DNA from: Escherichia coli | GTDB taxonomy: Bacteria > Pseudomonadota > Gammaproteobacteria > Enterobacterales > Enterobacteriaceae | Length of the DNA: 64,000 nt | Assembly: GCF_003019035.1 (NCBI RefSeq) | Contig: NZ_CP027447.1 | Strand: one strand, 5' to 3' | Shown: in pieces, positions 1 through 64,000 of the stretch | Layout of the letters: each line of letters begins with the position of its first letter | Position numbering within the stretch: position 1 is the first letter of the stretch | Position numbers and translations under genes: made by a program | Notes under the pieces: model-generated | Seen by the model: the letters and a program-made list of their open reading frames with translations, nothing else | Told to the model about the DNA's origin: nothing | Databases searched by the model: none

Positions 1-1
1 A

Positions 2-1951
2 CTGACGGTCAGCGATCCGTTCCTCGGTCAGTACCAACAACTGGTCCGCGACGTGGTGATTCCTTATCAGTGGGATGCCTTGAACGATCGTATCCCAGAA
101 GCGGAACCCAGCCATGCGATTGAAAACTTTCGCATTGCCGCCGGACTTCAGGAGGGTGAATTTTACGGGATGGTGTTTCAGGACAGCGACGTCGCCAAAT
201 GGCTGGAAGCGGTAGCCTGGTCGCTGTGCCAGAAGCCGGACGCCGAACTGGAAAAAACCGCCGACGAGGTGATTGAACTGATCGCTTCCGCCCAGTGCGA
301 AGATGGCTATCTCAATACTTACTTTACGGTAAAAGCGCCCGAAGAACGCTGGAGCAATCTGGCGGAGTGCCATGAACTTTACTGCGCCGGTCATCTGATT
401 GAAGCCGGAGTCGCCTTCTTCCAGGCCACGGGCAAGCGGCGCTTGCTGGAAGTGGTTTGCCGTCTGACCGATCATATCGACAGCGTATTTGGTCCAGGTG
501 AAAGTAAGTTACACGGTTATCCTGGTCACCCGGAAATTGAACTGGCACTAATGCGCCTGTATGAAGTGACCGAAGAGCCGCGCTACCTGGCGCTGACGAA
601 CTATTTTGTCGAACAGCGTGGTGCGCAACCGCACTATTACGACCAGGAATATGAAAAGCGCGGGCAGACCTCGCACTGGCACACCTACGGCCCGGCGTGG
701 ATGGTGAAAGACAAAGCCTACAGCCAGGCACATTTGCCCATCGCACAGCAGCAAACCGCCATTGGTCACGCGGTACGTTTTGTCTACCTGATGACCGGCG
801 TCGCGCATCTCGCCCGTTTAAGTCACGATGAAAGCAAGCGTCAGGATTGCTTGCGGCTGTGGAACAATATGGCCCAGCGTCAGTTATATATTACCGGCGG
901 CATTGGCTCACAAAGCAGCGGCGAAGCGTTCAGCAGCGATTACGATCTGCCGAATGACACGGTTTACGCCGAAAGTTGTGCTTCCATCGGCCTGATGATG
1001 TTCGCCCGACGAATGCTGGAAATGGAAGGCGACAGTCAATATGCCGATGTGATGGAGCGCGCGCTGTACAACACTGTGCTCGGCGGCATGGCACTGGATG
1101 GCAAACATTTCTTCTATGTGAATCCGCTGGAAGTACATCCAAAATCGCTGAAATTCAACCATATCTACGATCACGTTAAGCCGATCCGCCAGCGTTGGTT
1201 TGGCTGCGCTTGTTGTCCGCCAAATATCGCCCGCGTACTGACCTCGATTGGTCATTATCTCTACACGCCGCGTGAAGATGCGTTGTATATCAACATATAC
1301 GCAGGAAACAGCATGGAAGTGCCGGTAGAAAATGGCACGTTGCGCCTGCGGGTTAGCGGGAACTATCCGTGGCAGGAACAGGTGACAATTGCGGTTGAAT
1401 CGCCCCAGCCGGTGCGTCATACGCTGGCTTTACGTCTGCCGGACTGGTGCACACAGCCGCAGATCATATTGAATGGGGAAGAGGTCGAGCAGGATATTCG
1501 TAAAGGGTATTTGCACATTACCCGCGAATGGCAGGAGGGCGACACGCTGAATCTAACTTTGCCAATGCCAGTACGTCGCGTTTACGGTAACCCGCTGGTG
1601 CGTCACGTCGCCGGAAAAGTGGCGATTCAGCGCGGCCCGCTGGTGTATTGCCTGGAACAGGCCGACAACGGCGAGTCACTGCATAACCTGTGGCTGCCCG
1701 CCGATGCGCCATTTACGACATTTGAAGGCAAGGGATTGTTCCGCCATAAGATCTTAATCCAGGCACCGGGTTACCGGTATGAACAGAGCAATCCAGAGCA
1801 GCAACCGCTGTGGCATTACGACAGTGCGCCAGCCAAACGCCAGCCGCAAACTCTGACGTTTATTCCGTGGTTTAGCTGGGCTAACCAGGGTGAAGGCGAA
1901 ATGCGGATCTGGGTGAATGAGGAAAAGCATTGCCATCCGGAGGTTGGATAA
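2..1951 (+). CDS. Glycoside hydrolase family 127 / DUF1680-like protein (beta-L-arabinofuranosidase-like), 5' end cut by window edge
   Basis: The frame of ORF 53..1951 stays open back to nt 2 (LTVSDPFLGQYQQLVRD...), so the true start lies upstream of the window. It is about 630 aa. HELYCAGHLIEA and the Cys-rich WFGCACCPPNIARV motif match my recollection of HypBA1-type GH127 enzymes. Confidence 0.7.
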   Translation: MTVSDPFLGQYQQLVRDVVIPYQWDALNDRIPEAEPSHAIENFRIAAGLQEGEFYGMVFQDSDVAKWLEAVAWSLCQKPDAELEKTADEVIELIASAQCEDGYLNTYFTVKAPEERWSNLAECHELYCAGHLIEAGVAFFQATGKRRLLEVVCRLTDHIDSVFGPGESKLHGYPGHPEIELALMRLYEVTEEPRYLALTNYFVEQRGAQPHYYDQEYEKRGQTSHWHTYGPAWMVKDKAYSQAHLPIAQQQTAIGHAVRFVYLMTGVAHLARLSHDESKRQDCLRLWNNMAQRQLYITGGIGSQSSGEAFSSDYDLPNDTVYAESCASIGLMMFARRMLEMEGDSQYADVMERALYNTVLGGMALDGKHFFYVNPLEVHPKSLKFNHIYDHVKPIRQRWFGCACCPPNIARVLTSIGHYLYTPREDALYINIYAGNSMEVPVENGTLRLRVSGNYPWQEQVTIAVESPQPVRHTLALRLPDWCTQPQIILNGEEVEQDIRKGYLHITREWQEGDTLNLTLPMPVRRVYGNPLVRHVAGKVAIQRGPLVYCLEQADNGESLHNLWLPADAPFTTFEGKGLFRHKILIQAPGYRYEQSNPEQQPLWHYDSAPAKRQPQTLTFIPWFSWANQGEGEMRIWVNEEKHCHPEVG

Positions 1952-2020
1952 GGCGCTCGCGCCGCATCCAACGTAGGGAGCACATTGCCTGATGCGACGC
2001 TTAACGCGTCTTATCAGGCC
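1946..2020. repeat. REP/BIME-type extragenic palindromes downstream of the GH127 gene
   Basis: ggataaggcgctcgcgccgcatcc (1946..1969) and gcctgatgcgacgcttaacgcgtcttatcaggc (1987..2019) are imperfect palindromes with the classic REP wording (gcctgatgcgacgc / cttatcaggc). Confidence 0.7.
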
Positions 2021-2062
2021 CACGAGTCGGTGCAGTTGCCCGCTAACCATCGAAACGCGAGA

Positions 2063-2473
2063 TTAAACGCCCGGCAATACACGCCGGGCAGCTTCTGCCA
2101 GAAACGCACTTCTGTTGGCGTAGTCTGGGTTATTGCGCACGTAGGTATCAATCTTGTTCAGTAACCTTTTCGGCATCGTAATATTGATACGTTCAGCCCG
2201 ACCTTCGAACTGATTCATATTGATATCCACCAGCAACCATTGCCCGCCAATAAAGTCCTGCGCACGCTGGACCAGATGTGTTTCCACAGAGCCTGGAAGC
2301 GGCAACTCTTCATCCATCTCGCATAAGGTTTCGAAGTGCGCGACCAGTGCACTTCGCGCATCCTGGAAAGCGTTGTCCAGCGTATCACCAGCAAAATAAC
2401 AGCCTGGAACATCAGGGAAAAAACCGCTGGCGCTGCCGTCAGGATCACTGTGGATATAGGCGGGATAAAACAT
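2063..2473 (-). CDS. hicB: HicB-family antitoxin (N-terminal HicB fold plus C-terminal ribbon-helix-helix)
   Basis: 136 aa. The N-terminus MFYPAYIHSDPDGSASGFFPDVPGCYFAGDTLDNAFQDARSAL is typical of HicB. The C-terminal NRSAFLAEAARRVL is RHH/CopG-like. It starts 16 nt downstream of a HicA-like gene. Confidence 0.85.
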   Translation of the reverse strand: MFYPAYIHSDPDGSASGFFPDVPGCYFAGDTLDNAFQDARSALVAHFETLCEMDEELPLPGSVETHLVQRAQDFIGGQWLLVDINMNQFEGRAERINITMPKRLLNKIDTYVRNNPDYANRSAFLAEAARRVLPGV

Positions 2474-2489
2474 ATTGCCTCCTGAAATT

Positions 2490-2675
2490 TTAAAATGTTA
2501 AACCAGCCTGACGCCCAATTTGCGCCAGCGTACCGGGCTTAATATCTTTTTTAGGGTGCGGAACCGTCACCAGACCCGGATGAACAGGGTGGCGGAACTG
2601 ATGATGACTGCCACGGGTTCGAATATGTTCCCAGCCATGCTGCTTCAGGATGGCGATCACGTCTGCACTTTTCAC
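2490..2675 (-). CDS. hicA: HicA-family mRNA interferase toxin
   Basis: 61 aa, MKSADVIAILKQHGWEHIRTRGSHHQFRHP...VTVPHPKKDIKPGTLAQIGRQAGL. This is the HicA signature (GSH..., TVP.H.KD..GTL). The toxin-first gene order is typical of hicAB. Confidence 0.85.
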   Translation of the reverse strand: MKSADVIAILKQHGWEHIRTRGSHHQFRHPVHPGLVTVPHPKKDIKPGTLAQIGRQAGLTF

Positions 2676-2717
2676 ATCCCTGCCCTTCCATGATTATACA
2701 CACGATACACACAATTA

Positions 2718-2731
2718 GTGATAACAATCAC
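2718..2731. promoter_or_regulatory. Candidate HicB operator: perfect inverted repeat GTGAT-AACA-ATCAC upstream of hicA
   Basis: gtgataacaatcac lies about 45 bp upstream of the hicA start codon in an AT-rich leader. The operator role is inferred only from position and symmetry. Confidence 0.3.
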
Positions 2732-2898
2732 GATAGCGCGATTTATATGGGCCGTCAGGGGGATAAAGTTGACTCAGGAATGCCGCTCGGAAGAAGAATA
2801 ACGGTGTGCAGTAACTTGTTGAAAAGATGCGAGGAGACTCGTAATTAAGTTCAATCAATATTCAGTCATTCAAGACGTAGACATTTGAATTGGTAAAA

Positions 2899-2920
2899 CG
2901 CGTAAGCGTCGCATCAGGCA
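2899..2920. repeat. REP-like element just downstream of aldB
   Basis: gcgtaagcgtcgcatcaggc carries the REP consensus wording. It lies between the aldB stop and the hicA leader. Confidence 0.5.
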
Positions 2921-2950
2921 ATGAATACCCAATGCGACCAGCTTCTTATA

Positions 2951-4489
2951 TCAGAACAGCCCCAACGGTTTATCCGAGTAGCTCACCAGCAGGCACTTGG
3001 TTTGCTGGTAATGCTCAAGCATCATCTTATGGGTTTCGCGTCCGATGCCCGACTGTTTGTAGCCGCCAAACGCCGCATGTGCCGGGTAAGCGTGATAACA
3101 GTTGGTCCACACGCGCCCGGCCTGAATGCCGCGCCCCATCTTATAGGCCAGATTACCGTTGCGGCTCCAGACACCCGCGCCCAGGCCATATTGCGTGTCG
3201 TTCGCCAGCTCCAGCGCTTCTTCCATAGTTTTGAAGGTGGTCACCGCCAGCACCGGACCAAAAATTTCTTCCTGGAACACGCGCATATTATTCTGACCAA
3301 ACAGAATCGTCGGTTCGAGGTAGTAGCCGTCTTTCAGTTCGCCTTCCAGCAGCTTGCGCCGCCCGCCGGTGAGCACGTCTGCGCCCTCTTTTTTACCAAT
3401 ATCAATGTAGTTGAGGATGGTTTCCAATTGCCCGTGCGAAACCTGCGCCCCCATTTGCGTCACGCTGTCGAGCGGGTTACCGCTACGAATGCTTTCGACA
3501 CGGCGGATGGCGCGTTCCATAAAGCGTTCGTAGATAGACTCCTGCACTAAAGCACGGCTTGGACAGGTGCAAACTTCGCCCTGGTTAAAGGCAAACAGTG
3601 CAAAGCCTTCCAGCGCTTTATCGAAAAAGGCATCTTCTTCATCCATCACATCAGCAAAGAAGATATTTGGCGACTTGCCGCCCAGTTCCAGGGTTACCGG
3701 AATAATATTTTGCGTGGCGTACTGCATAATTTGTTGGCCCACTTCCGTTGATCCGGTAAACGCCACTTTGGCGATGCGTTTCGAGGTCGCCAGATATTCG
3801 CCAATTTCCCCACCAGCGCCGTTAACCACGTTCACCACGCCCGGCGGCAGTAAATCACCGACGATTTCCATTAGCAGCAGTACAGAAAGCGGGGTAAGAC
3901 GTGCGGGTTTCAGCACCACACAGTTGCCCGCCGCCAGCGCGGGAGCCATTTTCCAGCTCGCCATCAGCAGCGGGAAGTTCCACGGAATAATCTGCCCCAC
4001 CACGCCTAACGGTTCGTGGAAGTGATAAGCCACAGTTTCGCTATCCACTTCACTAATACCGCCTTCCTGTGCCCGGATACACGAGGCGAAATAGCGGAAA
4101 TGGTCAATCGCCAGCGGTACATCAGCAGCACTGGTTTCGCGAATGGGTTTGCCGTTATCCCAGGTTTCAGCCGTCGCTAACAGTTCAAGGTTTTGTTCCA
4201 TTCGATCGGCAATCTTAAACAGAATTGCCGCGCGATCCTGCACCGAGGTATGTGCCCATTTATCTTTCACTTTATGCGCGGCATCCAGCGCCAAATCGAT
4301 GTCTCGTTTGCCCGAAGACGCCACTTCGCACAGCAGCTGCCCGGTCACCGGCGTCAGGTTCTGGTAATACTCGCCGTCGGCAGGGGCTACCCACTCGCCG
4401 CCGATAAAGTTGTCATAACGGGCTTTTAACTTAAGAGGAAAACCATACTCGCCGGGCTTAATCTGTGCTGAAGGGGGATTATTGGTCAT
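2951..4489 (-). CDS. aldB: Aldehyde dehydrogenase B
   Basis: 512 aa counted from [34 protein letters not shown]. Aldehyde dehydrogenase motifs are present ([23 protein letters not shown]). The 30-codon upstream extension in the ORF track was rejected. Confidence 0.95.
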
Positions 4490-4596
4490 GATCGTCTCCT
4501 TGCGGTGTGAGGTATAACAAGGGTAGACGTGACTGGCGAAATCTTCGCCAGTCGATAACAGCTTTACGACGGCTATCACGAATTTACGGGCAAGGG

Positions 4597-5892
4597 TTAC
4601 AGCGGATAATGCGCGAAGTACACGGCTTGCTGGTCATTAATTTTCTTCTCTTGCGCAAACCCTTCTTTAACAATTGTCCGTAAATCAGCTCGAGCCGTAT
4701 TATCAGAGACGCCCAGGCTCGCGCTAATTTCAGCAACTGTGTACTCTTTCCCCGGATTGGCGAGCATCACATTCAGGAGCGTTACCTGGCGCGGATTCAG
4801 GCGTTTAAGCACACCAGAGCTAAACAGCACACTATCGAGTTTTGCGCTTCGTTGTGTAATTTCATCGATATGCTGCTGCCAGTTTTGCAGAGCACGTTTA
4901 ATGACACCCGCCTGATATTCAAGGAAATAAGTCAGATCCATACCATCTGATTCAGTGTACTGGTAGCTGGCGGCATATTTGACCGGTGCAGCATGAAGCA
5001 AACGGCTGATGGAAATATATTTAAAGACATCGTAGCCCGATTTCAGCATATACCAGTAAAACAGCGCCCGACTGGTGCGCCCGTTGCCATCCCGAAACGG
5101 ATGTTCATGGGCCAGCATAAAATGCAGAATGCAGGCACGGACCAACGGATGAATATACCCTTCATGGCTGTTTAACCACTGGCAAACTTTTTCCAGCCGT
5201 TCCGGTAACAATGCCGCAGCGGGCGGTTGATGCACTATACTGCCATCATAGTCGGCGATCACAACATCATCTGTTTCACGAAATTCTCCCGGACGATATT
5301 TCGCGTCATTGATTCCACCCATACCAATGGCATGTAACTGGCGAATAAGCGCAGGTGTCAGCGGTTCTGCGAGTAAGTGCGGAATTTCCGCCATCAGCCG
5401 GGCATTTCCCGCAATCATATGCTCGTCTTCAGTGCGTGGCGACCGCCCTGTTTCCAGCATTTTTCTCGCCACCAGCGTTGTAGTATTCGCACCCTCCAGC
5501 TGGGAGCTGGTGATCGGCTCTTCCAGGCGTAACTGGCTTAACTCGGCTCCGGCCCCGCGTAACCGTTCAGTCTGATCTTTCAGCGCCAGCGCGGTAGCAC
5601 GTTTGTCGACAAGCTCGCACGCTTCTGCAATCACCGGGGTAATGTTGAATCCGGCCTGTTCACCCGCTTCATTGCAATAATTAATTCGTTGGATCGCCGC
5701 GTTGCGCGCCAGACGGGTAAGCGTCCACGCCACATCGACGTTTTCTCCTTTTTTGATGCGGTACTGCAACTCATCAAAAGGCAGATAACGTCCTTTTTCA
5801 TCGGTAACCCGGTTAAAGCGCAGGTGGGCCAGGAGTTCCTCACCCGATAAGTGTGATAAAGGAATAAGTCCGGGAGGTGATTTGATAGCCAT
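4597..5892 (-). CDS. Fic-domain protein (putative AMPylase) with N-terminal inhibitory-helix motif and C-terminal winged-helix-like domain
   Basis: The canonical Fic motif [12 protein letters not shown] lies at about residues 263-274. An (S/T)xxxE(G/N) motif, SSQLEG, lies at about residues 129-134, as in class II autoinhibited Fic proteins. The C-terminal segment [28 protein letters not shown] looks HTH-like. Confidence 0.85.
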
Positions 5893-5897
5893 GTGCT

Positions 5898-5976
5898 TAT
5901 CTCAAAAAAGCGCAATATTGAGATAGTGTATAGCAGGAAAGAGAAACTATCTCAAAAAAAGCAAGTTTTGAGATAG
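5898..5976 (-). promoter_or_regulatory. Twin palindromes in the fic leader with a putative sigma70 promoter between them
   Basis: TATCTCAA-N12-TTGAGATA lies at 5898..5925 and CTATCTCAAAA-N8-TTTTGAGATAG at 5947..5976. On the minus strand, TTGAGA (5950..5955), a 17-nt spacer and TATACA (5927..5932) resemble -35/-10 elements. The proximal palindrome also covers the GAGA Shine-Dalgarno-like sequence. Confidence 0.4.
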
Positions 5977-5979
5977 TTG

Positions 5980-6006
5980 AAAAAGCGGCTGACAACTCGC
6001 CAGCCG
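5980..6006 (-). terminator. Rho-independent terminator downstream of yiaY
   Basis: On the minus strand, CGGCUG-(9 nt loop)-CAGCCG is followed by CUUUUUC, 15 nt after the yiaY stop. Confidence 0.6.
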
Positions 6007-6021
6007 TTGTGGGAATGATGA

Positions 6022-7173
6022 TTACATTGCGGCGCGATAAATCGCCACAATTTCTTCGTGAGTTGCCTGGATCGGGTTAGTAAAGCCACAGGCATCTTTC
6101 AGGGCATTAGTCGCCAGTACCGTGAAATCTTCTTCTTTCACGTTCAGATCGCGTAGGCCTGCCGGGATATCCACTTTCTTCGCCAGTTCACGGATGGCGT
6201 TAATGCAGGCTTCAGCCCCTTCCGCGTCATTTTTGCCTGTCACGTTCACGCCCATAGCAGCAGCACAGTCACGCAGACGCGCAGCGGCGACTTTGCTGTT
6301 GAATACCTGAACATGCGGCAGCAGAACAGCATTACATACACCGTGTGGCAGGTTGTAGAAACCGCCCAGCTGGTGCGCCATCGCATGAACATAACCCAGA
6401 GAAGCATTATTGAACGCCATACCGGCGAGGAACTGGGCATAAGCCATTGCTTCACGCGCTTTAGCATTGCTGCCATCTTCAACGGCTAACGGCAGATTTT
6501 CGGCAATCATGGTCACCGCTTTCAGTGCGCAAGCGTCAGTGATCGGCGTGGCGGCAATAGAAACATACGCTTCGATAGCGTGCGTTAAGGCATCCATACC
6601 CGTTGCGGCGGTCAGTGACTTCGGCATACCGATCATCAGAGAGGAGTCATTGACAGAAAGCAACGGAGTTACATGTTTATCAACAATCGCCATTTTGATA
6701 TGACGCGCTTCGTCAGTGATGATGCAGAAACGGGTCATTTCAGAGGCCGTACCCGCCGTGGTATTGATGGCGATCATCGGCAGCTGCGGTTTTGCAGAGC
6801 GGTCAACGCCTTCGTAATCGCGAATATCGCCGCCATTGGCTGCCACCAGCGCAATACCTTTTGCGCAGTCGTGCGGAGAACCACCGCCTAAGGAGATCAC
6901 GCTATCGCAATTATTTTCTTTAAGTAATTTCAAACCTGCGGCGACGTTTTCCGTGGTGGGGTTAGGTTGGGTGCCATCATAAATAACGCTAAAAATATTG
7001 CGTTCTTCCAGTGCTTTTTGCACATCACCCGCCATACCCAATTTCGTTAACATATTGTCGGTGACAATTAAGGTACGGGTAAATCCATAATCTGCCATCA
7101 TATTCATTGCATCATTCAATGAATCAGCACCAATAACATTCACGGAAGGAATAAAAAAGGTTGAAGCTGCCAT
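6022..7173 (-). CDS. yiaY: Iron-containing (group III) alcohol dehydrogenase YiaY
   Basis: 383 aa, [19 protein letters not shown].... It has Fe-ADH motifs ([11 protein letters not shown], and HAMAHQLGG with metal-binding His residues). Its position between aldB and selB matches K-12. Confidence 0.9.
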
Positions 7174-7261
7174 AACACACTCCTGAAAGTGTAAAAAAGG
7201 GCGGGCAGCTTACTGAGGATTTTCATTTGAAAATATGATCAACATTACCGTTTATTAAAAT

Positions 7262-7302
7262 ATTTTTAATAAAAAGCACGTTACATTCATCAAATAACGT
7301 GC
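7262..7302 (-). terminator. Rho-independent terminator downstream of selB
   Basis: Stem GCACGTTA (7276..7283) pairs with TAACGTGC (7295..7302). On the minus strand it is followed by UUUUUAUUAAAAAUA. Confidence 0.65.
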
Positions 7303-7363
7303 CTTCTTAACATTAATAAGAAATTTTGTATTAATTCATATTTATTATGAATTAATCATTTCC

Positions 7364-9208
7364 TTATTTTTCCGGAAATAATAATGCGTCGCGCAATAAA
7401 TGATCATTTCCACGACGACGCGTAAAGCCAATGCGGTCAAAATATTCCAGAATCTGAATTGCCAGCTTTCGGCCTACGCCTAAGCGATCGCGGAAATCCG
7501 CCGCGCAGGTTGAACCACACTCCTGATCGAGATCGCGGATCATATTGGCAAATTCGACAATCCGATCGTTACGGTAATAACGATCTTTAACGATCGCGGT
7601 AATTATCCCCTGCTGCGCCGCCTGGCGTAGAGTCAGGCGCATTGCCTGCTCGTCGGTTCCCGTCTCTTTTGCCAGATCACGCACCCACCACGGTTCGTCA
7701 CCAAACAGCGGCTCTGCTTTTTGCCAGATGGCCTGCTGCTCTTCGCTGAAGCCCGCTTTGTGATCCGGCAGATGCAGCCAGCCGTGATGACTGAGGATGT
7801 CGCCGCTTTCGCGCATCTTTTCAATCAGCAACAGTACCAGCGCTTCATCTTCCATTGGCAACGCCATACGTCGCAGACGTTCGCGCCCAGGACCAGGCTC
7901 ATCGCGATGTTGCTCATGATAAGTCGCTAATGTGTCGATAATTTTCCGCTGCCAGCGGGCGGCAACTGGCGCATTCAACAAGCTGTAACCAGCCTGAATA
8001 TAGCCAGGCTGTTGCAGCAGTTCGCGCATCCCTTCGCCGTTGAGCTGCCGTGCCCAGGCGAAATCCGCAAGGTTAACCGCGCCGCGTTCCAGATGAACAG
8101 ATAACGCATCGGCATCGCTCTGCGCCCGTGCAAGAGACGCCAGCCATTGCAGATATTCCGGCTTACGCTTACCGCGACGCGGCGGGTTAAGCATCACCAC
8201 ACGCGCCCCCGCCAGCGTGTTGCGGGCCGAGATATCGCGCAGCACTATGCGATCGTTATCCGCCAGCCACAGCGGCGTGTCGAACACCAGCTCGGCAAGG
8301 TTATCTTCCAGCAGCGAAACGCGTCCCGTAACGTGGCTGGCGGCGTGGTGAATATGCAGCGGCTGCCACTGGGTCAGCGGTGTATGGGTTTGAAGCTCAA
8401 CTATCACCCGCGTAAACGGCTCCGGCGGCGCATCGGCAAGCAACCAGTCGCCACGGTTAATCTGTTCTTTTTCCGCATCACCCGCGATGTTAAGCGCAAT
8501 ACGCTGCCCGGCATGAGCTGCATCTGTTGGCTGATTTTGCGCATGTAGCGCACGCACGCGCATCGGTTTATTTACACCAGTCAGCCAGATTGAATCGCCT
8601 ACCTTCACTTCCCCGCTTAACGCCGTACCGGTGACGACCAGCCCGGCACCTTTTACGGTAAATGCGCGGTCGATCGCGAGGCGGAAACTATGTTGGCTGG
8701 CGTGTTCGCGTTCTGGTAACTGAAGCAGATGCTCGCGCAGGGCATCAATTCCCCGACCTTCGGTTGCTGCGGTGATAAACAGTTTTGCCTCAGCAAAACC
8801 GTATTCCCGCAGCACCTCCTTTACCTGGCGTTCAACCTCATCAACACGCGCTTCGTCCACGCGATCGGCTTTGGTCAGCGCCACTGTCAGCATCGGATTA
8901 CCGGTCAGCTGCAAAATCGCCAGATGCTCACGGGTCTGTGCCATCACGCCGTCATCGCACGCCACCACCAACAGCGCGTGATCGATACCACCAACGCCCG
9001 CCAGCATGTTGGAAAGAAACTTTTCATGACCGGGTACGTCGATAAAACCAGGCACGCGACCATCCGGCTGCGGCCAGTAGGCATAGCCGAGATCGATGGT
9101 CATGCCGCGCTTTTTTTCTTCCGGCAGACGGTCGGCATTTACGCCAGTAATCGCCTGCAATAAGGTTGTTTTGCCGTGGTCAACGTGTCCGGCAGTCGCA
9201 ATAATCAT
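7364..9208 (-). CDS. selB: Selenocysteine-specific translation elongation factor SelB
   Basis: 614 aa, [22 protein letters not shown]. It has GTPase G motifs ([12 protein letters not shown]) and a long C-terminal winged-helix extension. It overlaps selA by 4 nt. Confidence 0.95.
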
Positions 9209-10596
9209 TTCAACAACATCTCCAAAAACCGTTGCTCATCTTCAAGGCAGCGTAAATCCAGCCACAATCGTCCGTCATAAATACGACCAATCACCGGCAC
9301 TGGCAATTCACGCCAGCGGGCGGCTAATGACTCAAGGTGGCTACCGCGTCCATCATGGGGTGTAAACGTTAATGCCGCGCTCGGCAGGCGATCAACCGGC
9401 AGCGAACCACTGCCAATCTGCGAAAGACATGGCATAACCTGTACCGCAAACTCCGCGCCGTAATGTGCGGCAAGGGGAGCCTGTAAACGTTGTGCCTGGA
9501 TTTGAATGACCTCTGCGCTGCGGGTAAGCAGGCGCAGGGTCGGTAATTTTTTACTCAGAGCTTCAGGGTGTAAATAAAGACGCAACGTGGCTTCCAGCGC
9601 CGCAAGGGTCATTTTATCCGCGCGTAATGCACGCTTCAGCGGGTGGCTTTGCAGGCGGGCGATCATCTCTTTTTTACCAACGATAATCCCTGCCTGCGGC
9701 CCGCCTAACAACTTGTCGCCGGAGAAACTCACCAGACTGACGCCCGCCGCAATCAACTCCTGCGGCATTGGCTCTTTCGGCAAACCGTACTGGCTAAGAT
9801 CGACCAGCGAGCCACTGCCTAAATCAGTCACCACGGGAATATCCAGTTCTTTGCCAAGCGCCACCAGTTCAGCTTCGTCTATCGCTTTGGTGAACCCCTG
9901 AATGCTGTAGTTACTGGTATGTACTTTCATCAACAGTGCGGTATTTTCATTCACCGCCTGACGATAATCATTCGCGTGCGTGCGGTTGGTGGTCCCTACT
10001 TCGTGTAGGGTGCAGCCTGCCTGACGCATAACATCGGGAATACGAAACGCGCCGCCAATCTCCACCAGTTCGCCGCGAGAAACCACCACCTCTTTCCCGC
10101 TGGCAGTGGCCGCCAACATCAATAACACCGCCGCCGCATTGTTATTAACGATACAGGCATCTTCCGCCCCCGTAATACGGCACAGCAGCTGCGCCAGCGC
10201 ACGATCGCGATGTCCGCGTCCGGCGTCGTCCAGATCGTACTCGAGGGTCACTGGCGAACGCATAGCCTTCGTAACGGCTTCCACCGCGGCTTCCGCCTGT
10301 AAAGCTCGCCCAAGGTTGGTATGCAGCACGGTTCCCGTCAGGTTGATCACCGGACGCAGCGCGCTTTGCGCCTCTTTCGTCAACCGGGCATCAACTTCTT
10401 GCGCCCAGTTTTCACACCATGCGGGCAGCGTCTGGCTGCCACGAATCACTTCTCGCGCTTCGTCGAGCATCTGACGCAACAATTCCACCACGCGGGTGTG
10501 ACCATAAGTATCACGCAAAGAAAGGAAGGAGCTATCGCGCAATAAGCGATCAATAGCCGGAAGTTGACTATAGAGGGAACGCGTTTCGGTTGTCAT
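9205..10596 (-). CDS. selA: L-seryl-tRNA(Sec) selenium transferase SelA
   Basis: 463 aa, [21 protein letters not shown].... It contains the PLP-lysine region [13 protein letters not shown] and sits in the selAB operon arrangement. Confidence 0.95.
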
Positions 10597-10693
10597 AGGA
10601 AACCTGGCTGATCAAGGCCCTCTCACACGGAGAAGGGCGTTTAACATAACCACGGATTGTAACGTGAGATGGGTCAGGAGGACATATCGCGCA

Positions 10694-11302
10694 TCAAGCC
10701 TTTGGCGGTTCGGTGCGAGCAAAACTTTCGCGGCTAAAGAGGTTTTCGACCAGTTTGACTAAGTGTGGGCGGTCGACACACCAGCCTGGCGCAACGCGGC
10801 GGAAATTGAGATATCCAACGGCACAGGCAATGGCGATAGTCGCCAGATTGACCGTATCGGTTTTGAGCGTGCCATCGACCAGATATCCTTCCAGCACATC
10901 CAGACTGCGGTTGATTTTCTCCCGCTGGCGTAACAATTCATCTTCAGACTGCTGCGCCGCCGGACGCGCCTGTTCACGCACCGATACCAGCCCGGCATCC
11001 ATAATGCCATCCGCCAGCGCCTCAATTTTGCGCACCCGCAACGACTCCAGCGGATCACGCGGCAACATCGCCGGAGCAACATTCATTAATTCAATATATT
11101 CGGCGATGATCGGCGAATCAAACCAGCATTCGCCCTCTTCGGTCACCAGCACCGGCACTTTTCCTAACGGGTTAAATTGCGCCACGCCGTTATCCGCGTT
11201 ATAGGGCAGTTCATTAATAAATTCGAAAGTTATGCCCTTTTCTAACAACAGAATAGAAAGTTTGCGTACAAACGGGCTGGTGTAGCTACCGACGAGTTTC
11301 AT
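10694..11302 (-). CDS. yibF: Glutathione S-transferase-like protein YibF
   Basis: 202 aa, [24 protein letters not shown].... It has a GST N-terminal thioredoxin-like motif. Its position between selA and rhs matches K-12. Confidence 0.9.
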
Positions 11303-11530
11303 GCCGAGTCCTTTGTGCGAGGAAAAATATCAGTATGGCCTGGTGATGGGAAAAAGGGCAGAAAATGTTGATGGTTTGTTACTTCCCAATAAATCACATA
11401 TTTATCATGGTGATATAAATATTTTCCTAATTGTTCTTATCTGACAGATATCTCACTTAAGGCTTTCTTATAAATCTGTAGGGTTTCGCCTGTCAGCAGA
11501 CAAATAACCCGATAAAACAAGGATGAGCAG

Positions 11531-14500
11531 ATGAGCGGAAAACCGGCGGCGCGTCAGGGCGACATGACGCAGTATGGCGGTAGCATTGTTCAGGGTTCTG
11601 CCGGGGTGCGTATTGGTGCCCCCACCGGTGTGGCCTGTTCGGTGTGCCCCGGCGGGGTGACGTCCGGCCATCCGGTCAATCCGCTGCTGGGTGCAAAGGT
11701 CCTTCCCGGCGAAACCGACCTTGCCCTGCCCGCCCCGCTGCCGTTCATTCTCTCCCGCACCTACAGCAGTTACCGGACAAAAACGCCCGCGCCGGTGGGG
11801 AGCCTCGGCCCCGGCTGGAAAATGCCTGCGGATATCCGCTTACAGCTGCGCGATAACACTCTGATACTCAGTGATAACGGCGGCAGAAGCCTGTATTTTG
11901 AGCACCTGTTTCCCGGTGAGGACGGTTACAGCCGCAGCGAGTCACTCTGGCTGGTGCGCGGCGGCGTGGCGAAACTGGATGAAGGTCACCGGCTGGCCGC
12001 ACTCTGGCAGGCGCTGCCGGAAGAGCTTCGCCTGAGTCCGCATCGTTATCTGGCGACGAACAGTCCACAGGGGCCGTGGTGGGTACTCGGCTGGTGTGAG
12101 CGGGTGCCGGAGGCGGAGAAGGCCACTTCCGGCGGGACGGAACCGTCCGCTTTTCCTGATACCCTGCCGGGTTACACCGAATATGGCCGGGACAACGGCA
12201 TCCGTCTGTCTGCCGTGTGGCTGACGCACGACCCGGAATACCCGGAGAATTTACCTGCCGCGCCGCTGGTGCGCTATGGCTGGACGCCACGCGGCGAACT
12301 GGCGGTGGTGTATGACCGCAGCAATACACAGGTGCGCAGCTTTACTTACGATGATAAATACCGGGGCCGGATGGTGGCGCACCGCCGCGCGGGCCGGCCG
12401 GAAATCCGTTACCGTTACGACAGCGACGGGCGGGTGACAGAACAGCTAAACCCGGCAGGCTTAAGCTACACGTATCAGTATGAGAAAGACCGCATCACCA
12501 TCACCGACAGCCTGGACCGCCGTGAAGTGCTGCACACGCAGGGCGAAGGCGGGCTGAAGCGGGTGGTGAAAAAGGAACACGCGGACGGCAGCGTCACGCA
12601 GAGTCAGTTTGACGCGGTGGGCAGGCTTAAGGCACAGACGGATGCCGCAGGCCGGACGACTGAGTACAGCCCGGATGTGGTGACGGGACTCATCACGCGC
12701 ATCACCACGCCGGATGGCAGGGCATCGGCGTTTTACTATAACCACCACAACCAGTTAACGTCAGCCACCTGGCCTGACGGGCTGGAAATACGCCGGGAAT
12801 ATGATGAATCCGGCCGTCTGATTCAGGAAACCGCACACAACGGCGATATCACCCGCTACCGTTATGATAATCCACACAGTGACTTCCCCTGCGCAACGGA
12901 CGATGCCACCGGCAGCCGGAAAACCATGACGTGGAGCCGTTACGGTCAGTTGCTGACCGTCACTGACTGTTCCGGTTATGTAACCCGTTATGACCATGAC
13001 CGCTTCGGGCAGATGACGGCGGTGCACCGCGAGGAAGGCCTGAGCCAGTACCGCGCATACGACAGCCGTGGACAGTTAATTGCGGTGAAAGACACGCAGG
13101 GCCATGAAACGCGGTATGAATACAACGCCGCCGGTGACCTGACCGCCGTCATTGCCCCGGACGGCAGCAGAAACGGGACACAGTACGATGCGTGGGGAAA
13201 GGCCGTCCGTACCACGCAGGGCGGGCTGACCCGCAGTATGGAATACGATGCTGCAGGACGGGTCATCCGCCTGACAAACGAAAATGGCAGCCACACCACC
13301 TTCCGTTACGATGTACTCGACCGGCTGATACAGGAAACCGGCTTTGACGGCCGCGCACAGCGTTATCACCACGACCTGACCGGCAAACTTATCCGCAGCG
13401 AGGATGAGGGGCTGGTCACCCACTGGCACTATGACGAAGCAGACCGCCTCACGCAGCGCACCGTGAATGGCGAAACCGCAGAGCGGTGGCAGTATGACGA
13501 ACGCGGCTGGCTGACAGGCATCAGCCATCTCAGCGAAGGGCACCGGGTGACGGTGCATTACAGGTATGATGAGAAAGGCCGCCTGACCGGTGAGCGCCAG
13601 ACGGTGCATCACCCGCAGACGGAAGCACTGCTCTGGCAGCATGAAACCAGACATGCGTACAACGCGCAGGGGCTGGCGAACCGCTGTATACCGGACAGCC
13701 TGCCCGCCGTGGAATGGCTGACTTATGGCAGTGGTTACCTGGCAGGGATGAAGCTGGGTGACTCGCCCCTGGTGGAGTACACCCGCGACCGCCTGCACCG
13801 GGAAACGCTGCGCAGCTTCGGCCGTTATGAACTCACCACCGCTTATACCCCTGCCGGGCAGTTACAGAGCCAGCACCTGAACAGCCTGCAGTATGACCGC
13901 GATTACACCTGGAACGACAACGGCGAACTCATTCGCATCAGCAGCCCGCGCCAGACCCGGAGTTACAGCTACAGCGACTCCGGCAGGCTGACCGGCGTTC
14001 ACACCACCGCAGCGAACCTGGATATCCGCATCCCGTATGCCACGGACCCGGCAGGTAACCGCCTGCCCGACCCGGAGCTGCACCCGGACAGCACCCTCAG
14101 CATGTGGCCGGATAACCGTATCGCCCGTGACGCGCACTATCTTTACCGGTATGACCGTCACGGCAGGCTGACGGAGAAAACCGACCTCATCCCGGAAGGG
14201 GTTATCCGCACGGATGATGAGCGGACTCACCGGTACCATTACGACAGCCGGCACCGGCTGGTGCACTACACGCGGACACAATATGCAGAGCCGCTGGTCG
14301 AAAGTCGCTATCTTTACGACCCGCTGGGCCGCAGGGTGGCAAAACGGGTATGGCGACGTGAACGGGACCTGACGGGCTGGATGTCGCTGTCACGGAAACC
14401 GGAAGTGACCTGGTACGGCTGGGACGGCGACCGGCTGACCACGATACAGAACGACAGAACCCGCATCCAGACGATTTATCAGCCGGGGAGCTTCACGCCA

Positions 14501-15571
14501 CTCATCAGGGTCGAAACCGCCACCGGTGAGCTGGCGAAAACGCAGCGCCGCAGCCTGGCGGATGCGCTTCAGCAGTCCGGCGGCGAAGACGGTGGTGATG
14601 TGGTGTTCCCGCCGGTGCTGGTGCAGATGCTCGACCGGCTGGAAAGTGAAATCCTGGCTGACCGGGTGAGTGAGGAAAGCCGCCGCTGGCTGGCATCGTG
14701 CGACCTGACGGTGGCGCAGATGCAAAACCAGATGGAACCGGTGTACACGCCGGCGCGAAAAATTCACCTGTACCACTGCGACCATCGCGGCCTGCCGCTG
14801 GCGCTTGTCAGCACGGAAGGGGCAACAGCGTGGTACGCAGAATACGATGAATGGGGCAACCTGCTGAATGAAGAGAACCCGCACCAGCTGCAGCAGCTCA
14901 TCCGCCTGCCGGGTCAGCAGTATGATGAGGAGTCCGGCCTGTATTACAACCGCCACCGCTATTATGACCCGCTGCAGGGGCGGTATATCACTCAGGATCC
15001 GATTGGGCTGAAGGGGGGATGGAACCTGTATGGATATCAATTGAATCCGATATCAGACATCGACCCCCTGGGTTTATCTATGTGGGAGGATGCAAAATCG
15101 GGGGCATGTACTAATGGTCTTTGCGGCACACTATCCGCTATGATAGGTCCAGATAAGTTTGATTCTATAGATAGCACCGCATATGACGCCTTAAATAAAA
15201 TAAATAGCCAATCTATTTGCGAAGATAAAGAGTTCGCTGGTTTAATATGTAAGGATAATAGTGGCAGATATTTCTCAACAGCACCTAACCGAGGGGAAAG
15301 AAAAGGATCATATCCATTCAATAGCCCTTGCCCTAATGGTACTGAGAAAGTATCAGCTTATCATACTCATGGTGCAGATAGTCATGGAGAATATTGGGAC
15401 GAAATATTTTCAGGCAAAGATGAGAAAATAGTTAAAAGTAAAGATAACAATATCAAGTCATTTTATTTGGGCACGCCCAGTGGTAATTTTAAAGCAATAG
15501 ATAACCACGGGAAGGAAATAACAAACGGAAAAGGATTACCTAATGTCTGCAGAGTTCATGGTAATATGTAA
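11531..15571 (+). CDS. rhsA: Full-length Rhs polymorphic toxin at the rhsA locus: PAAR-like N-terminus, YD-repeat shell, DPLGL boundary, AT-rich C-terminal tip
   Basis: 1346 aa. The N-terminal [17 protein letters not shown]...GVRIG is PAAR-like. There are many YD repeats (YRYD, YEYN, YDAAGR...). The core ends [10 protein letters not shown] (DPLGL at 15062..15076). The tip from 15077..15571 shows an abrupt drop in GC. The yibF-rhs-yibA synteny defines the locus. Confidence 0.9.
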
Positions 15572-15926
15572 AAAAATATTGTTTAGGAACTGTGTCATTG
15601 TATCTTTGTTTGTTTTTACATACAACACATGGGCGCAGTGTAATAATAATATTAAAATAATGCGCAAGTATGAAAGTGAGGGTAAATATACCGTTAGAAA
15701 TTTGGTTAAAAATAAAGCTATAGCATTGGAATTAGCTGAGATATATGTTAAGAATCGTTATGGGCAGGATGCCGCAGAAGAAGAAAAACCATATAAAATC
15801 ACTGAGTTAACAACAAGTTGGGTTGTTGAAGGCACCATTCACTCAGACCAAATTGCTGGTGGGGTTTTTATTATAGAAATAGGCAAAAATGATGGGGGAA
15901 TTCTGAATTTTGGCCACGGAAAATAA
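15543..15926 (+). CDS. Rhs immunity protein candidate, YbbC-like (NTF2-fold immunity family)
   Basis: It lies immediately downstream of, and overlaps, the rhs tip. [33 protein letters not shown]...[22 protein letters not shown] closely resembles my recollection of K-12 YbbC (the rhsD-locus immunity). The N-terminus is hydrophobic. The real start may be the Met at 15558. Confidence 0.7.
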
Positions 15927-16030
15927 GTATGTAAGGATAATCAAACATCGTGTGCGCTGATGGCAGAGTAGGTGGAGGACTCCAGACAGTCAAACGATAA
16001 AAAAAGATAGCCTTTATGGAGGTTCCTGCA

Positions 16031-16873
16031 ATGTCAAATACATACCAGAAAAGAAAGGCAAGTAAAGAGTATGGTTTATATAATCAATGTAAGAAACTAA
16101 ATGATGATGAATTATTTCGCTTACTTGATGATCACAATTCCTTGAAAAGGATTTCATCTGCCAGAGTATTACAGTTAAGAGGTGGGCAAGACGCTGTTAG
16201 ATTGGTAATTGAGTTCTGCTCTGATAAAAATTATATCCGTAGAGATATCGGAGCATTTATACTCGGGCAAATAAAAATTTTCAAAAAATGCGAAGATAAT
16301 GTGTTTAATATTTTGAACAATATGGCATTGAATGATAAGAGCGCTTGCGTTCGAGCTACGGCAATCGAGTCAACGGCTCAGCGATGCAAGAAAAACCCAA
16401 TTTATTCACCTAAAATAGTAGAACAATCTCAAATTACTGCTTTTGATAAATCGACTAATGTCAGACGTGCTACAGCATTTGCTATTTCTGTTATCAATGA
16501 TAAAGCAACAATTCCACTATTGATTAATCTGTTAAAAGATCCAAATGGAGATGTCAGAAACTGGGCCGCATTTGCAATAAATATCAATAAATATGATAAT
16601 AGTGATATTAGGGATTGTTTTGTGGAGATGCTTCAGGATAAAAATGAGGAAGTCCGTATTGAAGCAATAATCGGACTTTCCTACAGAAAAGATAAAAGGG
16701 TTTTATCTGTTTTATGCGATGAGTTAAAAAAAAATACTGTTTATGATGATATCATTGAAGCTGCGGGTGAATTAGGTGATAAAACGCTACTTCCTGTTTT
16801 AGATACTATGTTGTACAAGTTTGATGACAATGAAATTATAACTTCCGCTATTGATAAGCTGAAGCGTTCATAG
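16031..16873 (+). CDS. yibA: HEAT-repeat protein YibA
   Basis: 280 aa from MSNTYQKRKASKEYGLYNQCKKLNDDELFRLLDDHNS.... It has repeated DxxVR HEAT-like units (NVRRATAFA, DVRNWAAFA, EVRIEAIIG) and matches K-12 YibA as I remember it. Confidence 0.9.
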   Translation: MSNTYQKRKASKEYGLYNQCKKLNDDELFRLLDDHNSLKRISSARVLQLRGGQDAVRLVIEFCSDKNYIRRDIGAFILGQIKIFKKCEDNVFNILNNMALNDKSACVRATAIESTAQRCKKNPIYSPKIVEQSQITAFDKSTNVRRATAFAISVINDKATIPLLINLLKDPNGDVRNWAAFAININKYDNSDIRDCFVEMLQDKNEEVRIEAIIGLSYRKDKRVLSVLCDELKKNTVYDDIIEAAGELGDKTLLPVLDTMLYKFDDNEIITSAIDKLKRS

Positions 16874-16900
16874 CGTGAGTTGCCTATGCACAGTGGGGTA

Positions 16901-17040
16901 TTCCCGCCGGCACGGTGCAGATGCTCGATCGGCTGGAAAGTGAAATCCTGGCTGACCGGGTGAGTGAGGAAAGCCGCCGCTGGCTGGCATCGTGCGGCCT
17001 GACGGTGGCGCAGATGAAAAAACAGATGGAACCGGTGTAC
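16901..17040 (+). pseudogene. 5' remnant of an orphan rhs core fragment, truncated by IS insertion
   Basis: Nearly identical to 14606..14746 of the main rhs (...[42 protein letters not shown]). It has no start codon or upstream core and stops abruptly at the IS left end. Confidence 0.8.
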
Positions 17041-18332
17041 CAGGGAAAGATCACGTAACGCTGCTTTTTTGTACTAAACAATTCGCATTTTATGTTTAAA
17101 AATTGAGATATTCCTCATTACCTGAAGCTGTTTTTTATTGCTTATACATGATCAAATACTCCTTACATAATTAAGGAGAACAAAATGGTACTTAAAAAAT
17201 TGATGGAACATATTTCTATTATCCCCGATTACAGACAAGCCTGGAAAGTGGAACATAAATTATCGGATATTCTACTGTTGACTATTTGCGCCGTTATTTC
17301 GGGTGCAGAAGGTTGGGAAGATATAGAGGATTTTGGGGAAACACATCTCGATTTTTTGAAGCAATATGGTGATTTTGAAAATGGTATTCCTGTTCACGAT
17401 ACCATTGCCAGAGTTGTATCCTGTATCAGTCCTGCAAAATTTCACGAGTGCTTTATTAACTGGATGCGTGACTGCCATTCTTCAGATGATAAAGGCGTCA
17501 TTGCAATTGATGGAAAAACGCTCCGGCACTCTTATGACAAGAGTCGCCGCAGGGGAGCGATTCATGTCATTAGTGCGTTCTCAACAATGCACAGTCTGGT
17601 CATCGGACAGATCAAGACGGATGAGAAATCCAATGAGATTACAGCTATCCCGGAACTTCTTAACATGCTGGATATTAAAGGAAAAATCATCACAACTGAT
17701 GCGATGGGTTGCCAGAAAGATATTGCAGAGAAGATACAAAAACAGGGAGGTGATTATTTATTCGCTGTAAAAGGAAACCAGGGGCGGCTAAATAAAGCCT
17801 TCGAGGAAAAATTTCCGCTGAAAGAATTAAATAATCCAGAGCATGACAGTTACGCAATTAGTGAAAAGAGTCACGGCAGAGAAGAAATCCGTCTTCACAT
17901 TGTCTGCGATGTCCCTGATGAACTTATTGATTTCACGTTTGAATGGAAAGGTCTGAAGAAATTATGCGTGGCAGTCTCCTTTCGGTCAATAATAGCAGAA
18001 CAAAAGAAAGAGCCCGAAATGACGGTCAGATATTATATCAGTTCTGCTGATTTAACCGCAGAGAAGTTCGCCACAGCAATCCGAAACCACTGGCACGTGG
18101 AGAATAAGCTGCACTGGCGTCTGGACGTGGTAATGAATGAAGACGACTGCAAAATAAGAAGAGGAAATGCAGCAGAATTATTTTCAGGGATACGGCACAT
18201 CGCTATTAATATTTTGACGAATGATAAGGTATTCAAGGCAGGGTTAAGACGTAAGATGCGAAAAGCAGCCATGGACAGAAAGTATCTGGCGTCAGTCCTT
18301 GCGGGGAGCGGGCTTTCGTAATCTTTCCCTGC
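17041..18332 (+). mobile_element. ISAs1-family insertion sequence (Rhs-associated H-repeat element)
   Basis: Terminal inverted repeats are CAGGGAAAGATCACGTAA (left) and TTTCGTAATCTTTCCCTG (right). A single 378-aa transposase ORF is present. It is flanked by a direct duplication of ccggtgtac (17032..17040 and 18333..18341). Confidence 0.85.
17185..18321 (+). CDS. ISAs1-family DDE transposase (H repeat-associated protein, YhhI-like)
   Basis: 378 aa, [51 protein letters not shown].... This is the typical H-repeat-associated protein N-terminus and length. The [16 protein letters not shown] and [10 protein letters not shown] motifs are present. Confidence 0.9.
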
Positions 18333-19109
18333 CCGGTGTACACGCCGGCGCGAAAAATCCACCTGTACCACTGCGACCATCGCGGCCTGCCGCTGGTGCT
18401 TATCAGCACGGAAGGGGCAACAGCGTGGTACGCAGAATATGATGAATGGGGCAACCTGCTGAATGAAGAGAACCCGCACCAGCTGCAGCAGCTCATCCGC
18501 CTGCCGGGTCAGCAGTATGATGAGGAGTCCGGCCTGTATTACAACCGCCACCGCTATTATGACCCGCTGCAGGGGCGGTATATCACTCAGGATCCAATTG
18601 GGCTGAAGGGGGGATGGAATTTTTATCAGTATCCGTTGAATCCGATAACTGATATTGACCCGTTGGGATTAGCGACCTGTTTATACAGCATAACTTTAGG
18701 TATGCTTTCATGCGTTTCAGATACGCCAAGTGATGATAATTCTTATGGTGTGCTTACTATTTCAGTCGCCTCTGATAATAATGGTAATAATATGCAATGT
18801 AAAAATAATCCTGGTTGTACACACTTACAAAATAGAGGCCCAATACCTCAAGGGGTATGGAGCTGGAATGTTAATGGTCCTGGAGCAACCAATAGAAAAC
18901 CTAATGGTATACGTTTAGTACCGTCAGCAAATACAGAAACGTATAATCGTGATGGATTTTTAACACATAGTTGTTTAAACGCTTTTGGTCCATCTTTAGG
19001 ACCTCGATTCTGTTCCGAGGGTTGTATAACTGGTTCATCTAATGACATGCAAAAATTAAATGAGCTAATATTTTCAGAGCCAGATAGCACATTAACAGTG
19101 ACGGACTAG
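18333..19109 (+). pseudogene. Orphan Rhs C-terminal module: core 3' fragment plus divergent toxin tip (Tlde1/YkuD-like motif pattern)
   Basis: 18342..about 18625 is nearly identical to 14747..about 15030 of the main rhs. DPLGL lies at 18657..18671. The AT-rich tip spans 18672..19109 and contains [11 protein letters not shown] and THS-x14-SEGCITG. There is no ribosome-binding context or ATG of its own; the ORF-track start is a GTG inside the core reading frame. Confidence 0.75.
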
Positions 19110-19113
19110 AAAT

Positions 19114-19635
19114 ATGGCAAGGTTATTAACAATTGTGCTTTTTTTCTCTATTTCTGCGAATGCAGTTACTGTAAACCAATTTCAGAGAGAGTTGGATTTG
19201 GCAGACAAGGCAATATTATGGGCACTAATATCAGCCAGTACCCAAGAGGGACGAAAAGCGTGTTCACTTAGCTATTTTTCATGTAAAGCCGCAGAGGCTG
19301 AACTCGGACTGGCATATATGGCTGCTAATGATAACAAGGCATTTCTCACATCCTTATCTAGAATAATGATGTACAAAATAGATGCTGGACTTTCCGAATC
19401 CTATACATGCTATTTATTAAGCAAGGGAAAGATCATAAGACCATATCTGAAGAATCTAAATCCACACCAACTTGTCGCTGATTGCATTGAAACTGTAAAT
19501 AAAATAAAAGATAAAAATAAAAAAATCATTGATATAGATTCAGTTAATATTTGCAATGATAATAAAAATATAAATTGGAGAGTTAATAGTACTATTGTAG
19601 CCATTGATGATTCTATAAAATGCATCGATGAATAA
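19114..19635 (+). CDS. Candidate immunity protein for the orphan tip, with Sec-type signal peptide
   Basis: It starts 4 nt after the orphan tip stop. It is 173 aa and AT-rich. The N-terminus MARLLTIVLFFSISANA|VTV has n/h/c regions and an AxA cleavage motif. I recognise no family. Confidence 0.65.
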   Translation: MARLLTIVLFFSISANAVTVNQFQRELDLADKAILWALISASTQEGRKACSLSYFSCKAAEAELGLAYMAANDNKAFLTSLSRIMMYKIDAGLSESYTCYLLSKGKIIRPYLKNLNPHQLVADCIETVNKIKDKNKKIIDIDSVNICNDNKNINWRVNSTIVAIDDSIKCIDE

Positions 19636-19796
19636 TAACTTAATTATATTTAAAAATATATTAATAACTCACTCTCCAGGAGTTTTTTTAACTTAGTGTT
19701 ATAATGAATACGATAATTAAAAGTGAAGAGAAAAATAGTTGTATACATATATTCCATGAACCTACATTGTGATCTATAAATTATATATTTTTAAAT

Positions 19797-20084
19797 GTGA
19801 CTGTCATCCTTCAGATAATAAAGCCATCATCGCAATAGATGGAAAAGCACTCCTGCTCTTTTTTGATTAGAGCCGTGGCAGAGGAACAACTCATATCATC
19901 ATTGCGATCTCGACAATGTATAGTCTGATCCTTCGGCAGATCAAGACGGATAAAAATCCAATGAGTTCACACTCATCCCGAACTTCTTAACATAATGGAT
20001 ATTAACGAAAAATCATCACAGCCGATGAAATAATATGCAAAAATAATTAGTCCTTGCAGGGAGCAAAGTTCCATAATCTCCCCC
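19797..20084 (+). mobile_element. Decayed, internally deleted ISAs1-family (H-repeat) remnant
   Basis: 19797..20027 aligns by eye with 17469..about 17707 of the intact IS, with many substitutions and frame disruptions. 20047..20084 aligns with the IS right end (ttagtccttgcagggagcaaagttccataatctcccc versus tcagtccttgcggggagcgggctttcgtaatctttccc). The middle part of the IS is missing. Confidence 0.7.
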
Positions 20085-20091
20085 GCCCCCC

Positions 20092-21228
20092 TCAATGATC
20101 CAAATAAAGATAATGCATCCAGCTGGTCATTCTTAGCAGCACTTTCCGCATCACCGAAACATGGCTGAAATGGTCGGAGTAAACTGCCACCTGGGCGTAG
20201 ATGCCGTCGGGTAAAGCATCGATATCATCGTTAGGGTCCAGTTCAATGGTTCCCAGCACACCGTCCGTGCCGGGCACGACCGTTAATGATTGCAATACCC
20301 CTTGCGCCTGATACGAACCGCCTGGCACGACAGGTAAAATACTAGTCAGTTTGCCGTGGAACACCTGCCCAGGTAGCGCGTTAAACACCACTTCCGCATC
20401 ATCGCCGGGTTTCAGACGTAACAGCGAGTTCTGCCGAAATTGGGCGACAATTTGCCGTTTTTGCTCGGGGATGAAAACCATCACCGGACGTAGCGGCAAG
20501 GCAGCTGCGTATGTACCTGGGCGGATCAGTACCTGAGTGACGTAGCCATTGCTCGGTGCGCGAATGACAGTCTGCTCAAGGTTATATTTTGCTTCAGTAA
20601 GTTGCGCTCTTAAGCTCACAATCTGCGACTGCTCGCCGTTAACCATACTGTCGAGCTGGCTCTGGATCTGCGCCTGCTCCGCCACCGAGCCTTTCACCAG
20701 CGCGTCCTGCGCGAGGAAGTTTTGCCGCGCATCGTCGATGTCACGTTCCGAGAACGGATTCACTGCCGCCTGGCTGCCTATCAGGTAACGTTGATAATTT
20801 TTAAACAGACGGTCGCGCTCCGCTGAAACCTGGGTGGTGTTGGCCTGCGCTTCAGTGAGCTGCGCGCGCAGCGTCTTTATATTATGCGTCGCCGTCATCA
20901 GGTCAGCCTGAAGTCTGTCAACTCGCGCCTGGTAACGAACCGGGTCGAGCTTAAAAAGCACCTCGCCCTTCTGAATAAGCTGATTATTTTTGTCGGTGAC
21001 TTCAGTAACAATTCCCGTCACCTGTGGCGTGATGGGGATCGCTATCACTGCCTTTTGCGCGGTAAAAGTGTAAGGGTGGTTGTAGTTCATCAACAAAATC
21101 AAACCACTCACCAGAAACACGCCTCCCAGCGCCGCCGTCGCCAGCGTCCACTGATTTACCGGAATGCGGAAGATTTTAAAGACCGCCCACGCCAGCGCCA
21201 CGTAAGTTAAAACAATCAATAGATCCAT
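20092..21228 (-). CDS. yibH: HlyD-family membrane fusion/secretion protein YibH
   Basis: 378 aa. It has an N-terminal TM helix, a coiled-coil central part ([24 protein letters not shown]) and a beta-barrel C-terminus typical of HlyD/EmrA-like proteins. Pairing with yibI matches K-12. Confidence 0.85.
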
Positions 21229-21230
21229 AT

Positions 21231-21593
21231 TTAGATCTCCGGGAACGTGGAATAGTCAGTCTTTTTCTCGGCGGCGAGTTGATGCTCCAGCCGGGAAATT
21301 CGGTCAGAAAGTGCGGCGATTTCCGGGTCAGTCGCTTTCTCCTGCGACGCAACATGTGACTGCATGCCCCAGCCGCGCTCCGGTTGGTAGAGCGTCGCCC
21401 AAATCCACAGGAACGGCCAAATTACATGGAGGGTAAAAAGGCTCACCCAGCCCGCAGTATGGATCGCATCGGCATGGGGATGATTACGCTTTTTGGCAAT
21501 CAGATAAGGGATGTCATGTATCGCGATGATTCCATAAAAAATCACCAGAAAGACGAAGATCAGCACTCCCAACGCGAAGTAGTTTAGAAACAT
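21231..21593 (-). CDS. yibI: Small inner-membrane protein YibI (DUF3302)
   Basis: 120 aa from [30 protein letters not shown]. The upstream 34-codon extension in the ORF track was rejected. It ends 2 nt before the yibH start. Confidence 0.8.
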
Positions 21594-21808
21594 ATCTGCC
21601 TCGGATTCACGTTTATCAGTGTTGTTTTTGGCTGGCAGCCAGATGGGAGTCGGGCTGATATTTTGACAATAATCCGGGTTGGCGATTCTCGCCATAACAC
21701 CGAAGAATAATTTTTAGAGGTGATGAGTTGCTTAGTTACATAACGATTTTATGACGAAGGCATAACATGCTGCAGATCACATCAGGTGAACGCCGTAAGA
21801 AAATATCT

Positions 21809-21985
21809 TGTGATTCAGATCACAAAGATTCAACAAACTAACAAAACAAAAATGTGACATTACTCACATTTAAATGCCATTTTTAGCGAAAATCGCCGCC
21901 TTGTTGCTTTTTTACACAAGAGTTTTGTGATGCACATCACGTCAATTACCTCTCTACCCCCTATATTTATGTGATTCATATCACA
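21809..21985. promoter_or_regulatory. mtlA promoter region with four CRP-type palindromes
   Basis: TGTGA-N6-TCACA-type sites lie at 21809..21824 (tgtgattcagatcaca), 21853..21868 (tgtgacattactcaca), 21926..21941 (tgtgatgcacatcacg) and 21970..21985 (tgtgattcatatcaca). The mtl promoter is known to carry multiple cAMP-CRP sites. Confidence 0.8.
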
Positions 21986-22128
21986 CAAAAAGCCGTCGAC
22001 TGGACAGTTAACCGATTCAGTGCCAGATTTCGCAGTATCTACAAGGTCCGGCTACCTCTGCCGCCACATTAACAAAAAACCTCGGGCTTCCAGCCTGCGC
22101 GACAGCAAACATAAGAAGGGGTGTTTTT

Positions 22129-24042
22129 ATGTCATCCGATATTAAGATCAAAGTGCAAAGCTTTGGTCGTTTCCTCAGCAACATGGTGATGCCAAATATC
22201 GGCGCGTTTATCGCGTGGGGTATCATCACCGCGTTATTTATTCCAACTGGGTGGTTACCGAACGAAACGCTGGCGAAGCTGGTCGGGCCGATGATCACTT
22301 ATCTCCTGCCGCTGCTGATCGGTTATACCGGTGGTAAGCTGGTAGGCGGCGAACGTGGCGGCGTAGTCGGTGCCATTACCACCATGGGCGTTATCGTCGG
22401 CGCAGACATGCCGATGTTCCTCGGCTCTATGATTGCAGGTCCGCTGGGCGGCTGGTGCATTAAGCACTTCGACCGCTGGGTAGACGGTAAGATCAAATCC
22501 GGTTTTGAAATGCTGGTGAATAACTTCTCCGCAGGCATCATCGGGATGATCCTCGCTATTCTGGCATTCCTCGGCATTGGCCCGATTGTTGAAGCCCTGT
22601 CTAAAATGCTGGCGGCGGGCGTTAACTTCATGGTTGTCCATGACATGCTGCCGCTGGCGTCTATCTTTGTTGAACCGGCGAAAATCCTGTTCCTCAACAA
22701 CGCTATTAACCACGGTATCTTCTCGCCGCTGGGTATTCAGCAGTCCCATGAACTGGGTAAATCCATCTTCTTCCTGATTGAAGCTAACCCAGGTCCAGGT
22801 ATGGGCGTGCTGCTGGCGTACATGTTCTTTGGTCGTGGTAGCGCTAAACAGTCTGCGGGCGGTGCGGCAATCATCCACTTCCTGGGGGGTATCCACGAAA
22901 TCTACTTCCCGTATGTGCTGATGAATCCGCGTCTGATTCTGGCCGTTATCCTCGGCGGTATGACTGGCGTATTCACGCTGACTATCCTGGGCGGTGGGCT
23001 GGTTTCTCCGGCATCTCCGGGTTCTATCCTTGCTGTACTGGCGATGACGCCAAAAGGTGCTTACTTCGCTAACATCGCGGGTGTGTGTGCGGCGATGGCA
23101 GTCTCCTTCGTTGTCTCTGCTATTTTGCTGAAAACCAGCAAAGTGAAAGAAGAAGATGATATTGAAGCTGCTGCGCGTCGCGTTCAGGAAATGAAAGCTG
23201 AGTCTAAAGGCGCGTCTCCGCTGTCTGCGGGCGATGTAACTAACGACCTGAGCCACGTACGTAAAATCATCGTTGCCTGTGATGCCGGTATGGGTTCCAG
23301 TGCGATGGGCGCAGGCGTGCTGCGTAAGAAAATTCAGGATGCAGGTCTGTCGCAGATTTCGGTCACTAACAGCGCGATCAACAACCTGCCGCCAGATGTG
23401 GACCTCGTCATCACTCACCGTGACCTGACCGAACGCGCTATGCGCCAGGTTCCACAGGCACAGCATATTTCGCTGACCAACTTCCTCGACAGCGGCCTGT
23501 ACACCAGCCTGACCGAACGTCTCGTTGCTGCCCAGCGCCATACTGAAAACGAAGTGAAAGTGAAAGACAGTCTGAAAGACAGCTTTGACGATTCCAGTGC
23601 TAACCTGTTCAAGCTAGGCGCGGAGAACATCTTCCTCGGTCGCAAAGCGGCAACCAAAGAAGAAGCGATTCGTTTTGCTGGCGAGCAGCTGGTGAAAGGC
23701 GGTTACGTTGAGCCGGAATACGTTCAGGCGATGTTGGATCGTGAAAAACTGACCCCGACTTATCTGGGTGAGTCTATCGCGGTGCCACACGGTACGGTTG
23801 AAGCAAAAGATCGTGTACTGAAAACGGGCGTGGTGTTCTGCCAGTACCCGGAAGGCGTGCGCTTCGGTGAAGAAGAAGATGACATTGCCCGTCTGGTGAT
23901 TGGTATTGCTGCCCGTAACAACGAGCACATTCAGGTTATCACCAGCCTGACCAATGCGCTGGATGATGAGTCCGTCATCGAGCGTCTGGCACACACCACC
24001 AGCGTGGATGAAGTACTGGAACTGCTGGCTGGTCGTAAGTAA
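22129..24042 (+). CDS. mtlA: PTS mannitol-specific EIICBA component
   Basis: 637 aa, [39 protein letters not shown].... It has the EIIC membrane domain, the EIIB Cys region ([16 protein letters not shown]) and the EIIA His region (VPHGT). Confidence 0.97.
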
Positions 24043-24052
24043 TACAATCCCT

Positions 24053-24110
24053 CCCTCTCCACATGGAGAGGGTTTGGGTGAGGGAAAAGCCTCACCCCAG
24101 CCCTCTCGGG
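24053..24110. repeat. GC-rich nested palindromic intergenic element between mtlA and mtlD
   Basis: Hairpin ccctctcc-acat-ggagaggg (24053..24072) is followed by ggtgagg-gaaaag-cctcacc (24077..24096). A further ccctctc copy follows that can pair with gagaggg. The family assignment is uncertain. Confidence 0.5.
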
Positions 24111-24136
24111 TAAAAACATTGATGAAGGTTAATACT

Positions 24137-25285
24137 ATGAAAGCATTACATTTTGGCGCAGGTAATATCGGTCGTGGCTTTATCGGTAAACTGCTGGCAG
24201 ACGCGGGTATCCAACTGACGTTTGCCGATGTCAATCAGGTGGTACTTGATGCCCTGAATGCCCGTCATAGCTATCAGGTTCATGTGGTTGGTGAAACCGA
24301 GCAGGTAGATACCGTTTCCGGCGTCAATGCTGTCAGCAGCATTGGTGATGATGTCGTTGATCTGATTGCTCAGGTTGATTTAGTCACTACCGCCGTGGGC
24401 CCGGTTGTGCTGGAACGTATTGCCCCGGCAATCGCCAAAGGGCTGGTGAAACGTAAAGAACAAGGTAATGAATCCCCGCTGAACATCATCGCTTGTGAAA
24501 ACATGGTCCGCGGCACCACACAGCTGAAAGGACATGTGATGAACGCCCTGCCGGAAGATGCCAAAGCGTGGGTAGAAGAACACGTTGGCTTTGTTGATTC
24601 CGCCGTTGACCGCATCGTGCCGCCTTCGGCTTCTGCAACCAACGATCCGCTGGAAGTGACGGTAGAAACATTCAGCGAATGGATTGTTGATAAAACCCAG
24701 TTCAAAGGCGCGCTGCCGAACATCCCAGGCATGGAGTTAACCGACAACCTGATGGCATTTGTCGAACGTAAACTCTTCACCCTGAATACGGGTCATGCTA
24801 TAACCGCGTACCTCGGAAAACTGGCGGGTCATCAGACCATTCGTGATGCGATTCTCGACGAGAAAATCCGCGCGGTGGTAAAAGGTGCGATGGAAGAAAG
24901 CGGTGCGGTACTGATCAAGCGCTACGGCTTTGACGCAGACAAGCATGCGGCATACATCCAGAAAATCCTCGGTCGTTTCGAGAACCCGTATCTGAAAGAT
25001 GATGTAGAGCGCGTAGGCCGTCAGCCGCTGCGTAAACTGAGCGCTGGTGACCGTCTGATTAAGCCACTGCTCGGTACACTGGAATATGGTCTGCCACATA
25101 AAAACCTGATTGAAGGTATTGCCGCTGCAATGCACTTCCGCAGTGAAGATGATCCGCAGGCTCAGGAACTGGCAGCACTGATCGCTGACAAAGGTCCGCA
25201 GGCGGCGCTGGCACAGATTTCCGGTCTTGATGCCAACAGCGAGGTTGTATCCGAGGCGGTAACCGCTTATAAAGCAATGCAATAA
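24137..25285 (+). CDS. mtlD: Mannitol-1-phosphate 5-dehydrogenase
   Basis: 382 aa from [24 protein letters not shown] (Rossmann GxGxxG). The ORF-track start at 23954 would overlap mtlA and the palindromic element, so it was rejected. Confidence 0.95.
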
Positions 25286-25872
25286 TGGTGGACCAGGCGC
25301 AGGACACCCTGCGCCCGAATAACAGATTGTCAGATATGCAGGCAACAATGGAACAAACCCAGGCCTTTGAAAACCGTGTGCTTGAGCGTCTGAATGCTGG
25401 CAAAACCGTGCGAAGCTTTCTGATCACCGCCGTCGAGCTTTTGACCGAGGCGGTAAATCTTCTGGTGCTTCAGGTATTCCGCAAAGACGATTACGCGGTG
25501 AAGTATGCTGTAGAACCGTTACTCGACGGCGATGGTCCGCTGGGCGATCTTTCTGTGCGTTTAAAACTCATTTACGGGTTGGGCGTCATTAACCGCCAGG
25601 AATACGAAGATGCGGAACTGCTGATGGCATTGCGTGAAGAGCTAAATCACGACGGCAACGAGTACGCGTTTACCGACGACGAAATCCTTGGACCCTTTGG
25701 TGAACTGCATTGCGTGGCGGCGTTACCACCGCCGCCACAGTTTGAACCTGCAGACTCCAGTTTGTATGCAATGCAAATTCAGCGTTACCAACAGGCTGTG
25801 CGATCAACAATGGTCCTTTCACTGACAGAGCTGATTTCCAAAATCAGCTTAAAAAAAGCCTTTCAAAAGTAA
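25285..25872 (+). CDS. mtlR: Mannitol operon repressor MtlR
   Basis: 195 aa, [36 protein letters not shown].... It starts at the mtlD stop (TAATG overlap). Confidence 0.9.
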   Translation: MVDQAQDTLRPNNRLSDMQATMEQTQAFENRVLERLNAGKTVRSFLITAVELLTEAVNLLVLQVFRKDDYAVKYAVEPLLDGDGPLGDLSVRLKLIYGLGVINRQEYEDAELLMALREELNHDGNEYAFTDDEILGPFGELHCVAALPPPPQFEPADSSLYAMQIQRYQQAVRSTMVLSLTELISKISLKKAFQK

Positions 25873-25882
25873 GTACTTTCGC

Positions 25883-26092
25883 TTACTTCTCCTCTACCTG
25901 TTTCGGCCGATAAAGCCGACGATAATATTCCAGACGTTGTAGATATAACGGCACGCTTTCATCAGGTATTCCGGACGGAATCGCGTTACGGGGAGGTAGT
26001 TTTTTCAGATACTCCCGGAACGCCTGGCTCGATGCCATGAAATCTACGGCTTTATCGATAAGAAGCGGAACGTTTTCACCTAATTTGCCCAT
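25883..26092 (-). CDS. yibT: Small protein YibT
   Basis: 69 aa, [36 protein letters not shown].... It matches K-12 YibT as I recall it and is convergent with mtlR. Confidence 0.75.
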
Positions 26093-26375
26093 GATGATAT
26101 CTCCGTATTACCCCGCGCCGGGAATGCGCGGCCGCCAATTTTAGTTTAGATCCCGGTATAAATGACATTAAGGAAAACGTGCTCAATCCTCAATAATCAT
26201 CCGTTTCTATTAACTATCTTTTTTCTTTAAATTTCTTAATTAATCAATAAATTGCGTAGTTTTTAAGCATGTTAATGTTTACGTTATAGAACTATTGCAA
26301 TGCCATCAGTTGTGAACAAAGCACCTGGTCGCGCATACTAGGGGCTATAAATTTATCTTTATCAGAAGCCATCAC

Positions 26376-26738
26376 ATGAAAGAAGTCGAAAAAAACGAAA
26401 TCAAACGTCTCAGCGATCGCCTGGACGCCATCCGTCACCAGCAGGCCGATCTGTCGCTGGTTGAAGCCGCAGACAAATATGCCGAACTGGAAAAAGAGAA
26501 AGCCACTCTGGAAGCAGAAATTGCTCGCCTGCGCGAAGTTCACAGCCAGAAACTCAGCAAAGAAGCGCAGAAACTGATGAAGATGCCGTTCCAGCGTGCA
26601 ATCACCAAAAAAGAGCAGGCTGATATGGGCAAACTGAAAAAAAGTGTTCGCGGGCTGGTGGTTGTGCACCCAATGACCGCGCTGGGCCGTGAAATGGGCC
26701 TGCAAGAGATGACAGGGTTCTCAAAGACTGCGTTTTAA
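26376..26738 (+). CDS. yibL: Ribosome-associated protein YibL
   Basis: 120 aa, [42 protein letters not shown].... It matches K-12 YibL as I recall it. Confidence 0.85.
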
Positions 26739-26782
26739 GTTCCTTTCTCGTCGCTGTAATCACAGCCTCTCACGATTTACTC

Positions 26783-26812
26783 GCTCCTGCTGGCACATGC
26801 AGGAGCCTGTTT
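26783..26812 (+). terminator. Hairpin terminator downstream of yibL
   Basis: GCTCCTGC-(tggcacat)-GCAGGAGC is a perfect 8-bp stem followed by ctgtttc. The U tract is weak. Confidence 0.5.
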
Positions 26813-27296
26813 CAGAGATCGAATATTTGTAACGTTCTTAACATTATATATTCAACTCCACCTACACTTCTGAGCGATCTGAGCAGGCTAAATTCTGAAA
26901 AGCAGGTACAAATTAAATAATGATGTATCAATATCAACAATGAATTACCGCATATCAATGCTTGAAACATAATTAATTATTTAAATTTTTCTATCAGCAT
27001 CGCAAACTTCGCAATAAAACATCACTCAACTGAATATTTACCTTTCCCTGCCCTGGGCCTTTATCCGGTGAAACATTTGACATTGATTGACACCGATCAT
27101 TAAAATCCGCGCGATTAATATTATTGGCTACAAACCGAAATTGTTTGACACTTAATAACATATTCGCACAACCGATTAATACAAAAATTCTCTAACAAAT
27201 TTATTTGTCGGATATGCTCCACTCTAATCATTCATAAAAAAAATGATTGTGCCGTAATTATCAACTGTATCGGGATTATGAAAAGGAATTCATCCT

Positions 27297-27980
27297 ATGA
27301 ACCTAAAGAAAACACTGTTAAGCGTGTTAATAATAGTGCCTCTCTGCTTATTGGCAGGGTGTGACTATATTGAAAAAGCGAGTAAGGTCGACGACCTCGT
27401 TACACAGCAAGAGTTGCAAAAAAGCAAAATTGAGGCGCTTGAGAAACAACAGGAACTCGATAAGCGAAAGATAGAACATTTTGAAAAACAACAAACTACT
27501 ATCATAAATAGTACCAAGACGCTCGCTGGCGTGGTGAAGGCGGTTAAAGACAAACAGGACGAATTTGTCTTTACAGAATTTAACCCGGCACAAACCCAAT
27601 ACTTCATTTTAAATAACGGCTCTGTTGGTTTGGCAGGCCGGGTGCTGGCTATTGATGCAGTTGAAAATGGCAGCGTTATTCGTATTTCGCTGGTTAATTT
27701 ATTAAGCGTTCCCGTATCAAATATTGGCTTTCATGCGACATGGGGCAATGAAAGACCCACCGATGCCAAAGCTCTGGCAAAGTGGCAACAATTACTTTTC
27801 AACACCACACTGAATTCCACTCTGCAATTAATGCCTGGTCAATGGCAAGACATTAATCTGACATTAAAAGGCGTTTCGCCTAATAACCTGAAGTATCTGA
27901 AGTTGTCCATCAATATGGCCAATCTCCAGTTCGACACTGTTCAATCTGCTGAAACTCGGCAGCGAAAAAACAAAAAATAA
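27297..27980 (+). CDS. SadB-like inner-membrane lipoprotein (trimeric-autotransporter export helper)
   Basis: 227 aa. The lipobox is LLAG-C, with Asp at +2 (an inner-membrane retention signal). A heptad-rich coiled-coil segment follows (QQELQKSKIEALEKQQELDKRKIEHFEKQQ). The gene lies 43 nt upstream of the TAA gene, as sadB does relative to sadA in Salmonella. Confidence 0.7.
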   Translation: MNLKKTLLSVLIIVPLCLLAGCDYIEKASKVDDLVTQQELQKSKIEALEKQQELDKRKIEHFEKQQTTIINSTKTLAGVVKAVKDKQDEFVFTEFNPAQTQYFILNNGSVGLAGRVLAIDAVENGSVIRISLVNLLSVPVSNIGFHATWGNERPTDAKALAKWQQLLFNTTLNSTLQLMPGQWQDINLTLKGVSPNNLKYLKLSINMANLQFDTVQSAETRQRKNKK

Positions 27981-28023
27981 ATGCAGCTTCTGCGCTTATA
28001 TCAAGGAATAGAGAGCATCAATA

Positions 28024-31000
28024 ATGAACAAAATTTTTAAAGTTATCTGGAATCCAGCGACGGGCAGTTACAGCGTTGCCAGCGAAACGGCGAAAAGTCG
28101 TGGGAAGAAGAGCGGGCGCAGTAAGCTGTTAATTTCTGCACTGGTTGCGGGTGGATTATTGTCGTCATTTGGGGCATTAGCTCAGGCAGGGTTAGATACA
28201 GGTACTGGTGTTACCCCTGCTGGTCATAATAATGGAACAGGTTGGATAGCTATTGGTACCGATGCTGAAGCAAGCACTCATACCACAACGAATGGCGCAG
28301 CAACTGCCGTGGGCTACTACTCCAAAGCGTTAGGTATGTGGAGTACTACGTTAGGTGCATATAGCCAATCGAATGGCGATTCTTCACTGGCTCTTGGGGT
28401 TAAAGCACAATCTAACGGTGACCGCTCTATTTCGATGGGCGCTTCGTCGAGTGCAAGCATAAATGCGGGTTACTCCATCGCGATGGGGGTATTTGCTTTC
28501 ACCGATGCAGAGTACGCGGTAGCCCTTGGCAATGAGAGCAAGGCACTTGGTAAATACAGCCTTGCATTAGGAAACGCAAGTCAGGCATCTGGCGAATCCA
28601 GTATTGCATTAGGTAACACAAGTGAAGCCAGCGAACAAAATGCGATTGCGCTGGGGCAAGGCAGCATTGCAAGCAAAGTGAACTCAATCGCGTTGGGCAG
28701 TAACAGTTCGTCTGCAGGAGAGAATGCCATCGCGCTAGGAGAGGGCAGTGCCGCGGGAGGCAGCAACAGTCTAGCTTTCGGTAGTCAGTCCAGGGCAAGC
28801 GGCAATGATTCTGTCGCCCTCGGTGTAGGGGCTACAGCAGCGACCGACAATTCTGTCGCTATCGGCGCAGGATCGACCACAGATGCAAGCAATACAGTTT
28901 CAGTTGGCAACAGCACAACAAAACGCAAAATTGTTAATATGGCTGCCGGTGCCATAAGCAACACCAGTACCGATGCCATCAACGGCTCACAGCTTTATAC
29001 GATCAGTGATTCAGTCGCCAAACGGCTCGGGGGAGGCGCTACTGTAGGCAGCGACGGCACCGTAACCGCACTAAGCTACGCGTTGAAAAGCGGTACCTAT
29101 AATAACGTGGGTGATGCTCTGTCAGGAATCGACAATAATACTCTGCAATGGAATAGAACCACGGGGGCATTCACCGCTGCACACGGCTCAAATACCACCA
29201 GTAAAATCACTAATGTTGCTAAAGGTACTGTTTCTGCAACCAGCACCGATGTAGTAAACGGCTCTCAATTGTACGACCTGCAGCAGGATGCTCTGTTGTG
29301 GAACGGCACCGCGTTCAGCGCCGCACACGGCACCGACGTCACCAGCAAAATCACCAATGTCACCGCTGGTGAGCTCTCTGACACCAGCACCGACGCCGTC
29401 AACGGTTCTCAGCTGAAAGCGACCAAGGACGATGTAGCGGCAAACACCACCAACATCACTAACCTGACGAGCGAAGTGGCTGGCAACACCACCAGTATCA
29501 CTAACCTGACTGATACGGTGACTAACCTCGGTGAAGACGCCCTGAAATGGGACGACGCCGCAGGCGCATTCACCGCTGCACACGGCACTAACGCCACCAA
29601 CAAAATCACTAACGTCACCGCTGGTGAGCTCTCTGACACCAGCACCGACGCCGTCAACGGTTCTCAGCTGAAAGCGACCAAGGACGATGTGGCGGCAAAC
29701 ACCACCAACATCACTAACCTGACGGGCGAAGTGGCTGGCAACACCACCAGTATCACCAACCTGACTGATACGGTGACTAACCTCGGTGAAGACGCCCTGA
29801 AATGGGACGACGCCTCAGGCGCATTCACCGCTGCACACGGCACTAACGCCACCAACAAAATCACCAATGTCACCGCTGGCGAACTCTCTGATACCAGCAC
29901 CGACGCCGTCAACGGTTCTCAGCTGAAAACCACCAACGATAACGTGGCGACCAACACCACCAATATCGCCACTAACACCACCAATATCACCAACCTGACT
30001 GACGCTGTTGACAGTCTCGGTGATGATTCCCTGCTGTGGAACAAAGCGGCTGGCGCATTCAGCGCCGCGCACGGCACCGATGCCACCAGCAAAATCACCA
30101 ACGTCACCGCTGGCGAACTCTCTGATACCAGCACCGACGCCGTCAACGGTTCTCAGCTGAAAACCACCAACGATAACGTGGCGACCAACACCACCAATAT
30201 CGCCACTAACACCACCAATATCACCAACCTGACTAACGCTGTTGACAGTCTTGGTGATGATTCCCTGCTGTGGAACAAAGCGGCTGGCGCATTCAGCGCC
30301 GCGCACGGCACCGATGCCACCAGCAAAATCACCAACGTCACCGCTGGCGACCTGACTGCTGGCAGCACTGACGCGGTTAACGGCTCCCAGCTGAAAACCA
30401 CCAACGATAACGTGGCGACCAACACCACCAATATCGCCACTAACACCACCAATATCACTAACCTGACTGATACGGTGAATAATCTCGGTGAAGACGCCCT
30501 GAAATGGGACGACGCCGCAGGCGCATTCACCGCTGCACACGGTACTAACGCCACCAACAAAATCAGCAACGTACAAGCTGGCATAGTCTCCTCTGACAGC
30601 ACTGACGCCATAAATGGCTCACAACTATATGGTTTGGCTGATTCATTCACGTCCTATCTGGGTGGTGGTGCTGATATTAGCGATACAGGTTTATTAACCG
30701 GGCCAACCTATAGTATTGGCGGCACTGACTACACTAACGTCGGGGATGCTCTGGCCGCAATTAACACTTCATTTAGTGATTCTCTCGGTGATGCCCTGCT
30801 CTGGGATGCGACAGCCAATGACGGTGCTGGTGCATTCAGCGCCGGTCGCGGGGTAGATAACACCGCCAGTAAGATTACTAACGTCGCAAATGGTGCAATC
30901 TCTGCCACCAGCAGCGACGCGATTAACGGCTCACAACTCTATACCACCAATAAGTACATCGCTGATGCGCTGGGCGGTGATGCAGAAGTTAACGCTGACG

Positions 31001-32970
31001 GCACTATCACTGCGCCGACTTACACCATTGCAAATACCGATTACAACAACGTCGGTGAAGCTCTGGATGCGCTTGATGAGAACGCGCTGATGTGGGATGC
31101 GACCGCCAATAACGGCGAAGGGGCTTACAACGCCAGTCATGACGGCAAGGCCAGCATTATCACAAACGTTGCTGATGGTAACATTGGTGAAGGTAGCACC
31201 GATGCTATCAACGGTTCTCAGCTGTTTAACACCAATATGCTGATCCAGCAGAACAGCGAAGTCATCAATCAGCTTGCCGGTAACACCAGTGAAACCTACA
31301 TCGAAGAAAATGGTGCAGGTATTAACTATGTGCGTACCAATGACACCGGTTTAACCTTCACCGATGCCAGCGCACAGGGTGTTGGCGCTACAGCAGTGGG
31401 TTATAACTCTGTTGCCAAAGGCGATAGCAGCGTGGCCATGGGTTATAACTCTTTTGCCGAAGGCGATAGCAGCGTGGCCATGGGTCAGGGCAGCTACAGC
31501 GACGTTGATACGGGTATCGCTCTGGGTAGCAGTTCCGTTTCCAGCCGTGTAATAGTTAAAGGGTCTCGTGACACCAGCGTGTCAGAAGAAGGTGTTGTGA
31601 TTGGTTATGACACCACGGACGGCGAACTGCTTGGTGCATTGTCGATCGGTGATGATGGTAAATATCGTCAAATCATCAACGTCGCGGATGGTTCCGAAGC
31701 CCATGACGCTGTTACTGTTCGCCAGTTGCAAAACGCCATTGGTGCAGTAGCAACCACACCAACCAAATACTATCACGCCAACTCAACGGCTGAAGACTCA
31801 CTGGCAGTCGGTGAAGACTCGCTGGCAATGGGCGCGAAAACCATCGTTAATGGTAATGCGGGTATTGGTATCGGCCTGAACACGCTGGTTCTGGCTGATG
31901 CGATCAATGGTATTGCTATCGGTAGCAACGCAAGTGCAAACCATGCAAACAGCATTGCAATGGGGAATGGTTCTCAGACTACCCGTGGTGCGCAGACCAA
32001 CTACACCGCCTACAACATGGACGCACCGCAGAACTCTGTGGGTGAGTTCTCTGTCGGCAGTGAAGACGGTCAACGTCAGATCACCAACGTCGCAGCAGGT
32101 TCGGCTGATACCGATGCGGTCAACGTGGGTCAATTGAAAGTAACGGACGCGCAGGTTTCCCAGAATACCCAGAGTATTACTAACCTGAACAATCAGGTGA
32201 CGAATCTGGATACTCGCGTTACCAATATCGAAAACGGCATTGGCGATATCGTAACCACCGGTAGCACCAAATACTTCAAGACCAACACCGATGGCGTAGA
32301 TGCCAACGCGCAGGGTAAAGACAGTGTTGCGATTGGTTCTGGTTCCATTGCTGCCGCTGACAACAGCGTCGCGCTGGGTACCGGTTCCGTGGCCAACGAA
32401 GAAAATACCATCTCTGTGGGTTCTTCTACCAACCAGCGTCGTATCACCAACGTTGCTGCAGGTGTTAATGCCACCGATGCGGTTAACGTTTCGCAGCTGA
32501 AGTCTTCTGAGGCAGGCGGCGTTCGTTACGACACCAAAGCTGATGGTTCTATAGACTACAGCAACATCACTCTCGGTGGTGGTAATGGCGGTACGACTCG
32601 CATCAGCAACGTCTCCGCTGGCGTCAACAACAACGACGCAGTGAACTATGCGCAGTTGAAGCAAAGCGTGCAGGAAACGAAGCAATACACCGATCAGCGG
32701 ATGGTTGAGATGGATAACAAACTGTCCAAAACCGAAAGCAAGTTGAGCGGTGGTATCGCTTCTGCAATGGCAATGACCGGTCTGCCGCAGGCTTACACTC
32801 CAGGTGCCAGTATGGCCTCTATTGGTGGCGGTACTTACAACGGTGAATCGGCTGTTGCTTTAGGTGTGTCGATGGTGAGCGCCAATGGTCGTTGGGTCTA
32901 CAAATTACAAGGTAGTACCAATAGCCAGGGTGAATACTCCGCCGCACTCGGTGCCGGTATTCAGTGGTAA
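28024..32970 (+). CDS. upaG: Trimeric autotransporter adhesin, UpaG/EhaG (SadA-like) family
   Basis: 1648 aa. It has an ESPR-type extended signal peptide ([21 protein letters not shown]...), Ala/Ser/Gly/Asn-rich YadA-like head repeats (SIALGxxSxA) and repeated neck/stalk units ([10 protein letters not shown]). The C-terminus is a YadA-type membrane anchor ending [13 protein letters not shown]. The location upstream of lldP fits upaG/ehaG. Confidence 0.9.
29361..30573 (+). repeat. In-frame tandem coding repeats inside the adhesin stalk (2 x 255 bp then 3 x 234 bp)
   Basis: The anchor string caccgctgg(t/c) recurs at 29361, 29616, 29871, 30105 and 30339, giving periods of 255, 255, 234 and 234 nt. 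The final unit runs to about 30573. The encoded units (...[19 protein letters not shown]...NITNLT...[17 protein letters not shown]) are near-identical. Confidence 0.9.
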
Positions 32971-32993
32971 TGATCCATTAACTTAGTGTGACT

Positions 32994-33030
32994 AAGGGCA
33001 ATTCTCTGATGAGGATTGCCCTTTTCTTTA
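32994..33030 (+). terminator. Rho-independent terminator downstream of the adhesin gene
   Basis: Stem AAGGGCAAT (32994..33002) pairs with ATTGCCCTT (33015..33023) and is followed by TTCTTT. Confidence 0.75.
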
Positions 33031-33052
33031 CCAGACATCTCCCTCCACCAAG

Positions 33053-33195
33053 AATTGGCCCTACCAATTCTTCGCTTATCTGACCTCTGGTTCACAATTC
33101 CCCAATTAAAACTCACATCAATGTTGCTAATGCATAACATTTAGTTAACTATCCATTGTCATTATCCCTACACAACACAATTGGCAGTGCCACTT
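33053..33195. promoter_or_regulatory. lldP promoter region with two LldR-type operators
   Basis: The perfect palindrome AATTGG-CCCTA-CCAATT lies at 33053..33069. The related AATTGGCAGTGCCACTT lies at 33179..33195. A two-operator arrangement is described for lldPRD regulation. Confidence 0.65.
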
Positions 33196-33267
33196 TTACA
33201 CAACGTGTGACAAGGAGATGAGCAACAGACTCATTACACGGCGTGTGTGGACTGCAGGAGACCTGCA

Positions 33268-34923
33268 ATGAATCTCTGGCAACAAAACTACGATCCCGCC
33301 GGGAATATCTGGCTTTCCAGCCTGATAGCATCGCTTCCCATCCTGTTTTTCTTCTTTGCGCTGATTAAGCTCAAACTGAAAGGATACGTCGCCGCCTCAT
33401 GGACGGTGGCAATCGCCCTTGCCGTGGCTTTGCTGTTCTATAAAATGCCGGTCGCTAACGCGCTGGCCTCGGTGGTTTATGGCTTCTTCTACGGGTTGTG
33501 GCCCATCGCGTGGATCATTATTGCAGCGGTGTTCGTCTATAAGATCTCGGTGAAAACCGGGCAGTTTGACATCATTCGCTCGTCTATTCTTTCGATAACC
33601 CCTGACCAGCGCCTGCAAATGCTGATCGTCGGTTTCTGTTTCGGCGCTTTCCTTGAAGGAGCCGCAGGCTTTGGCGCACCGGTAGCAATTACCGCCGCAT
33701 TGCTGGTCGGTCTGGGCTTTAAACCTCTCTACGCCGCCGGACTGTGCCTGATTGTTAACACCGCACCAGTGGCATTTGGCGCGATGGGTATTCCGATTCT
33801 GGTCGCCGGGCAGGTAACAGGCATCGACAGCTTTGAGATTGGTCAGATGGTGGGGCGTCAGCTGCCGTTTATGACCATTATCGTGCTGTTCTGGATCATG
33901 GCGATTATGGACGGTTGGCGCGGTATCAAAGAGACGTGGCCTGCGGTCGTGGTTGCAGGTGGTTCGTTTGCCATTGCTCAATACCTCAGCTCTAACTTCA
34001 TTGGGCCGGAACTGCCAGACATTATCTCTTCGCTGGTATCACTGCTCTGCCTGACGCTGTTCCTCAAACGCTGGCAACCAGTGCGCGTATTCCGCTTCGG
34101 TGACTTAGGGGCGTCACAGGTTGATATGACGCTGGCTCACACAGGTTACACGGCAGGTCAGGTGCTGCGCGCCTGGACACCGTTCCTGTTCCTGACCGCC
34201 ACCGTAACGCTGTGGAGTATCCCGCCGTTTAAAGCCCTGTTCGCTTCAGGCGGTGCGCTGTATGAGTGGGTGATCAACATTCCGGTGCCGTACCTCGATA
34301 AACTGGTTGCCCGTATGCCGCCAGTGGTCAGCGAAGCGACAGCGTATGCCGCCGTGTTTAAGTTTGACTGGTTCTCTGCCACCGGTACCGCCATTCTGTT
34401 TGCTGCCCTGCTCTCGATTGTCTGGCTGAAGATGAAACCATCTGACGCTATCAGCACCTTCGGCAGCACGCTGAAAGAACTGGCTCTGCCTATCTACTCC
34501 ATCGGTATGGTGCTGGCGTTCGCCTTTATCTCGAACTATTCCGGACTATCATCAACGCTGGCGCTGGCACTGGCGCACACCGGCCATGCATTCACCTTCT
34601 TCTCGCCGTTCCTCGGCTGGCTGGGGGTATTCCTGACCGGGTCGGATACCTCATCTAACGCCCTGTTCGCCGCCCTGCAAGCCACTGCAGCACAACAAAT
34701 TGGCGTTTCTGACCTGTTGTTGGTTGCCGCCAACACCACAGGTGGTGTCACCGGTAAGATGATCTCTCCGCAATCTATCGCTATCGCCTGTGCGGCGGTA
34801 GGCCTGGTAGGCAAAGAGTCAGATCTGTTCCGCTTTACCGTCAAACACAGCCTGATCTTCACCTGTATGGTGGGCGTGATCACCACGCTTCAGGCTTATG
34901 TCTTAACGTGGATGATTCCTTAA
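33268..34923 (+). CDS. lldP: L-lactate permease
   Basis: 551 aa from [30 protein letters not shown].... It is polytopic and belongs to the LctP family. Confidence 0.95.
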
Positions 34924-35699
34924 TGATTGTTTTACCCAGACGCCTGTCAGACGAGGTTGCCGATCGTGTGCGGGCGCTGATTGATGAAAAAAACCTGGAG
35001 GCGGGCATGAAGTTGCCCGCTGAACGTCAACTGGCGATGCAACTCGGCGTATCGCGTAATTCACTGCGCGAGGCGCTGGCAAAACTGGTGAGCGAAGGCG
35101 TGCTACTTAGTCGACGCGGCGGCGGGACGTTTATTCGCTGGCGTCATGACACATGGTCGGAGCAAAACATCGTCCAGCCGCTGAAAACGCTGATGGCCGA
35201 TGATCCGGATTACAGTTTCGATATTCTGGAAGCCCGCTACGCCATTGAAGCCAGCACCGCGTGGCATGCGGCAATGCGCGCCACACCTGGCGAAAAAGAA
35301 AAGATTCAGCTTTGCTTTGAAGCAACGCTAAGTGAAGACCCGGATCTCGCCTCACAAGCGGACGTTCGTTTTCATCTGGCGATTGCCGAAGCCTCACATA
35401 ACATCGTGCTGCTGCAAACCATGCGCGGTTTCTTCGATGTCCTGCAATCCTCCGTGAAGCATAGCCGCCAGCGGATGTATCTGGTACCCCCGGTTTTTTC
35501 ACAGCTGACCGAACAACATCAGGCAGTCATTGACGCCATTTTTGCCGGTGATGCTGACGGGGCGCGTAAAGCAATGATGGCGCACCTTAGCTTTGTTCAC
35601 ACCACCATGAAACGATTCGATGAAGATCAAGCTCGCCATGCACGCATTACCCGCCTGCCTGGTGACCATAATGAGCATTCGAGGGAGAAAAACGCATGA
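34923..35699 (+). CDS. lldR: GntR/FadR-family regulator LldR
   Basis: 258 aa from [52 protein letters not shown] (GntR wHTH). Its start overlaps the lldP stop (TAATG). Confidence 0.95.
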
Positions 35700-36886
35700 T
35701 TATTTCCGCAGCCAGCGATTATCGCGCCGCAGCACAACGCATTCTGCCGCCGTTCCTGTTCCACTATATGGATGGGGGTGCATATTCTGAATACACACTG
35801 CGCCGCAACGTGGAAGATTTGTCAGAAGTGGCGCTGCGCCAGCGTATTCTGAAAAACATGTCTGACTTAAGCCTGGAAACGACGCTGTTTAATGAGAAAT
35901 TGTCGATGCCGGTGGCGCTGGCTCCGGTGGGTTTGTGTGGCATGTATGCGCGTCGTGGCGAAGTTCAGGCTGCCAAAGCGGCGGATGCGCATGGCATTCC
36001 GTTTACTCTCTCGACGGTTTCCGTTTGCCCGATTGAAGAAGTCGCTCCAGCCATTAAACGTCCGATGTGGTTCCAGCTTTATGTGCTGCGCGATCGCGGC
36101 TTTATGCGTAACGCGCTGGAGCGAGCAAAAGCGGCAGGCTGCTCGACGCTGGTTTTCACCGTGGATATGCCGACACCGGGCGCGCGTTACCGTGATGCAC
36201 ACTCGGGTATGAGCGGCCCAAATGCGGCAATGCGCCGTTACTTGCAGGCGGTGACGCATCCGCAATGGGCGTGGGATGTGGGCCTGAACGGTCGTCCACA
36301 TGATTTAGGTAATATCTCGGCTTACCTCGGCAAACCGACCGGACTGGAAGATTACATCGGCTGGTTGGGGAATAACTTCGATCCGTCCATCTCATGGAAA
36401 GACCTTGAGTGGATCCGCGATTTCTGGGATGGTCCGATGGTGATCAAAGGGATCCTCGATCCGGAAGATGCGCGCGATGCAGTACGTTTTGGTGCTGATG
36501 GGATTGTGGTTTCTAACCACGGTGGCCGCCAGCTGGACGGTGTACTCTCTTCCGCTCGTGCATTGCCCGCTATTGCGGATGCGGTGAAAGGTGATATTGC
36601 CATTCTGGCAGATAGCGGGATTCGTAACGGGCTTGATGTCGTGCGTATGATTGCGCTCGGTGCCGACACCGTACTGCTGGGTCGTGCTTTCCTGTATGCG
36701 CTGGCAACAGCGGGCCAGGCGGGTGTAGCTAACCTGCTGAATCTGATCGAAAAAGAGATGAAAGTGGCAATGACGCTGACTGGCGCGAAATCGATTAGCG
36801 AAATTACGCAAGATTCGCTGGTGCAGGGGCTGGGTAAAGAATTGCCTGCGGCACTAGCTCCGATGGCGAAAGGGAATGCGGCATAG
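35696..36886 (+). CDS. lldD: FMN-dependent L-lactate dehydrogenase
   Basis: 396 aa, [38 protein letters not shown].... It has the alpha-hydroxy-acid oxidase motif SNHGGRQLD and an ATGA overlap with lldR. Confidence 0.95.
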
Positions 36887-36934
36887 TTGGGGGTGAGGGG
36901 AAAAGGCCGTACCAATCACCAATTTTCTGCTATC

Positions 36935-36957
36935 CTGCCCCCGCACTAAGGGGGCAG
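36935..36957 (+). promoter_or_regulatory. GC-rich hairpin covering the trmL Shine-Dalgarno region
   Basis: CTGCCCCC-(gcactaa)-GGGGGCAG is a perfect 8-bp stem whose 3' arm (aaGGGGGcag) ends 1 nt before the trmL ATG at 36959. Confidence 0.45.
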
Positions 36958-36958
36958 T

Positions 36959-37432
36959 ATGCTAAACATCGTACTTTACGAACCAGAAATTCCGCCAAAT
37001 ACTGGCAACATCATCCGTCTTTGCGCTAATACCGGCTTTCGTCTGCATATCATCGAACCGATGGGATTTGCCTGGGACGATAAGCGCCTGCGCCGCGCGG
37101 GGCTGGACTATCACGAGTTTACCGCCGTTACGCGTCATCATGACTATCGCGCGTTCCTCGAAGCAGAAAATCCCCAGCGCCTGTTTGCCCTCACCACGAA
37201 AGGTACGCCTGCTCACAGCGCCGTAAGCTATCAGGATGGCGATTATCTGATGTTCGGCCCGGAAACACGCGGCCTGCCAGCAAGCATTCTTGATGCCCTG
37301 CCCGCTGAACAAAAAATTCGCATTCCAATGGTGCCGGACAGCCGCAGCATGAACCTGTCCAATGCGGTGTCGGTCGTGGTGTATGAAGCCTGGCGGCAGC
37401 TGGGATATCCGGGAGCGGTGTTGAGAGATTAG
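36959..37432 (+). CDS. trmL: tRNA (cytidine/uridine-2'-O)-methyltransferase TrmL (SpoU/TrmH family)
   Basis: 157 aa, [34 protein letters not shown]...; a SPOUT methyltransferase. Confidence 0.93.
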
Positions 37433-37440
37433 TTACTGTA

Positions 37441-37471
37441 TGCCGGATAGATGATTACATCGCATCCGGCA
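37441..37471. repeat. REP-like hairpin between convergent trmL and cysE
   Basis: tgccggat-(agatgattacatcgc)-atccggca carries the REP wording (gcatccggca) and sits between two converging stop codons. Confidence 0.5.
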
Positions 37472-37484
37472 CAATCACAGGACG

Positions 37485-38306
37485 TCAGATCCCATCCCCA
37501 TATTCAAACGTATGGTTAATACCGTTGAAATGCTGATCCATATCCATTGACGGTTTATCGCTATCCGGCTTGCCGACAATGCGTGCCGGAACGCCAGCGG
37601 CGGTGGTATGCGGCGGCACCGGTTGCAGCACCACGGAACCTGCGCCAATCTTCGCGCCGCGCCCAACTTCAATATTGCCGAGAATTTTCGCGCCCGCGCC
37701 AATCATCACACCTTCACGAATTTTCGGATGACGGTCGCCACCAGATTTACCCGTACCGCCAAGCGTCACAGATTGCAGAATCGACACGTCGTTTTCAATC
37801 ACCGCCGTTTCACCCACAACGATGCCCGTGGCGTGGTCGAGCATAATGCCACGGCCAATTTTTGCTGCCGGGTGAATATCAACCTGGAACGTTACAGAAA
37901 CCTGGTTTTGCAGAAATATTGCCAGTGCGCGGCGGCCCTGATTCCACAGCCAGTGACCGATACGATAGGCCTGCAAGGCATGAAAACCTTTCAGATATAA
38001 CAATGGAGTCGAGTATTTATCCACCGCCGGGTCGCGGGTACGCACTGCCTGAATATCACAGGCCGCAGAGGCGATCATTTCCGGGTCGGCGGCGTAGGCT
38101 TCTTCGACCACTTCACGGATAGCAATAGCAGGCATAATGGGCGATGACAGCTTGTTCGCCAGCATGTAGCTCAGTGCACTGCCAAGGTTTTCGTGCTTGA
38201 GTAGCGTCGCGTGGTAAAAACTGGCCAGCATTGGCTCACAATCCGCCAGCGTTCTGGCTTCGGCTTTAATATTGTTCCAGACAATTTCCAGTTCTTCACA
38301 CGACAT
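37485..38306 (-). CDS. cysE: Serine O-acetyltransferase
   Basis: 273 aa, MSCEELEIVWNNIKAEARTLADCEPMLASFYHATLLKHENL.... Hexapeptide repeats occupy the C-terminal half. Confidence 0.96.
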   Translation of the reverse strand: MSCEELEIVWNNIKAEARTLADCEPMLASFYHATLLKHENLGSALSYMLANKLSSPIMPAIAIREVVEEAYAADPEMIASAACDIQAVRTRDPAVDKYSTPLLYLKGFHALQAYRIGHWLWNQGRRALAIFLQNQVSVTFQVDIHPAAKIGRGIMLDHATGIVVGETAVIENDVSILQSVTLGGTGKSGGDRHPKIREGVMIGAGAKILGNIEVGRGAKIGAGSVVLQPVPPHTTAAGVPARIVGKPDSDKPSMDMDQHFNGINHTFEYGDGI

Positions 38307-38385
38307 TGCTTACTCCACACGATGAGATAATGACCGGCCCGTTCTGCGCGGGCCGGGTCATAGTGGTAACAAAGGTTCCCTGGTT

Positions 38386-39405
38386 TTAGTGGCTACTGCG
38401 CTCGTCCTTGCGTGCACGACCTAGTAAAGTCAATGCTGCCTCGCGCGCGTTTTTTCCGCAATATAATACTTGATAAATTTCCTCGGTTATTGGCATTTCA
38501 ACGCCGAAGCGATGCGCCAGTTCGCGGACTTCTTTCGTATTGCGGTAGCCTTCCACCACCTGACCAATCTTCTCCTGCGCGCTTTGTACATCCATGCCCT
38601 GACCGAGCATCATGCCAAAACGGCGGTTACGCGACTGGTTGTCGGTACAGGTAAGCACCAGATCGCCCAGCCCCGCCATGCCCATAAAGGTGGCAGGATC
38701 GGCACCCAGCGCAGCGCCAAGACGCGACATTTCAGCCAGCCCACGGGTGATCAGTGCCGTACGCGCATTCGCACCAAAACCGATACCGTCGGACATCCCC
38801 GCGCCAATGGCAATGACGTTTTTCACCGCGCCGCCAAGCTGCACACCGATGAAATCCGGGTTGCTGTAAACGCGGAAACTTTTGCCACAGTGCAGCAATT
38901 GCTGGAGATCATCGGCAAAGGTCTGGTCGGTCGAGGCCAGCGAAATGGCCGTCGGTAAACCTGCCGCCAGTTCTTTCGCAAACGTTGGGCCAGAGATAAC
39001 CGCCAGCGGAATTTGATCGCCTAACGCCTCACGCGCCACGTCCTGCAACAGACGCCCGGTTTCCGCTTCCAGCCCTTTGGTCGCCCACACCAGACGCGCA
39101 TCAGGACGCATCAGCGGTTTAATCTGACGCAGCACTTCACCAAAGACATGGCTGGGTACGACGACGAGAATATTACGGCTGGCTGCCAGCGCAGTGGCGA
39201 GATCGCTTTCAAGATGGAGCGTATCGGGAAAAGGCACATCGGGGAGAAACGCGGCGTTACAGCGGTCGCGTTCAAGCGTTGCGATATGTTCAGGGTCATG
39301 GCCCCAGAGGACAACCTCGTGGCCATTTCTTGCCAGGGTGATGGCAAGAGCGGTGCCGTACGAGCCGGCACCGATCACAGTCATTGAAGCATTACGTTGG
39401 TTCAT
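38386..39405 (-). CDS. gpsA: NAD(P)H-dependent glycerol-3-phosphate dehydrogenase
   Basis: 339 aa. [22 protein letters not shown] is a Rossmann motif. Confidence 0.96.
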
Positions 39406-39872
39406 CAGGCATCCTGATGTTCTTCAGTACCTTCGCCAGCCTGCTGCTGCAAATAGTTCATGAACAGCGCATCGAAGTTAACCGGCGCAAGGTTCAGTTG
39501 CGGGAATGTACCGCGGGATACCATGCTGGTGATGCACTCACGAGCATACGGGAACAGAATGTTCGGGCAGTATGCGCCCAGGCAATGTGCCATCTGGGTG
39601 CCTTCGATACCCGCGATGGAGAAAATACCGCCCTGCTGAACTTCACACAGGAACGCGGTTTCTTCGCCCAGGGAGGCCGTTACGGTAACACGCAGTACCA
39701 CTTCGTAAACGTCATCTGCCAGTTGAGAAGATGCCGTATCCAGATCAAGTTTAACTTCTGGCTGCCAATCTTTCTGGAAAACGTGCGGCGCGTTCGGCGC
39801 TTCGAAAGAAATATCCTTGGTATAAATACGTTGGATCTGGAAAGTCATTTCGGTGTTGTTTTGTTCTGACAT
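39405..39872 (-). CDS. secB: Protein-export chaperone SecB
   Basis: 155 aa, [40 protein letters not shown].... Confidence 0.97.
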
Positions 39873-39934
39873 GTGTAGAAAACCCTTAAGTGTTGTCCTT
39901 AAATACTGCGCAATGTAATGCCAACGCTCACACG

Positions 39935-40186
39935 TTATTTCAGCAGGGGATCCAGTCCACCACGTGCATCCAATGCATACAAGTCATCACAGCCGCCAAT
40001 GTGCTGTGCGTCAATAAAAATCTGGGGAACCGTGGTGCGACCGCTGCGTTTGATCATCTCTTCACGCTTAGCGGCGTTGCCATCGATCGGCAACTCCTGA
40101 AAACTCACGCCCTTGCTGCTCAGCAGTGCTTTCGCACGATGGCAATACGGGCAGGTTTCTTTGGTATAGATTTCAACATTGGCCAT
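39935..40186 (-). CDS. grxC: Glutaredoxin 3
   Basis: 83 aa. [22 protein letters not shown] contains the CPYC active site. Confidence 0.96.
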
Positions 40187-40327
40187 AACTTAGCTCCTGT
40201 TTTTTTACCCTGAAATTTCTTGTTGCAGGGCGGCTGCAAAATGGAGTGTCCCCAGAAGCTTATAACAATAAGTCGCTGGGGGCCTAATTGCAGCTAACGG
40301 CCTGCATCATGAAAGACGACAGGTAAA

Positions 40328-40759
40328 TTATTTGCCGCGCACCAGAGGTAAGTTTTCGCCAGCCCAGCCAGCAACGCCCTCTTTCAGCACGAATACTTGC
40401 GCAAAACCAGCTTTCGTCAGCGCGTTTGCAGGCTCCTGGCACTGCATGCCAGAACCGTCTACCACGATAACCGGTTTGTCTTTGTGCTTCTCAAGCTCAC
40501 CAACATTGTTGGCTTTGATTTCGCTCGGCAACAGGTTGATAGAACCTGCGATATGGCCTTTACGGAAGTCATCACGCTGACGTAAATCCACAACCACAGC
40601 GTCTTCTTTGTTGATCAGACGCGTAGCTTCACCACGAGTAATCACCTTCACTTTCGAGGTCAGGCTCTTAAACGTAGTCACAAGAACCGCCACCAGTAAC
40701 GCGATCCAGGCGATACTCAGTATGGGATGACGGCCAACAAATTGCATAATTTCTTGCAT
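40328..40759 (-). CDS. yibN: Rhodanese-domain inner-membrane protein YibN
   Basis: 143 aa from [27 protein letters not shown]. It has a TM anchor plus a rhodanese-like domain. The 4-codon upstream extension is possible but less likely. Confidence 0.85.
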
Positions 40760-41003
40760 GGGGGGTAACAACTCCCGACGTAGTGATTAAAAAAACCAGG
40801 AAAGGAGTATACCTGCGCAGTGCGGCAAATACAGCCAGCGCGTTAACTGGAATGCAATTTTGCGGGGCGCGACGAAAAAAAAGCGTAAATCTGGCATCGG
40901 CTTGCCGCGAGCGGTCGTATATTTTGATCTTCAGAGGCTATTTTATCGATTCAGCTGTAGTAAAATTACGCAAATTTTGACTCTTGAGTATGAGGTTGTC
41001 GCA

Positions 41004-42548
41004 ATGTCGGTTTCTAAAAAACCTATGGTACTGGTGATTCTGGATGGCTATGGCTATCGCGAAGAACAGCAGGATAACGCCATTTTTAGTGCTAAAACCC
41101 CGGTAATGGATGCACTGTGGGCCAATCGTCCGCATACCCTGATCGACGCTTCCGGTTTGGAAGTCGGTCTGCCTGACCGTCAGATGGGTAACTCCGAAGT
41201 AGGCCACGTTAACCTGGGTGCCGGCCGCATCGTGTATCAGGACCTGACTCGTCTGGACGTTGAAATCAAAGATCGCACTTTCTTTGCTAATCCGGTGCTG
41301 ACTGGTGCGGTAGATAAAGCGAAAAACGCAGGCAAAGCAGTACACATTATGGGTCTGCTCTCCGCAGGCGGCGTACACAGCCACGAAGATCACATCATGG
41401 CGATGGTAGAACTGGCAGCTGAACGCGGCGCAGAAAAAATTTACCTGCACGCATTCCTTGACGGTCGCGACACTCCGCCGCGCAGTGCTGAATCCTCGCT
41501 GAAAAAATTCGAAGAGAAATTTGCCGCGCTGGGTAAAGGCCGCGTAGCGTCTATCATTGGTCGTTACTACGCCATGGATCGCGATAACCGTTGGGATCGC
41601 GTTGAAAAAGCTTATGACCTGCTGACTCTGGCGCAGGGTGAGTTCCAGGCCGATACCGCCGTTGCTGGTTTGCAGGCAGCTTATGCTCGCGACGAAAACG
41701 ACGAGTTCGTGAAAGCGACCGTTATTCGTGCAGAAGGTCAGCCAGACGCGGCAATGGAAGACGGCGATGCGCTGATTTTCATGAACTTCCGTGCTGACCG
41801 CGCGCGTGAAATCACTCGTGCATTCGTGAACGCTGATTTCGATGGCTTCGCGCGTAAAAAAGTGGTTAACGTCGATTTCGTGATGCTGACCGAATACGCC
41901 GCTGACATCAAAACTGCGGTTGCTTACCCACCAGCTTCCCTGGTTAACACCTTCGGCGAGTGGATGGCGAAAAACGACAAAACTCAGTTGCGTATTTCCG
42001 AAACCGAAAAATATGCCCACGTCACTTTCTTCTTTAACGGTGGCGTAGAAGAGTCGTTCAAAGGCGAAGATCGCATTCTGATCAACTCACCGAAAGTGGC
42101 TACCTACGATCTGCAACCGGAAATGAGCTCCGCAGAGCTGACCGAAAAACTGGTTGCGGCAATCAAGAGCGGCAAATACGACACCATTATCTGTAACTAT
42201 CCGAACGGCGACATGGTAGGTCACACCGGGGTGATGGAAGCGGCGGTTAAAGCGGTTGAAGCGCTGGATCACTGCGTGGAAGAAGTCGCGAAAGCGGTTG
42301 AGTCCGTGGGTGGACAACTGCTGATCACCGCTGACCACGGTAACGCTGAACAGATGCGCGATCCGGCAACGGGTCAGGCACACACAGCACACACCAACCT
42401 GCCAGTTCCGCTGATTTACGTTGGTGATAAGAACGTGAAAGCGGTTGAAGGCGGCAAACTTTCTGACATCGCGCCGACCATGTTGTCGCTGATGGGTATG
42501 GAAATCCCGCAAGAGATGACTGGTAAGCCGCTGTTCATCGTGGAATAA
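41004..42548 (+). CDS. gpmM: 2,3-bisphosphoglycerate-independent phosphoglycerate mutase
   Basis: 514 aa from [27 protein letters not shown]. The 48-codon upstream extension in the ORF track was rejected. Confidence 0.95.
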
Positions 42549-42581
42549 TCCCTCCCCATGAGGGGAAAGGCGATTAATACC

Positions 42582-43841
42582 ATGACACGGGCCGTGAAAC
42601 CGCGCAGGTTTGCAATCAGGCCCATCATCTACGCCAGCGTTCTGAGCGCTGGCGTATTGTTGTGCGCCTTTTCCGCCCACGCGGATGAGCGTGACCAACT
42701 CAAATCCATTCAGGCTGACATCGCCGCGAAAGAGCGCGCGGTACGCCAAAAGCAACAACAACGCGCAAGCCTGCTCGCACAATTGAAAAAGCAGGAAGAA
42801 GCGATCTCGGAAGCCACCCGTAAGCTGCGTGAAACGCAAAACACCCTCAATCAACTGAATCAACAGATTGATGAGATGAACGCGTCGATTGCGAAGCTGG
42901 AGCAGCAAAAAGCCGCCCAGGAACGCAGCCTCGCCGCACAACTGGATGCCGCATTCCGTCAGGGCGAGCATACTGGTATTCAGCTGATTCTTAGCGGTGA
43001 AGAAAGCCAGCGCGGTCAGCGCTTACAGGCTTATTTCGGCTATCTCAACCAGGCGCGACAAGAAACCATTGCTCAGTTGAAGCAAACGCGTGAAGAAGTC
43101 GCTATGCAGCGTGCCGAACTGGAAGAGAAACAGAGCGAGCAACAAACGCTTTTATATGAGCAGCGCGCCCAACAAGCGAAGCTAACCCAGGCGCTGAGCG
43201 AGCGTAAAAAGACGCTGGCAGGGCTGGAGTCTTCCATCCAGCAAGGTCAGCAACAGTTGAGCGAGCTGCGCGCCAACGAATCCCGCCTGCGTAACAGCAT
43301 TGCCCGTGCGGAAGCTGCGGCGAAAGCGCGTGCTGAACGTGAAGCGCGCGAAGCCCAGGCGGTTCGCGACCGCCAGAAAGAAGCGACGCGCAAAGGCACC
43401 ACCTACAAACCGACCGAAAGCGAAAAATCGCTGATGTCCCGAACTGGTGGCCTGGGTGCGCCGCGTGGTCAGGCATTCTGGCCGGTTCGCGGGCCGACGC
43501 TGCATCGCTATGGTGAACAGCTACAGGGCGAACTACGCTGGAAAGGAATGGTTATCGGTGCCTCTGAAGGTACTGAAGTTAAAGCGATTGCCGACGGCCG
43601 GGTGATTCTGGCTGACTGGCTGCAAGGCTACGGTCTGGTGGTGGTGGTTGAGCACGGTAAAGGCGACATGAGTCTTTACGGCTATAATCAGAGCGCACTG
43701 GTGAGCGTTGGTTCGCAGGTTCGCGCGGGCCAGCCAATTGCACTGGTGGGCAGCAGTGGCGGTCAGGGTCGGCCTTCACTCTATTTCGAAATTCGCCGCC
43801 AGGGTCAGGCGGTCAATCCACAGCCGTGGTTGGGAAGATAA
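42582..43841 (+). CDS. envC: Murein hydrolase (amidase) activator EnvC
   Basis: 419 aa from MTRAVKPRRFAIRPIIYASVLSAGVLLCAFSAHA. It has a signal peptide, a Q/A/E-rich coiled coil and a C-terminal LytM/M23-like domain (GLVVVVEHGKGDMSLYGYNQ, LYFEIRRQGQAVNP). Confidence 0.93.
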   Translation: MTRAVKPRRFAIRPIIYASVLSAGVLLCAFSAHADERDQLKSIQADIAAKERAVRQKQQQRASLLAQLKKQEEAISEATRKLRETQNTLNQLNQQIDEMNASIAKLEQQKAAQERSLAAQLDAAFRQGEHTGIQLILSGEESQRGQRLQAYFGYLNQARQETIAQLKQTREEVAMQRAELEEKQSEQQTLLYEQRAQQAKLTQALSERKKTLAGLESSIQQGQQQLSELRANESRLRNSIARAEAAAKARAEREAREAQAVRDRQKEATRKGTTYKPTESEKSLMSRTGGLGAPRGQAFWPVRGPTLHRYGEQLQGELRWKGMVIGASEGTEVKAIADGRVILADWLQGYGLVVVVEHGKGDMSLYGYNQSALVSVGSQVRAGQPIALVGSSGGQGRPSLYFEIRRQGQAVNPQPWLGR

Positions 43842-43844
43842 GTT

Positions 43845-44804
43845 TTGTTTCCATTTCGTCGTAACGTTCTTGCATTTGCCGCTCTGTTGGCGCTCTCCTC
43901 CCCCGTAATTGCTGGCAAACTTGCCATCGTCATTGATGATTTTGGGTATCGCCCGCACAACGAAAACCAGGTGCTGGCGATGCCTTCCGCTATCTCCGTC
44001 GCTGTATTACCCGATTCACCGCACGCCAGAGAGATGGCGACCAAAGCGCATAACAGCGGTCACGAAGTGTTGATTCATCTCCCGATGGCACCGTTGAGTA
44101 AACAGCCGCTGGAGAAAAATACGCTGCGCCCGGAGATGAGCAGCGACGAAATTGAGCGCATTATTCGTAGTGCGGTCAATAACGTGCCCTATGCCGTGGG
44201 GATCAATAACCACATGGGCAGCAAGATGACCTCTAACCTGTTTGGTATGCAGAAAGTGATGCAGGCGCTGGAGCGTTACAATCTTTACTTCCTCGACAGC
44301 GTAACCATCGGTAATACCCAGGCGATGCGCGCCGCGCAAGGCACTGGCGTGAAGGTGATCAAACGGAAGGTGTTCCTCGACGATTCGCAGAACGAAGCGG
44401 ACATCCGTGTACAGTTTAATCGCGCAATTGACCTGGCGCGTCGCAACGGATCAACCATTGCCATTGGGCATCCTCACCCTTCAACGGTACGCGTGCTACA
44501 ACAGATGGTTTATAACCTGCCGCCAGACATTACGCTGGTGAAAGCCAGCAGCTTGCTGAATGAACCGCAGGTTGATACGTCTACACCGCCGAAAAACACT
44601 GTGCCCGACGCACCGCGTAATCCGTTCCGTGGCGTGAAGCTCTGCAAACCGAAGAAACCGCTGGAACCTGTTTATGCTAATCGCTTCTTTGAAGTATTAA
44701 GCGAAAGCATCAGCCAGAGCACGCTGATCGTTTACTTCCAGCATCAGTGGCAAGGCTGGGGCAAACAGCCTGAAGCGGCGAAGCTTAACGCTAGCGCAAA
44801 TTAA
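43845..44804 (+). CDS. yibQ: Divergent polysaccharide deacetylase family protein YibQ
   Basis: 319 aa. It has a signal peptide (MFPFRRNVLAFAALLALSSPVIAG) followed by LAIVIDDFGY, typical of YibQ/DUF610. Confidence 0.88.
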   Translation: MFPFRRNVLAFAALLALSSPVIAGKLAIVIDDFGYRPHNENQVLAMPSAISVAVLPDSPHAREMATKAHNSGHEVLIHLPMAPLSKQPLEKNTLRPEMSSDEIERIIRSAVNNVPYAVGINNHMGSKMTSNLFGMQKVMQALERYNLYFLDSVTIGNTQAMRAAQGTGVKVIKRKVFLDDSQNEADIRVQFNRAIDLARRNGSTIAIGHPHPSTVRVLQQMVYNLPPDITLVKASSLLNEPQVDTSTPPKNTVPDAPRNPFRGVKLCKPKKPLEPVYANRFFEVLSESISQSTLIVYFQHQWQGWGKQPEAAKLNASAN

Positions 44805-45825
44805 AGGCGCTACGCGTAATGCGATGGTGCGACCGCGTTTTGTCGCGCCATTGCCATAAGCGAAAAGACCACAGTAACGCCTGATAACCCACCTTCACGC
44901 TGCGCACATTGGTAATCAGGCGCTTATACATACCGGAAGTAAATATCTCGGCAATCATCCGTTGGCGGGTAAGAATATCCGGCTCTTTGCGCACCGCATG
45001 GCAAACACGCAATGCTTCGTAAGTTATTTGCTGATGAAATTCCGGATAAATCGTAATTTTGTCAGCATAATTTCGATTTAATTTCTCCAGCAGGCGGGTA
45101 ATCTTAATATAGTGACGTTGATAATTAAGGTTTTTGTTCCCTTGTCTGTTCAACCGACTCACTGACGTATTATGCAGATAATATTTATATAATGATTGCT
45201 CGGTATATCGCGCACGCAGCGCGTTAAACATAAATTCTGTTGTCCAGACAATATCCTGATGATGTAATCCGGCAATAAATTTAATGTTATTTTTAACAAT
45301 AACATCGCGGCGATAAACCCCCATCCAGACCACGTGTGTCCAACGGCGGGAAGAAAGCCCCATCCGCAGCCAGTCCGGACCGGTTAATACACCGGTTGAG
45401 CGAAGGCGATCGGTAGGGATGGATTGCCAGGTTTCACCCGTTTCACGAAAACACCAATCAGCGTTGCACTGCGCCACGTCGAGGTCGTCCTCTAACGCCA
45501 TGGTCATCAGCGTTTCGTACATGGTGGGATACACCTCATCGTCAGCATCGACAAAAGCGACATATTTTCCCGTTGCCACCTCGATCCCACGATTACGCGC
45601 CACCGATGCGCCAGCATTCGCCTGATGCAACAAACGAACGTGCGGATAGTTTTCTGCGTAATGCTTTGCTATTTCAACAGAATTATCCGTTGAACCATCG
45701 TTAATAATAATGATTTCCAGAGCAGTCCATGTTTGCGCAATTAAAGATTCCATACAAGTGCGGAAATCATTGCCCGCATTATATAACGGAATAATAACAC
45801 TAAGTTTATTGGTGCTGTTCATCAT
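44791..45825 (-). CDS. waaH: GT2-family glycosyltransferase WaaH (YibD; LPS core glucuronic acid transferase)
   Basis: 344 aa. MMNSTNKLSVIIPLYNAG...IIIINDGSTDNS...FVDADD contains the GT-A DxD motifs. Its 3' end overlaps the yibQ 3' end by 14 nt (convergent genes). Confidence 0.85.
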   Translation of the reverse strand: MMNSTNKLSVIIPLYNAGNDFRTCMESLIAQTWTALEIIIINDGSTDNSVEIAKHYAENYPHVRLLHQANAGASVARNRGIEVATGKYVAFVDADDEVYPTMYETLMTMALEDDLDVAQCNADWCFRETGETWQSIPTDRLRSTGVLTGPDWLRMGLSSRRWTHVVWMGVYRRDVIVKNNIKFIAGLHHQDIVWTTEFMFNALRARYTEQSLYKYYLHNTSVSRLNRQGNKNLNYQRHYIKITRLLEKLNRNYADKITIYPEFHQQITYEALRVCHAVRKEPDILTRQRMIAEIFTSGMYKRLITNVRSVKVGYQALLWSFRLWQWRDKTRSHHRITRSAFNLR

Positions 45826-46030
45826 AAATTACCGACGACCTCTGAAGTTATCCTGACGTTTTACAGGCTTTGTATTAAGAAACTATTAAGCCTGTGAGAT
45901 ATTATTTTTACCGGTGAGAGAGTCACGTCAGGGTAGAGAGATAATGAGAGCAGCTATATAAGAGATCAGCGCAATTACGATATCTTGATTACACTGACAG
46001 GATTTTACATATTTAACGGATTATCCTCAG

Positions 46031-46056
46031 GCAAAAGGGCTGGAATACCAGCCCTT
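46031..46056 (-). terminator. Rho-independent terminator downstream of tdh
   Basis: On the minus strand, AGGGCUGG-(uauu)-CCAGCCCU is followed by UUUGCC, starting 8 nt after the tdh stop. Confidence 0.7.
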
Positions 46057-46063
46057 GTTCGTG

Positions 46064-47089
46064 TTAATCCCAGCTCAGAATAACTTTCCCGGACTGGCCC
46101 GAACGCATAGCGTCAAAGCCCTTCTGGAAATCATCGATAGAGAAACGATGGGTAATGATCGGCGAGAGATCGAGGCCAGACTGAATCAGCGCCGCCATCT
46201 TGTACCAGGTTTCAAACATCTCACGACCGTAAATACCTTTAATGAACAAGCCTTTAAAGATTACTTTGGTCCAGTCGATAGACATATCGGACGGTGGAAT
46301 ACCCAGCATCGCAATACGACCGCCGTGGTTCATGGTGTCGAGCATGGTACGAAACGCTGGCGGCGCACCGGACATTTCCAGACCGACATCAAAGCCTTCG
46401 GTCATGCCCAGTTCTGTCATCACATCATTAAGGTTTTCTTTCGCGACGTTAACCGCACGGGTGATACCCATTTTACGCGCCAGCTCAAGGCGGTATTCGT
46501 TAACATCAGTAATCACCACGTTACGTGCACCAACGTGTTTCGCCACCGCCGCCGCCATAATACCAATCGGGCCTGCACCAGAGACCAGCACATCCTCGCC
46601 CACCAGATCAAACGACAGCGCGGTATGCACGGCGTTACCGAAGGGATCAAAAATGGAAGCCAGATCATCGGAGATATTGTCGGGGATTTTGAAAGCGTTG
46701 AACGCCGGAATCACCAGATACTCGGCGAAGCAGCCCGGACGGTTAACGCCGACGCCGATCGTGTTGCGGCACAGATGGGTACGACCGCCACGACAATTGC
46801 GACAGTGACCGCAGGTGATATGGCCTTCGCCAGAAACGCGATCGCCAATCTTGAAGCCTTTCACTTCCTGACCAATACCTACCACTTCACCGACATATTC
46901 ATGGCCCACGACCATCGGCACCGGGATGGTTTTTTGCGACCACTCATCCCAGTTATAGATGTGAACGTCAGTCCCGCAGATGGCTGTTTTACGGATTTTA
47001 ATCAGCAGATCGTTATGCCCGAGTTCCGGTACAGGAACGTCGGTCATCCAGATGCCCTCTTCCGCTTTCAGTTTGGATAACGCTTTCAT
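46064..47089 (-). CDS. tdh: L-threonine 3-dehydrogenase
   Basis: 341 aa, [45 protein letters not shown]. It belongs to the Zn-dependent MDR family. Confidence 0.96.
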
Positions 47090-47098
47090 CTCACATCC

Positions 47099-48295
47099 TC
47101 AGGCGATAACGCCCAGTTGTTTACCAATACGCGTGAATGCTTCTACTGCACGCGTAATTTGCTCAGGGGTATGCGCCGCAGACATCTGGGTACGAATACG
47201 CGCCTGACCTTTCGGAACGACCGGATAGAAGAAACCGGTGACGTAAATGCCCTCTTTTTGCAGCTCACGGGCAAATTTCTGCGCCACTACCGCATCGCCA
47301 AGCATGACCGGAATAATGGCGTGATCGGCTCCCGACAGGGTAAAGCCCGCCGCCGACATTTGCTCACGGAACTGACGCGCGTTCGCCCACAGACGGTCAC
47401 GCAGCTCGCTACCCGCTTCAACCATCTCCAGCACTTTGATGGAAGCGGCAACAATGGCCGGTGCCAGCGAGTTGGAGAACAGGTACGGACGAGAACGCTG
47501 GCGCAGCCACTCAACCACTTCTTTGCGCGCCGCGGTATAACCACCAGAAGCCCCGCCCAATGCTTTACCCAACGTACCGGTAATGATGTCTACACGCCCC
47601 ATCACATCGCAGTATTCATGGGAACCACGACCATTTTCACCGACAAAACCGACCGCGTGGGAGTCGTCTACCATCACCAGGGCATCGTATTTATCTGCCA
47701 GATCGCAAACGCCCTTCAGGTTGGCAATCACGCCGTCCATCGAGAACACACCATCGGTGGCAATCAGCACATGACGCGCACCGGCTTCACGCGCTTCTTT
47801 CAGACGTGCTTCCAGCTCCTGCATATCGTTGTTGGCATAGCGATAGCGTTTAGCTTTACACAGACGCACACCATCAATAATAGACGCGTGGTTCAGTGCG
47901 TCGGAGATAATGGCGTCTTCCGCGCCCAACAGCGTTTCAAACAGGCCACCGTTAGCATCAAAGCAGGAAGAGTAGAGAATCGCATCTTCCATCCCCAGGA
48001 ATGCCGCCAGTTTCTGTTCAAGCTCTTTATGGCTGTCCTGAGTGCCGCAAATAAAACGCACCGAAGCCATGCCGAAACCGTGAGAATCCATTCCCGCCTT
48101 TGCCGCCGCAATCAGATCCGGATGATTCGCCAGCCCGAGATAGTTGTTGGCACAAAAGTTAATGACGTGGCTTCCATCAGCCACAGTGATATCTGCTTGC
48201 TGCGCAGACGTAATAATGCGCTCTTCTTTAAACAACCCTTCCGCCCGTGCGGTTTCCAGATCGTTGGTTAACTGCTGATAAAATTCTCCACGCAT
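47099..48295 (-). CDS. kbl: 2-amino-3-ketobutyrate CoA ligase (glycine C-acetyltransferase)
   Basis: 398 aa, [32 protein letters not shown].... The PLP-lysine region is [10 protein letters not shown]. Confidence 0.96.
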
Positions 48296-48508
48296 TGCGA
48301 TTCTCCAGACAGGGCAAATTCCAGCACATATTACCCAAACTTATAGGTCGCGACGAGATGACGCATTAACACTTCTGCAAAATTCAGGATAAATAACGTC
48401 CATCAATCTCACTTTTGGCGAATGGCTGAAGCCAACGCCGTGTAGTGATATGATAGAAGTATTCGTGTCTGAGATTGTCTCTGACTCCATAATTCGAAGG
48501 TTACAGTT

Positions 48509-49441
48509 ATGATCATCGTTACCGGCGGCGCGGGCTTTATCGGCAGCAACATCGTTAAGGCCCTGAATGATAAAGGCATCACCGATATTCTGGTGGTGGA
48601 CAACCTGAAAGACGGCACCAAGTTTGTGAACCTGGTGGATCTGGATATCGCGGACTATATGGATAAGGAAGACTTCCTGATCCAGATTATGGCTGGCGAA
48701 GAGTTCGGCGATGTCGAAGCGATTTTCCACGAAGGCGCGTGCTCTTCCACCACCGAGTGGGACGGCAAGTATATGATGGATAACAACTATCAATACTCCA
48801 AAGAGCTGCTGCACTACTGCCTGGAGCGCGAAATCCCGTTCCTGTACGCCTCTTCTGCAGCCACTTACGGCGGTCGCACCTCCGACTTTATTGAATCCCG
48901 CGAATATGAAAAACCGTTGAATGTCTACGGTTACTCAAAATTCCTGTTTGATGAATATGTTCGCCAAATCCTGCCGGAAGCCAACTCGCAGATTGTTGGC
49001 TTCCGCTATTTCAACGTTTATGGACCGCGTGAAGGCCATAAAGGCAGCATGGCGAGCGTCGCTTTCCATCTCAACACTCAGCTTAACAACGGTGAATCGC
49101 CGAAGCTGTTCGAAGGTAGCGAGAACTTCAAACGCGACTTCGTTTACGTAGGCGACGTGGCAGATGTAAACCTGTGGTTCCTGGAAAATGGCGTTTCCGG
49201 TATCTTCAACCTCGGTACTGGTCGTGCGGAATCCTTCCAGGCGGTAGCCGATGCAACGCTTGCTTATCACAAGAAAGGCCAGATCGAATACATTCCGTTC
49301 CCGGATAAACTGAAAGGCCGCTATCAGGCGTTCACTCAGGCAGATCTGACAAATCTGCGCGCGGCGGGTTACGACAAACCGTTCAAAACCGTTGCTGAAG
49401 GTGTAACGGAATACATGGCCTGGCTGAATCGCGACGCATAA
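48509..49441 (+). CDS. hldD: ADP-L-glycero-D-manno-heptose 6-epimerase
   Basis: 310 aa. [23 protein letters not shown] is the SDR Rossmann motif. Confidence 0.96.
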
Positions 49442-49450
49442 GAGCTCTGC

Positions 49451-50497
49451 ATGAAAATACTGGTGATCGGCCCGTCTTGGGTTGGCGACATGATGATGTC
49501 GCAAAGTCTCTATCGCACGCTCCAGGCGCGCTATCCCCAGGCGATAATCGACGTGATGGCACCGGCATGGTGCCGTCCATTATTATCGCGGATGCCGGAA
49601 GTTAACGAAGCGATCCCTATGCCTCTCGGTCACGGAGCGCTGGAAATCGGCGAACGCCGCAAACTGGGTCATAGTCTGCGTGAAAAGCGCTACGACCGCG
49701 CCTACGTCTTACCTAACTCCTTCAAATCCGCATTAGTGCCTTTCTTCGCAGGTATTCCTCATCGCACCGGCTGGCGCGGCGAGATGCGCTACGGTTTACT
49801 CAACGATGTACGCGTGCTCGATAAAGAAGCCTGGCCGCTAATGGTGGAACGCTATGTCGCGCTGGCCTATGACAAAGGCATTATGCGTACAGCACAAGAT
49901 CTGCCGCAGCCATTGTTATGGCCGCAGTTGCAGGTGAGCGAAGGTGAAAAATCATATACCTGTAATCAGTTTTCGCTCTCATCAGAACGTCCGATGATTG
50001 GCTTTTGCCCCGGAGCGGAGTTTGGTCCGGCAAAACGCTGGCCACACTACCACTATGCGGAGCTGGCAAAGCAGCTGATTGATGAAGGTTATCAGGTGGT
50101 TCTGTTTGGCTCGGCGAAAGATCATGAAGCGGGCAATGAGATTCTTGCCGCTTTGAATACCGAGCAGCAGGCATGGTGTCGGAATCTGGCGGGAGAAACA
50201 CAGCTCGATCAAGCGGTTATCCTGATTGCAGCCTGTAAGGCCATTGTCACTAACGATTCTGGTCTGATGCACGTTGCGGCGGCGCTCAATCGTCCGCTGG
50301 TTGCCTTGTATGGTCCGAGTAGCCCGGACTTCACACCGCCGCTATCCCATAAAGCACGCGTGATCCGCCTGATTACCGGCTATCACAAAGTGCGTAAAGG
50401 TGACGCAGCGGAGGGTTATCACCAGAGCTTAATCGACATTACTCCCCAGCGCGTACTGGAAGAACTCAACGCGCTATTGTTACAAGAGGAAGCCTGA
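49451..50497 (+). CDS. waaF: LPS heptosyltransferase II
   Basis: 348 aa, MKILVIGPSWVGDMMMSQSLYRTLQARYP. It belongs to the GT9 family. Confidence 0.94.
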   Translation: MKILVIGPSWVGDMMMSQSLYRTLQARYPQAIIDVMAPAWCRPLLSRMPEVNEAIPMPLGHGALEIGERRKLGHSLREKRYDRAYVLPNSFKSALVPFFAGIPHRTGWRGEMRYGLLNDVRVLDKEAWPLMVERYVALAYDKGIMRTAQDLPQPLLWPQLQVSEGEKSYTCNQFSLSSERPMIGFCPGAEFGPAKRWPHYHYAELAKQLIDEGYQVVLFGSAKDHEAGNEILAALNTEQQAWCRNLAGETQLDQAVILIAACKAIVTNDSGLMHVAAALNRPLVALYGPSSPDFTPPLSHKARVIRLITGYHKVRKGDAAEGYHQSLIDITPQRVLEELNALLLQEEA

Positions 50498-50500
50498 CGG

Positions 50501-51460
50501 ATGCGGGTTCTGATCGTTAAAACATCGTCGATGGGCGATGTTCTCCACACGCTGCCCGCACTCACTGATGCCCAGCAGGCAATCCCAGGGATTAAGTTTG
50601 ACTGGGTGGTGGAAGAAGGGTTCGCACAGATTCCTTCCTGGCACGCCGCCGTTGAGCGAGTTATTCCTGTGGCAATACGTCGCTGGCGTAAAGCCTGGTT
50701 CTCGGCCCCCATAAAAGCTGAACGCAAAGCGTTTCGTGAAGCGCTACAAGTAGAGAACTATGACGCAGTTATCGATGCTCAGGGGCTGGTAAAAAGCGCG
50801 GCGCTGGTGACGCGTCTGGCGCATGGCGTAAAGCATGGAATGGACTGGCAAACCGCTCGCGAACCACTGGCAAGCTTGTTTTACAATCGTAAGCATCATA
50901 TTGCAAAACAGCAGCACGCCGTAGAACGCACCCGCGAACTGTTTGCCAAAAGTCTGGGCTATAGCAAACCACAAACCCAGGGCGATTATGCTATCGCACA
51001 GCATTTCCTGACGAACCTGCCTACAGATGCTGGCGAATATGCCGTATTTCTTCATGCAACAACCCGAGATGATAAACACTGGCCGGAAGAACACTGGCGA
51101 GAATTGATTGGTTTACTGGCTGATTCAGGAATACGGATTAAACTTCCGTGGGGCGCGCCGCATGAGGAAGAACGGGCGAAACGACTGGCGGAAGGATTTG
51201 CTTATGTTGAAGTATTGCCGAAGATGAGTCTGGAAGGCGTTGCCCGCGTACTGGCTGGGGCTAAATTTGTAGTGTCGGTGGATACGGGGTTAAGCCATTT
51301 AACGGCTGCACTGGATAGACCCAATATCACGGTTTATGGACCTACCGATCCGGGACTAATTGGTGGGTATGGGAAGAATCAGATGGTTTGTAGGGCTCCG
51401 GGGAAAAGTTTAAATAATCTCAACGGTCAAGCAGTTTTGGAAAAGTTATCATCATTATAA
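50501..51460 (+). CDS. waaC: LPS heptosyltransferase I
   Basis: 319 aa, MRVLIVKTSSMGDVLHTLPALTDAQQAIPG. It belongs to the GT9 family. Confidence 0.94.
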   Translation: MRVLIVKTSSMGDVLHTLPALTDAQQAIPGIKFDWVVEEGFAQIPSWHAAVERVIPVAIRRWRKAWFSAPIKAERKAFREALQVENYDAVIDAQGLVKSAALVTRLAHGVKHGMDWQTAREPLASLFYNRKHHIAKQQHAVERTRELFAKSLGYSKPQTQGDYAIAQHFLTNLPTDAGEYAVFLHATTRDDKHWPEEHWRELIGLLADSGIRIKLPWGAPHEEERAKRLAEGFAYVEVLPKMSLEGVARVLAGAKFVVSVDTGLSHLTAALDRPNITVYGPTDPGLIGGYGKNQMVCRAPGKSLNNLNGQAVLEKLSSL

Positions 51461-51469
51461 AGGTAAAAC

Positions 51470-52735
51470 ATGCCAACCTTCATTAAACTTCATTCATGGA
51501 AACCTTACACTCTGAAATCATCTATGATTTTAGAGATAATAACTTATATATTATGTTTTTTTTCATTAATAATTGCATTCGTCGATAACACATTCAGCAT
51601 AAAGATGTATAACATCACTGCTATAACTTGCTTATTGGCGCTAATTTTACGTGGCAGACAAAAAAATTACAATATAAAAAATCTTATTCTGCCCCTTTCT
51701 ATAATTATTATAGGCTTGCTTGATTTAATTTGGTATTCTATATTTAAAGTAGATAACTCGCCATTTCGTGCTACTTACCATAGTTATTTAAATACTGCCA
51801 AAATATTTATATTTGGTTCTTTTATTGTTTTTTTAGCACTAACTAGTCAGCTAAAATATAAAAAAGAGAGTGTATTATACATTTTATATTCTCTGTCATT
51901 TATAATTGCTGGATATGCAATGTATATTAATAGCATTCATGAATATGACCGTATTTTTTTTGGTGTAGGAACGGCAACAGGAGCGGCATATTCAACAATG
52001 CTAATAGGGATAGTTAGTGGTGTTGCGATTCTTTATACTAAGAAAAACCATCCTTTTTTATTTTTATTAAATAGTTGCGCGGTACTTTATATTCTGGCGC
52101 TGACACAAACCAGAGCAACACTACTCCTGTTTCCTGTAATTTGTGCTGTTACATTAATAGCTTATTATAATAAATCACCTAAGAAATATACTTCCGCTAT
52201 TGTTCTTCTAATTGCTATATTGGCTAGTATTGTAATTATATTTAATAAACCAATACAGAATCGCTATAATGAAGCATTAAATGATTTAAACAGTTATACC
52301 AATGCTAATAGCGTGACTTCCTTAGGTGCAAGGCTGGCAATGTACGAAATTGGTTTGGATATATTCAAAAAGTCACCTTTTTCATTTAGATCTGCAGAGT
52401 CGCGCGCTGAAAGTATGAATTTGTTAGTTGCAGAACACAACAGGCTAAGAGGGGCATTGGAGTTTTCTAACGTACACCTACATAATGAGATAATTGAAGC
52501 AGCGTCACTAAAAGGTCTGATGGGGATTTTTTCCACCATTTTCCTCTATTTTTCACTATTTTATACAGCATATAAAAAACGCGCATTGGGTTTGTTGATA
52601 TTAACGCTTGGCATAGTGGGGATTGGACTCAGTGATGTAATCATATGGGCACGCAGCATTCCAATTATCGTTATATCCGCTATAGTCCTCTTGCTTGTTA
52701 TTAATAACCGCAACAATACTATTAATCAAGAATAG
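51470..52735 (+). CDS. waaL: O-antigen ligase
   Basis: 421 aa, polytopic and AT-rich. ...LKPYTLKSSMILEIITYILCFF... closely resembles the K-12-type WaaL as I recall it. The start codon choice is uncertain by a few codons. Confidence 0.88.
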   Translation: MPTFIKLHSWKPYTLKSSMILEIITYILCFFSLIIAFVDNTFSIKMYNITAITCLLALILRGRQKNYNIKNLILPLSIIIIGLLDLIWYSIFKVDNSPFRATYHSYLNTAKIFIFGSFIVFLALTSQLKYKKESVLYILYSLSFIIAGYAMYINSIHEYDRIFFGVGTATGAAYSTMLIGIVSGVAILYTKKNHPFLFLLNSCAVLYILALTQTRATLLLFPVICAVTLIAYYNKSPKKYTSAIVLLIAILASIVIIFNKPIQNRYNEALNDLNSYTNANSVTSLGARLAMYEIGLDIFKKSPFSFRSAESRAESMNLLVAEHNRLRGALEFSNVHLHNEIIEAASLKGLMGIFSTIFLYFSLFYTAYKKRALGLLILTLGIVGIGLSDVIIWARSIPIIVISAIVLLLVINNRNNTINQE

Positions 52736-52760
52736 ACAAGTTTAAGAAGTGAGTTTTAAC

Positions 52761-53834
52761 TCACTTCTTATCTATACAAATTAATCTCTTTACTGAATCA
52801 GTTAAAATTTCAGTATCGATATCTTTTATCGTAAATGTTGGAGATACTATTTGTATAGATTGATGATTATTCGGGGCCCAAATTAAATGTGAGGGATATT
52901 CTGGTGTACGTGAATTAGGATAAAATGCAAGAGTTGGTTTATGATAAGCAGTAGCGATATGAACAAGAGCAGTATCAACAGAAATGACAAAATCACTATA
53001 CTTAGTCAACGCAACAGTATAAATAAACTCGTCAAATGGTAGTGTTTCAATTTCAGGTATTGGTATTGTCAATAAATCTTGCGGTAACCCAGTAAATATC
53101 ACTCGATAATTCTCAAACTGGACTTTCACTTCTTGATATATAACTTTTATTTGCTCAAACGTAAGTCGGCATATTTTTTTTGCACCTAATGGATTAATGA
53201 TGACTATCCTTGTATTTCCAATAAAATCTATTATTTTATTTTCAACATCTACAGGCAAATGCAAGTCGTAGTCGGTGGAAAATTCACCCTCACCATAAAT
53301 ATGCTTCAGTATTTCTATTGCTCGTGTACTCATATGTTCTTTTAAACATTCATCATGGGGATGGTAAAATGAATAGTAACGCTTATACCATTGATCAAAA
53401 CCCAGAATGTAAGAATATTTTAAACTTGATAATATTAAACTATGCTTAAATGAGGGCATAGTTTCAAAGGGGTCTAATACAATATCGAACTGTAAATCCC
53501 GCAGATGCTTACATAGAGTAAGCATTTTAAGGGAACCTGTTGATTCTTTAATACAGAATCCAAATATATTTTTATTGTTAGAGAGAAACTCCCCACCCTT
53601 TCTATTTGTGAGAATAGTTATTTTAACTCCTTTACTGTAAAGCTCACGATAAATCGAACTTAATACAATTAAATCACCGAGTTTATTATTATCATGAATG
53701 ATAAGGCATGATTTAACTTGTGCGAGATCTGTAACTTGGTTATTGATTTTTTTACGAAATAAAAAAGAAAGAAAATTAATCTTGATTTTGTTTATATAAA
53801 ATCTTTTCTTTTTGTGAAAAGTTCCTAAACGCAT
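52761..53834 (-). CDS. waaU: LPS core heptosyltransferase IV-like protein (K-12 WaaU type, GT9)
   Basis: 357 aa, MRLGTFHKKKRFYINKIKINFLSFLF.... It matches my recollection of K-12 WaaU and is the last gene of the long waa operon. Confidence 0.85.
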   Translation of the reverse strand: MRLGTFHKKKRFYINKIKINFLSFLFRKKINNQVTDLAQVKSCLIIHDNNKLGDLIVLSSIYRELYSKGVKITILTNRKGGEFLSNNKNIFGFCIKESTGSLKMLTLCKHLRDLQFDIVLDPFETMPSFKHSLILSSLKYSYILGFDQWYKRYYSFYHPHDECLKEHMSTRAIEILKHIYGEGEFSTDYDLHLPVDVENKIIDFIGNTRIVIINPLGAKKICRLTFEQIKVIYQEVKVQFENYRVIFTGLPQDLLTIPIPEIETLPFDEFIYTVALTKYSDFVISVDTALVHIATAYHKPTLAFYPNSRTPEYPSHLIWAPNNHQSIQIVSPTFTIKDIDTEILTDSVKRLICIDKK

Positions 53835-53866
53835 TTTTATACCATAATATTTTAGTTACAGGATGA

Positions 53867-54724
53867 TTAATTAGCATAAGAATCAGTTGAAGCTTTATAT
53901 TCCATTTTTTTCCTTATCTTATCCTGTGACTTTGACTCTTCTGAACTGATATCGAGAGGCTTAATAAATGGAATTACATCGTAAGAAATAGCCGTATCAT
54001 CTGACAAATTATAAATATTAATATCTTCTACATTATCACGCATAAAACGGAAAAATGGTAAGATTTTAAACAAATCCCTACTCAATTCCGAGGGCATAGG
54101 ATTGTTACTTTCGTCATAGAAACGAGTACAACTACCAGTTAAATCAAGACCAGAACAAATAATCCGCGCATACTTCAGCGAATAGGCTATTTGGATTGCA
54201 GCAAAGGCAACGGTATGGCATGAACAATAACCGAGATTAATATCCTTGCAAAAGCCAACCAGACGACCTTTTTTAGAAAAAGGTACAGAAATCAGGAGCT
54301 CTTTATGAATTCGGCTCAAAATATTAAACTTAATCTTCTTAATCAATCCACCTTTTTCTCTGCGGTAAAATGAACGTAGTACCAGGCAGTTTTGAAGGAT
54401 GTACCGTTTATCTTCTTCAGAAGCATGTTCATAAACATCAACATTTACGATGGTATAACGACTTCTCTGGCTAAATTTATAAAAATCATCACGTCGTTGA
54501 TGTAAAAAGCGAACATCAGTAAGTACATAAATATACGGAATAATATTATGACTTAATAGATATTGCGCAGAACCATTGACAGCAATAACATCCCTTGTCT
54601 GCAGCACTGACAATGGTGTTTTTTGCGATGTGGGGCCGGAAAGAAAAATAATAACATCATCAGACGTTTTACTTTCTATCAGGTTCTCAACATCTTTTTT
54701 GCCAATGTATCTAATATTCTTCAT
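53867..54724 (-). CDS. waaZ: LPS core biosynthesis protein WaaZ (KdoIII-related)
   Basis: 285 aa, MKNIRYIGKKDVENLIESKTSDDVIIFLSGPTSQKTP. Its operon position between waaY and waaU is as in K-12. Confidence 0.85.
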   Translation of the reverse strand: MKNIRYIGKKDVENLIESKTSDDVIIFLSGPTSQKTPLSVLQTRDVIAVNGSAQYLLSHNIIPYIYVLTDVRFLHQRRDDFYKFSQRSRYTIVNVDVYEHASEEDKRYILQNCLVLRSFYRREKGGLIKKIKFNILSRIHKELLISVPFSKKGRLVGFCKDINLGYCSCHTVAFAAIQIAYSLKYARIICSGLDLTGSCTRFYDESNNPMPSELSRDLFKILPFFRFMRDNVEDINIYNLSDDTAISYDVIPFIKPLDISSEESKSQDKIRKKMEYKASTDSYAN

Positions 54725-54795
54725 GATAAACCTGTGAAATAAGAACTCCGCATAGAAATGTCCTGATGAAGACGTTTAAACGTAAGACGTTTACA

Positions 54796-55494
54796 TTATC
54801 GTGCTGGCTTCCCTTTCAAACGCCGCATAAGATTACGTATTTTTTTACGATAAACTAAAATATAATAACCGAGATCTTTAATCTCATTCTTAATACCATA
54901 ATGTCGCTCTAAATCAATACGATCTTTCGCTTTACGTTGTGCAGATGCCCGTTTTCCTGAAAGATCAATAATACGTACTTCACCATTTTCAATAATAAAA
55001 TTACCGCGGTGAGGATCACCAGATACCATACCATGTTTGTGCAATGAACGGATTGATTGTTGAATTTTATTTTTTAACGTTTCATCAATGTCGGGGATAT
55101 CACACAACTCTACGCCATCGATATATTCGATAAGCATGATATAAGTATGGACAAAACGTAATGTTTTCCGTTCTGCCAATAAATAAAAATCATTGAGTGT
55201 ATTTAACCCTTCATTTCTTACTTTTTGGGTTTGCTCAAAAAGGCGTTCGTAATAATCACCTTTTAACAGAGACTTAAAGAAACGTTCGTTACGCTTAACT
55301 TTCGGAGAAAAAACCTTAAGAATCAATTTGCCGTAATCGGTATCAATAAGCATAACTTTTGTATCATCAATAGAACGAAAAACCTTGATGATATTTATAT
55401 TATAAGACAAGAAGTCATTTAATACATTGAGATACTTTGAATTGTTTTCATCGGTAAAAACAACCAAGTCTTTGATCTTGCTCTTCTGAATCAT
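54796..55494 (-). CDS. waaY: LPS core heptose II kinase
   Basis: 232 aa. It is kinase-like (HKHGMVSGDPHRGNFII, IIDLSG) and sits at the expected operon position. Confidence 0.88.
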   Translation of the reverse strand: MIQKSKIKDLVVFTDENNSKYLNVLNDFLSYNINIIKVFRSIDDTKVMLIDTDYGKLILKVFSPKVKRNERFFKSLLKGDYYERLFEQTQKVRNEGLNTLNDFYLLAERKTLRFVHTYIMLIEYIDGVELCDIPDIDETLKNKIQQSIRSLHKHGMVSGDPHRGNFIIENGEVRIIDLSGKRASAQRKAKDRIDLERHYGIKNEIKDLGYYILVYRKKIRNLMRRLKGKPAR

Positions 55495-55511
55495 AATAAA
55501 CCAGTTAAGTG

Positions 55512-56528
55512 TTATTTACGGTAATACTTTCGGCAAAGATAACAGACTCCTGCTATAATTCCTGAGATATAGTTATGCTGCACTAAAAGGTGTTTATATC
55601 TTTTTTTAAATTCAATAATTGATTTTGCATCTCGTGGAGAGTCATCTTTCCATGGTGAATTTTCTAAAGCTATTTTATAGTATTTTACCGATGGATAAAT
55701 TGCCCATTTGTGCCACGGTTTAGTTGCACCTGTATAATGAATAAGCAGAGTACTTTCTGTAATCAGTTTTTTATAGTTTTGATGTGTTTTGTCTTTTAAT
55801 TCACTTTTAATTGTATAAATTGTATTGTACTCACGAGGCAAAAATATTGTCATCCCTTTCAGTAAGACATTCATAACATCCTGATCAGGGTATTTATAAA
55901 CATTATCTTTACTCATAAGAATAGACAACGCTTTTTCGGTTAGTTTTGCGTTAGCCCATTTTTTTAAATCTAAATAAACGACACCGGAATTAAAGTACTG
56001 CCCAAGTAATTCAGGATCAGACAACCTGGATGCCGCCTTTTCCTGCATTGGGTCAACATCTTTAACAACAGCAGCAACCGCTCCGTTTAAATCCAGATAC
56101 AATAGTTGGCTAATATCGCCTTTACAAACAACATCTGCATCAAGATAAAGCAAACGATCAAGCGTTAAACCCAATAATTGAAATGCAAATAAACGGAAGT
56201 ACATTGCTCTTGACCAGACTTGTGTACAAGGCAAGCACTGAAGATTATCAGTATTTATTCTATAAAGTGTGATTCTTAATTGGTATTGCTCAGCAAGTTT
56301 TGCGACTTTTTGAAAGAAATCGTCGCTATAAACATCAGCAATAATATAAAAATCAAGATTAACATGTCGATTATTGATGACAATTGAAGTAATGGATACA
56401 CCTACAGCATCAAGATAATTTGCATCGACACCATAGGCAACATTTAAACTTTCAGCAGTATTTTCATCAATAAGCCTAAAATCCCAAGCTTTAACTTTAT
56501 CTATCTCTATGGCAGGAAATGAGTCCAC
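55512..56528 (-). CDS. waaJ: GT8 LPS alpha-1,2-glucosyltransferase (WaaJ/WaaR)
   Basis: 338 aa. It has GT8 motifs (LYLDADVVC, HYTGATKPW) and is the second GT8 gene in operon order. Confidence 0.85.
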   Translation of the reverse strand: MDSFPAIEIDKVKAWDFRLIDENTAESLNVAYGVDANYLDAVGVSITSIVINNRHVNLDFYIIADVYSDDFFQKVAKLAEQYQLRITLYRINTDNLQCLPCTQVWSRAMYFRLFAFQLLGLTLDRLLYLDADVVCKGDISQLLYLDLNGAVAAVVKDVDPMQEKAASRLSDPELLGQYFNSGVVYLDLKKWANAKLTEKALSILMSKDNVYKYPDQDVMNVLLKGMTIFLPREYNTIYTIKSELKDKTHQNYKKLITESTLLIHYTGATKPWHKWAIYPSVKYYKIALENSPWKDDSPRDAKSIIEFKKRYKHLLVQHNYISGIIAGVCYLCRKYYRK

Positions 56529-56567
56529 AAGGCTACCCTTATATCATTACTTTATAGTTTCCCAGTT

Positions 56568-57587
56568 TTAATTCTTTATCTTTTCAATAAAATAAAAAAG
56601 ATAGTTGCTAAATCCTTTTAGATATCTATGCTTTTTAAGCATATGTTTTGCGCTATATCTTAATTGATTGCTATTATTCGGTTTCAGCAACGCCGTACTC
56701 TTCCATGGCGAAGCATTTTTTGCCTCCACAAAGGCTTGTGATACAGGATAATCCCAAGCCCAATCATGCCAGGGCTTGGTTGGACCGATATAGTGGATAA
56801 AAATAGTATCGTTGGTTACTGGGTTTGTAAAACTTTCTTTGAGTTGATAGTTTAAGCTAAACTGGGTGTTATATTTAATATCAGCAAAAATAAGTCTGTC
56901 TGCCAGCAACATATTTAATACATCCTGATCAGGATGTGTTATTTTTTTGACTATTTCCGGATCATTTAGCATTGCAATGGCTCGTGCAGAAACCTGCTGA
57001 GCCGCCCATTGGTCAGTATTAATCAATAAAAAACCGGAGTTAAAGTAACCTTTAGCAATTCCCGCAACACCTAACGAATGTGCGCGTTTTTCCCACCAGT
57101 CAGCTTGCCCTTCTGTAACAACCATTGCGACTTTATCGTCAGGAAATGAGAATTTAATTAGGGGCTCAATAGTCCCCTGACAAATGATATCTGCATCCAG
57201 ATAAAGGACTTTAGCCGCCTTATTAATAAAGTAATCTGCAATAACAAAACGAAAATATATTGCATGAGTCCAGTTCTTTGTGCTAGGCAATGAGCGCAGT
57301 CGATCACCATTAATCAGATATATTTTAATTCTGGTTTTATACTGCAACGCCAGTGCATCAAAATATTTACGATCATCATCACCAAAATAATCAGTAAAAA
57401 TATGGAAACACAATCGACTTCCTTCATTATACTTTAATATTGAAGCAATCGAAATTCCGCAACCAAATAGAAAATTTTTGTCAGTTCCATAAGCGATGTC
57501 CAGACAAAGATTTTCTGTTTCTACTTTATGATTATAATCAATAACTGAATTAAGAAACTCAGTCTCCTGGAAAAACACCTGCTGCAT
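56568..57587 (-). CDS. waaO: GT8 LPS alpha-1,3-glucosyltransferase (WaaO/WaaI)
   Basis: 339 aa. It has GT8 motifs (LYLDADIIC, HYIGPTKPW) and is the first GT8 gene in operon order. Confidence 0.85.
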   Translation of the reverse strand: MQQVFFQETEFLNSVIDYNHKVETENLCLDIAYGTDKNFLFGCGISIASILKYNEGSRLCFHIFTDYFGDDDRKYFDALALQYKTRIKIYLINGDRLRSLPSTKNWTHAIYFRFVIADYFINKAAKVLYLDADIICQGTIEPLIKFSFPDDKVAMVVTEGQADWWEKRAHSLGVAGIAKGYFNSGFLLINTDQWAAQQVSARAIAMLNDPEIVKKITHPDQDVLNMLLADRLIFADIKYNTQFSLNYQLKESFTNPVTNDTIFIHYIGPTKPWHDWAWDYPVSQAFVEAKNASPWKSTALLKPNNSNQLRYSAKHMLKKHRYLKGFSNYLFYFIEKIKN

Positions 57588-58666
57588 TATTTCCTCCGGG
57601 AAATAGCAGAAATAATTATCTTATGTAATCTATCGTAATACTTCGATTTATAAAACTTATCGATCGACTCAGGAATTTTTTCATGTTCGATATGAATTTC
57701 ACCTGCTATATATTTATTGAGAAGAGTTACAAAACCAGCAATATCTCCCGGTTGATACAGATGACCATTAACATCAGGTTGAATAATGTCAGCAGGCCCG
57801 GAGACACAATCGGCGCTGATGCAAGGAATTCCCCATGACAAGGCTTCAAGTAGGGTCATTGGGAAACCTTCAAAAGATGACGTGAGCAATAACGCACTCA
57901 CTTTTTTAATATCTTGCTGGACCAATTCCCAGGGATGTTGTTGCCAACCATACCAGACAACTCGATCATCAATATTTAATTCTCTACCATAAGCCTGGCA
58001 TTTTTCGAAATCGGAGCCATCTCCCAATACATGAAGTTTCCAGTCACCTTGCACTTGTGATAAGCCATCAAGGAGGTCTTTAACCCGCTTCTGGCCCTCG
58101 AATTTCATACGCCCAACATAAATGAACGTTGCCGTTTCGCCTTCCTCAGGCCCAGGAATAACTGTGTCTTTAGCTTCGACTGGATTAAAAATAACATTTA
58201 TCGTCGATTCTGGTACACCCCGATTAATCATTTGCTGTTTAATGCCAGAGCTGATGGCTAAATGATAATCGGCACAGGTGATATATTCATCATGTTTTTT
58301 GTGATCTAAAGAAAAATGCGGCCATGAAAATACAGGTACATCAATTCCCGATTTTTTACGAGCTTTGGCCGCATACAAACACGAGATCACGTCAATACAA
58401 ATAACAACATCTGGCTGATAATCCTGAAGCCATTTGCTTAAAGCATGAATATGTTTCGCCCGACGCAAACAACCTAAGCGAATATTGGAAAATGAACACG
58501 AGTACTTAATACCGTCCAGCCATCCCTTATCCATTTTGTCATTACGACAAAAGAAAAACATTTCACTATGGATATGTTGTTGCCTGAAGGTAGTAATAAC
58601 ATCACGAATGACTGTTTCCATGCCGCCAAATCCAGAAACAGCTTCGCCGATAAATGCTATTTTCAT
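57587..58666 (-). CDS. waaB: GT4 LPS alpha-1,6-galactosyltransferase
   Basis: 359 aa from MKIAFIGEAVSGFGGMETV. It has the GT4 EGFPMTLLEA motif. The 10-codon upstream extension was rejected. Confidence 0.85.
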   Translation of the reverse strand: MKIAFIGEAVSGFGGMETVIRDVITTFRQQHIHSEMFFFCRNDKMDKGWLDGIKYSCSFSNIRLGCLRRAKHIHALSKWLQDYQPDVVICIDVISCLYAAKARKKSGIDVPVFSWPHFSLDHKKHDEYITCADYHLAISSGIKQQMINRGVPESTINVIFNPVEAKDTVIPGPEEGETATFIYVGRMKFEGQKRVKDLLDGLSQVQGDWKLHVLGDGSDFEKCQAYGRELNIDDRVVWYGWQQHPWELVQQDIKKVSALLLTSSFEGFPMTLLEALSWGIPCISADCVSGPADIIQPDVNGHLYQPGDIAGFVTLLNKYIAGEIHIEHEKIPESIDKFYKSKYYDRLHKIIISAISRRK

Positions 58667-58709
58667 TGAAACTCTCATTAATTGAGTAAAACTCACTGTT
58701 TTAATGGTT

Positions 58710-59645
58710 TTATTTTTCTATAAAATCAGAAACAATTGTTGACATCATTTTATCAGGGCTGAATTTATATAAACTATCATAATCCATTGGTTTAACAGAT
58801 GAATTAATAAAATACTCTAACTTATCCCAATCATCATGCCCCATTATAAAAAAGCGAGATTCACTATAGATTTCTGAACCAAGGATATTTATATTATTAG
58901 TAATTAATTTTTTATTGAAAAATAGTGCCTCAAGTATACGAAGAGTCCAGCCAGATTGGTTTTCTTTAGTTATATCAATAATTATATTAGCATTTAATGT
59001 TCTGTTAATATTCTCTTCATAAGGTAATTGCTTTTCAATCAAATACTTTGAAGTCGGAGATGATGTCTTATCTTTGACAACATTAAAATCTAGCTTACAT
59101 CCTAGTGCTGTTAATCTATCGGCTAATTCATTAATTATTTGAAGACGTCCTTTATCACGACCAAGAAAAAAACATATTGGCTGACTGTTATTTTTGTCAG
59201 ATAAACTATAATTTATAACTTCATCCATTCCTATAGGAAAAAATTGTTTTATTGCCTTGGTCTTTTCATTCCCTATAAATCTATGCTCAAAATCATAGAT
59301 AATATCAAAATAATTAGAGTTATCAAAAATAAAATCTTCGCTGACAGTATTCCTTAGAAGTAATACTTTACGACAATTAATATTTCTTAATATTTGCTTG
59401 TTAATACCTTTATTAATGACACTGTCATTAAAGATAATTATATCATCCTTTTTTACAGCATTTAGGTGATGTTTGATAAATAATCGCCCCAACCATGCAT
59501 TATCCATCCCTAATTTCGAAATTTTCTTATTAACCCAGTTGTATTTGTTTGGTGTTGTTATATTTTTTATCTTGTACTTTTTTTTCAGGTACTGGATCAT
59601 CTTTAATTCATAATCTGCAACCCAGTTTATAAAATAAATAGTCAT
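58710..59645 (-). CDS. waaS: LPS core biosynthesis protein WaaS
   Basis: 311 aa and very AT-rich. Its position between waaP and waaB is found only in K-12/R2-type core clusters. Confidence 0.8.
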
Positions 59646-59681
59646 AATGAAGTTAATTCCAGTACATACTGATAAATATTT

Positions 59682-60479
59682 TTATAATCCTTTGCGTTGT
59701 GTTCGCTCTTTAATATGCTCGGCCTTAACACTTGCCATGTTCAATAAATTCCGTTCAAGAGATAATATCTTACGTAAAGGTATCCCAAAATAAACCTTCA
59801 TAAATCGCCAGATATCTCTCTGTGTTAGACCAATATTCATTGATGAGAAATATAAACCAATCAAATCTTTATCCCGCCAACGACGTGGTACTTTTGCCCG
59901 TATCTGCGCGCGATGCAGGTCTATTACCGAAATTTTTAACCCATCTTCCCGGCCAGTAAATGGCAAATGGAGCAAAAAGTGGCAAATATAACAGTCGCGG
60001 TGATTTATCCCTGCGGCGTGCATTTTGTGCACCATGGTTGCCACACGCGCGATCAGCATACGCTTAATATGTACATCAGGCGGGTTGACCGCCCAATCTG
60101 CACAATAATCTTCAAGGCTAATCGTGGGAGTGAGATCTTCGGTAATAATAAATGATGTGCGAGTTAATGGATTTAACCCTTTTTCACCAAACCCTATTCC
60201 GTGCATCGTATCAACACCGACATCATGCAGTCGATGAATAGCGTGCCACTCTCTGTCTGCGCCTAAAACGGGCATCCGCAATGAGAGCAGGTTTTTTATA
60301 ATTTCTTTTAAAGTCGTCCCTTTGTGCCACTTGAGGAAATAGCTTTTCCCGGCCAGTTCAAAGCGTAATGTGCGACGCGTCTCGAGTTCACGAAAGACCT
60401 CGCCATTCAGTTTTTTAACTTCTGCAAAGGCATCTTTACCACGCCAGAGTGTGGCAAGTGGCTCTTTTAATTCAACCAT
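59682..60479 (-). CDS. waaP: LPS core heptose I kinase
   Basis: 265 aa, [40 protein letters not shown]. It is kinase-like ([25 protein letters not shown]). Confidence 0.92.
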
Positions 60480-61596
60480 CTAAACCACCTGTAATGATAT
60501 CTGCCGCTTTCTCCGGCAAGCTATACAAATCCTGAGTATCGGCGTAATACCGAGCATTCTCCGCCCAAGCCATGCGCAATGGAGATTGAGTTAACGCTTT
60601 ACGTAAAACGTCATTTAATTGTTCCTGGGAGAAAGGTTCAGCGATGACCGTTCCACAATTAGCATCCGCAATATAATGCGCGTACCCACATACCGCTGTT
60701 GTTAAAACAGGTAATCCAGCAGTGATCGCTTCAAGAAGAACGATACCCGCGGCTTCCTGATAAGCGGGATGCAGTAATAAATCAGCGGCTGCCATTAATT
60801 CTGACACATCATTGCGACCGGAGAAGAAATGCACATTGCTCCGCACGCCGAGTTTTTCTGCCAGCGCTTCAAACTTTCGCGGTTTATCCTGCCCAACAAC
60901 AAATAACAGCGTATTGTGACGTAATGATTCCGGTAACGATGCCAAAGCTTCAATTGAGCGATCCACACCCTTACGGCCAAAATCTGATCCAACCTGCAGT
61001 AATAAGTTTTGTTGTTCAGTGATGCCATTTTTCTGGCGATAAATTTCACGACTGTTTGGGATTTGCGCGCTGTATTTTCTGTCCGGGTAGATACCAGGAG
61101 GAAGAATTTGAAAACGTTCTGGTTCAGTTTGGTAATGCTTCTGGAAATCGGCGATTTGCTTATCCGTCAGCATCATGAGTTTCGTCGGTTTACCATGCTC
61201 GAAAGTCGCTCGCTCAAATGCAGCATAATGGCGATAGCGTGATGTTAAACGATAGAACAAGCCCTTTTCTTGCGCCACTTTCTCGGCATAACAGACATCA
61301 GCGGCAAAATAAACATCCAGCCCTGGCATCTTATTAAAGCCAACAACCCGATCAGCGGGATGTGCCTTCAGATGGTTTTGAACCCAGGCATAATATTCTG
61401 CATTACGTCCATGGTTAGTATGGGATTTAACCGGTACGCGAATAAGCTCAAATGCATCCGGGCAATCGCCTTCCCACGACTGTGTATATACCCGAACATG
61501 GTGGCCCCGTGTGGCAACTGTTGAGGCTATACGCATAAAGTCACGCTGTAGCCCACCAAATGGAAAATATTTATATAAGCAAAACGCCACGATCAT
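60472..61596 (-). CDS. waaG: GT4 LPS glucosyltransferase I
   Basis: 374 aa, [24 protein letters not shown].... The GT4 C-terminal motif is [10 protein letters not shown]. Confidence 0.93.
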
Positions 61597-62663
61597 AATT
61601 GTGCATTCCTGTCAGCTGAAGGGGCATCTTCTGGCAACAGCTTTTCCGTAGCGGCAATGACATCTTCCGCTGGAATAACAGAAAGATATTTTTTGTTGCG
61701 GTCAAGTTCGTGCCGGGTAGGCATTTTTTGATAATTCCCCGCCCAGAACTGAATAATATTCTCGGTCCATGGACGCCAGAATACATGATCAGTAGCCCCA
61801 AACAGGCTAATAACTGGCGTCTTCACCGCCGCCGCAATATGCCCCGGCGCAGAATCCACACCAATAAAGAGCACGGCATGATCAATTAATGCGCCCAGTT
61901 CAGGAAAACGTGTTTTACCGGCAAGGCCGGTAATAGGTTTTATTTGGCAGCCTCGTGCAATTTCATCTACGCAAGCGAGATCATCTGCCGAAGGGCCACA
62001 AGTCAGCACAACCTGATAACCACGATGTTGCAACGCATCGATAACCATAGAAAATTTATCGTTGTCCCAGCACTTAAATAGCTGTCGGGCTGTCGGCTGG
62101 ATAACGACATAATGATCTTTCACGCCCAGTGCATCTAATTCCTGGCGCATTTTCTTCCAGCAATCATCAGCATAACTCATTGTTGTTTCAGTATAAAAAT
62201 CGGTAATACCTAATGGCTCAAGGACCGACAAATTACGCTCAACAATATGTGTACCGTGTATAGGCGCTAAGTGTGTAAAGCTTTTTTTCCAAATGCCATG
62301 CTGCCGATGACCATAAAGCTGCGATATTTTCATCCGTGCAGGTAAACAACGTACCAGCAGGGCCACCATCCACTGATCCGTAAGATTAATGACTAGGTCG
62401 TAATCATTCGCACGCAGAGTTTTTATCAGTGAAAGTGCATTTTTAATTTTATCGAATGTTCCCGCACCTTTATTGCTTATACCATAGAGTGCATTAATTT
62501 CTGGGTTTTCAGATAAAATCGGAATTGTATCCTGGTAAAGCAGCATATCGATTTTAGCGTCGGGATAATTCTGCTTGAGTGTACTGATTACAGGAGTAGT
62601 TAATAACATATCTCCGTGATATCGCATCTTTATGACCAGGATTTTTCGAAATGGCTTTTCCAC
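61593..62663 (-). CDS. waaQ: LPS heptosyltransferase III
   Basis: GT9 family, MEKPFRKILVIKMRYHGDMLLTTPVISTLKQNYP. The start is either 62663 or the Met at 62627 (which gives 344 aa). Confidence 0.9.
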   Translation of the reverse strand: MEKPFRKILVIKMRYHGDMLLTTPVISTLKQNYPDAKIDMLLYQDTIPILSENPEINALYGISNKGAGTFDKIKNALSLIKTLRANDYDLVINLTDQWMVALLVRCLPARMKISQLYGHRQHGIWKKSFTHLAPIHGTHIVERNLSVLEPLGITDFYTETTMSYADDCWKKMRQELDALGVKDHYVVIQPTARQLFKCWDNDKFSMVIDALQHRGYQVVLTCGPSADDLACVDEIARGCQIKPITGLAGKTRFPELGALIDHAVLFIGVDSAPGHIAAAVKTPVISLFGATDHVFWRPWTENIIQFWAGNYQKMPTRHELDRNKKYLSVIPAEDVIAATEKLLPEDAPSADRNAQL

Positions 62664-62710
62664 TAGCGACTCTTTTGTGTGATTGTCTGGTTAAGTTAAG
62701 CAGAAAAAAG

Positions 62711-62722
62711 CACGCTACCGCC
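62711..62722 (-). promoter_or_regulatory. ops element (RfaH recruitment site) within the JUMPstart leader of the waaQ operon
   Basis: The plus strand reads cacgctaccgcc, so the minus strand reads GGCGGTAGCGTG. This is the canonical ops sequence. It begins 48 nt upstream of the waaQ start. Confidence 0.85.
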
Positions 62723-63067
62723 CCAGGCTCAACAGCTACCCGAATACTGATAACGCACTTACTTTGACGCGCTAGTGTATCATTTCTTTCGCAGCAATCC
62801 GACCCGAATGATTTTTATACACAAAATATGATTTAATTATAAAAATCATATAGATAAAATTTTGTATACAGAGAATCCAGATATTGTCTATGTAAAGTTG
62901 CAATCCTGGCTGAAATTCAATGAATCGCATAAAAATACAAAAAAATGAAGATCTAGCAGCAGATCAGCTCAAACAGAGACTATTTAAGTCAAAAACGGGA
63001 AAAGTAATGGTAAAGCCACAGCTAAATACATAGAATCCCCAGCACATCCATAAGTCAGCTATTTACT

Positions 63068-64000
63068 ATGCTCGAATTGCTTTACACCGCCCTTCTCTAC
63101 CTTATTCAGCCGCTGATCTGGATACGGCTCTGGGTGCGCGGACGTAAGGCTCCGGCCTATCGAAAACGCTGGGGTGAACGTTACGGTTTTTACCGCCATC
63201 CGCTAAAACCAGGCGGCATTATGCTGCACTCCGTCTCCGTCGGTGAAACTCTGGCGGCGATCCCGTTGGTGCGCGCGCTGCGTCATCGTTATCCTGATTT
63301 ACCGATTACCGTTACAACCATGACGCCAACCGGTTCGGAGCGCGTACAATCGGCTTTCGGGAAGGATGTTCAGCACGTTTATCTGCCGTATGACCTGCCC
63401 GATGCACTTAATCGTTTCCTGAATAAAGTCGACCCTAAACTGGTGTTGATTATGGAAACCGAACTATGGCCTAACCTGATTGCGGCGCTACATAAACGTA
63501 AAATTCCGCTGGTGATCGCTAACGCGCGACTCTCTGCCCGCTCGGCCGCAGGTTATGCCAAACTGGGTAAATTCGTCCGTCGCTTGCTGCGTCGTATTAC
63601 GCTGATTGCTGCGCAAAATGAAGAAGATGGTGCACGTTTTGTATCACTGGGCGCAAAAAATAATCAGGTGACCGTTACCGGTAGCCTGAAATTCGATATT
63701 TCTGTAACGCCGCAACTGGCTGCTAAAGCAGTGACGCTGCGCCGCCAGTGGGCACCACACCGCCCGGTATGGATTGCCACCAGCACTCACGAAGGCGAAG
63801 AGAGTGTGGTGATCGCCGCACATCAGGCATTGTTACAGCAATTCCCGAATTTATTGCTCATCCTGGTACCCCGTCATCCGGAACGCTTCCCGGATGCGAT
63901 TAACCTTGTCCGCCAGGCTGGACTAAGCTATATCACACGCTCTTCAGGGGAAGTCCCCTCCACCAGCACGCAGGTTGTGGTTGGCGATACGATGGGCGAG
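63068..64000 (+). CDS. waaA: Kdo transferase WaaA (KdtA), 3' end cut by window edge
   Basis: MLELLYTALLYLIQPLIWIRLWVRGRKAPAYRKRWGERYGFY.... It is divergent from waaQ and open to the window end. Confidence 0.95.
   Translation, partial: MLELLYTALLYLIQPLIWIRLWVRGRKAPAYRKRWGERYGFYRHPLKPGGIMLHSVSVGETLAAIPLVRALRHRYPDLPITVTTMTPTGSERVQSAFGKDVQHVYLPYDLPDALNRFLNKVDPKLVLIMETELWPNLIAALHKRKIPLVIANARLSARSAAGYAKLGKFVRRLLRRITLIAAQNEEDGARFVSLGAKNNQVTVTGSLKFDISVTPQLAAKAVTLRRQWAPHRPVWIATSTHEGEESVVIAAHQALLQQFPNLLLILVPRHPERFPDAINLVRQAGLSYITRSSGEVPSTSTQVVVGDTMGE

Follow-up and report, generated by a model that had tools for sequence, protein, structure and literature searches.

A putative self-inhibited and autorepressing Fic enzyme with a winged helix-turn-helix domain between aldB and yiaY in Escherichia coli

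What is a lone Fic gene doing between two metabolic genes of E. coli, and what would hold its product in check? The window analysed here, a 64-kb stretch of E. coli DNA, carries such a gene on the minus strand at 4597..5892 (stop codon included), flanked by aldB (2951..4489) and yiaY (6022..7173) on the same strand. The open reading frame is intact, starts with ATG and encodes 431 amino acids, annotated in RefSeq as "Fic family protein". Its stop codon lies 107 bp from the start of aldB. Besides aldB and yiaY, the neighbours of fic are selB and hicAB; no mobile-element or defence genes adjoining fic were seen in the aldB-yiaY neighbourhood. A literature search found no work linking aldB, yiaY and fic together.

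The enzyme and its domains

[quoted passage not shown] The catalytic motif, HxFx(D/E)GNGRxxR, spans residues 264-275, beginning with H264 (5068..5103, minus strand), and is recognisable in the sequence, in the family alignment and in a Pfam Fic match (PF02661) covering residues 177-281 (E 1.1e-19; 71 bits against a cut-off of 24). In an alignment of 31 diverse homologues, 40-75% identical to the window protein, the H, F, D, G, N, G, R and R of this motif are invariant. The same is true of all six residues of the inhibitory-helix motif, S129-S-Q-L-E133-G134 (5491..5508, minus strand), which is found at the end of a predicted helix (residues 114-132). Because the catalytic and inhibitory motifs are both invariant across the family, we argue that the gene encodes a working enzyme.

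Fic AMP-transferases move AMP from ATP onto a protein hydroxyl. [quoted passage not shown] The inhibitory glutamate of this class contacts the second arginine of the Fic motif and blocks productive binding of the ATP gamma-phosphate. In the window protein, an (S/T)xxxE(G/N) motif lies upstream of the catalytic histidine in one chain, with 131 residues from Glu133 to His264 (125 in SoFic and 129 in CccR), as the class II proposal of the initial annotation held. Glu133 also aligns in sequence with the inhibitory glutamate (EG) of human FICD. The product is probably a class II-type, self-inhibited Fic AMP-transferase with a Fic and winged-HTH architecture.

The winged helix-turn-helix (wHTH) occupies residues 365-427 (4612..4800, minus strand) and is defined by the fold model, by structural matches and by the family alignment. 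Its predicted recognition helix (residues 397-409) carries a family-conserved S-D/Y-N-T-A. The domain assignment proposed as a check in the initial annotation returned the Pfam Fic domain and a clear C-terminal wHTH fold. The window protein has no match to the SoFic-like C-terminal family PF21248, and its relatives score 19.7-26.3 bits against a cut-off of 27.

The N-terminal extension (residues 1-85; 5638..5892, minus strand) forms a small alpha/beta subdomain that is peculiar to this Fic subfamily. It is modelled confidently both in the full protein and alone (pLDDT 88), with helices at residues 17-26, 39-45 and 52-66 and a beta-hairpin at 68-73/79-82. The extension is real: some 60 more residues precede Glu133 than precede the corresponding glutamates of SoFic (E73), CccR (E63) and EcSofic (E70). 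It is conserved family-wide, with Y36, R45, W56, R63 and D96 invariant. The family consists of proteins of 430-460 amino acids from Enterobacterales, Pseudomonas, Cellvibrio, Vibrio, Thiothrix and cyanobacterial metagenome-assembled genomes (MAGs).

Structural matches to the window protein cover about 330-360 residues and leave the first 85 or so unmatched, and the extension matched neither Pfam nor PDB profiles. A phmmer search of 1.84 billion representatives found it in no other architecture and returned only fragments of the family itself; large repeat proteins that scored to the extension are Ig-like or HYR repeat proteins, and we discarded them as spurious. Among phage-encoded proteins, we found only distant matches that start at about residue 123 and hence do not include the extension. 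We would therefore place these proteins, from their sequences, in a separate Fic and wHTH subfamily marked by an extra N-terminal subdomain of about 85 residues.

A long helix follows the extension in the model (residues 86-111; 5560..5637, minus strand), running toward the inhibitory helix. The NCBIfam SoFic alignment pairs residues 97-305 of the window protein with residues 31-234 of SoFic, in which the dimer helix is L28-L50 (bioRxiv 10.64898/2026.07.09.737422). From its position, we infer that helix 86-111 is the equivalent of the N-terminal dimerisation helix of SoFic and CccR.

Two palindromes over the predicted fic promoter

Upstream of fic lie two perfect palindromes of the form TATCTCAA-N12-TTGAGATA, which the initial annotation did not mention. 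The proximal one, putative operator O1 (5898..5925), is a perfect palindrome that ends 5 nt before the ATG and covers the predicted transcript start, the 5' UTR and the ribosome-binding region. The second, O2 (5945..5978, with the TATCTCAA-N12-TTGAGATA core at 5948-5975), has arms of 13 nt and lies upstream of O1. Between and partly beneath them is a predicted sigma-70 promoter (5927..5955, minus strand), with a -35 element TTGAGA at 5950-5955 that matches the consensus in five of six positions, a 17-nt spacer and an extended -10 element TGcTATACA (hexamer at 5927-5932, TG at 5934-5935). The promoter-proximal arm of O2 contains this predicted -35. A consensus scanner did not call the promoter, because its -10 hexamer ends in a base other than T; we read it from the sequence. 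The two palindromes are 50 bp apart, and 0.02 palindromes of this kind are expected by chance in 64 kb. No further copy occurs in the 64-kb window, even with up to two mismatches.

To place these palindromes in the family, we retrieved about 80 homologous loci, re-derived their start codons and defined the motif as a TCAA-N12-TTGA core with palindromic flanks. Across 81 loci, the density of the motif is 6.97 per kb within 160 nt upstream of the gene vs 0.105 per kb in the remaining 913 kb, a 66-fold difference. At least one site is present in 58 of the 81 loci; an N12-pattern site is absent from the other 23, some of which have a different spacing or other repeats instead. Adding the window's own promoter to the 81 gives 82 promoters, 33 of which have two sites, with a spacing of 49-52 bp in all but one of these (32/33). 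The proximal site starts at -26 to -36 in 45/82, and the family promoters repeatedly have a TGnTA-type -10 element between O2 and O1.

Perfect 8+8 palindromes make up 43 of the 92 sites, and these 43 fall into eight half-site variants (TATC-, TGTC-, CATC-, CATT-, CGTC-, CACC-, TATT- and AAAC-TCAA). The outermost two positions co-vary in both arms (72 observed vs 43 expected, and 76 vs 57). All six homologues that have no N-T-A in the recognition helix are also site-less (loci L039, L057, L058, L062, L065 and L069). Every substitution seen in this region among divergent E. coli alleles and E. albertii lies in the O2 spacer, upstream of O2, between O2 and the -10 box or at the single base before the ATG; the operator arms, O1 and the -10 box are free of them.

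Paired sites accompany the homologues in unrelated contexts, from Escherichia to Pseudomonas to cyanobacterial MAGs, and no other DNA-binding gene travels with the unit. The mobile unit is a single gene, and its own wHTH is the only DNA-binding domain that travels with the sites. Because of this, and because the paired, co-varying sites follow the gene between unrelated contexts, the fic product very likely represses its own synthesis through its wHTH, acting on these putative operators. The centres of the half-sites are 20 bp, or about 68 Å, apart, which would fit a widely spaced dimer; the HTH domains of CccR are about 70 Å apart (PMC9755527).

Two other readings of the palindromes were rejected. 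A terminator scanner scored the O2 hairpin as a weak terminator-like element; a role as a second yiaY terminator does not fit a palindrome that accompanies fic in unrelated contexts, and a G+C-rich terminator of yiaY itself lies at 5986-6006. Nor did RNA folding support O1 as a hairpin that blocks translation (-9 kcal/mol; z -1.2 vs shuffles).

Occurrence in E. coli and the empty K-12 site

Of 5426 complete E. coli genomes, 1572 (~29%) carry fic, at the same site and always on the chromosome; carriers include O157:H7, O55:H7 and Nissle 1917. In K-12 MG1655, aldB and yiaY are adjacent, separated by a 164-bp spacer with no fic. The initial annotation was therefore right about both the accessory status of the gene and the adjacency of its neighbours in K-12. 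It had also described the gene as inserted between them, and here the polarity is wrong.

The segment missing from K-12-type E. coli corresponds to 4603..5970 of the window (1,368 bp), with 1 nt (G) of microhomology at the junction, around which the K-12 spacer reads ...GGGTTACAG and then AGATAGTTGAAAAAGCGG... This spacer keeps TTACAG, the last codon and stop codon of fic. It also keeps AGATAGTT, which is 8 of the 13 nt in the outer arm of O2; the other O2 arm falls within the missing 1,368 bp, and the probability of a chance 8-nt match is about 1.5e-5. Since both remnants are retained, and since in other genera intact O2 sites are part of the gene unit, we read the empty K-12-type allele as the product of a 1,368-bp deletion that removed an older resident gene. 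We rejected insertion by a mobile element: no repeats, integrase or IS scars flank the 4603..5970 segment, and the junction points to deletion.

The divergence of the gene agrees with this. In E. albertii, fic lies beside aldB at the same site, with a dS of 0.33 vs 0.39 for aldB. The dN/dS of fic against E. albertii is 0.07 and is low in all three protein regions, indicating that the gene is under purifying selection. Because its dS is similar to that of aldB and its dN/dS is this low, we take fic to be an old resident rather than a recent insertion. Its inheritance in E. coli appears vertical, a pattern that suits a housekeeping enzyme no less than a defence one, and these comparisons describe a gene that is selectively maintained where it is kept and has been lost by most E. 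coli lineages.

Relatives and possible roles

If the protein is self-inhibited, does it also need a partner? The initial annotation had seen no antitoxin gene, and we agree. The 107-bp gap downstream of fic has no room for one, small ORFs there are purely mechanical, and no small downstream ORF is conserved across 80 related loci. A precedent for such a partner, the 47-aa downstream antitoxin AS1 of EcSofic from E. coli H397 (PMC12249575), has no equivalent at the fic locus. No AS1-like small antitoxin was found, there being neither space for one nor any conserved downstream ORF; the largest downstream cluster is a syntenic Pseudomonas neighbour.

The remark in the initial annotation that Fic proteins with DNA-binding domains are poorly characterised is outdated. 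Structures exist for CccR, CbFic2, SoFic and EcSofic, and targets have been identified for the first three (PMC9755527, PMC10628234, bioRxiv 10.64898/2026.07.09.737422). The window protein shares 16-21% identity with the characterised enzymes in structural alignments (phmmer E 1e-11 to 6e-7), and its structural matches include Dde_2494 (4RGL), CbFic2 (8CIL), an M. marinum protein (7CB8) and CccR (7XUX). Autoregulated Fic and wHTH enzymes are already known, so fic falls within a familiar kind of system. The novelty lies in the subfamily, which is widespread, has no antitoxin and combines an unmatched N-terminal subdomain with a distinctive dual-operator layout conserved in Gammaproteobacteria and beyond, and in the deletion scar of K-12.

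SoFic of Shewanella oneidensis (SO_4266/MloA; PDB 3EQX/3ZCN) shares the Fic and wHTH domains at 16-18% identity but does not have the extra N-terminal subdomain. SoFic binds as a dimer to the 100 bp immediately upstream of its own gene, and it AMPylates EF-Tu (bioRxiv 10.64898/2026.07.09.737422); SoFic is also a validated single-gene defence system (Millman et al. 2022). Because the PADLOC SoFic HMM matches residues 96-428 (E 1.3e-43; model positions 30-351 of 361), defence-finding pipelines will probably label this gene "SoFic", yet it has an extra domain and we reject it as a canonical SoFic orthologue. The NCBIfam SoFic equivalog NF046030 gives 39.4 bits against a cut-off of 550, and phmmer matches to the SoFic and EcSofic chains reach only E ~5e-7.

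CccR of Yersinia pseudotuberculosis (YPK_0951; 7XUX) has the same Fic and wHTH layout and the same autorepression logic. It represses its own promoter via inverted repeats near the -35 and -10, for which dimerisation is required (PMC9755527). The fic locus has a CccR-like layout, with inverted repeats over its own predicted promoter, O2 on the predicted -35 and O1 on the predicted transcript start. However, CccR has 380 residues and no N-terminal subdomain of about 85 residues, and its identity to the window protein is about 18-20% in structural alignment. Its operator is a single AGATAATCAT-N26-ATGATAATCT element, whereas fic has two TATCTCAA-N12-TTGAGATA sites 50 bp apart. CccR also adjoins a T6SS effector cluster and is secreted, a context that fic does not have; once secreted by the T6SS, it poisons FtsZ in non-kin cells, while in kin cells it acts as a repressor (PMC9755527).

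CbFic2 of Coxiella burnetii (CBU_0822; 8CIL) shares the Fic and wHTH fold and is the top Foldseek match (E 1e-11). It both AMPylates and deAMPylates, and DNA binding together with dimerisation switches its activity (PMC10628234), making it a possible model for coupling operator occupancy to catalysis. In contrast to fic, it has no N-terminal extension, it is proposed in the same report to be a host-directed effector that modifies histone H3, and its abstract reports no operator palindromes (PMC10628234). Human FICD/HYPE (4U04, 6I7G) matches the catalytic core best in sequence (E 3e-12), but it is a TPR-repeat protein of the eukaryotic ER membrane that has no wHTH and whose dimer interface is different.

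From these comparisons, we consider it probable that fic encodes a self-inhibited, autorepressing Fic and wHTH enzyme. The DNA binding, repression, dimerisation and catalysis of the product are all inferred from its relatives and its sequence. The protein would dimerise via the long helix before the inhibitory helix, as in SoFic, EcSofic and CccR, and the two wHTH domains of the dimer would bind the half-sites of a 28-bp palindrome. Occupancy of O1 and O2 would repress synthesis and hold the protein at a low level, while Glu133 of the SSQLEG helix would keep ATP from binding productively; Glu133 probably also supports deAMPylation, as in FICD and SoFic. A signal that relieves repression or autoinhibition would then lead to AMPylation of an essential protein, and growth would stop. 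The targets of its relatives are EF-Tu for SoFic and FtsZ for CccR (bioRxiv 10.64898/2026.07.09.737422; PMC9755527).

What this would be for is a more tentative matter. Phage defence by abortive infection is the most likely setting and also the weakest link in the model; we put it at somewhat under an even chance. The contexts of the homologues point in two directions. A Klebsiella homologue follows a DUF927 primase-like gene in an apparent P4-like satellite (with integrase, HTH_17 and Bro-N genes), a Salmonella homologue lies in an ICE, and others are on Klebsiella, Aeromonas and Vibrio plasmids. These mobile-element contexts favour a role in conflict, whether defence or toxin; the chromosomal contexts in E. 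coli and in Pseudomonas, where 16 loci have a conserved chromosomal neighbour, do not.

The chromosomal contexts instead fit a housekeeping enzyme with reversible AMPylase/deAMPylase activity. It would adjust a host protein under stress or at growth transitions, much as FICD acts on BiP and SoFic on EF-Tu; autorepression would set its dose, and it would have no part in conflict. The aldB-yiaY position, vertical inheritance and strong purifying selection would suit such a role, as would the shared neighbour in Pseudomonas and the lack of adjoining mobile-element or defence genes in E. coli. Wild-type SoFic is mainly a deAMPylase in vitro, and Glu133 aligns with the FICD glutamate needed for deAMPylation. 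However, loss of the gene from about 70% of E. coli has had no obvious effect, homologues occur in a P4-like satellite, an ICE and plasmids, and the PADLOC SoFic match is strong. We consider this role unlikely, though the best placed of the alternatives.

An addiction-type toxin or a CccR-like interbacterial effector seems very unlikely. CccR has the same layout and autorepression and is among the best structural matches (7XUX), and homologues are found on ICEs, satellites and plasmids. Yet neither the E. coli locus nor any other context inspected has T6SS, other secretion or immunity genes near fic. As a single chromosomal copy between metabolic genes, fic has nothing to stabilise, and the N-terminal extension, operator sequence and operator spacing all set it apart from CccR. 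Equally improbable is a protein that acts mainly as a transcription factor on other genes with the palindrome, its Fic domain being a nucleotide-sensing or self-modifying module: the two well-conserved operators and the conserved recognition helix would fit, as would the altered expression of other genes on CccR deletion (PMC9755527) and the switching of CbFic2 activity by DNA binding (PMC10628234), but the 64-kb window holds no extra palindrome even with two mismatches, the catalytic and inhibitory motifs are invariant, and single-gene units moving between contexts would lose any regulon.

Returning to the self-inhibited, autorepressing enzyme, the N-terminal subdomain directly precedes the predicted dimerisation helix, which in turn heads to the inhibitory helix. 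It might serve to sense a signal or to select targets. In that case, a phage protein, a metabolite or a similar signal would alter dimerisation, freeing the operators and displacing Glu133 so that a deAMPylase becomes an AMPylase, giving a single-protein, self-amplifying growth-arrest switch in a separate Fic and wHTH family. We regard this extension of the model as speculative and rather unlikely in its full form.

The fic protein is a relative of enzymes that poison growth or defend against phages. The conserved dual operator makes a precise hypothesis of its control, in which just one protein acts on a specified 28-bp site in a specified promoter, and K-12, with its clean 1,368-bp deletion scar, is a natural isogenic background. 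Should the N-terminal domain turn out to be a sensor, these proteins would illustrate how DNA binding, self-repression and the release of autoinhibition are linked in one Fic enzyme.

The fic deletion scar in K-12 and variation around it

In E. coli K-12 MG1655, the aldB-yiaY spacer is only 164 bp long and holds a remnant of fic (positions 2616-2650 of the K-12 locus, L091). The last codon and stop of the gene are retained as TTACAG (equivalent to window positions 4597-4602) and directly abut eight nucleotides of the outer arm of O2, one of the two operator-like palindromes upstream of fic (AGATAGTT, equivalent to 5971-5978). The K-12 spacer is hence a clean 1,368-bp deletion scar of fic, with a microhomology of 1 nt. 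Some other fic-deleted E. coli carry a copy of IS200C between aldB and yiaY, as in E. coli O102:H6 (NZ_CP163448.1; L082, 4091-5001).

Downstream of aldB (approximately 2060-2675, minus strand), the window encodes a GH127 glycoside hydrolase as well as the toxin-antitoxin pair HicA/HicB, whereas yiaW and yiaV hold the corresponding position in K-12. This is a second accessory difference, immediately adjoining the fic locus.

Small ORF and fused database proteins

A 47-aa ORF starting with ATG (5952-6095, minus strand) overlaps O2 as well as the 3' end and terminator of yiaY. Its length equals that of AS1, the antitoxin of the related E. coli Fic system EcSofic, but the ORF lies upstream of fic, while AS1 is encoded downstream of its Fic gene; it is probably a merely mechanical ORF. 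In a few database proteins (P0097, P0007 and P0080), part of the Fic protein is fused to aldehyde dehydrogenase or other domains; these fusions probably arose through errors in gene calling or assembly where fic meets aldB.

Homologues without the N12 operator layout

The N12 palindrome (two 8-nt arms with a 12-nt spacer) is absent upstream of the fic homologues in a fluorescent-Pseudomonas subgroup, comprising loci L036, L039, L041, L045, L047, L049, L057, L058, L062, L063, L065, L069, L071 and L076. At L039 and five others of these loci, the recognition helix has also changed, to CSYAEAAS, CSHSEAAS or CSYGAA. Several of the subgroup's loci instead carry different inverted repeats, such as CTCAAAAACTC-N8-GAGTTTTTGAG, which may represent a diverged operator. 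In another subgroup (L051, L056, L064 and L068), the N12 layout is replaced by a single tighter palindrome directly 5' of the start codon, AACTCAATTTT-N2/4-AAAATTGAGTT, and the recognition helix reads ISENTARKDL or IAENTARKDL.

Genomic settings of homologues in other genera

The homologues from Klebsiella (L083-L085; 48% identity) and Salmonella (L086-L087; 70-71%) are located in mobile elements. In Klebsiella, the fic homologue follows a DUF927 primase-like gene in an element also encoding an integrase, HTH_17 and Bro-N, which looks like a P4-like satellite. The Salmonella homologue lies inside an ICE (AcaB, TraG-D_C), adjoined by an AAA ATPase and S8 peptidase pair.

An iron-type alcohol dehydrogenase gene (L035, 9193-10332; L088, 9466-10614) neighbours the fic homologue of Pseudomonas amygdali and P. 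syringae in convergent orientation, and its product shares 70% identity with E. coli YiaY. This pairing may have arisen by chance or may be left over from a transfer of both genes together.

Follow-up and report, generated by a model that had tools for sequence, protein, structure and literature searches.

Gene order in the yibF–yibH interval

The window (the whole 64,000-nucleotide stretch of E. coli DNA that was analysed) carries a clade I Rhs element at E. coli 'position 10', the yibF–yibH interval that is the rhsA site of K-12. Both flanking genes are ORFs on the minus strand, annotated also in SCU-301, LR-28 and K-12: yibF on the left (10694..11302) and yibH on the right (20092..21228). 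Between them, all on the plus strand, we saw an rhs gene (1346 aa), a yhhH-like gene, yibA, an orphan rhs core split by an IS, a Tlde1-like tip, an Imm57 gene and an H-repeat remnant. This order and the underlying coordinates, as read in the initial annotation, were borne out by ORFs, by Pfam and NCBIfam matches and by alignment to K-12 and other genomes. The order given there for K-12 (rhsA-yibA-yibJ-yibG and further fragments) agrees with the K-12 locus annotation; yibF, yibA and yibH, named as conserved, are all present in K-12, with 96.4% identity for yibF and 99.65% for yibA. GC content is ∼0.62 in the rhs core versus 0.29–0.42 in the AT-rich tips. RefSeq already contains the locus as well as the proteins it encodes.

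Main rhs gene, its tip and immunity gene

The main rhs ORF (11531–15571) starts with a PAAR-like/DUF6531 region and a YD-repeat core that reaches the DPxGL boundary (11531..15076; Pfam RHS_repeat, DUF6531 and RHS). The gene had been described as full length; the ORF is indeed intact, but in comparison with K-12 rhsA, K-12 rhsB and LR-28 the core is short by 195 bp (65 codons), an in-frame deletion at about window position 12117 that leaves the ORF open. NCBIfam RHS_core matched the protein with 2448 bits in two stretches, profile positions about 200–273 being absent. Aligned with Tse5 residues about 140–180, the lost region corresponds to a hairpin resembling an RHS repeat, and its loss may inactivate the main Rhs protein. 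In our population sample of 5426 complete E. coli genomes the deletion junction occurred in a single one, SCU-301.

The C-terminal tip (15077..15571) belongs to DUF4329/Tox-JAB-2 (Pfam DUF4329, E 8e-40), with the HTH...SGKD signature; GC content drops across it to 0.34–0.40. It is the same tip as that of K-12 RhsB (98.8% identity to the rhsB tip). Next comes the yhhH-like gene of the YhhH/YbbC family (15543..15926; Pfam Imm-NTF2-2, E 3.5e-25; named yhhH by PGAP), which shares 29 nt with the 3′-end of rhs. Its product is the predicted cognate immunity protein for the JAB2 tip; pairing of the Tox-JAB-2 toxin family with Imm-NTF2-2 was described by Zhang 2012 (PMC3482391).

Downstream of yhhH, alignment revealed 32 nt, stop codon included, of a displaced Ntox34 tip of the K-12 RhsA type (15979..16010), K-12 RhsA having an Ntox34 tip by Pfam. 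The blastn breakpoint at 15979 corresponds to position 6286 of the K-12 sequence L003. Judged by alignment, this remnant marks the place where the JAB2/yhhH cassette joins an older cassette. The next gene is yibA (16016..16873; HEAT repeats/Imm-HEAT; Pfam HEAT_2, NCBIfam PRK09687). As Ntox34 pairs with Imm-HEAT (Zhang 2012, PMC3482391), YibA is predicted to be the immunity protein to Ntox34, kept here without its toxin.

Orphan core and ISEc1 insertion

The 5′ piece of the orphan core (16891..17040), yibJ-type and ended by the IS, matches the 5′-end of K-12 yibJ and is 93–94% identical to positions 14599–14746 of the main core. The IS itself is ISEc1, or H-repeat, of the ISAs1 family (17041..18331, 1291 bp; NCBIfam transpos_ISAs1, E 6e-125), 97.3% identical to K-12 H-rptB/yhhI, with imperfect terminal inverted repeats of 25 nt and an intact DDE transposase gene (17185–18321, 378 aa). 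With the flanks judged against uninterrupted K-12 yibJ, a 9-bp target duplication, CCGGTGTAC, was seen on both sides (17032–17040 and 18333–18341). Among the 5426 complete genomes the uninterrupted orphan core ('empty site') was present in 97 and the exact IS junction in one, again SCU-301. The 3′ piece (18332..18671; NCBIfam RHS_core positions 1151–1261), ending with DPIGL...DPLGL, is 93.5% identical to main core positions 14738–15076, and an in-frame GTG (18336) lies 5 nt past the end of ISEc1.

Orphan tip, Imm57 and the right edge

The orphan tip (18672..19109) resembles Tlde1/DUF2778 L,D-peptidases; its match to Pfam Tlde1_dom, 33.5 bits versus a cut-off of 30.1, is only about 3 bits over threshold. 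His99 and Cys118 (SEGC), taken as the catalytic residues, were invariant in the alignment of homologues. The top three PDB matches of its AF2 model (pLDDT 72.7) were a Clostridium amidase/peptidase entry (4xxt), DpaA and Ldtfm, which we take to share the L,D-transpeptidase fold; all three were weak (E 5e-3 to 0.6, TM about 0.47).

The K-12 counterpart of this tip is yibW, of which the window has an intact allele; the K-12 copy, 88.6% identical, is frameshifted and has a sub-threshold Tlde1 match (17.3 bits versus 30.1). The gene that follows (19114..19635; Pfam Imm57, E 1.4e-44) is allelic to K-12 yibV, also Imm57, but full length where the K-12 copy is truncated and frameshifted; we judged the N-terminus of its product, MARLLTIVLFFSISANA, by inspection to be a signal peptide. 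Tox-LD-peptidase is listed as a partner of Imm57 (Zhang 2012, PMC3482391). A decayed, internally deleted H-repeat remnant (19797..20089; direct repeats against the intact IS, 73–88%) corresponds to K-12 yibU, with 92.8% identity to that region, and its right terminus adjoins the yibH stop codon.

Both tips and their partner genes had been thought to differ from those of K-12. For the second pair this did not hold: window positions 18461–21300 are colinear at 93% with K-12 yibS-yibW-yibV-yibU-yibH, and this colinearity makes the Tlde1-like orphan tip and Imm57 together the intact allele, in the same place, of the decayed K-12 yibS/yibW/yibV module. The main pair does differ from K-12 at the same site; nevertheless, it is the K-12 RhsB/YhhH cassette, 98–99% identical.

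Frequencies of cassettes and arrangements

Cassettes were counted in the 5426 genomes under an 80% coverage rule, genome-wide and at any chromosomal site. We found JAB2-yhhH-yibA in 914 genomes, Ntox34-yibA in 1757, yibJ tip-yibG in 3429 and Tlde1-Imm57 in 3486, while 78 carried an M91-like orphan. The Tlde1/Imm57 region falls into two discrete allele classes, one with ≥99% identity (296 genomes) and one with 90–95% (3364 genomes).

The exact order seen in the window was found neither in K-12 nor in most strains. Related arrangements form a staged series (WP8, 2020CK-00188, XH990 and LR-28). A whole Ntox34 orphan was displaced by an RhsC-type tip in 2020CK-00188; in XH990 the series JAB2-yhhH-yibA-orphan(Tlde1)-Imm57, without the IS, was pushed down by a further RhsC-type tip and ybfB. 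These genomes correspond to steps before and after the window's arrangement in one stacking process and, together with the Ntox34 remnant upstream of yibA, support the proposal of the initial annotation that tips were acquired successively at one site.

Origin of the present arrangement

The position-10 element is very probably a polymorphic-toxin locus in which C-terminal displacement has left common cassettes in one of their many permutations. The main gene would encode a PAAR-like/YD-repeat Rhs protein with a Tox-JAB-2 (DUF4329) tip neutralised by YhhH; the Ntox34 remnant with yibA, the Tlde1-like orphan with periplasmic Imm57 and the ancient H-repeat stump would be relics or reserves of displacement. 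We infer the order of events, by parsimony over a small panel, as well as the toxin activities and delivery by a T6SS. Replacement of the Ntox34 tip by the JAB2-yhhH cassette would have come first, as a single old event, because the junction of the K-12 RhsB locus is identical to that of the 914-genome class. Recombination between repeated core 3′-ends may then have joined the Tlde1 tip to the yibJ-type orphan core, the yibJ-tip/yibG cassette being lost or absent; later, ISEc1 would have transposed into the orphan core, making the 9-bp duplication, and finally the 195-bp in-frame deletion would have arisen in the main core.

One could argue that the composite did not arise stepwise in this lineage and that homologous recombination brought it in, largely en bloc, from a different E. 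coli lineage, with only the IS and the 195-bp deletion being local. Movement of accessory DNA between lineages is suggested by the 99–99.65% identity of yibA and its surroundings to K-12, against 96.4% for yibF in the backbone; the identical JAB2-yhhH-remnant junction in K-12 RhsB, WP8 and the window and the two discrete Tlde1/Imm57 allele classes point the same way. We consider such import possible, though it is the less likely course, and it does not truly exclude displacement, as the stacked order would still reflect successive displacements somewhere in the history of the species. An assembly artefact, with near-identical core repeats or IS copies collapsed or mis-joined, is hardly credible. 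Core repeats of 93–94% identity and a multicopy IS are a classic trouble spot for assemblers; however, alignment to the complete SCU-301 chromosome is colinear throughout 10.3 kb and shows only 36 differences, nearly all at CCWGG sites or homopolymer runs, the target duplication around the IS is clean, the deletion junction peptide occurs in at least five partial proteins from separate draft assemblies, and RefSeq contains an entry identical to the 1346-aa protein, encoded on a 5.17-Mb contig.

Independent expression of Imm57 and the orphan (which runs from the GTG at 18336 and comprises the core piece and the Tlde1-like tip), for instance as a toxin-antitoxin-like pair instead of a silent reserve or relic, is improbable too. 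Neither ORF is disrupted in the window, LR-28 or XH990, in contrast to the decayed K-12-type allele; the GTG just past the IS and the precedent of a Salmonella orphan Rhs (PMC7043789) also argue for expression. Yet an L,D-peptidase that acts in the periplasm but has no signal peptide would have no access to its target while in the cytoplasm of the producing cell, the portion of an Rhs protein that serves delivery is missing from the orphan, and Jackson 2009 (PMC2935791) holds such fragments to be mostly silent. A promoter scan gave 17 sites versus 18.1 expected from shuffled sequence, a signal not above chance and uninformative on orphan expression.

With displacement as the preferred origin, the retained immunity genes would guard against neighbours armed with the corresponding toxins. 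Recombination between the main core and the 340-nt core piece joined to the orphan tip could still bring that tip back into use; orphan redeployment of this kind was shown in Salmonella (PMC3967940).

Comparison with known systems

The K-12 RhsA element (rhsA-yibA-yibJ-yibG-yibS/W-yibV-yibU) has the same site and flanks, a core 96% identical, and shares yibA, the yibJ-type core 5′-end, the Tlde1-like/Imm57 module and the H-rpt stump beside yibH. Its main tip is Ntox34, where the window has JAB2 with yhhH; it keeps the yibJ tip and yibG, absent here, has the Tlde1-like tip and Imm57 frameshifted or truncated instead of intact, and lacks both the intact IS and the 195-bp core deletion. The K-12 RhsB element (rhsB-yhhH-yrhC-H-rptB/yhhI) sits at another chromosomal site, between nikR and yhhJ. 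It is colinear at 96.9% with window positions 12117–16377, a stretch that covers core, JAB2 tip, yhhH, the 32-nt remnant and, as K-12 yrhC, the initial 362 nt of yibA. There the H-rpt truncates yibA at the equivalent of 16377, whereas here it has entered the orphan core, 660 bp further on, and is flanked by a target duplication.

Tlde1/DUF2778 L,D-peptidase effectors of the T6SS are alike in the PF10908 match, the conserved His and Cys and the signal-peptide partner; Rhs-fused Tlde1 members and the link to Imm57 have been mentioned (bioRxiv 10.1101/2020.02.18.954545). However, His and Cys are 19 residues apart in the orphan tip, whose profile score is marginal, versus 10 in Tlde1 (STM14_0336), and the immunity partner belongs to Imm57, not to DUF2195.

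In Salmonella Typhimurium LT2, too, a fragment of orphan core that carries a tip and an immunity gene of its own lies downstream of a full-length rhs, and core homology lets the orphan tip fuse to the main gene (Koskiniemi 2014, PMC3967940; Starsta 2020, PMC7043789). That locus lies inside the SPI-6 T6SS island and its function was tested; in the window the orphan core is split by an IS, with ∼340 nt of usable homology left.

In the arrays of Jackson et al. 2009 (PMC2935791), who described the C-terminal displacement model for rhs loci, unrelated AT-rich tips likewise come after invariant core repeats, and displaced tips are stacked downstream. Clade I loci were described as generally without dissociated downstream tips (PMC2935791), whereas we found at least one at this site in most sampled genomes, a difference of degree only. 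The arrangement had been presented as remarkable; however, the yibF–yibH site holds many permutations of a few common cassettes, and both the mechanism and the sharing of one tip by positions 9 (rhsB) and 10 (rhsA) were already reported (Jackson et al. 2009, PMC2935791). The locus is an ordinary variable Rhs toxin site with a rare shuffle of common toxin/immunity cassettes and an IS.

Gene order between yibF and yibH

The interval 11531-20084 is bounded by yibF on the left (10694-11302) and yibH on the right (20092-21228), both on the minus strand; it is the site occupied by rhsA in K-12, known as 'position 10' (Jackson 2009, PMC2935791). Between these left and right flanks, and on the plus strand, we saw an open rhs gene of 1346 codons (11531-15571; Pfam, NCBIfam), the 'main' rhs, with its C-terminal tip at 15077-15571; an immunity gene of the Imm-NTF2-2 family, called YhhH by PGAP (15543-15926; Pfam); and yibA, coding for a HEAT-repeat protein (16016-16873; Pfam, NCBIfam). 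Next comes an 'orphan', a short rhs core split by an insertion sequence: the 5′ piece of the core (16891-17040), an ISAs1-family element (ISEc1/H-repeat; 17041-18331), the 3′ piece (18332-18671), a Tlde1-like tip (18672-19109; Pfam) and an Imm57 gene (19114-19635; Pfam) with an N-terminus recognized by inspection as a Sec signal peptide. An internally deleted H-repeat remnant (19797-20089) closes the series, its right terminus abutting the yibH stop codon.

The gene order proposed in the initial annotation was confirmed by ORFs, Pfam and NCBIfam profiles and comparison with K-12; the same gene calls are already present in the RefSeq annotation of the locus. That annotation was largely right, with two corrections, one concerning the core of the main gene and the other the comparison of the tips with K-12.

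Outside the locus, a Fic family gene (431 aa; 4597-5892, minus strand) is situated between yiaY and aldB, and a HicA/HicB toxin–antitoxin pair lies past aldB, at about 2063-2675 (SCU-301 annotation); we regard both as accessory insertions, the backbone around them being conserved. A YadA-like trimeric autotransporter ORF (28024-32970) codes for 1648 aa; its counterparts have 1570 aa (4713 nt) in SCU-301 and 4896 nt in 2020CK-00188, a variation that points to a difference in repeat number or to repeat collapse between assemblies.

The main rhs gene

The Pfam RHS_repeat model matches the main gene in 11 stretches (E 5e-69), and the NCBIfam RHS_core profile scores 2448 bits (cut-off 2000), aligning in two stretches with about 65-73 profile positions skipped. 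The core end (PF03527) falls at aa 1078-1114, inspection of the main ORF and of the orphan ORF showed the pattern QDPIGL...DIDPLGL in each, and the GC content, ∼0.62 in the main core, drops to 0.34-0.40 from about 15000. Each of the two tips is trailed by a small immunity gene, Imm-NTF2-2 for the main gene and Imm57 for the orphan (Pfam). With a repeat core, a core-end boundary and the succession of GC-rich core, AT-rich tip and immunity gene, the main gene has the traits tested for an Rhs polymorphic toxin and, judged by sequence, is a putative member of this class. Its N-terminus bears a literal PAAR motif and DUF6531; no vgrG was adjacent to it in the neighbourhood of the locus.

The gene had been described as full-length. 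Its frame is indeed open, but the core is incomplete: in comparison with K-12 rhsA, K-12 rhsB and strain LR-28, 195 bp (65 codons) are missing in frame at 12117. The deleted piece includes an RHS-repeat-like hairpin aligned with residues ∼140-180 of Tse5, an Rhs effector of solved structure; this hairpin is near the N-terminal end of the Rhs shell. In the population sample of 5,426 complete E. coli genomes, a 56-nt query found the exact deletion junction in one genome only, SCU-301. A longer query of 160 nt had seemed to cover the junction in 887 genomes, a count produced by pieces joined across the 195-bp gap. The deletion is real: besides the junction in the complete SCU-301 genome, separate draft assemblies code for at least five partial proteins with the 10-residue junction peptide. 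The exact 1346-aa protein is RefSeq WP_106901746.1.

The main tip matches PF14220 (E 8e-40), and HTH...SGKD can be read in its sequence; the signature of Tox-JAB-2 is E, H[ST]H, S, D (Zhang 2012, PMC3482391). As profile and signature agree, the tip is a predicted toxin, a Tox-JAB-2 (DUF4329) domain. Searching PDB chains by sequence with this tip returned chance matches only. The start of the YhhH-like protein (15543-15650) resembles a signal peptide; should it be one, the Tox-JAB-2 tip may have a periplasmic site of action. Tip and yhhH together are 98-99% identical to the K-12 RhsB tip and its yhhH; on this identity, the main tip is not novel.

The orphan tip and its K-12 counterpart

The orphan core starts like K-12 yibJ but leads into the Tlde1-like tip, the yibJ tip and yibG being absent. 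The two K-12 segments both align to 18461-18644, and the change from one to the other lies in this stretch, as would fit recombination between repeated core ends. From 18461 to 21300 the window is colinear (93%) with K-12 yibS-yibW-yibV-yibU-yibH; the product of yibV belongs to Imm57, and that of yibW matches Tlde1 weakly, below threshold. Frameshifts break up the tip in the K-12 copy, and the immunity gene there no longer encodes the signal peptide or the C-terminus. Given this colinearity and decay, the module that is wrecked in K-12 is present in the window as an intact allele, and the decayed yibS/W/V genes can be understood as the remains of a Tlde1-like/Imm57 module that other strains keep intact. 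Thus, the view that both tips and their partners differ from K-12 had to be given up; at this site one tip only differs, the orphan pair being the yibS/W/V module.

Against the Tlde1/DUF2778 profile the isolated orphan tip scores 33.5 bits, marginally over the threshold of 30.1. Residues His99 and Cys118 do not vary among 11 homologues; homologues come from Paraburkholderia, Ralstonia and Acidobacteria. Since a sequence search of PDB chains gave no match to this tip, an AF2 model (pLDDT 72.7) was compared with known structures by Foldseek. The top three PDB matches, all weak (E 5e-3 to 0.6, TM ∼0.47), were 4xxt (a Clostridium amidase/peptidase), DpaA and Ldtfm, which we take to be L,D-transpeptidase-fold proteins. 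The tip shows marks of a predicted peptidoglycan L,D-peptidase acting in the periplasm, and the signal peptide of Imm57, seen by inspection, fits a periplasmic target. Rhs-fused DUF2778 domains and their link to Imm57 have been noted (bioRxiv 10.1101/2020.02.18.954545).

The 340-nt core piece that follows the insertion sequence shares 93.5% identity with the main core, so the orphan tip could still be grafted onto the main gene; such grafting was shown experimentally for orphan tips of Salmonella (PMC3967940). One could also speculate that the intact pair, core piece with Tlde1-like tip and signal-peptide Imm57, is expressed alone and has its own function, which could be that of a toxin–antitoxin-like module or of a standing immunity gene under selection. 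ISEc1 separates the pair from any upstream rhs reading frame, and if the pair did function alone, the insertion would count as an adaptation, not as neutral damage. A promoter/terminator scan of 15000-20200 found no more sites than in shuffled sequence and thus speaks neither for nor against expression of the orphan. We consider such an independent role improbable.

Origin of the arrangement

The ISAs1-family element has a length of 1291 bp, terminal inverted repeats of 25 nt (80% complementary) and an intact 378-aa transposase ORF matching transpos_ISAs1 (E 6e-125) and DDE_Tnp_1. The sequence CCGGTGTAC is present on both sides of it and in single copy in K-12 yibJ; the reconstructed empty site, an uninterrupted orphan core fused to the Tlde1 tip, matches in one piece in 97 of the 5,426 genomes. 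Size, inverted repeats, a single DDE ORF and target duplication are all those of the ISAs1 family. The duplication, the single copy in K-12 and the empty sites indicate that the element arrived by ordinary transposition. At one time, transposition of ISEc1 was stated never to have been observed; here we have a clean pair of filled and empty sites for it.

Whether the window could have been derived in one step from a more frequent type was considered as well. The whole interval 11000-20600 was found in 64 genomes, among which SCU-301 only is colinear with the window; it is likewise the one genome with the exact left junction of the insertion sequence. In the remaining 63, which resemble LR-28, there is an additional orphan, whose tip is Peptidase_M91-like and which has a 143-aa partner, and ISEc1 is at a different place, without target duplication; on these grounds one-step derivation from the LR-28 type was rejected, and the 97 empty-site genomes offer a simpler precursor. 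The extra orphan tip of LR-28 (7802-9381 of locus L002) has a HEIAH motif, its Peptidase_M91 match being weak (E 5e-4, below cut-off); the 143-aa ORF has no family match and is presumably its immunity gene. As to SCU-301, its rhs, ISAs1 transposase and orphan tip are flagged as frameshifted, which might be seen as a sign of decay. We rejected this reading: the 36 differences from the window over 10.3 kb (11000-21300) are almost all at CCWGG (Dcm) sites or homopolymers. We read them as nanopore base-calling errors in that assembly, and the 'frameshifts' are probably artefacts.

Common cassettes in a rare order

A cassette was scored as present if at least 80% of the query was covered in one place, at any chromosomal site. 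So counted, the JAB2 tip-yhhH-full yibA cassette is present in 914 genomes, Ntox34 tip-yibA in 1,757, yibJ tip-yibG in 3,429, Tlde1-like tip-Imm57 in 3,486 and the M91-like orphan with its partner in 78. The Tlde1-like tip with Imm57 is at least 99% identical to the window in 296 genomes and falls into the 90-95% band, where the K-12 allele sits, in 3,364. The exact permutation is rare, having been seen in one lineage; it is built of common parts.

Adjacent stages of the process are preserved in a small panel of strains. In WP8 the genes follow the K-12 order and the main gene carries the JAB2/yhhH cassette; in 2020CK-00188 an RhsC-type tip with ybfB is on the main gene and a whole Ntox34 orphan is displaced ahead of yibA; XH990 has the window's series without the insertion sequence, pushed down by an RhsC-type tip with ybfB. 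We also observed that yibA is 99.65% identical to K-12, the adjoining backbone in the yibF region only 96.4%; by this measure the accessory cassette seems to be of younger age or greater mobility than the surrounding chromosome.

Homology to K-12 rhsA-yibA restarts at 15979, 32 nt upstream of the stop codon of K-12 rhsA; hence a stump of a K-12-type Ntox34 tip still precedes yibA. As Ntox34 is paired with Imm-HEAT (Zhang 2012, PMC3482391), yibA is taken to be an immunity gene that has outlived its toxin. In the JAB-2/Imm-NTF2-2 and LD-peptidase/Imm57 pairs the immunity gene, recognized by profile, is directly 3′ of the matching toxin family; all three pairings are listed by the same authors.

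The JAB2/yhhH junction is identical base for base in the window, the K-12 RhsB locus and WP8, which argues for one old event. The K-12 RhsB element (3974-9525 of L004, the nikR-yhhJ locus) is colinear with window 12117-16377 (core, JAB2 tip, yhhH, Ntox34 stump and 5′ end of yibA), then with the H-repeat (17040-18331); thus, the K-12 pseudogene yrhC corresponds to the initial 362 nt of yibA. Strain KKa019 retains at position 9, the K-12 rhsB site, full yibA and a yibJ-like orphan. Both observations fit a shared ancestry of the two positions; they suggest that the position-9 element may descend in common with a position-10 arrangement like that of the window, the colinearity of RhsB with the front part of the rhsA-site arrangement being consistent with such descent.

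Comparison with known Rhs systems

The best-supported reading is the standard displacement mechanism. An Rhs protein would enclose and deliver its C-terminal toxin, probably via a type VI system, and the small gene next to the tip would protect the producer. New tip/immunity cassettes are expected to be acquired through recombination within the conserved core end, the old tip being pushed downstream, where old toxins would decay and immunity genes would tend to persist. At a single site there are a live toxin/immunity pair, an immunity gene outliving its toxin, a tip in reserve and H-repeats of two generations. It is a worked example of tip displacement, of little weight beyond bookkeeping.

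The successive acquisition of tips at one site, proposed initially, is correct but textbook. Current understanding is unchanged. Eleven E. coli rhs sites were defined and displaced tips described, with the same tip stated to occur at positions 9 and 10 (Jackson 2009, PMC2935791).

Follow-up and report, generated by a model that had tools for sequence, protein, structure and literature searches.

A repeated rhs core 3' end and the predicted change of toxin tip at an Escherichia coli RhsA locus

In the E. coli DNA analysed here (a window of 64 kb, by which we mean the whole stretch studied), the 3' end of the core of a full-length rhs gene recurs downstream, on both sides of an insertion sequence. 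What is this repeat, and could recombination across it change the toxin that the rhs gene carries? We conclude that it is very probably core homology shared by the full-length gene and an orphan rhs-CT/immunity module further downstream in the RhsA locus.

The RhsA locus, its main rhs gene and the orphan module

Judged by its gene order, selB-selA-yibF-rhs-yhhH-yibA-orphan (Tlde1-like tip)-Imm57-yibH, the region is the E. coli RhsA locus (Table 1); the frame of that locus is selA-yibF ahead of rhs and yibH-yibI-mtlA at the far end, and its identity was taken from annotated relatives. The main Rhs protein scores 2448 bits against the NCBIfam profile NF041261 (RHS_core), above the cut-off of 2000, and the match falls into two stretches because the gene, compared with RhsB-type relatives, has lost 195 nt (65 aa) in frame at 12117. 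This deletion is lineage-specific and leaves the reading frame unbroken, and it could inactivate the Rhs platform. The closest solved relative is the type VI secretion (T6SS) effector Tse5 (E 1.9e-129). A reading of the sequence alone had called the protein a PAAR-Rhs; the literal tetrapeptide PAAR is indeed present at residues 5-8, but a PAAR domain is not supported, the N-terminal match to PF05488 (residues 3-20 against profile positions 52-69) reaching 15.4 bits with a cut-off of 27. Judged from the annotation of the collinear region of strain SCU-301, there is no T6SS, VgrG, hcp or chaperone gene within the window. Nor does the window hold a dedicated site-specific recombinase of the shufflon or invertase type with its recombination sites: its sole recombinase-like gene is that of the IS transposase, and no inverted repeats were found apart from the ends of the IS. 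The core has a GC content of 57-66%, against 32-38% for the tips and immunity genes. By its position, the yhhH-like gene is the putative cognate immunity gene of the main tip.

The orphan and its Imm57 gene lie downstream of the main rhs and yhhH-like genes, all on the same strand. Core homology in the orphan begins at about 16894 and aligns with positions 1151-1261 of RHS_core, a profile of 1,261 positions; profile searches of the fragment found no N-terminal domains, and there are in-frame stops upstream. Past DPLGL the orphan has a GC content of 37-45%. Position, core fragment, DPLGL motif, low-GC tip, small downstream ORF and predicted in-frame fusion with the main gene together identify the module as an orphan rhs-CT/rhsI, or dissociated Rhs tip. 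Its tip is barely over the PF10908 threshold and had no sequence match in the PDB. The catalytic motif of Tlde1 proteins is HXX14-17-(S/T)HGCh (PMC9638812), and the corresponding region of the orphan tip reads H-x15-SEGCI, so that the cysteine and the first histidine are kept and a glutamate stands in place of the second histidine. The tip has an undamaged ORF and differs little from the tip on the full-length Rhs of strain 2013C-4282, and the N-terminus of the Imm57 protein, read by eye, has a signal-peptide-like segment. The two are predicted to form an active toxin/immunity pair.

Table 1. Features of the rhs region, with positions numbered from the first letter of the window
Feature	Position	Strand	Basis or remark
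Main rhs, 1,346 aa	11531..15571	+	DUF6531, RHS/YD repeats, RHS-associated core, DPLGL, DUF4329 tip
Repeat copy 1, main core 3' end	14599..15076	+	firm 14620-15024; diverged 15025-15076; DPLGL 15062-15076
Current toxin tip, DUF4329	15077..15571	+	PF14220, 1.4e-38; low GC, 32-36%
yhhH-like NTF2-fold immunity gene (Imm-NTF2-2)	15543..15926	+	profile match; PGAP name yhhH in relatives
yibA, HEAT-repeat protein	16016..16873	+	profile matches, annotated relatives
Orphan core left part, repeat copy 2a	16894..17040	+	repeat search; without start codon or N-terminal region
Left target-site duplication, ACCGGTGTAC	17031-17040	+	last 10 nt of orphan left part
ISEc1/H-rpt element, ISAs1 family, 1,291 bp	17041..18331	+	transposase ORF 17185-18321
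Right target-site duplication, CCCGGTGTAC	18332..18341	+	once only in IS-free relatives
Orphan core right part, repeat copy 2b	18342..18671	+	18342-18619 matches 14747-15024 at 98.2%; DPLGL 18657-18671
Orphan toxin tip, Tlde1-like (L,D-transpeptidase-like)	18672..19109	+	PF10908, 31.4 bits, cut-off 30.1
Imm57-family gene for orphan tip	19114..19635	+	PF15596, 1.4e-44
Diverged ISAs1-family fragment	19797..20027	+	about 79% identical to intact IS; conserved distal end of locus

The core repeat and the insertion sequence within it

Repeat search, local alignment and position-by-position comparison agree that about 405-426 nt at the end of the main core (14599/14620-15024) have a second copy downstream in two pieces. 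The sequence-only reading had put this recurrence at roughly 430 nt, and exact alignment resolves it into a block A of 127 nt (14620-14746 with 16914-17040, offset 2294, 4 mismatches, 96.9% identity) and a block B of 278 nt (14747-15024 with 18342-18619, offset 3595, 5 mismatches, 98.2% identity), the latter containing perfect runs of 155, 37, 37 and 23 nt. The scattered substitutions quoted earlier are all present (14703 A>G, 14723 and 14728 C>A, 14802 C>T, 14807 G>A and 14845 C>T), and three more were found, 14635 C>T, 14764 T>C and 15001 G>A. The repeat itself thus stands; the proposed start at 14606/16901 lies in a ragged zone, where several mismatches and an indel of 1 nt (near 14619) occur. 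Homology has its 5' edge at about 14599/16894, and the match is firm from 14620. At the other end, where a loss of similarity had been noted a few codons before DPLGL, high identity stops at 15024, 12-13 codons upstream of that motif, falls to 71% over 15025-15076 and to 30%, which is background, past it.

The element between the two pieces has the traits of the ISAs1 family, which are an ISAs1 transposase, terminal inverted repeats and a target duplication of 8-10 bp. Its transposase scores 416.6 bits against NF033564 (cut-off 70), its terminal inverted repeats are 25 nt long and 80% identical, and its flanking 10-bp duplications agree at nine of ten positions. The target CCCGGTGTAC occurs once in the IS-free strains PS10-3 and elppa4, the empty site being found in both L005 and L008 (in the latter at 7033-7042). 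Among 5,426 genomes, only SCU-301 contains both IS junctions as single pieces. By the register of the repeat and its flanks, both pieces come from a single orphan core fragment into which ISEc1 has inserted. Like the H-rpt/ISEc1 elements of other Rhs loci, this one is 1,291 bp long with CAGGG ends, encodes a 378-aa DDE transposase and lies inside an Rhs element; what sets this copy apart is its clean target duplication of 10 bp, together with the corresponding empty site of relatives. This is direct sequence evidence of recent transposition and indicates an element that is still active or was so until recently. H-rpt elements lie inside the RhsB, RhsC and RhsE loci of K-12 as well. According to one genome paper, H-rpt transposition had not been seen (PMC3032704).

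Chance similarity or faulty assembly is vanishingly unlikely as the source of the repeat: a 35-mer from the repeat block occurs exactly twice in the window and had no match in 100 shuffles, related arrangements are present in thousands of genomes, and the same structure in the independent complete assembly of SCU-301 means that it is not an assembly artefact. The pieces might also have been two different orphan fragments, joined by recombination between two IS copies. IS-associated rearrangements do occur at this locus, since in LR-28-type genomes the same IS lies between a diverged IS fragment and a truncated core (only about 80 nt is left beside the IS in LR-28) with no target duplication. 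Here, however, the pieces meet exactly in register with the continuous core and are flanked by the target duplication, IS-free relatives in which yibA, orphan, Tlde1 tip and Imm57 follow in the same order have a single copy of the target, and those relatives share the 5' boundary of the orphan and its 1-nt indel; such a joining is therefore disfavoured, and we consider it very improbable.

Predicted crossover product and natural alleles

A crossover within block B deletes exactly 3,595 bp. Gone with this segment would be the DUF4329 tip of the main gene, the yhhH-like immunity gene and yibA, as well as the left piece of the orphan core and the IS itself, in agreement with the loss of tip, YbbC-like gene, yibA and IS that had been foreseen. 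The offset of 3595 is 1 modulo 3, which equals the frame difference between the main and orphan ORFs, and the resulting protein is predicted to be a 1,327-aa Rhs with no internal stop and the Tlde1-like tip at its end, so the orphan tip would, as proposed, be placed in frame on the full-length protein. The accompanying loss of immunity to the old toxin is plausible, the tip and yhhH module being single-copy in SCU-301, the nearest complete genome. A crossover in the 127-nt left block, which makes up one third of the original homology, would now give an IS-disrupted rhs and no switch. By its length and identity, the 278-nt block still allows RecA-type homologous recombination between orphan and main gene; we infer that the event may occur in this strain and that the chimera would be exported. 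The recombinant junction with the SNPs of this lineage was found in no complete genome, the best matches being 98.2% identical.

The arrangement is best accounted for by the C-terminal displacement model (Jackson et al. 2009, PMC2935791). The orphan, consisting of about 430 nt of core 3' end, the Tlde1-like tip and Imm57, would be an older tip shunted downstream on arrival of a newer one, the DUF4329 tip with yhhH, a K-12 RhsB-type pair. ISEc1/H-rpt would then have jumped into the orphan core, creating the 10-bp duplication and cutting the homology into 127 and 278 nt, and a crossover in the larger block would fuse the Rhs shell to the Tlde1-like tip directly upstream of Imm57.

Both arrangements that the sequence-only reading suggested seeking in related genomes exist. 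Of 5,426 complete E. coli genomes, 3,690 (68%) carry the Tlde1-tip and Imm57 module. It adjoins yibH in every relative inspected, while the proximal tips of those relatives vary (DUF4329/yhhH, rhsC-type/ybfB and others). At this very locus, at least five complete genomes (2013C-4282, Ec73552, PE164, F2_81 and E105) have a full-length rhs fused directly to the Tlde1 tip with Imm57; parental forms lacking the IS are found as well. A single repeat unit of 1,867 nt is the exact difference between EC26 and 2013C-4282, whose flanks are 99.5-99.8% identical, and the main and orphan copies of EC26 are identical across the roughly 405-nt region compared. The natural direct fusions could be ancestral rather than products of deletion. 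The orphan core fragment is about 80, about 430 or 1,047 nt long, depending on the strain.

Precedents and function

The closest precedent is Salmonella Typhimurium LT2, with STM0291 rhs-main and the STM0292 rhs-CT-orphan with its rhsI, where a full-length rhs with tip and immunity gene is likewise followed by a same-orientation orphan with a different pair. There, main/orphan recombination over 522 bp of 95% identity deploys the orphan toxin, and prior duplication averts the loss of immunity (Koskiniemi et al. 2014, PMC3967940). In both loci the direct repeat of the core is near-identical, and recombination fuses the orphan tip in frame and removes the main immunity gene. The present homology differs in being 278 nt at 98% plus a separate 127 nt, about half the length. 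In addition, the orphan core is interrupted by an IS, the modules are separated by one more gene (yibA), the toxins are of other types and the window has no linked T6SS; recombination in Salmonella is experimental, whereas here it is predicted from sequence. The locus also resembles the "dissociated tips" of RhsA (PMC2935791 and Hill-lab descriptions cited there), which have the same site between yibF and yibH, a GC-rich core, AT-rich tips and downstream strings of core fragment, tip and small ORF. It differs from those described in its RhsB-type tip and yhhH, its private IS insertion and its private 65-aa core deletion, which are allelic details within a known architecture. Comparable silent toxin/immunity cassettes, likewise placed downstream of the main gene and with upstream homology allowing recombination with it, are the orphan cdiA-CT/cdiI modules of contact-dependent inhibition systems (Poole et al. 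2011, PMC3150448), although they belong to a CdiA two-partner secretion filament with a VENN motif and not to an Rhs YD-repeat shell with DPxGL. Because the orphan module and the main/orphan tip swap have been described before, the finding is correct but ordinary; the idea of a tip switch is already known and there is no new principle here.

Whether the arrangement functions as a switch is a separate matter. The repeat could be a relic of past tip displacement with a decaying orphan and no functional switching in this lineage, a reading that disputes the function of the repeat and not its structure and is thus compatible with its being main/orphan core homology. The IS insertion within the homology tract, the lineage-specific deletion in the main rhs, the lack of secretion machinery in the window and the frequent degradation of orphans in relatives (LR-28, and elppa4, in which the orphan has a frameshift and an internal deletion of about 70-85 nt, and Imm57 is also frameshifted) are consistent with it; on this reading, the insertion and the deletion in the main gene would be stages of the decay. 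We think it rather doubtful, though not far-fetched, as the orphan tip and Imm57 ORFs are intact, with a tip nearly identical to one on a full-length Rhs, and the deletion in the main gene is in-frame. Moreover, a 278-nt tract of 98.2% identity that includes a perfect run of 155 nt is, by what is well established for RecA, amply long for exchange (see Lovett 2002, cited in PMC3967940). A second view, which we hold unlikely, is that the module is kept mainly for defence, Imm57 acting against Tlde1-type Rhs toxins of other E. coli, with the repeat and silent tip as passengers. The abundance of the module among complete genomes and the retention of Imm57 beside a truncated tip in H93, H94 and LR-28 fit this, and the threat is real since full-length Rhs proteins with this tip exist within the species. 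On the other side, a promoter scan was at chance level (17 sites with 15.1 expected), ancestral Salmonella cells expressed too little orphan immunity for protection (PMC3967940), and defence leaves the conservation of about 400 nt of core and of an intact tip ORF unexplained. It is quite improbable that the insertion was not neutral, with H-rpt favouring rhs core 3' ends as targets and so tuning tip switching; it may do so through shorter productive homology, a dead-end product or driven transcription of the orphan tip and Imm57. In other strains, ISAs1 copies do adjoin rhs core fragments, at no fewer than three further positions or loci.

With core homology between a main rhs and its orphan as the preferred reading, the locus belongs with orphan rhs tips as reservoirs for changing the deployed toxin and for immunity against the toxins of neighbours, and it may serve as an E. 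coli test locus for measuring main/orphan recombination. The IS-bearing parental, IS-free parental and fused forms at one chromosomal site in natural E. coli make a textbook illustration. The practical value lies in annotation, where "hypothetical protein" calls and pieces of core near the IS can be read as one interrupted orphan.

Organization of the RhsA locus and its internal repeat

The region under study lies within the E. coli RhsA locus, in which we assigned genes from the ORF list, Pfam and NCBIfam scans and comparison with annotated, collinear complete genomes. Its full-length rhs gene (main rhs) carries a DUF4329 tip and has a yhhH-like gene as its positional immunity partner; the downstream orphan consists of an rhs core fragment, a Tlde1-like tip and an Imm57-family gene, and is split by an insertion sequence (IS). 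The core has a GC content of 57–66% and the tips and immunity genes 32–38%, the classical Rhs contrast between GC-rich core and low-GC tips and immunity genes. A diverged ISAs1-family fragment 3' of the Imm57 gene, ~79% identical to the intact IS, is kept in relatives and belongs to the distal end of the locus. Promoter-like sites in 15500–20100 occur at the chance level in a promoter/terminator scan (17 versus 15.1 expected), which says nothing about expression of the orphan or Imm57, and an Rfam scan of the whole window gave no match inside the rhs locus.

Features of the RhsA locus (window coordinates)
Feature	Position	Strand
selB	7364–9208	-
selA	9205–10596	-
yibF	10694–11302	-
full-length rhs (1,346 aa)	11531–15571	+
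yhhH-like NTF2-fold immunity gene	15543–15926	
yibA	16016–16873	
IS-interrupted rhs core fragment	16894–17040, then IS 17041–18331, then 18342–18671	
Tlde1-like tip	18672–19109	
Imm57-family gene	19114–19635	
diverged ISAs1 fragment	19797–20027	
yibH	20092–21228	-

The sequence-only reading had proposed that a direct repeat of the 3'-end of the rhs core allows toxin-tip switching between main rhs and the orphan. The repeat exists, and pairwise comparison places it almost exactly where that reading did: Block A (14620–14746 versus 16914–17040, 127 nt) is 96.9% identical and Block B (14747–15024 versus 18342–18619, 278 nt) is 98.2% identical, with a perfect 155-nt run at 14846–15000. Position-wise comparison recovered all four substitutions quoted from inspection by eye, and three further ones. 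At its 5' edge (~14599/16894) the homology is ragged, with a 1-nt indel near 14619. High identity ends at 15024, 12–13 codons upstream of the DPLGL motif (15062–15076 and 18657–18671); the 52 nt past this point are 71% identical, with a conserved peptide and diverged codons, and identity beyond DPLGL is 30%. A 35-mer from the repeat block has exactly two occurrences in the 64-kb window and none in 100 shuffles. Chance similarity or an assembly artefact as the source of the repeat was rejected. Site-specific cassette switching was likewise considered and rejected.

The orphan tip matches the Tlde1 profile marginally (31.4 bits, cut-off 30.1), and its motif, H-x15-SEGCI, has Glu in place of the second His of the Tlde1a motif (S/T)HGCh; H-x15-SEGCI is also found in the tip of a full-length Rhs protein of strain 2013C-4282. 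The orphan tip had no match when its sequence was searched against the PDB.

An ISEc1/H-rpt insertion within the orphan

The two downstream repeat pieces are a single orphan divided by the IS, a 1,291 bp element with 25-nt terminal inverted repeats beginning CAGGG and a 378 aa transposase of the ISAs1 family (NF033564, 416.6 bits). PGAP names it ISEc1 in relatives, and it is the H-rpt element; H-rpt has long been associated with Rhs loci. The IS is flanked by ACCGGTGTAC (17031–17040) and CCCGGTGTAC (18332–18341), a 10-bp duplication identical at 9 of 10 positions. The order yibA-orphan-Tlde1-Imm57 recurs, minus the IS, in strains PS10-3 (7033–7042 in its locus, L008) and elppa4, where CCCGGTGTAC is single at the matching site. 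The arrangement is therefore the product of a simple transposition that duplicated a 10-bp target, and one base of the duplication has changed since. An alternative origin, in which two orphans were joined through IS-IS recombination, was rejected.

Among 5,426 complete E. coli genomes, only that of SCU-301, 99.7% identical to the window across 12 kb, has both IS junctions as single pieces. At least 11 complete genomes among the best 60 junction-query matches have the two-piece ~5.3-kb span and annotation expected of the IS-free arrangement; one of these candidates, PS10-3, was inspected. The insertion is recent and lineage-specific. One genome paper describes H-rpt as never observed to transpose (PMC3032704). 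The target duplication and the empty site in relatives are clear sequence evidence that this ISEc1/H-rpt copy genuinely and recently transposed; a literature search on ISEc1/ISAs1 transposition returned nothing specific.

ISAs1/ISEc1 copies also adjoin rhs core fragments elsewhere, in other strains (L002, 8521–9945; L009, 4954–6103; L010, 4428–7131), at different positions and in other Rhs loci, namely the RhsC region, close to ybfD-ybgA, and the rpmE-metJ locus. At some of these sites there is no target duplication and most of the core is gone. Their presence beside rhs core at several loci suggests recurrent IS-associated rearrangement or possibly a target preference.

Predicted recombination and natural alleles

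The Block B offset of 3,595 nt (1 mod 3) equals the frame difference between the main and orphan ORFs, as the proposed in-frame fusion of the orphan tip demands, and any crossover within Block B would give an uninterrupted 1,327-aa Rhs protein with the Tlde1-like tip and with Imm57 directly 3'. The deletion would remove the left core fragment and the IS together with the DUF4329 tip, yhhH and yibA. A crossover in Block A (offset 2,294) would run the main gene into the IS, a dead product, so roughly a third of the pre-insertion homology is now unproductive. No recombinant junction carrying the SNPs of the window's own lineage was found among complete genomes (best match 98.2%).

The arrangement predicted to follow deletion is present at the same locus in relatives. 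In 2013C-4282 the order is selB-selA-yibF, a 1,389-aa Rhs ending in a Tlde1-like tip, Imm57, yibH and yibI, and a 3-aa indel and two substitutions separate this tip from the orphan tip of the window; Ec73552, PE164, F2_81 and E105 also have single-piece direct-fusion matches, making at least five genomes when single-piece matches only are counted. The counts of synthetic junction queries at ≥80% coverage (925 and 2,274) are not fusion counts, because that measure joins nearby pieces and because long orphans of the EC26 type (1,047-nt core) also span the 1.3-kb query. The RhsA loci of EC26 and 2013C-4282 are set apart by exactly one 1,867-nt repeat unit, made up of the main tip, ybfB and the 1,048-nt orphan core, between flanks that are 99.5–99.8% identical, and the main and orphan copies of EC26 are identical across the ~405 nt compared. 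By sequence, these strains are a natural pair of orphan-bearing and fused states, whose difference could be either a deletion or an insertion, these data being compatible with both directions.

Of the 5,426 complete E. coli genomes, 3,690 have the Tlde1-tip and Imm57 region, which lies distally in the locus and adjoins yibH in every relative inspected. The proximal tip differs (DUF4329/yhhH in the window, LR-28 and PS10-3, an rhsC-type tip with ybfB in EC26, and others in elppa4). The orphan core fragment is likewise of variable length (~80 nt in LR-28, ~430 nt in the window and 1,047 nt in EC26). This is the pattern that the C-terminal displacement model for Rhs tips predicts (PMC2935791).

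The hypothesis transfers the main/orphan mechanism of S. Typhimurium LT2 to an E. coli locus. In LT2, rhs-main and an rhs-CT-orphan recombine across a 522-bp stretch that is 95% identical, giving a chimera that turns the orphan toxin on ancestral cells; recombinant clones keep the ancestral locus too, which fits prior duplication preserving rhsI-main (Koskiniemi et al., PMC3967940). The switch had been thought to cost immunity to the old toxin. In SCU-301, where the tip and yhhH module is single-copy, a simple deletion would indeed lose the sole cognate immunity gene, but retention of the ancestral locus in LT2 recombinants means that this one-step price may be avoidable. The tip-switching interpretation is supported, being structurally correct and backed by natural alleles, and the locus is a known kind of element with a known mechanism.

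The main Rhs protein and other features of the window

Relative to RhsB-type relatives (1,411 aa), main rhs has an in-frame 195-nt (65-aa) deletion at 12117 that removes residues 196–260 of the longer protein, possibly with consequences for the shell in its N-terminal part. Of the 5,426 complete E. coli genomes, SCU-301 alone has the deletion junction as a single piece; local particulars are limited to this private core deletion and the private IS insertion. The description of the protein as a PAAR-Rhs holds for a literal PAAR tetrapeptide at residues 5–8, but a full PAAR domain was not detected with the PF05488 profile (15.4 bits at residues 3–20, cut-off 27). Of the shell's relatives with a solved structure, the closest is the T6SS effector Tse5. 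Going by the annotation of the collinear SCU-301 region, no T6SS genes lie within the 64-kb window.

A YadA-like trimeric autotransporter adhesin ORF (28024–32970) encodes 1,648 aa, compared with 1,570 aa in SCU-301, elsewhere 99.7% identical, and 1,909 aa in elppa4; it is apparently a repetitive adhesin that varies in length. Between aldB and yiaY are a HicA/HicB toxin-antitoxin pair (2063–2675, minus strand) and a 431-aa Fic-family protein (4597–5892, minus strand), both named from the collinear SCU-301 annotation. Two Rfam matches exceed the gathering score, naRNA4 (1942–2020, plus strand, 71.6 bits) and, at the waa (LPS core) cluster, a JUMPstart element (62711–62749, minus strand, 53.1 bits).

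Follow-up and report, generated by a model that had tools for sequence, protein, structure and literature searches.

The 64,000-nucleotide stretch of Escherichia coli DNA analysed here (the window) very probably carries a displaced orphan C-terminal cassette of rhsA. The cassette comprises a truncated core that is split by an insertion sequence (IS), a toxin tip of the Tlde1/DUF2778 type with His99 and Cys118 in its catalytic motif, and a gene for an Imm57 immunity protein. This description is carried by the family and fold of the tip, its motif, the orphan anatomy of the locus and the live full-length alleles detected in other strains.

The gene order from rhsA to mtlA identifies the region as the E. 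coli rhsA locus, in which the following features were found:

11531 to 15571, plus strand: main full-length rhsA, 1346 aa, with a DUF4329 tip (Pfam RHS_repeat ten times, DUF6531, RHS and DUF4329)
15543 to 15926: small immunity gene, between rhsA and yibA in the gene order
16016 to 16873: yibA, preceding the orphan cassette
16894 to 17040, plus strand: orphan Rhs core fragment, 5′ piece ending in EPVY (blastn identity to main rhsA 93.9% over 148 nt; frame checked by translation)
17041 to 18332, plus strand: IS of the ISAs1 family (H-repeat), with the transposase at 17185-18321 (Pfam DDE_Tnp_1_assoc and DDE_Tnp_1)
18333 to 18671, plus strand: orphan Rhs core fragment, 3′ piece ending in DPLGL (NCBIfam RHS_core positions 1151-1261 and Rhs_assc_core; 94.1% identical to main rhsA)
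18672 to 19109, plus strand: toxin tip of 145 aa plus stop, a Tlde1/DUF2778-type domain with a modelled L,D-transpeptidase fold
19114 to 19635, plus strand: Imm57-family immunity gene, 173 aa (Pfam PF15596), with a predicted signal peptide at residues 1-17 (19114-19164)
19797 to 20027, plus strand: decayed fragment of a second ISAs1/H-repeat element, located after the cassette and before yibH; its 234-nt alignment with positions 428-661 of the intact IS shows 79.5% identity
Downstream of the orphan cassette: yibH and yibI (minus strand), then mtlA

The intact IS has the terminal inverted repeats CAGGGAAAGAT(C/T)ACG and is flanked by a 9-bp target duplication, CCGGTGTAC, at 17032-17040 and 18333-18341; the same element is annotated as 'ISAs1 family transposase' in a close genome. 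It splits the core of a reading frame that lacks the Rhs N-terminus into 16894-17040 and 18333-18671, two pieces which together amount to only 477 nt and are 93.9% identical to positions 14599-15076 of the main rhsA. At the DPLGL boundary the GC content drops from about 0.54-0.63 in the core to approximately 0.38 in the tip and the immunity gene, and such a fall at the junction of core and tip is usual for Rhs tips. Truncated core, DPxGL boundary, compositional break and a tip accompanied by an immunity gene are all present, and the orphan status assigned in the original prediction is borne out. If the orphan recombines, it probably does so with the main rhsA. In this window the toxin part is silent: it lacks an Rhs N-terminus, and nothing was found to indicate that it has its own promoter or start. 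In a scan of 18200-19900 for promoters and terminators, the number of sites was not above that in shuffled controls. One weak site is located on the plus strand at 19042-19071, upstream of the Imm57 gene, and is not evidence of function.

The DPLGL boundary is encoded at 18657-18671, the tip at 18672-19106 and the stop codon at 19107-19109; the tip of roughly 145 residues and the two motif stretches that had been described for it are present in the sequence. The Pfam family Tlde1_dom/DUF2778 (PF10908) matches the isolated tip with an E-value of 6.4e-08 and 33.5 bits at a gathering cut-off of 30.1, and the cut-off is also passed by the complete orphan reading frame of 257 aa (31.4 bits). The full-length RhsA of strain Ec73552 reaches 27.2 bits and falls under this cut-off, so that the Pfam support is marginal. 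At this level, the profile match supports an assignment of the tip to the Tlde1/DUF2778 family. Of the two profiles proposed for checking the prediction, it is thus the DUF2778/Tlde1 model that recognises the tip, whereas YkuD (PF03734) gave no match at E<=1 and the domain does not belong to that family by sequence. Among the other resources, NCBIfam recognised only the Rhs core and nothing in the tip or the immunity protein, and the PADLOC defence models matched neither of the two. A search of the PDB with the tip profile matched other Rhs and Tc toxins, and these only at their Rhs DPxGL boundary, and a broader profile gave weak YkuD matches (E 0.02-0.8) and no match to Tlde1a.

Since the PDB searches with sequence profiles were insufficient and the profile evidence was thin, a fold search was made. 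The AlphaFold2 model of the tip, computed from an alignment of 11 homologs, is of moderate quality (mean pLDDT 72.7, pTM 0.69) and is weakest at residues 37-46 and in the catalytic loop, where blocks of ten residues over positions 101-120 average 56-60. With this model, the top three Foldseek matches all have the L,D-transpeptidase fold, at weak E-values. The structural check proposed in the prediction therefore came out in its favour, and as modelled the tip is of the L,D-transpeptidase fold: YkuD-like in fold, not a YkuD member by sequence.

Two segments of the tip contain the residues on which the family assignment depends:

18837 to 18854, plus strand: GPIPQG motif (G56-G61), common to the tip and stand-alone Tlde1 proteins
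18966 to 19025, plus strand: catalytic segment H99-x15-S115-E-G-C118, with a clade-specific insert between C101 and C114

His99 is encoded at 18966-18968 and Cys118 at 19023-19025. The 15 residues between His99 and S115-E-G-C118, which had been noticed in the prediction, agree with the canonical L,D-transpeptidase spacing H-x14-17-[S/T]-x-G-C. When conservation was counted over 94 near-full-length relatives, Cys118 and Gly117 were found in all of them, Ser115 in 93 and His99 in 91. Both parts of the motif, H99 and S115-x-G117-C118, align with 'HG..S[KH]GC' of YkuD from B. subtilis (a weak profile-to-PDB similarity, E 0.02-0.4) and with 'HGD..ASxGC' of small stand-alone Tlde1-like proteins. The expected GPIPxG motif is likewise real: G56, P57, P59 and G61 are invariant in the alignment with stand-alone Tlde1 proteins and are kept in 90-92 of the 94 relatives. 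Together with a KNNP motif, GPIPxG is common to the tip and the stand-alone members of the Tlde1/DUF2778 effectors of type VI secretion systems (T6SS). The Tlde1/YkuD-like family call is in this sense upheld, by a Pfam score above the gathering threshold and by the alignment of His and SxGC with both groups.

We consider it very improbable that the motif match is coincidental and that the tip belongs to some other type of toxin, active in the cytoplasm. Such a reading could draw on the marginal Pfam score and on a PDB sequence search that found Rhs boundaries only. However, the Tlde1_dom score and the conservation of the active site in the 94 relatives argue against a chance match. The motif residues are conserved family-wide, the fold search points to the L,D-transpeptidase fold, in most of the genera covered the partner protein carries an export signal, and no nuclease, deaminase or ADP-ribosyltransferase family of Pfam matched the tip.

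How closely the reaction resembles that of Tlde1a is a separate matter. In the structure paper on Tlde1a, Arg115 and the glycine preceding the catalytic cysteine (G130) were tied to D-amino-acid binding. Counterparts of both pocket residues are present in the tip, R93 (88 of 94 relatives) and G117 (94 of 94), equated with R115 and G130 by alignment position and not by structural superposition; Arg93 lies six residues ahead of His99, as R115 does in Tlde1a. His and Cys are 19 residues apart in the Rhs-borne members; in Tlde1a the distance is 10, and in most stand-alone relatives it is 12-14. The extra length comes from an insert of 9-12 residues that is flanked by Cys101 and Cys114. For this reason the substrate or the reaction may not be that of Tlde1a, and the insert could, for example, direct the enzyme to cleavage of the Lpp-peptidoglycan linkage or of 3-3 cross-links. 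We regard it as rather unlikely that the tip combines the L,D-transpeptidase fold with a chemistry unlike that of Tlde1a, be it on Lpp-peptidoglycan (as DpaA/LdtF), on 3-3 cross-links or as a pure L,D-carboxypeptidase (as Csd6 and Pgp2). The absence of the cysteine-bracketed insert from stand-alone Tlde1 proteins speaks for such a chemistry, as does the fact that a capping subdomain linked to D-amino-acid exchange has been reported for Tlde1a only; on the other side, sequence profiles assign the tip to Tlde1_dom rather than to YkuD, and the D-amino-acid-binding Arg and Gly of Tlde1a are retained. The further idea that, within the Tlde1 superfamily, the Rhs-borne clade is a branch with a function of its own seems to us a little more doubtful still.

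The cysteines of the tip occur in pairs. Of the 94 relatives, 81 have both C101 and C114, 1 has a single one of the two and 12 have none; for C43 and C49 the corresponding numbers are 84, 4 and 6, and C3 and C14 are both found in 79. This co-occurrence points to three likely disulfides in addition to the catalytic thiol. Conserved disulfides are present in Tlde1a, whose toxicity is restricted to the periplasm (Tlde1 papers, including Sibinelli-Sousa et al. 2020). By analogy with its two conserved disulfides, the cysteine pairs of the tip would suit an enzyme that folds in the oxidising periplasm. Insert and two further cysteine pairs could even mean that folding occurs only after oxidation in the target periplasm, in dependence on the DsbA of the victim.

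The start of the downstream gene lies 4 nt past the tip stop, and gene position and protein length (173 aa) agree with the prediction. No family had been recognised for this protein. It belongs to Imm57 (PF15596), with an E-value of 1.4e-44 and 150.7 bits against a cut-off of 25, and the match covers positions 2-100 of the 100 in the profile. Zhang et al. 2012 (PMC3482391) gave a conserved D, SE and C as the signature of Imm57; the window protein contains D90, S94-E95 and C99, of which D90 and C99 are conserved in our alignments. Its adjacency to a tip of the Tox-LD-peptidase type, at a distance of 4 nt, fits membership in this family. The protein begins with MARLLTIVLFFSISANA|V and has the elements of the Sec signal peptide that had been claimed for it, as judged by a simple heuristic and not by SignalP: a positive n-region (Arg3), a hydrophobic core of ten residues and an A-N-A cleavage site. 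A heuristic scan found no later hydrophobic or membrane segment past the N-terminus, and by the same heuristic a similar signal-peptide-like N-terminus is present in about 25 of 28 downstream genes of other genera. These features support the prediction that Imm57 is exported to the periplasm. The protein has six cysteines, five of which are conserved, and its AlphaFold2 model is all-alpha (pLDDT 85.9); it could represent a previously unsolved small inhibitor fold of helical repeats.

Taking Tlde1a as the guide for chemistry, compartment, delivery route and neutralisation, we infer the following course of events. On a full-length Rhs shell, the tip would be carried into the periplasm of a neighbouring cell, probably by a T6SS, a delivery route which we assume; no T6SS genes were seen in the window, and in the N-terminus of RhsA Pfam finds DUF6531 and no PAAR domain. 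In the periplasm, the thiol of Cys118 would attack the mDAP3-D-Ala4 bond in the stem tetrapeptides of peptidoglycan, as in Tlde1. The products would be tripeptides, by L,D-carboxypeptidase activity, and/or stems with an exchanged D-amino acid, and the depletion of substrates for cross-linking would weaken cross-linking and division in the target cell. In carrier cells, Sec-exported Imm57 would bind and block the tip in the periplasm. The silent tip of the window would be reactivated only by homologous recombination of its core fragment with the upstream rhsA, and meanwhile the Imm57 gene may still protect against strains with a live version, such as Ec73552.

In comparison with Tlde1a of Salmonella Typhimurium (STM14_0336; PDB 7UMA), the window tip has the same Pfam domain, the L,D-transpeptidase fold, the H...[S/T]xGC motif and the Arg and Gly in common. 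Both proteins contain cysteine pairs, and the partner of the window tip is predicted to be periplasmic. The differences concern the architecture: Tlde1a is a stand-alone protein, whereas the window tip is fused to an Rhs core and has an extra N-terminal beta-hairpin with the C3/C14 pair, and the immunity protein is Imm57 with its all-alpha model instead of DUF2195/Tldi1a. From the housekeeping enzymes of the YkuD family (LdtMt2/5, Ldtfm, YkuD, Csd6, Pgp2 and DpaA) the tip is set apart by the missing Pfam YkuD match, by the lack of LysM or PG_binding domains and by its toxin context with a dedicated immunity gene.

The pairing of an Rhs-borne L,D-peptidase tip with Imm57 is already known, and the original prediction went too far in regarding it as an unusual cargo. 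Tox-LD-peptidase toxins with RHS repeats, set apart by this architecture and by linked immunity genes of the families Imm16 and Imm57, were predicted in 2012 (Zhang et al. 2012, PMC3482391). A 2020 preprint, in which Tlde1 was still called Tae5, gave a count of Rhs-DUF2778 fusions: they were found in 11% of the genomes of one subfamily and mainly in Tae7/Tlde1c, with Shigella sonnei WP_052983304.1 as an example and with the link to Imm57 cited (Sibinelli-Sousa et al. 2020). NCBI contains the exact window proteins and calls the members of their clusters 'DUF2778/tlde1 domain-containing protein' and 'Imm57 family immunity protein'. The same architecture of Rhs, L,D-peptidase tip and Imm57 is thus shared with systems from gamma- and beta-proteobacteria; these are full-length, whereas the form in the window is an orphan interrupted by an IS. 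In our literature searches, we found no experimental study and no activity data for Rhs-borne Tlde1 or for Imm57.

A second point of comparison is given by other orphan Rhs modules, for which rhs-orphan of Salmonella is a precedent. Further examples are yibJ-yibG and the yibS/yibW-yibV remnant at rhsA in E. coli K-12. The window cassette resembles such modules in the order of truncated core, tip and immunity gene downstream of a main rhs gene, in the drop of GC content at DPxGL and in its possible activation by recombination with the main gene. It differs from the K-12 copy of the same cassette, which is a pseudogene, in that both genes are intact.

A search with HMMER that covered all of 1.84 billion representative proteins yielded 150 relatives of the tip, among them proteins of 1378-1570 aa with the tip at the C-terminus. 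In a scan of one genome per species it was found in 34 loci, and it ends reading frames of 1500-1950 codons in Stenotrophomonas, Paraburkholderia, Solilutibacter, Pseudoxanthomonas and Luteimonas; Imm57 follows the tip in 20 of 28 loci from other genera. Within E. coli, a copy of the cassette is present in 3690 of 5426 complete genomes and is always chromosomal, at an identity of at least 99% in 296 genomes and of 90-95% in 3333.

Full-length fusions were sought with a chimeric query of core and tip, and only matches in a single piece were accepted. By this measure the tip is contiguous with a full-length core in at least six E. coli genomes; a total of 925 genomes was rejected as inflated, the search having joined nearby pieces. 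Ec73552 encodes an RhsA of 1392 aa whose tip is 98% identical to that of the window, together with an intact Imm57 of 99% identity, and the RhsA of PE164, also 1392 aa, has a tip of 96% identity next to a frameshifted Imm57 gene. In both strains, rhsA is located between yibF and yibH (the selA-yibF/yibH-mtlA locus) and no orphans are present. The orphan core of the window is 97.5% identical to the core of Ec73552, compared to 93.9% for the rhsA upstream of it. In the C-terminal displacement model of Rhs evolution, incoming tips drive older ones downstream. The live alleles of Ec73552 and PE164, along with the greater similarity of the orphan core to that of Ec73552, fit this model, on which the Tlde1 tip would be the oldest tip at the rhsA locus.

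The comparison of strains also bears on the question of whether the window copy still has a use. It may be decaying, as suggested by the IS-split core and by Asp35, a possibly weakening substitution in a position that is Gly in 80 of the 94 relatives. Taken further, the cassette could be a decaying relic whose toxin part is irrelevant and of which at most Imm57 is retained, as an orphan immunity against E. coli with a live Rhs-Tlde1, a reading that we find plausible though short of probable. It would explain a core without N-terminus that leaves just 339 nt of contiguous homology beside the tip. It also fits the K-12-type allele, which at 91% identity falls within the 90-95% band of 3333 genomes and in K-12 is disrupted in both genes: the tip contains several frameshifts as well as stops, and Imm57 is frameshifted. 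In SCU-301, a near-identical strain, the tip is frameshifted and Imm57 intact, and the exact Imm57 protein of the window occurs on at least 1000 contigs. However, the tip of the window is open, in frame with the core and retains all catalytic and cysteine positions, and live full-length versions circulate in E. coli, so that a rescue by recombination is still possible. Moreover, decay would concern the present activity of this one copy and not the identity of the element, which we continue to regard as a displaced C-terminal cassette of rhsA.

The finding is mainly a confirmation, in that a real toxin family could be recovered from its motif by reading nothing but the sequence. At one locus, E. 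coli provides a natural series which extends from the live full-length form (Ec73552) over the intact orphan (the window) to the pseudogene (K-12) and lends itself to work on the displacement, storage and loss of Rhs tips. The feature that distinguishes the Rhs-borne Tlde1 clade is the cysteine-bracketed insert between the catalytic His and Cys. The series could moreover reveal whether an orphan immunity gene shields its carrier from other strains of its own species.

The principal rhsA gene of the window ends in a DUF4329 tip (Pfam, E 1.4e-38) and is overlapped by a gene at 15543-15926, called yhhH in the annotation of a close genome, which encodes an Imm-NTF2-2 immunity protein of 127 aa. 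The Imm-NTF2-2 gene is absent from the rhsA-yibA interval of K-12, and the live tip/immunity pair of the window strain is therefore unlike the K-12 arrangement. The features discussed here are:

Window 15076-15926: DUF4329 tip of the main rhsA with the overlapping immunity gene (from Pfam and the annotation of a close genome)
Window 16016-16873: yibA (HEAT), in an immunity-gene position
Window 17032-18341: ISAs1-family element (H-repeat) including its target duplication, inside the orphan core
Window 18774-18776: codon of tip residue 35, Asp
K-12 locus L001, 8362-8823: helical-repeat observation on the K-12 side
Loci L037 (PE164) and L038 (Ec73552), 3460-8164: single-rhs loci at the selA-yibF/yibH-mtlA site

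Across strains, three different helical-repeat proteins each occupy an immunity-gene position at this one rhs locus: YibA (HEAT), YibG (Sel1) and Imm57, which is HEAT/ARM-like in the predicted model.

The ISAs1-family element interrupting the orphan core is apparently intact; it is flanked by a clean 9-bp target duplication (CCGGTGTAC) and carries an open transposase ORF of 378 aa; the counterpart transposase in the near-identical strain SCU-301 is frameshifted. Within the Tlde1-type tip, residue 35 is Asp (context ASDNNG), where 80 of 94 aligned relatives, and also the full-length E. coli allele of Ec73552, have Gly (ASGNNG). This Asp may be an early sign that the orphan, intact in other respects, is decaying.

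A partial version of the tip, comprising its C-terminal 63 residues and 89% identical to that of E. coli, is also encoded on each of two very short contigs (258 and 330 bp; L026 and L027) in assemblies of the actinomycete Amycolatopsis orientalis, most likely as a result of contamination with E. coli DNA.

At the same chromosomal site as in the window, PE164 and Ec73552 possess only one rhs gene (1392 aa), which bears the Tlde1 tip and is followed by Imm57; both loci lack yibA, other orphans and any IS. The annotation of PE164 marks a frameshift in Imm57 beside an intact toxin gene, a combination that would be harmful to the strain itself if the toxin is active.
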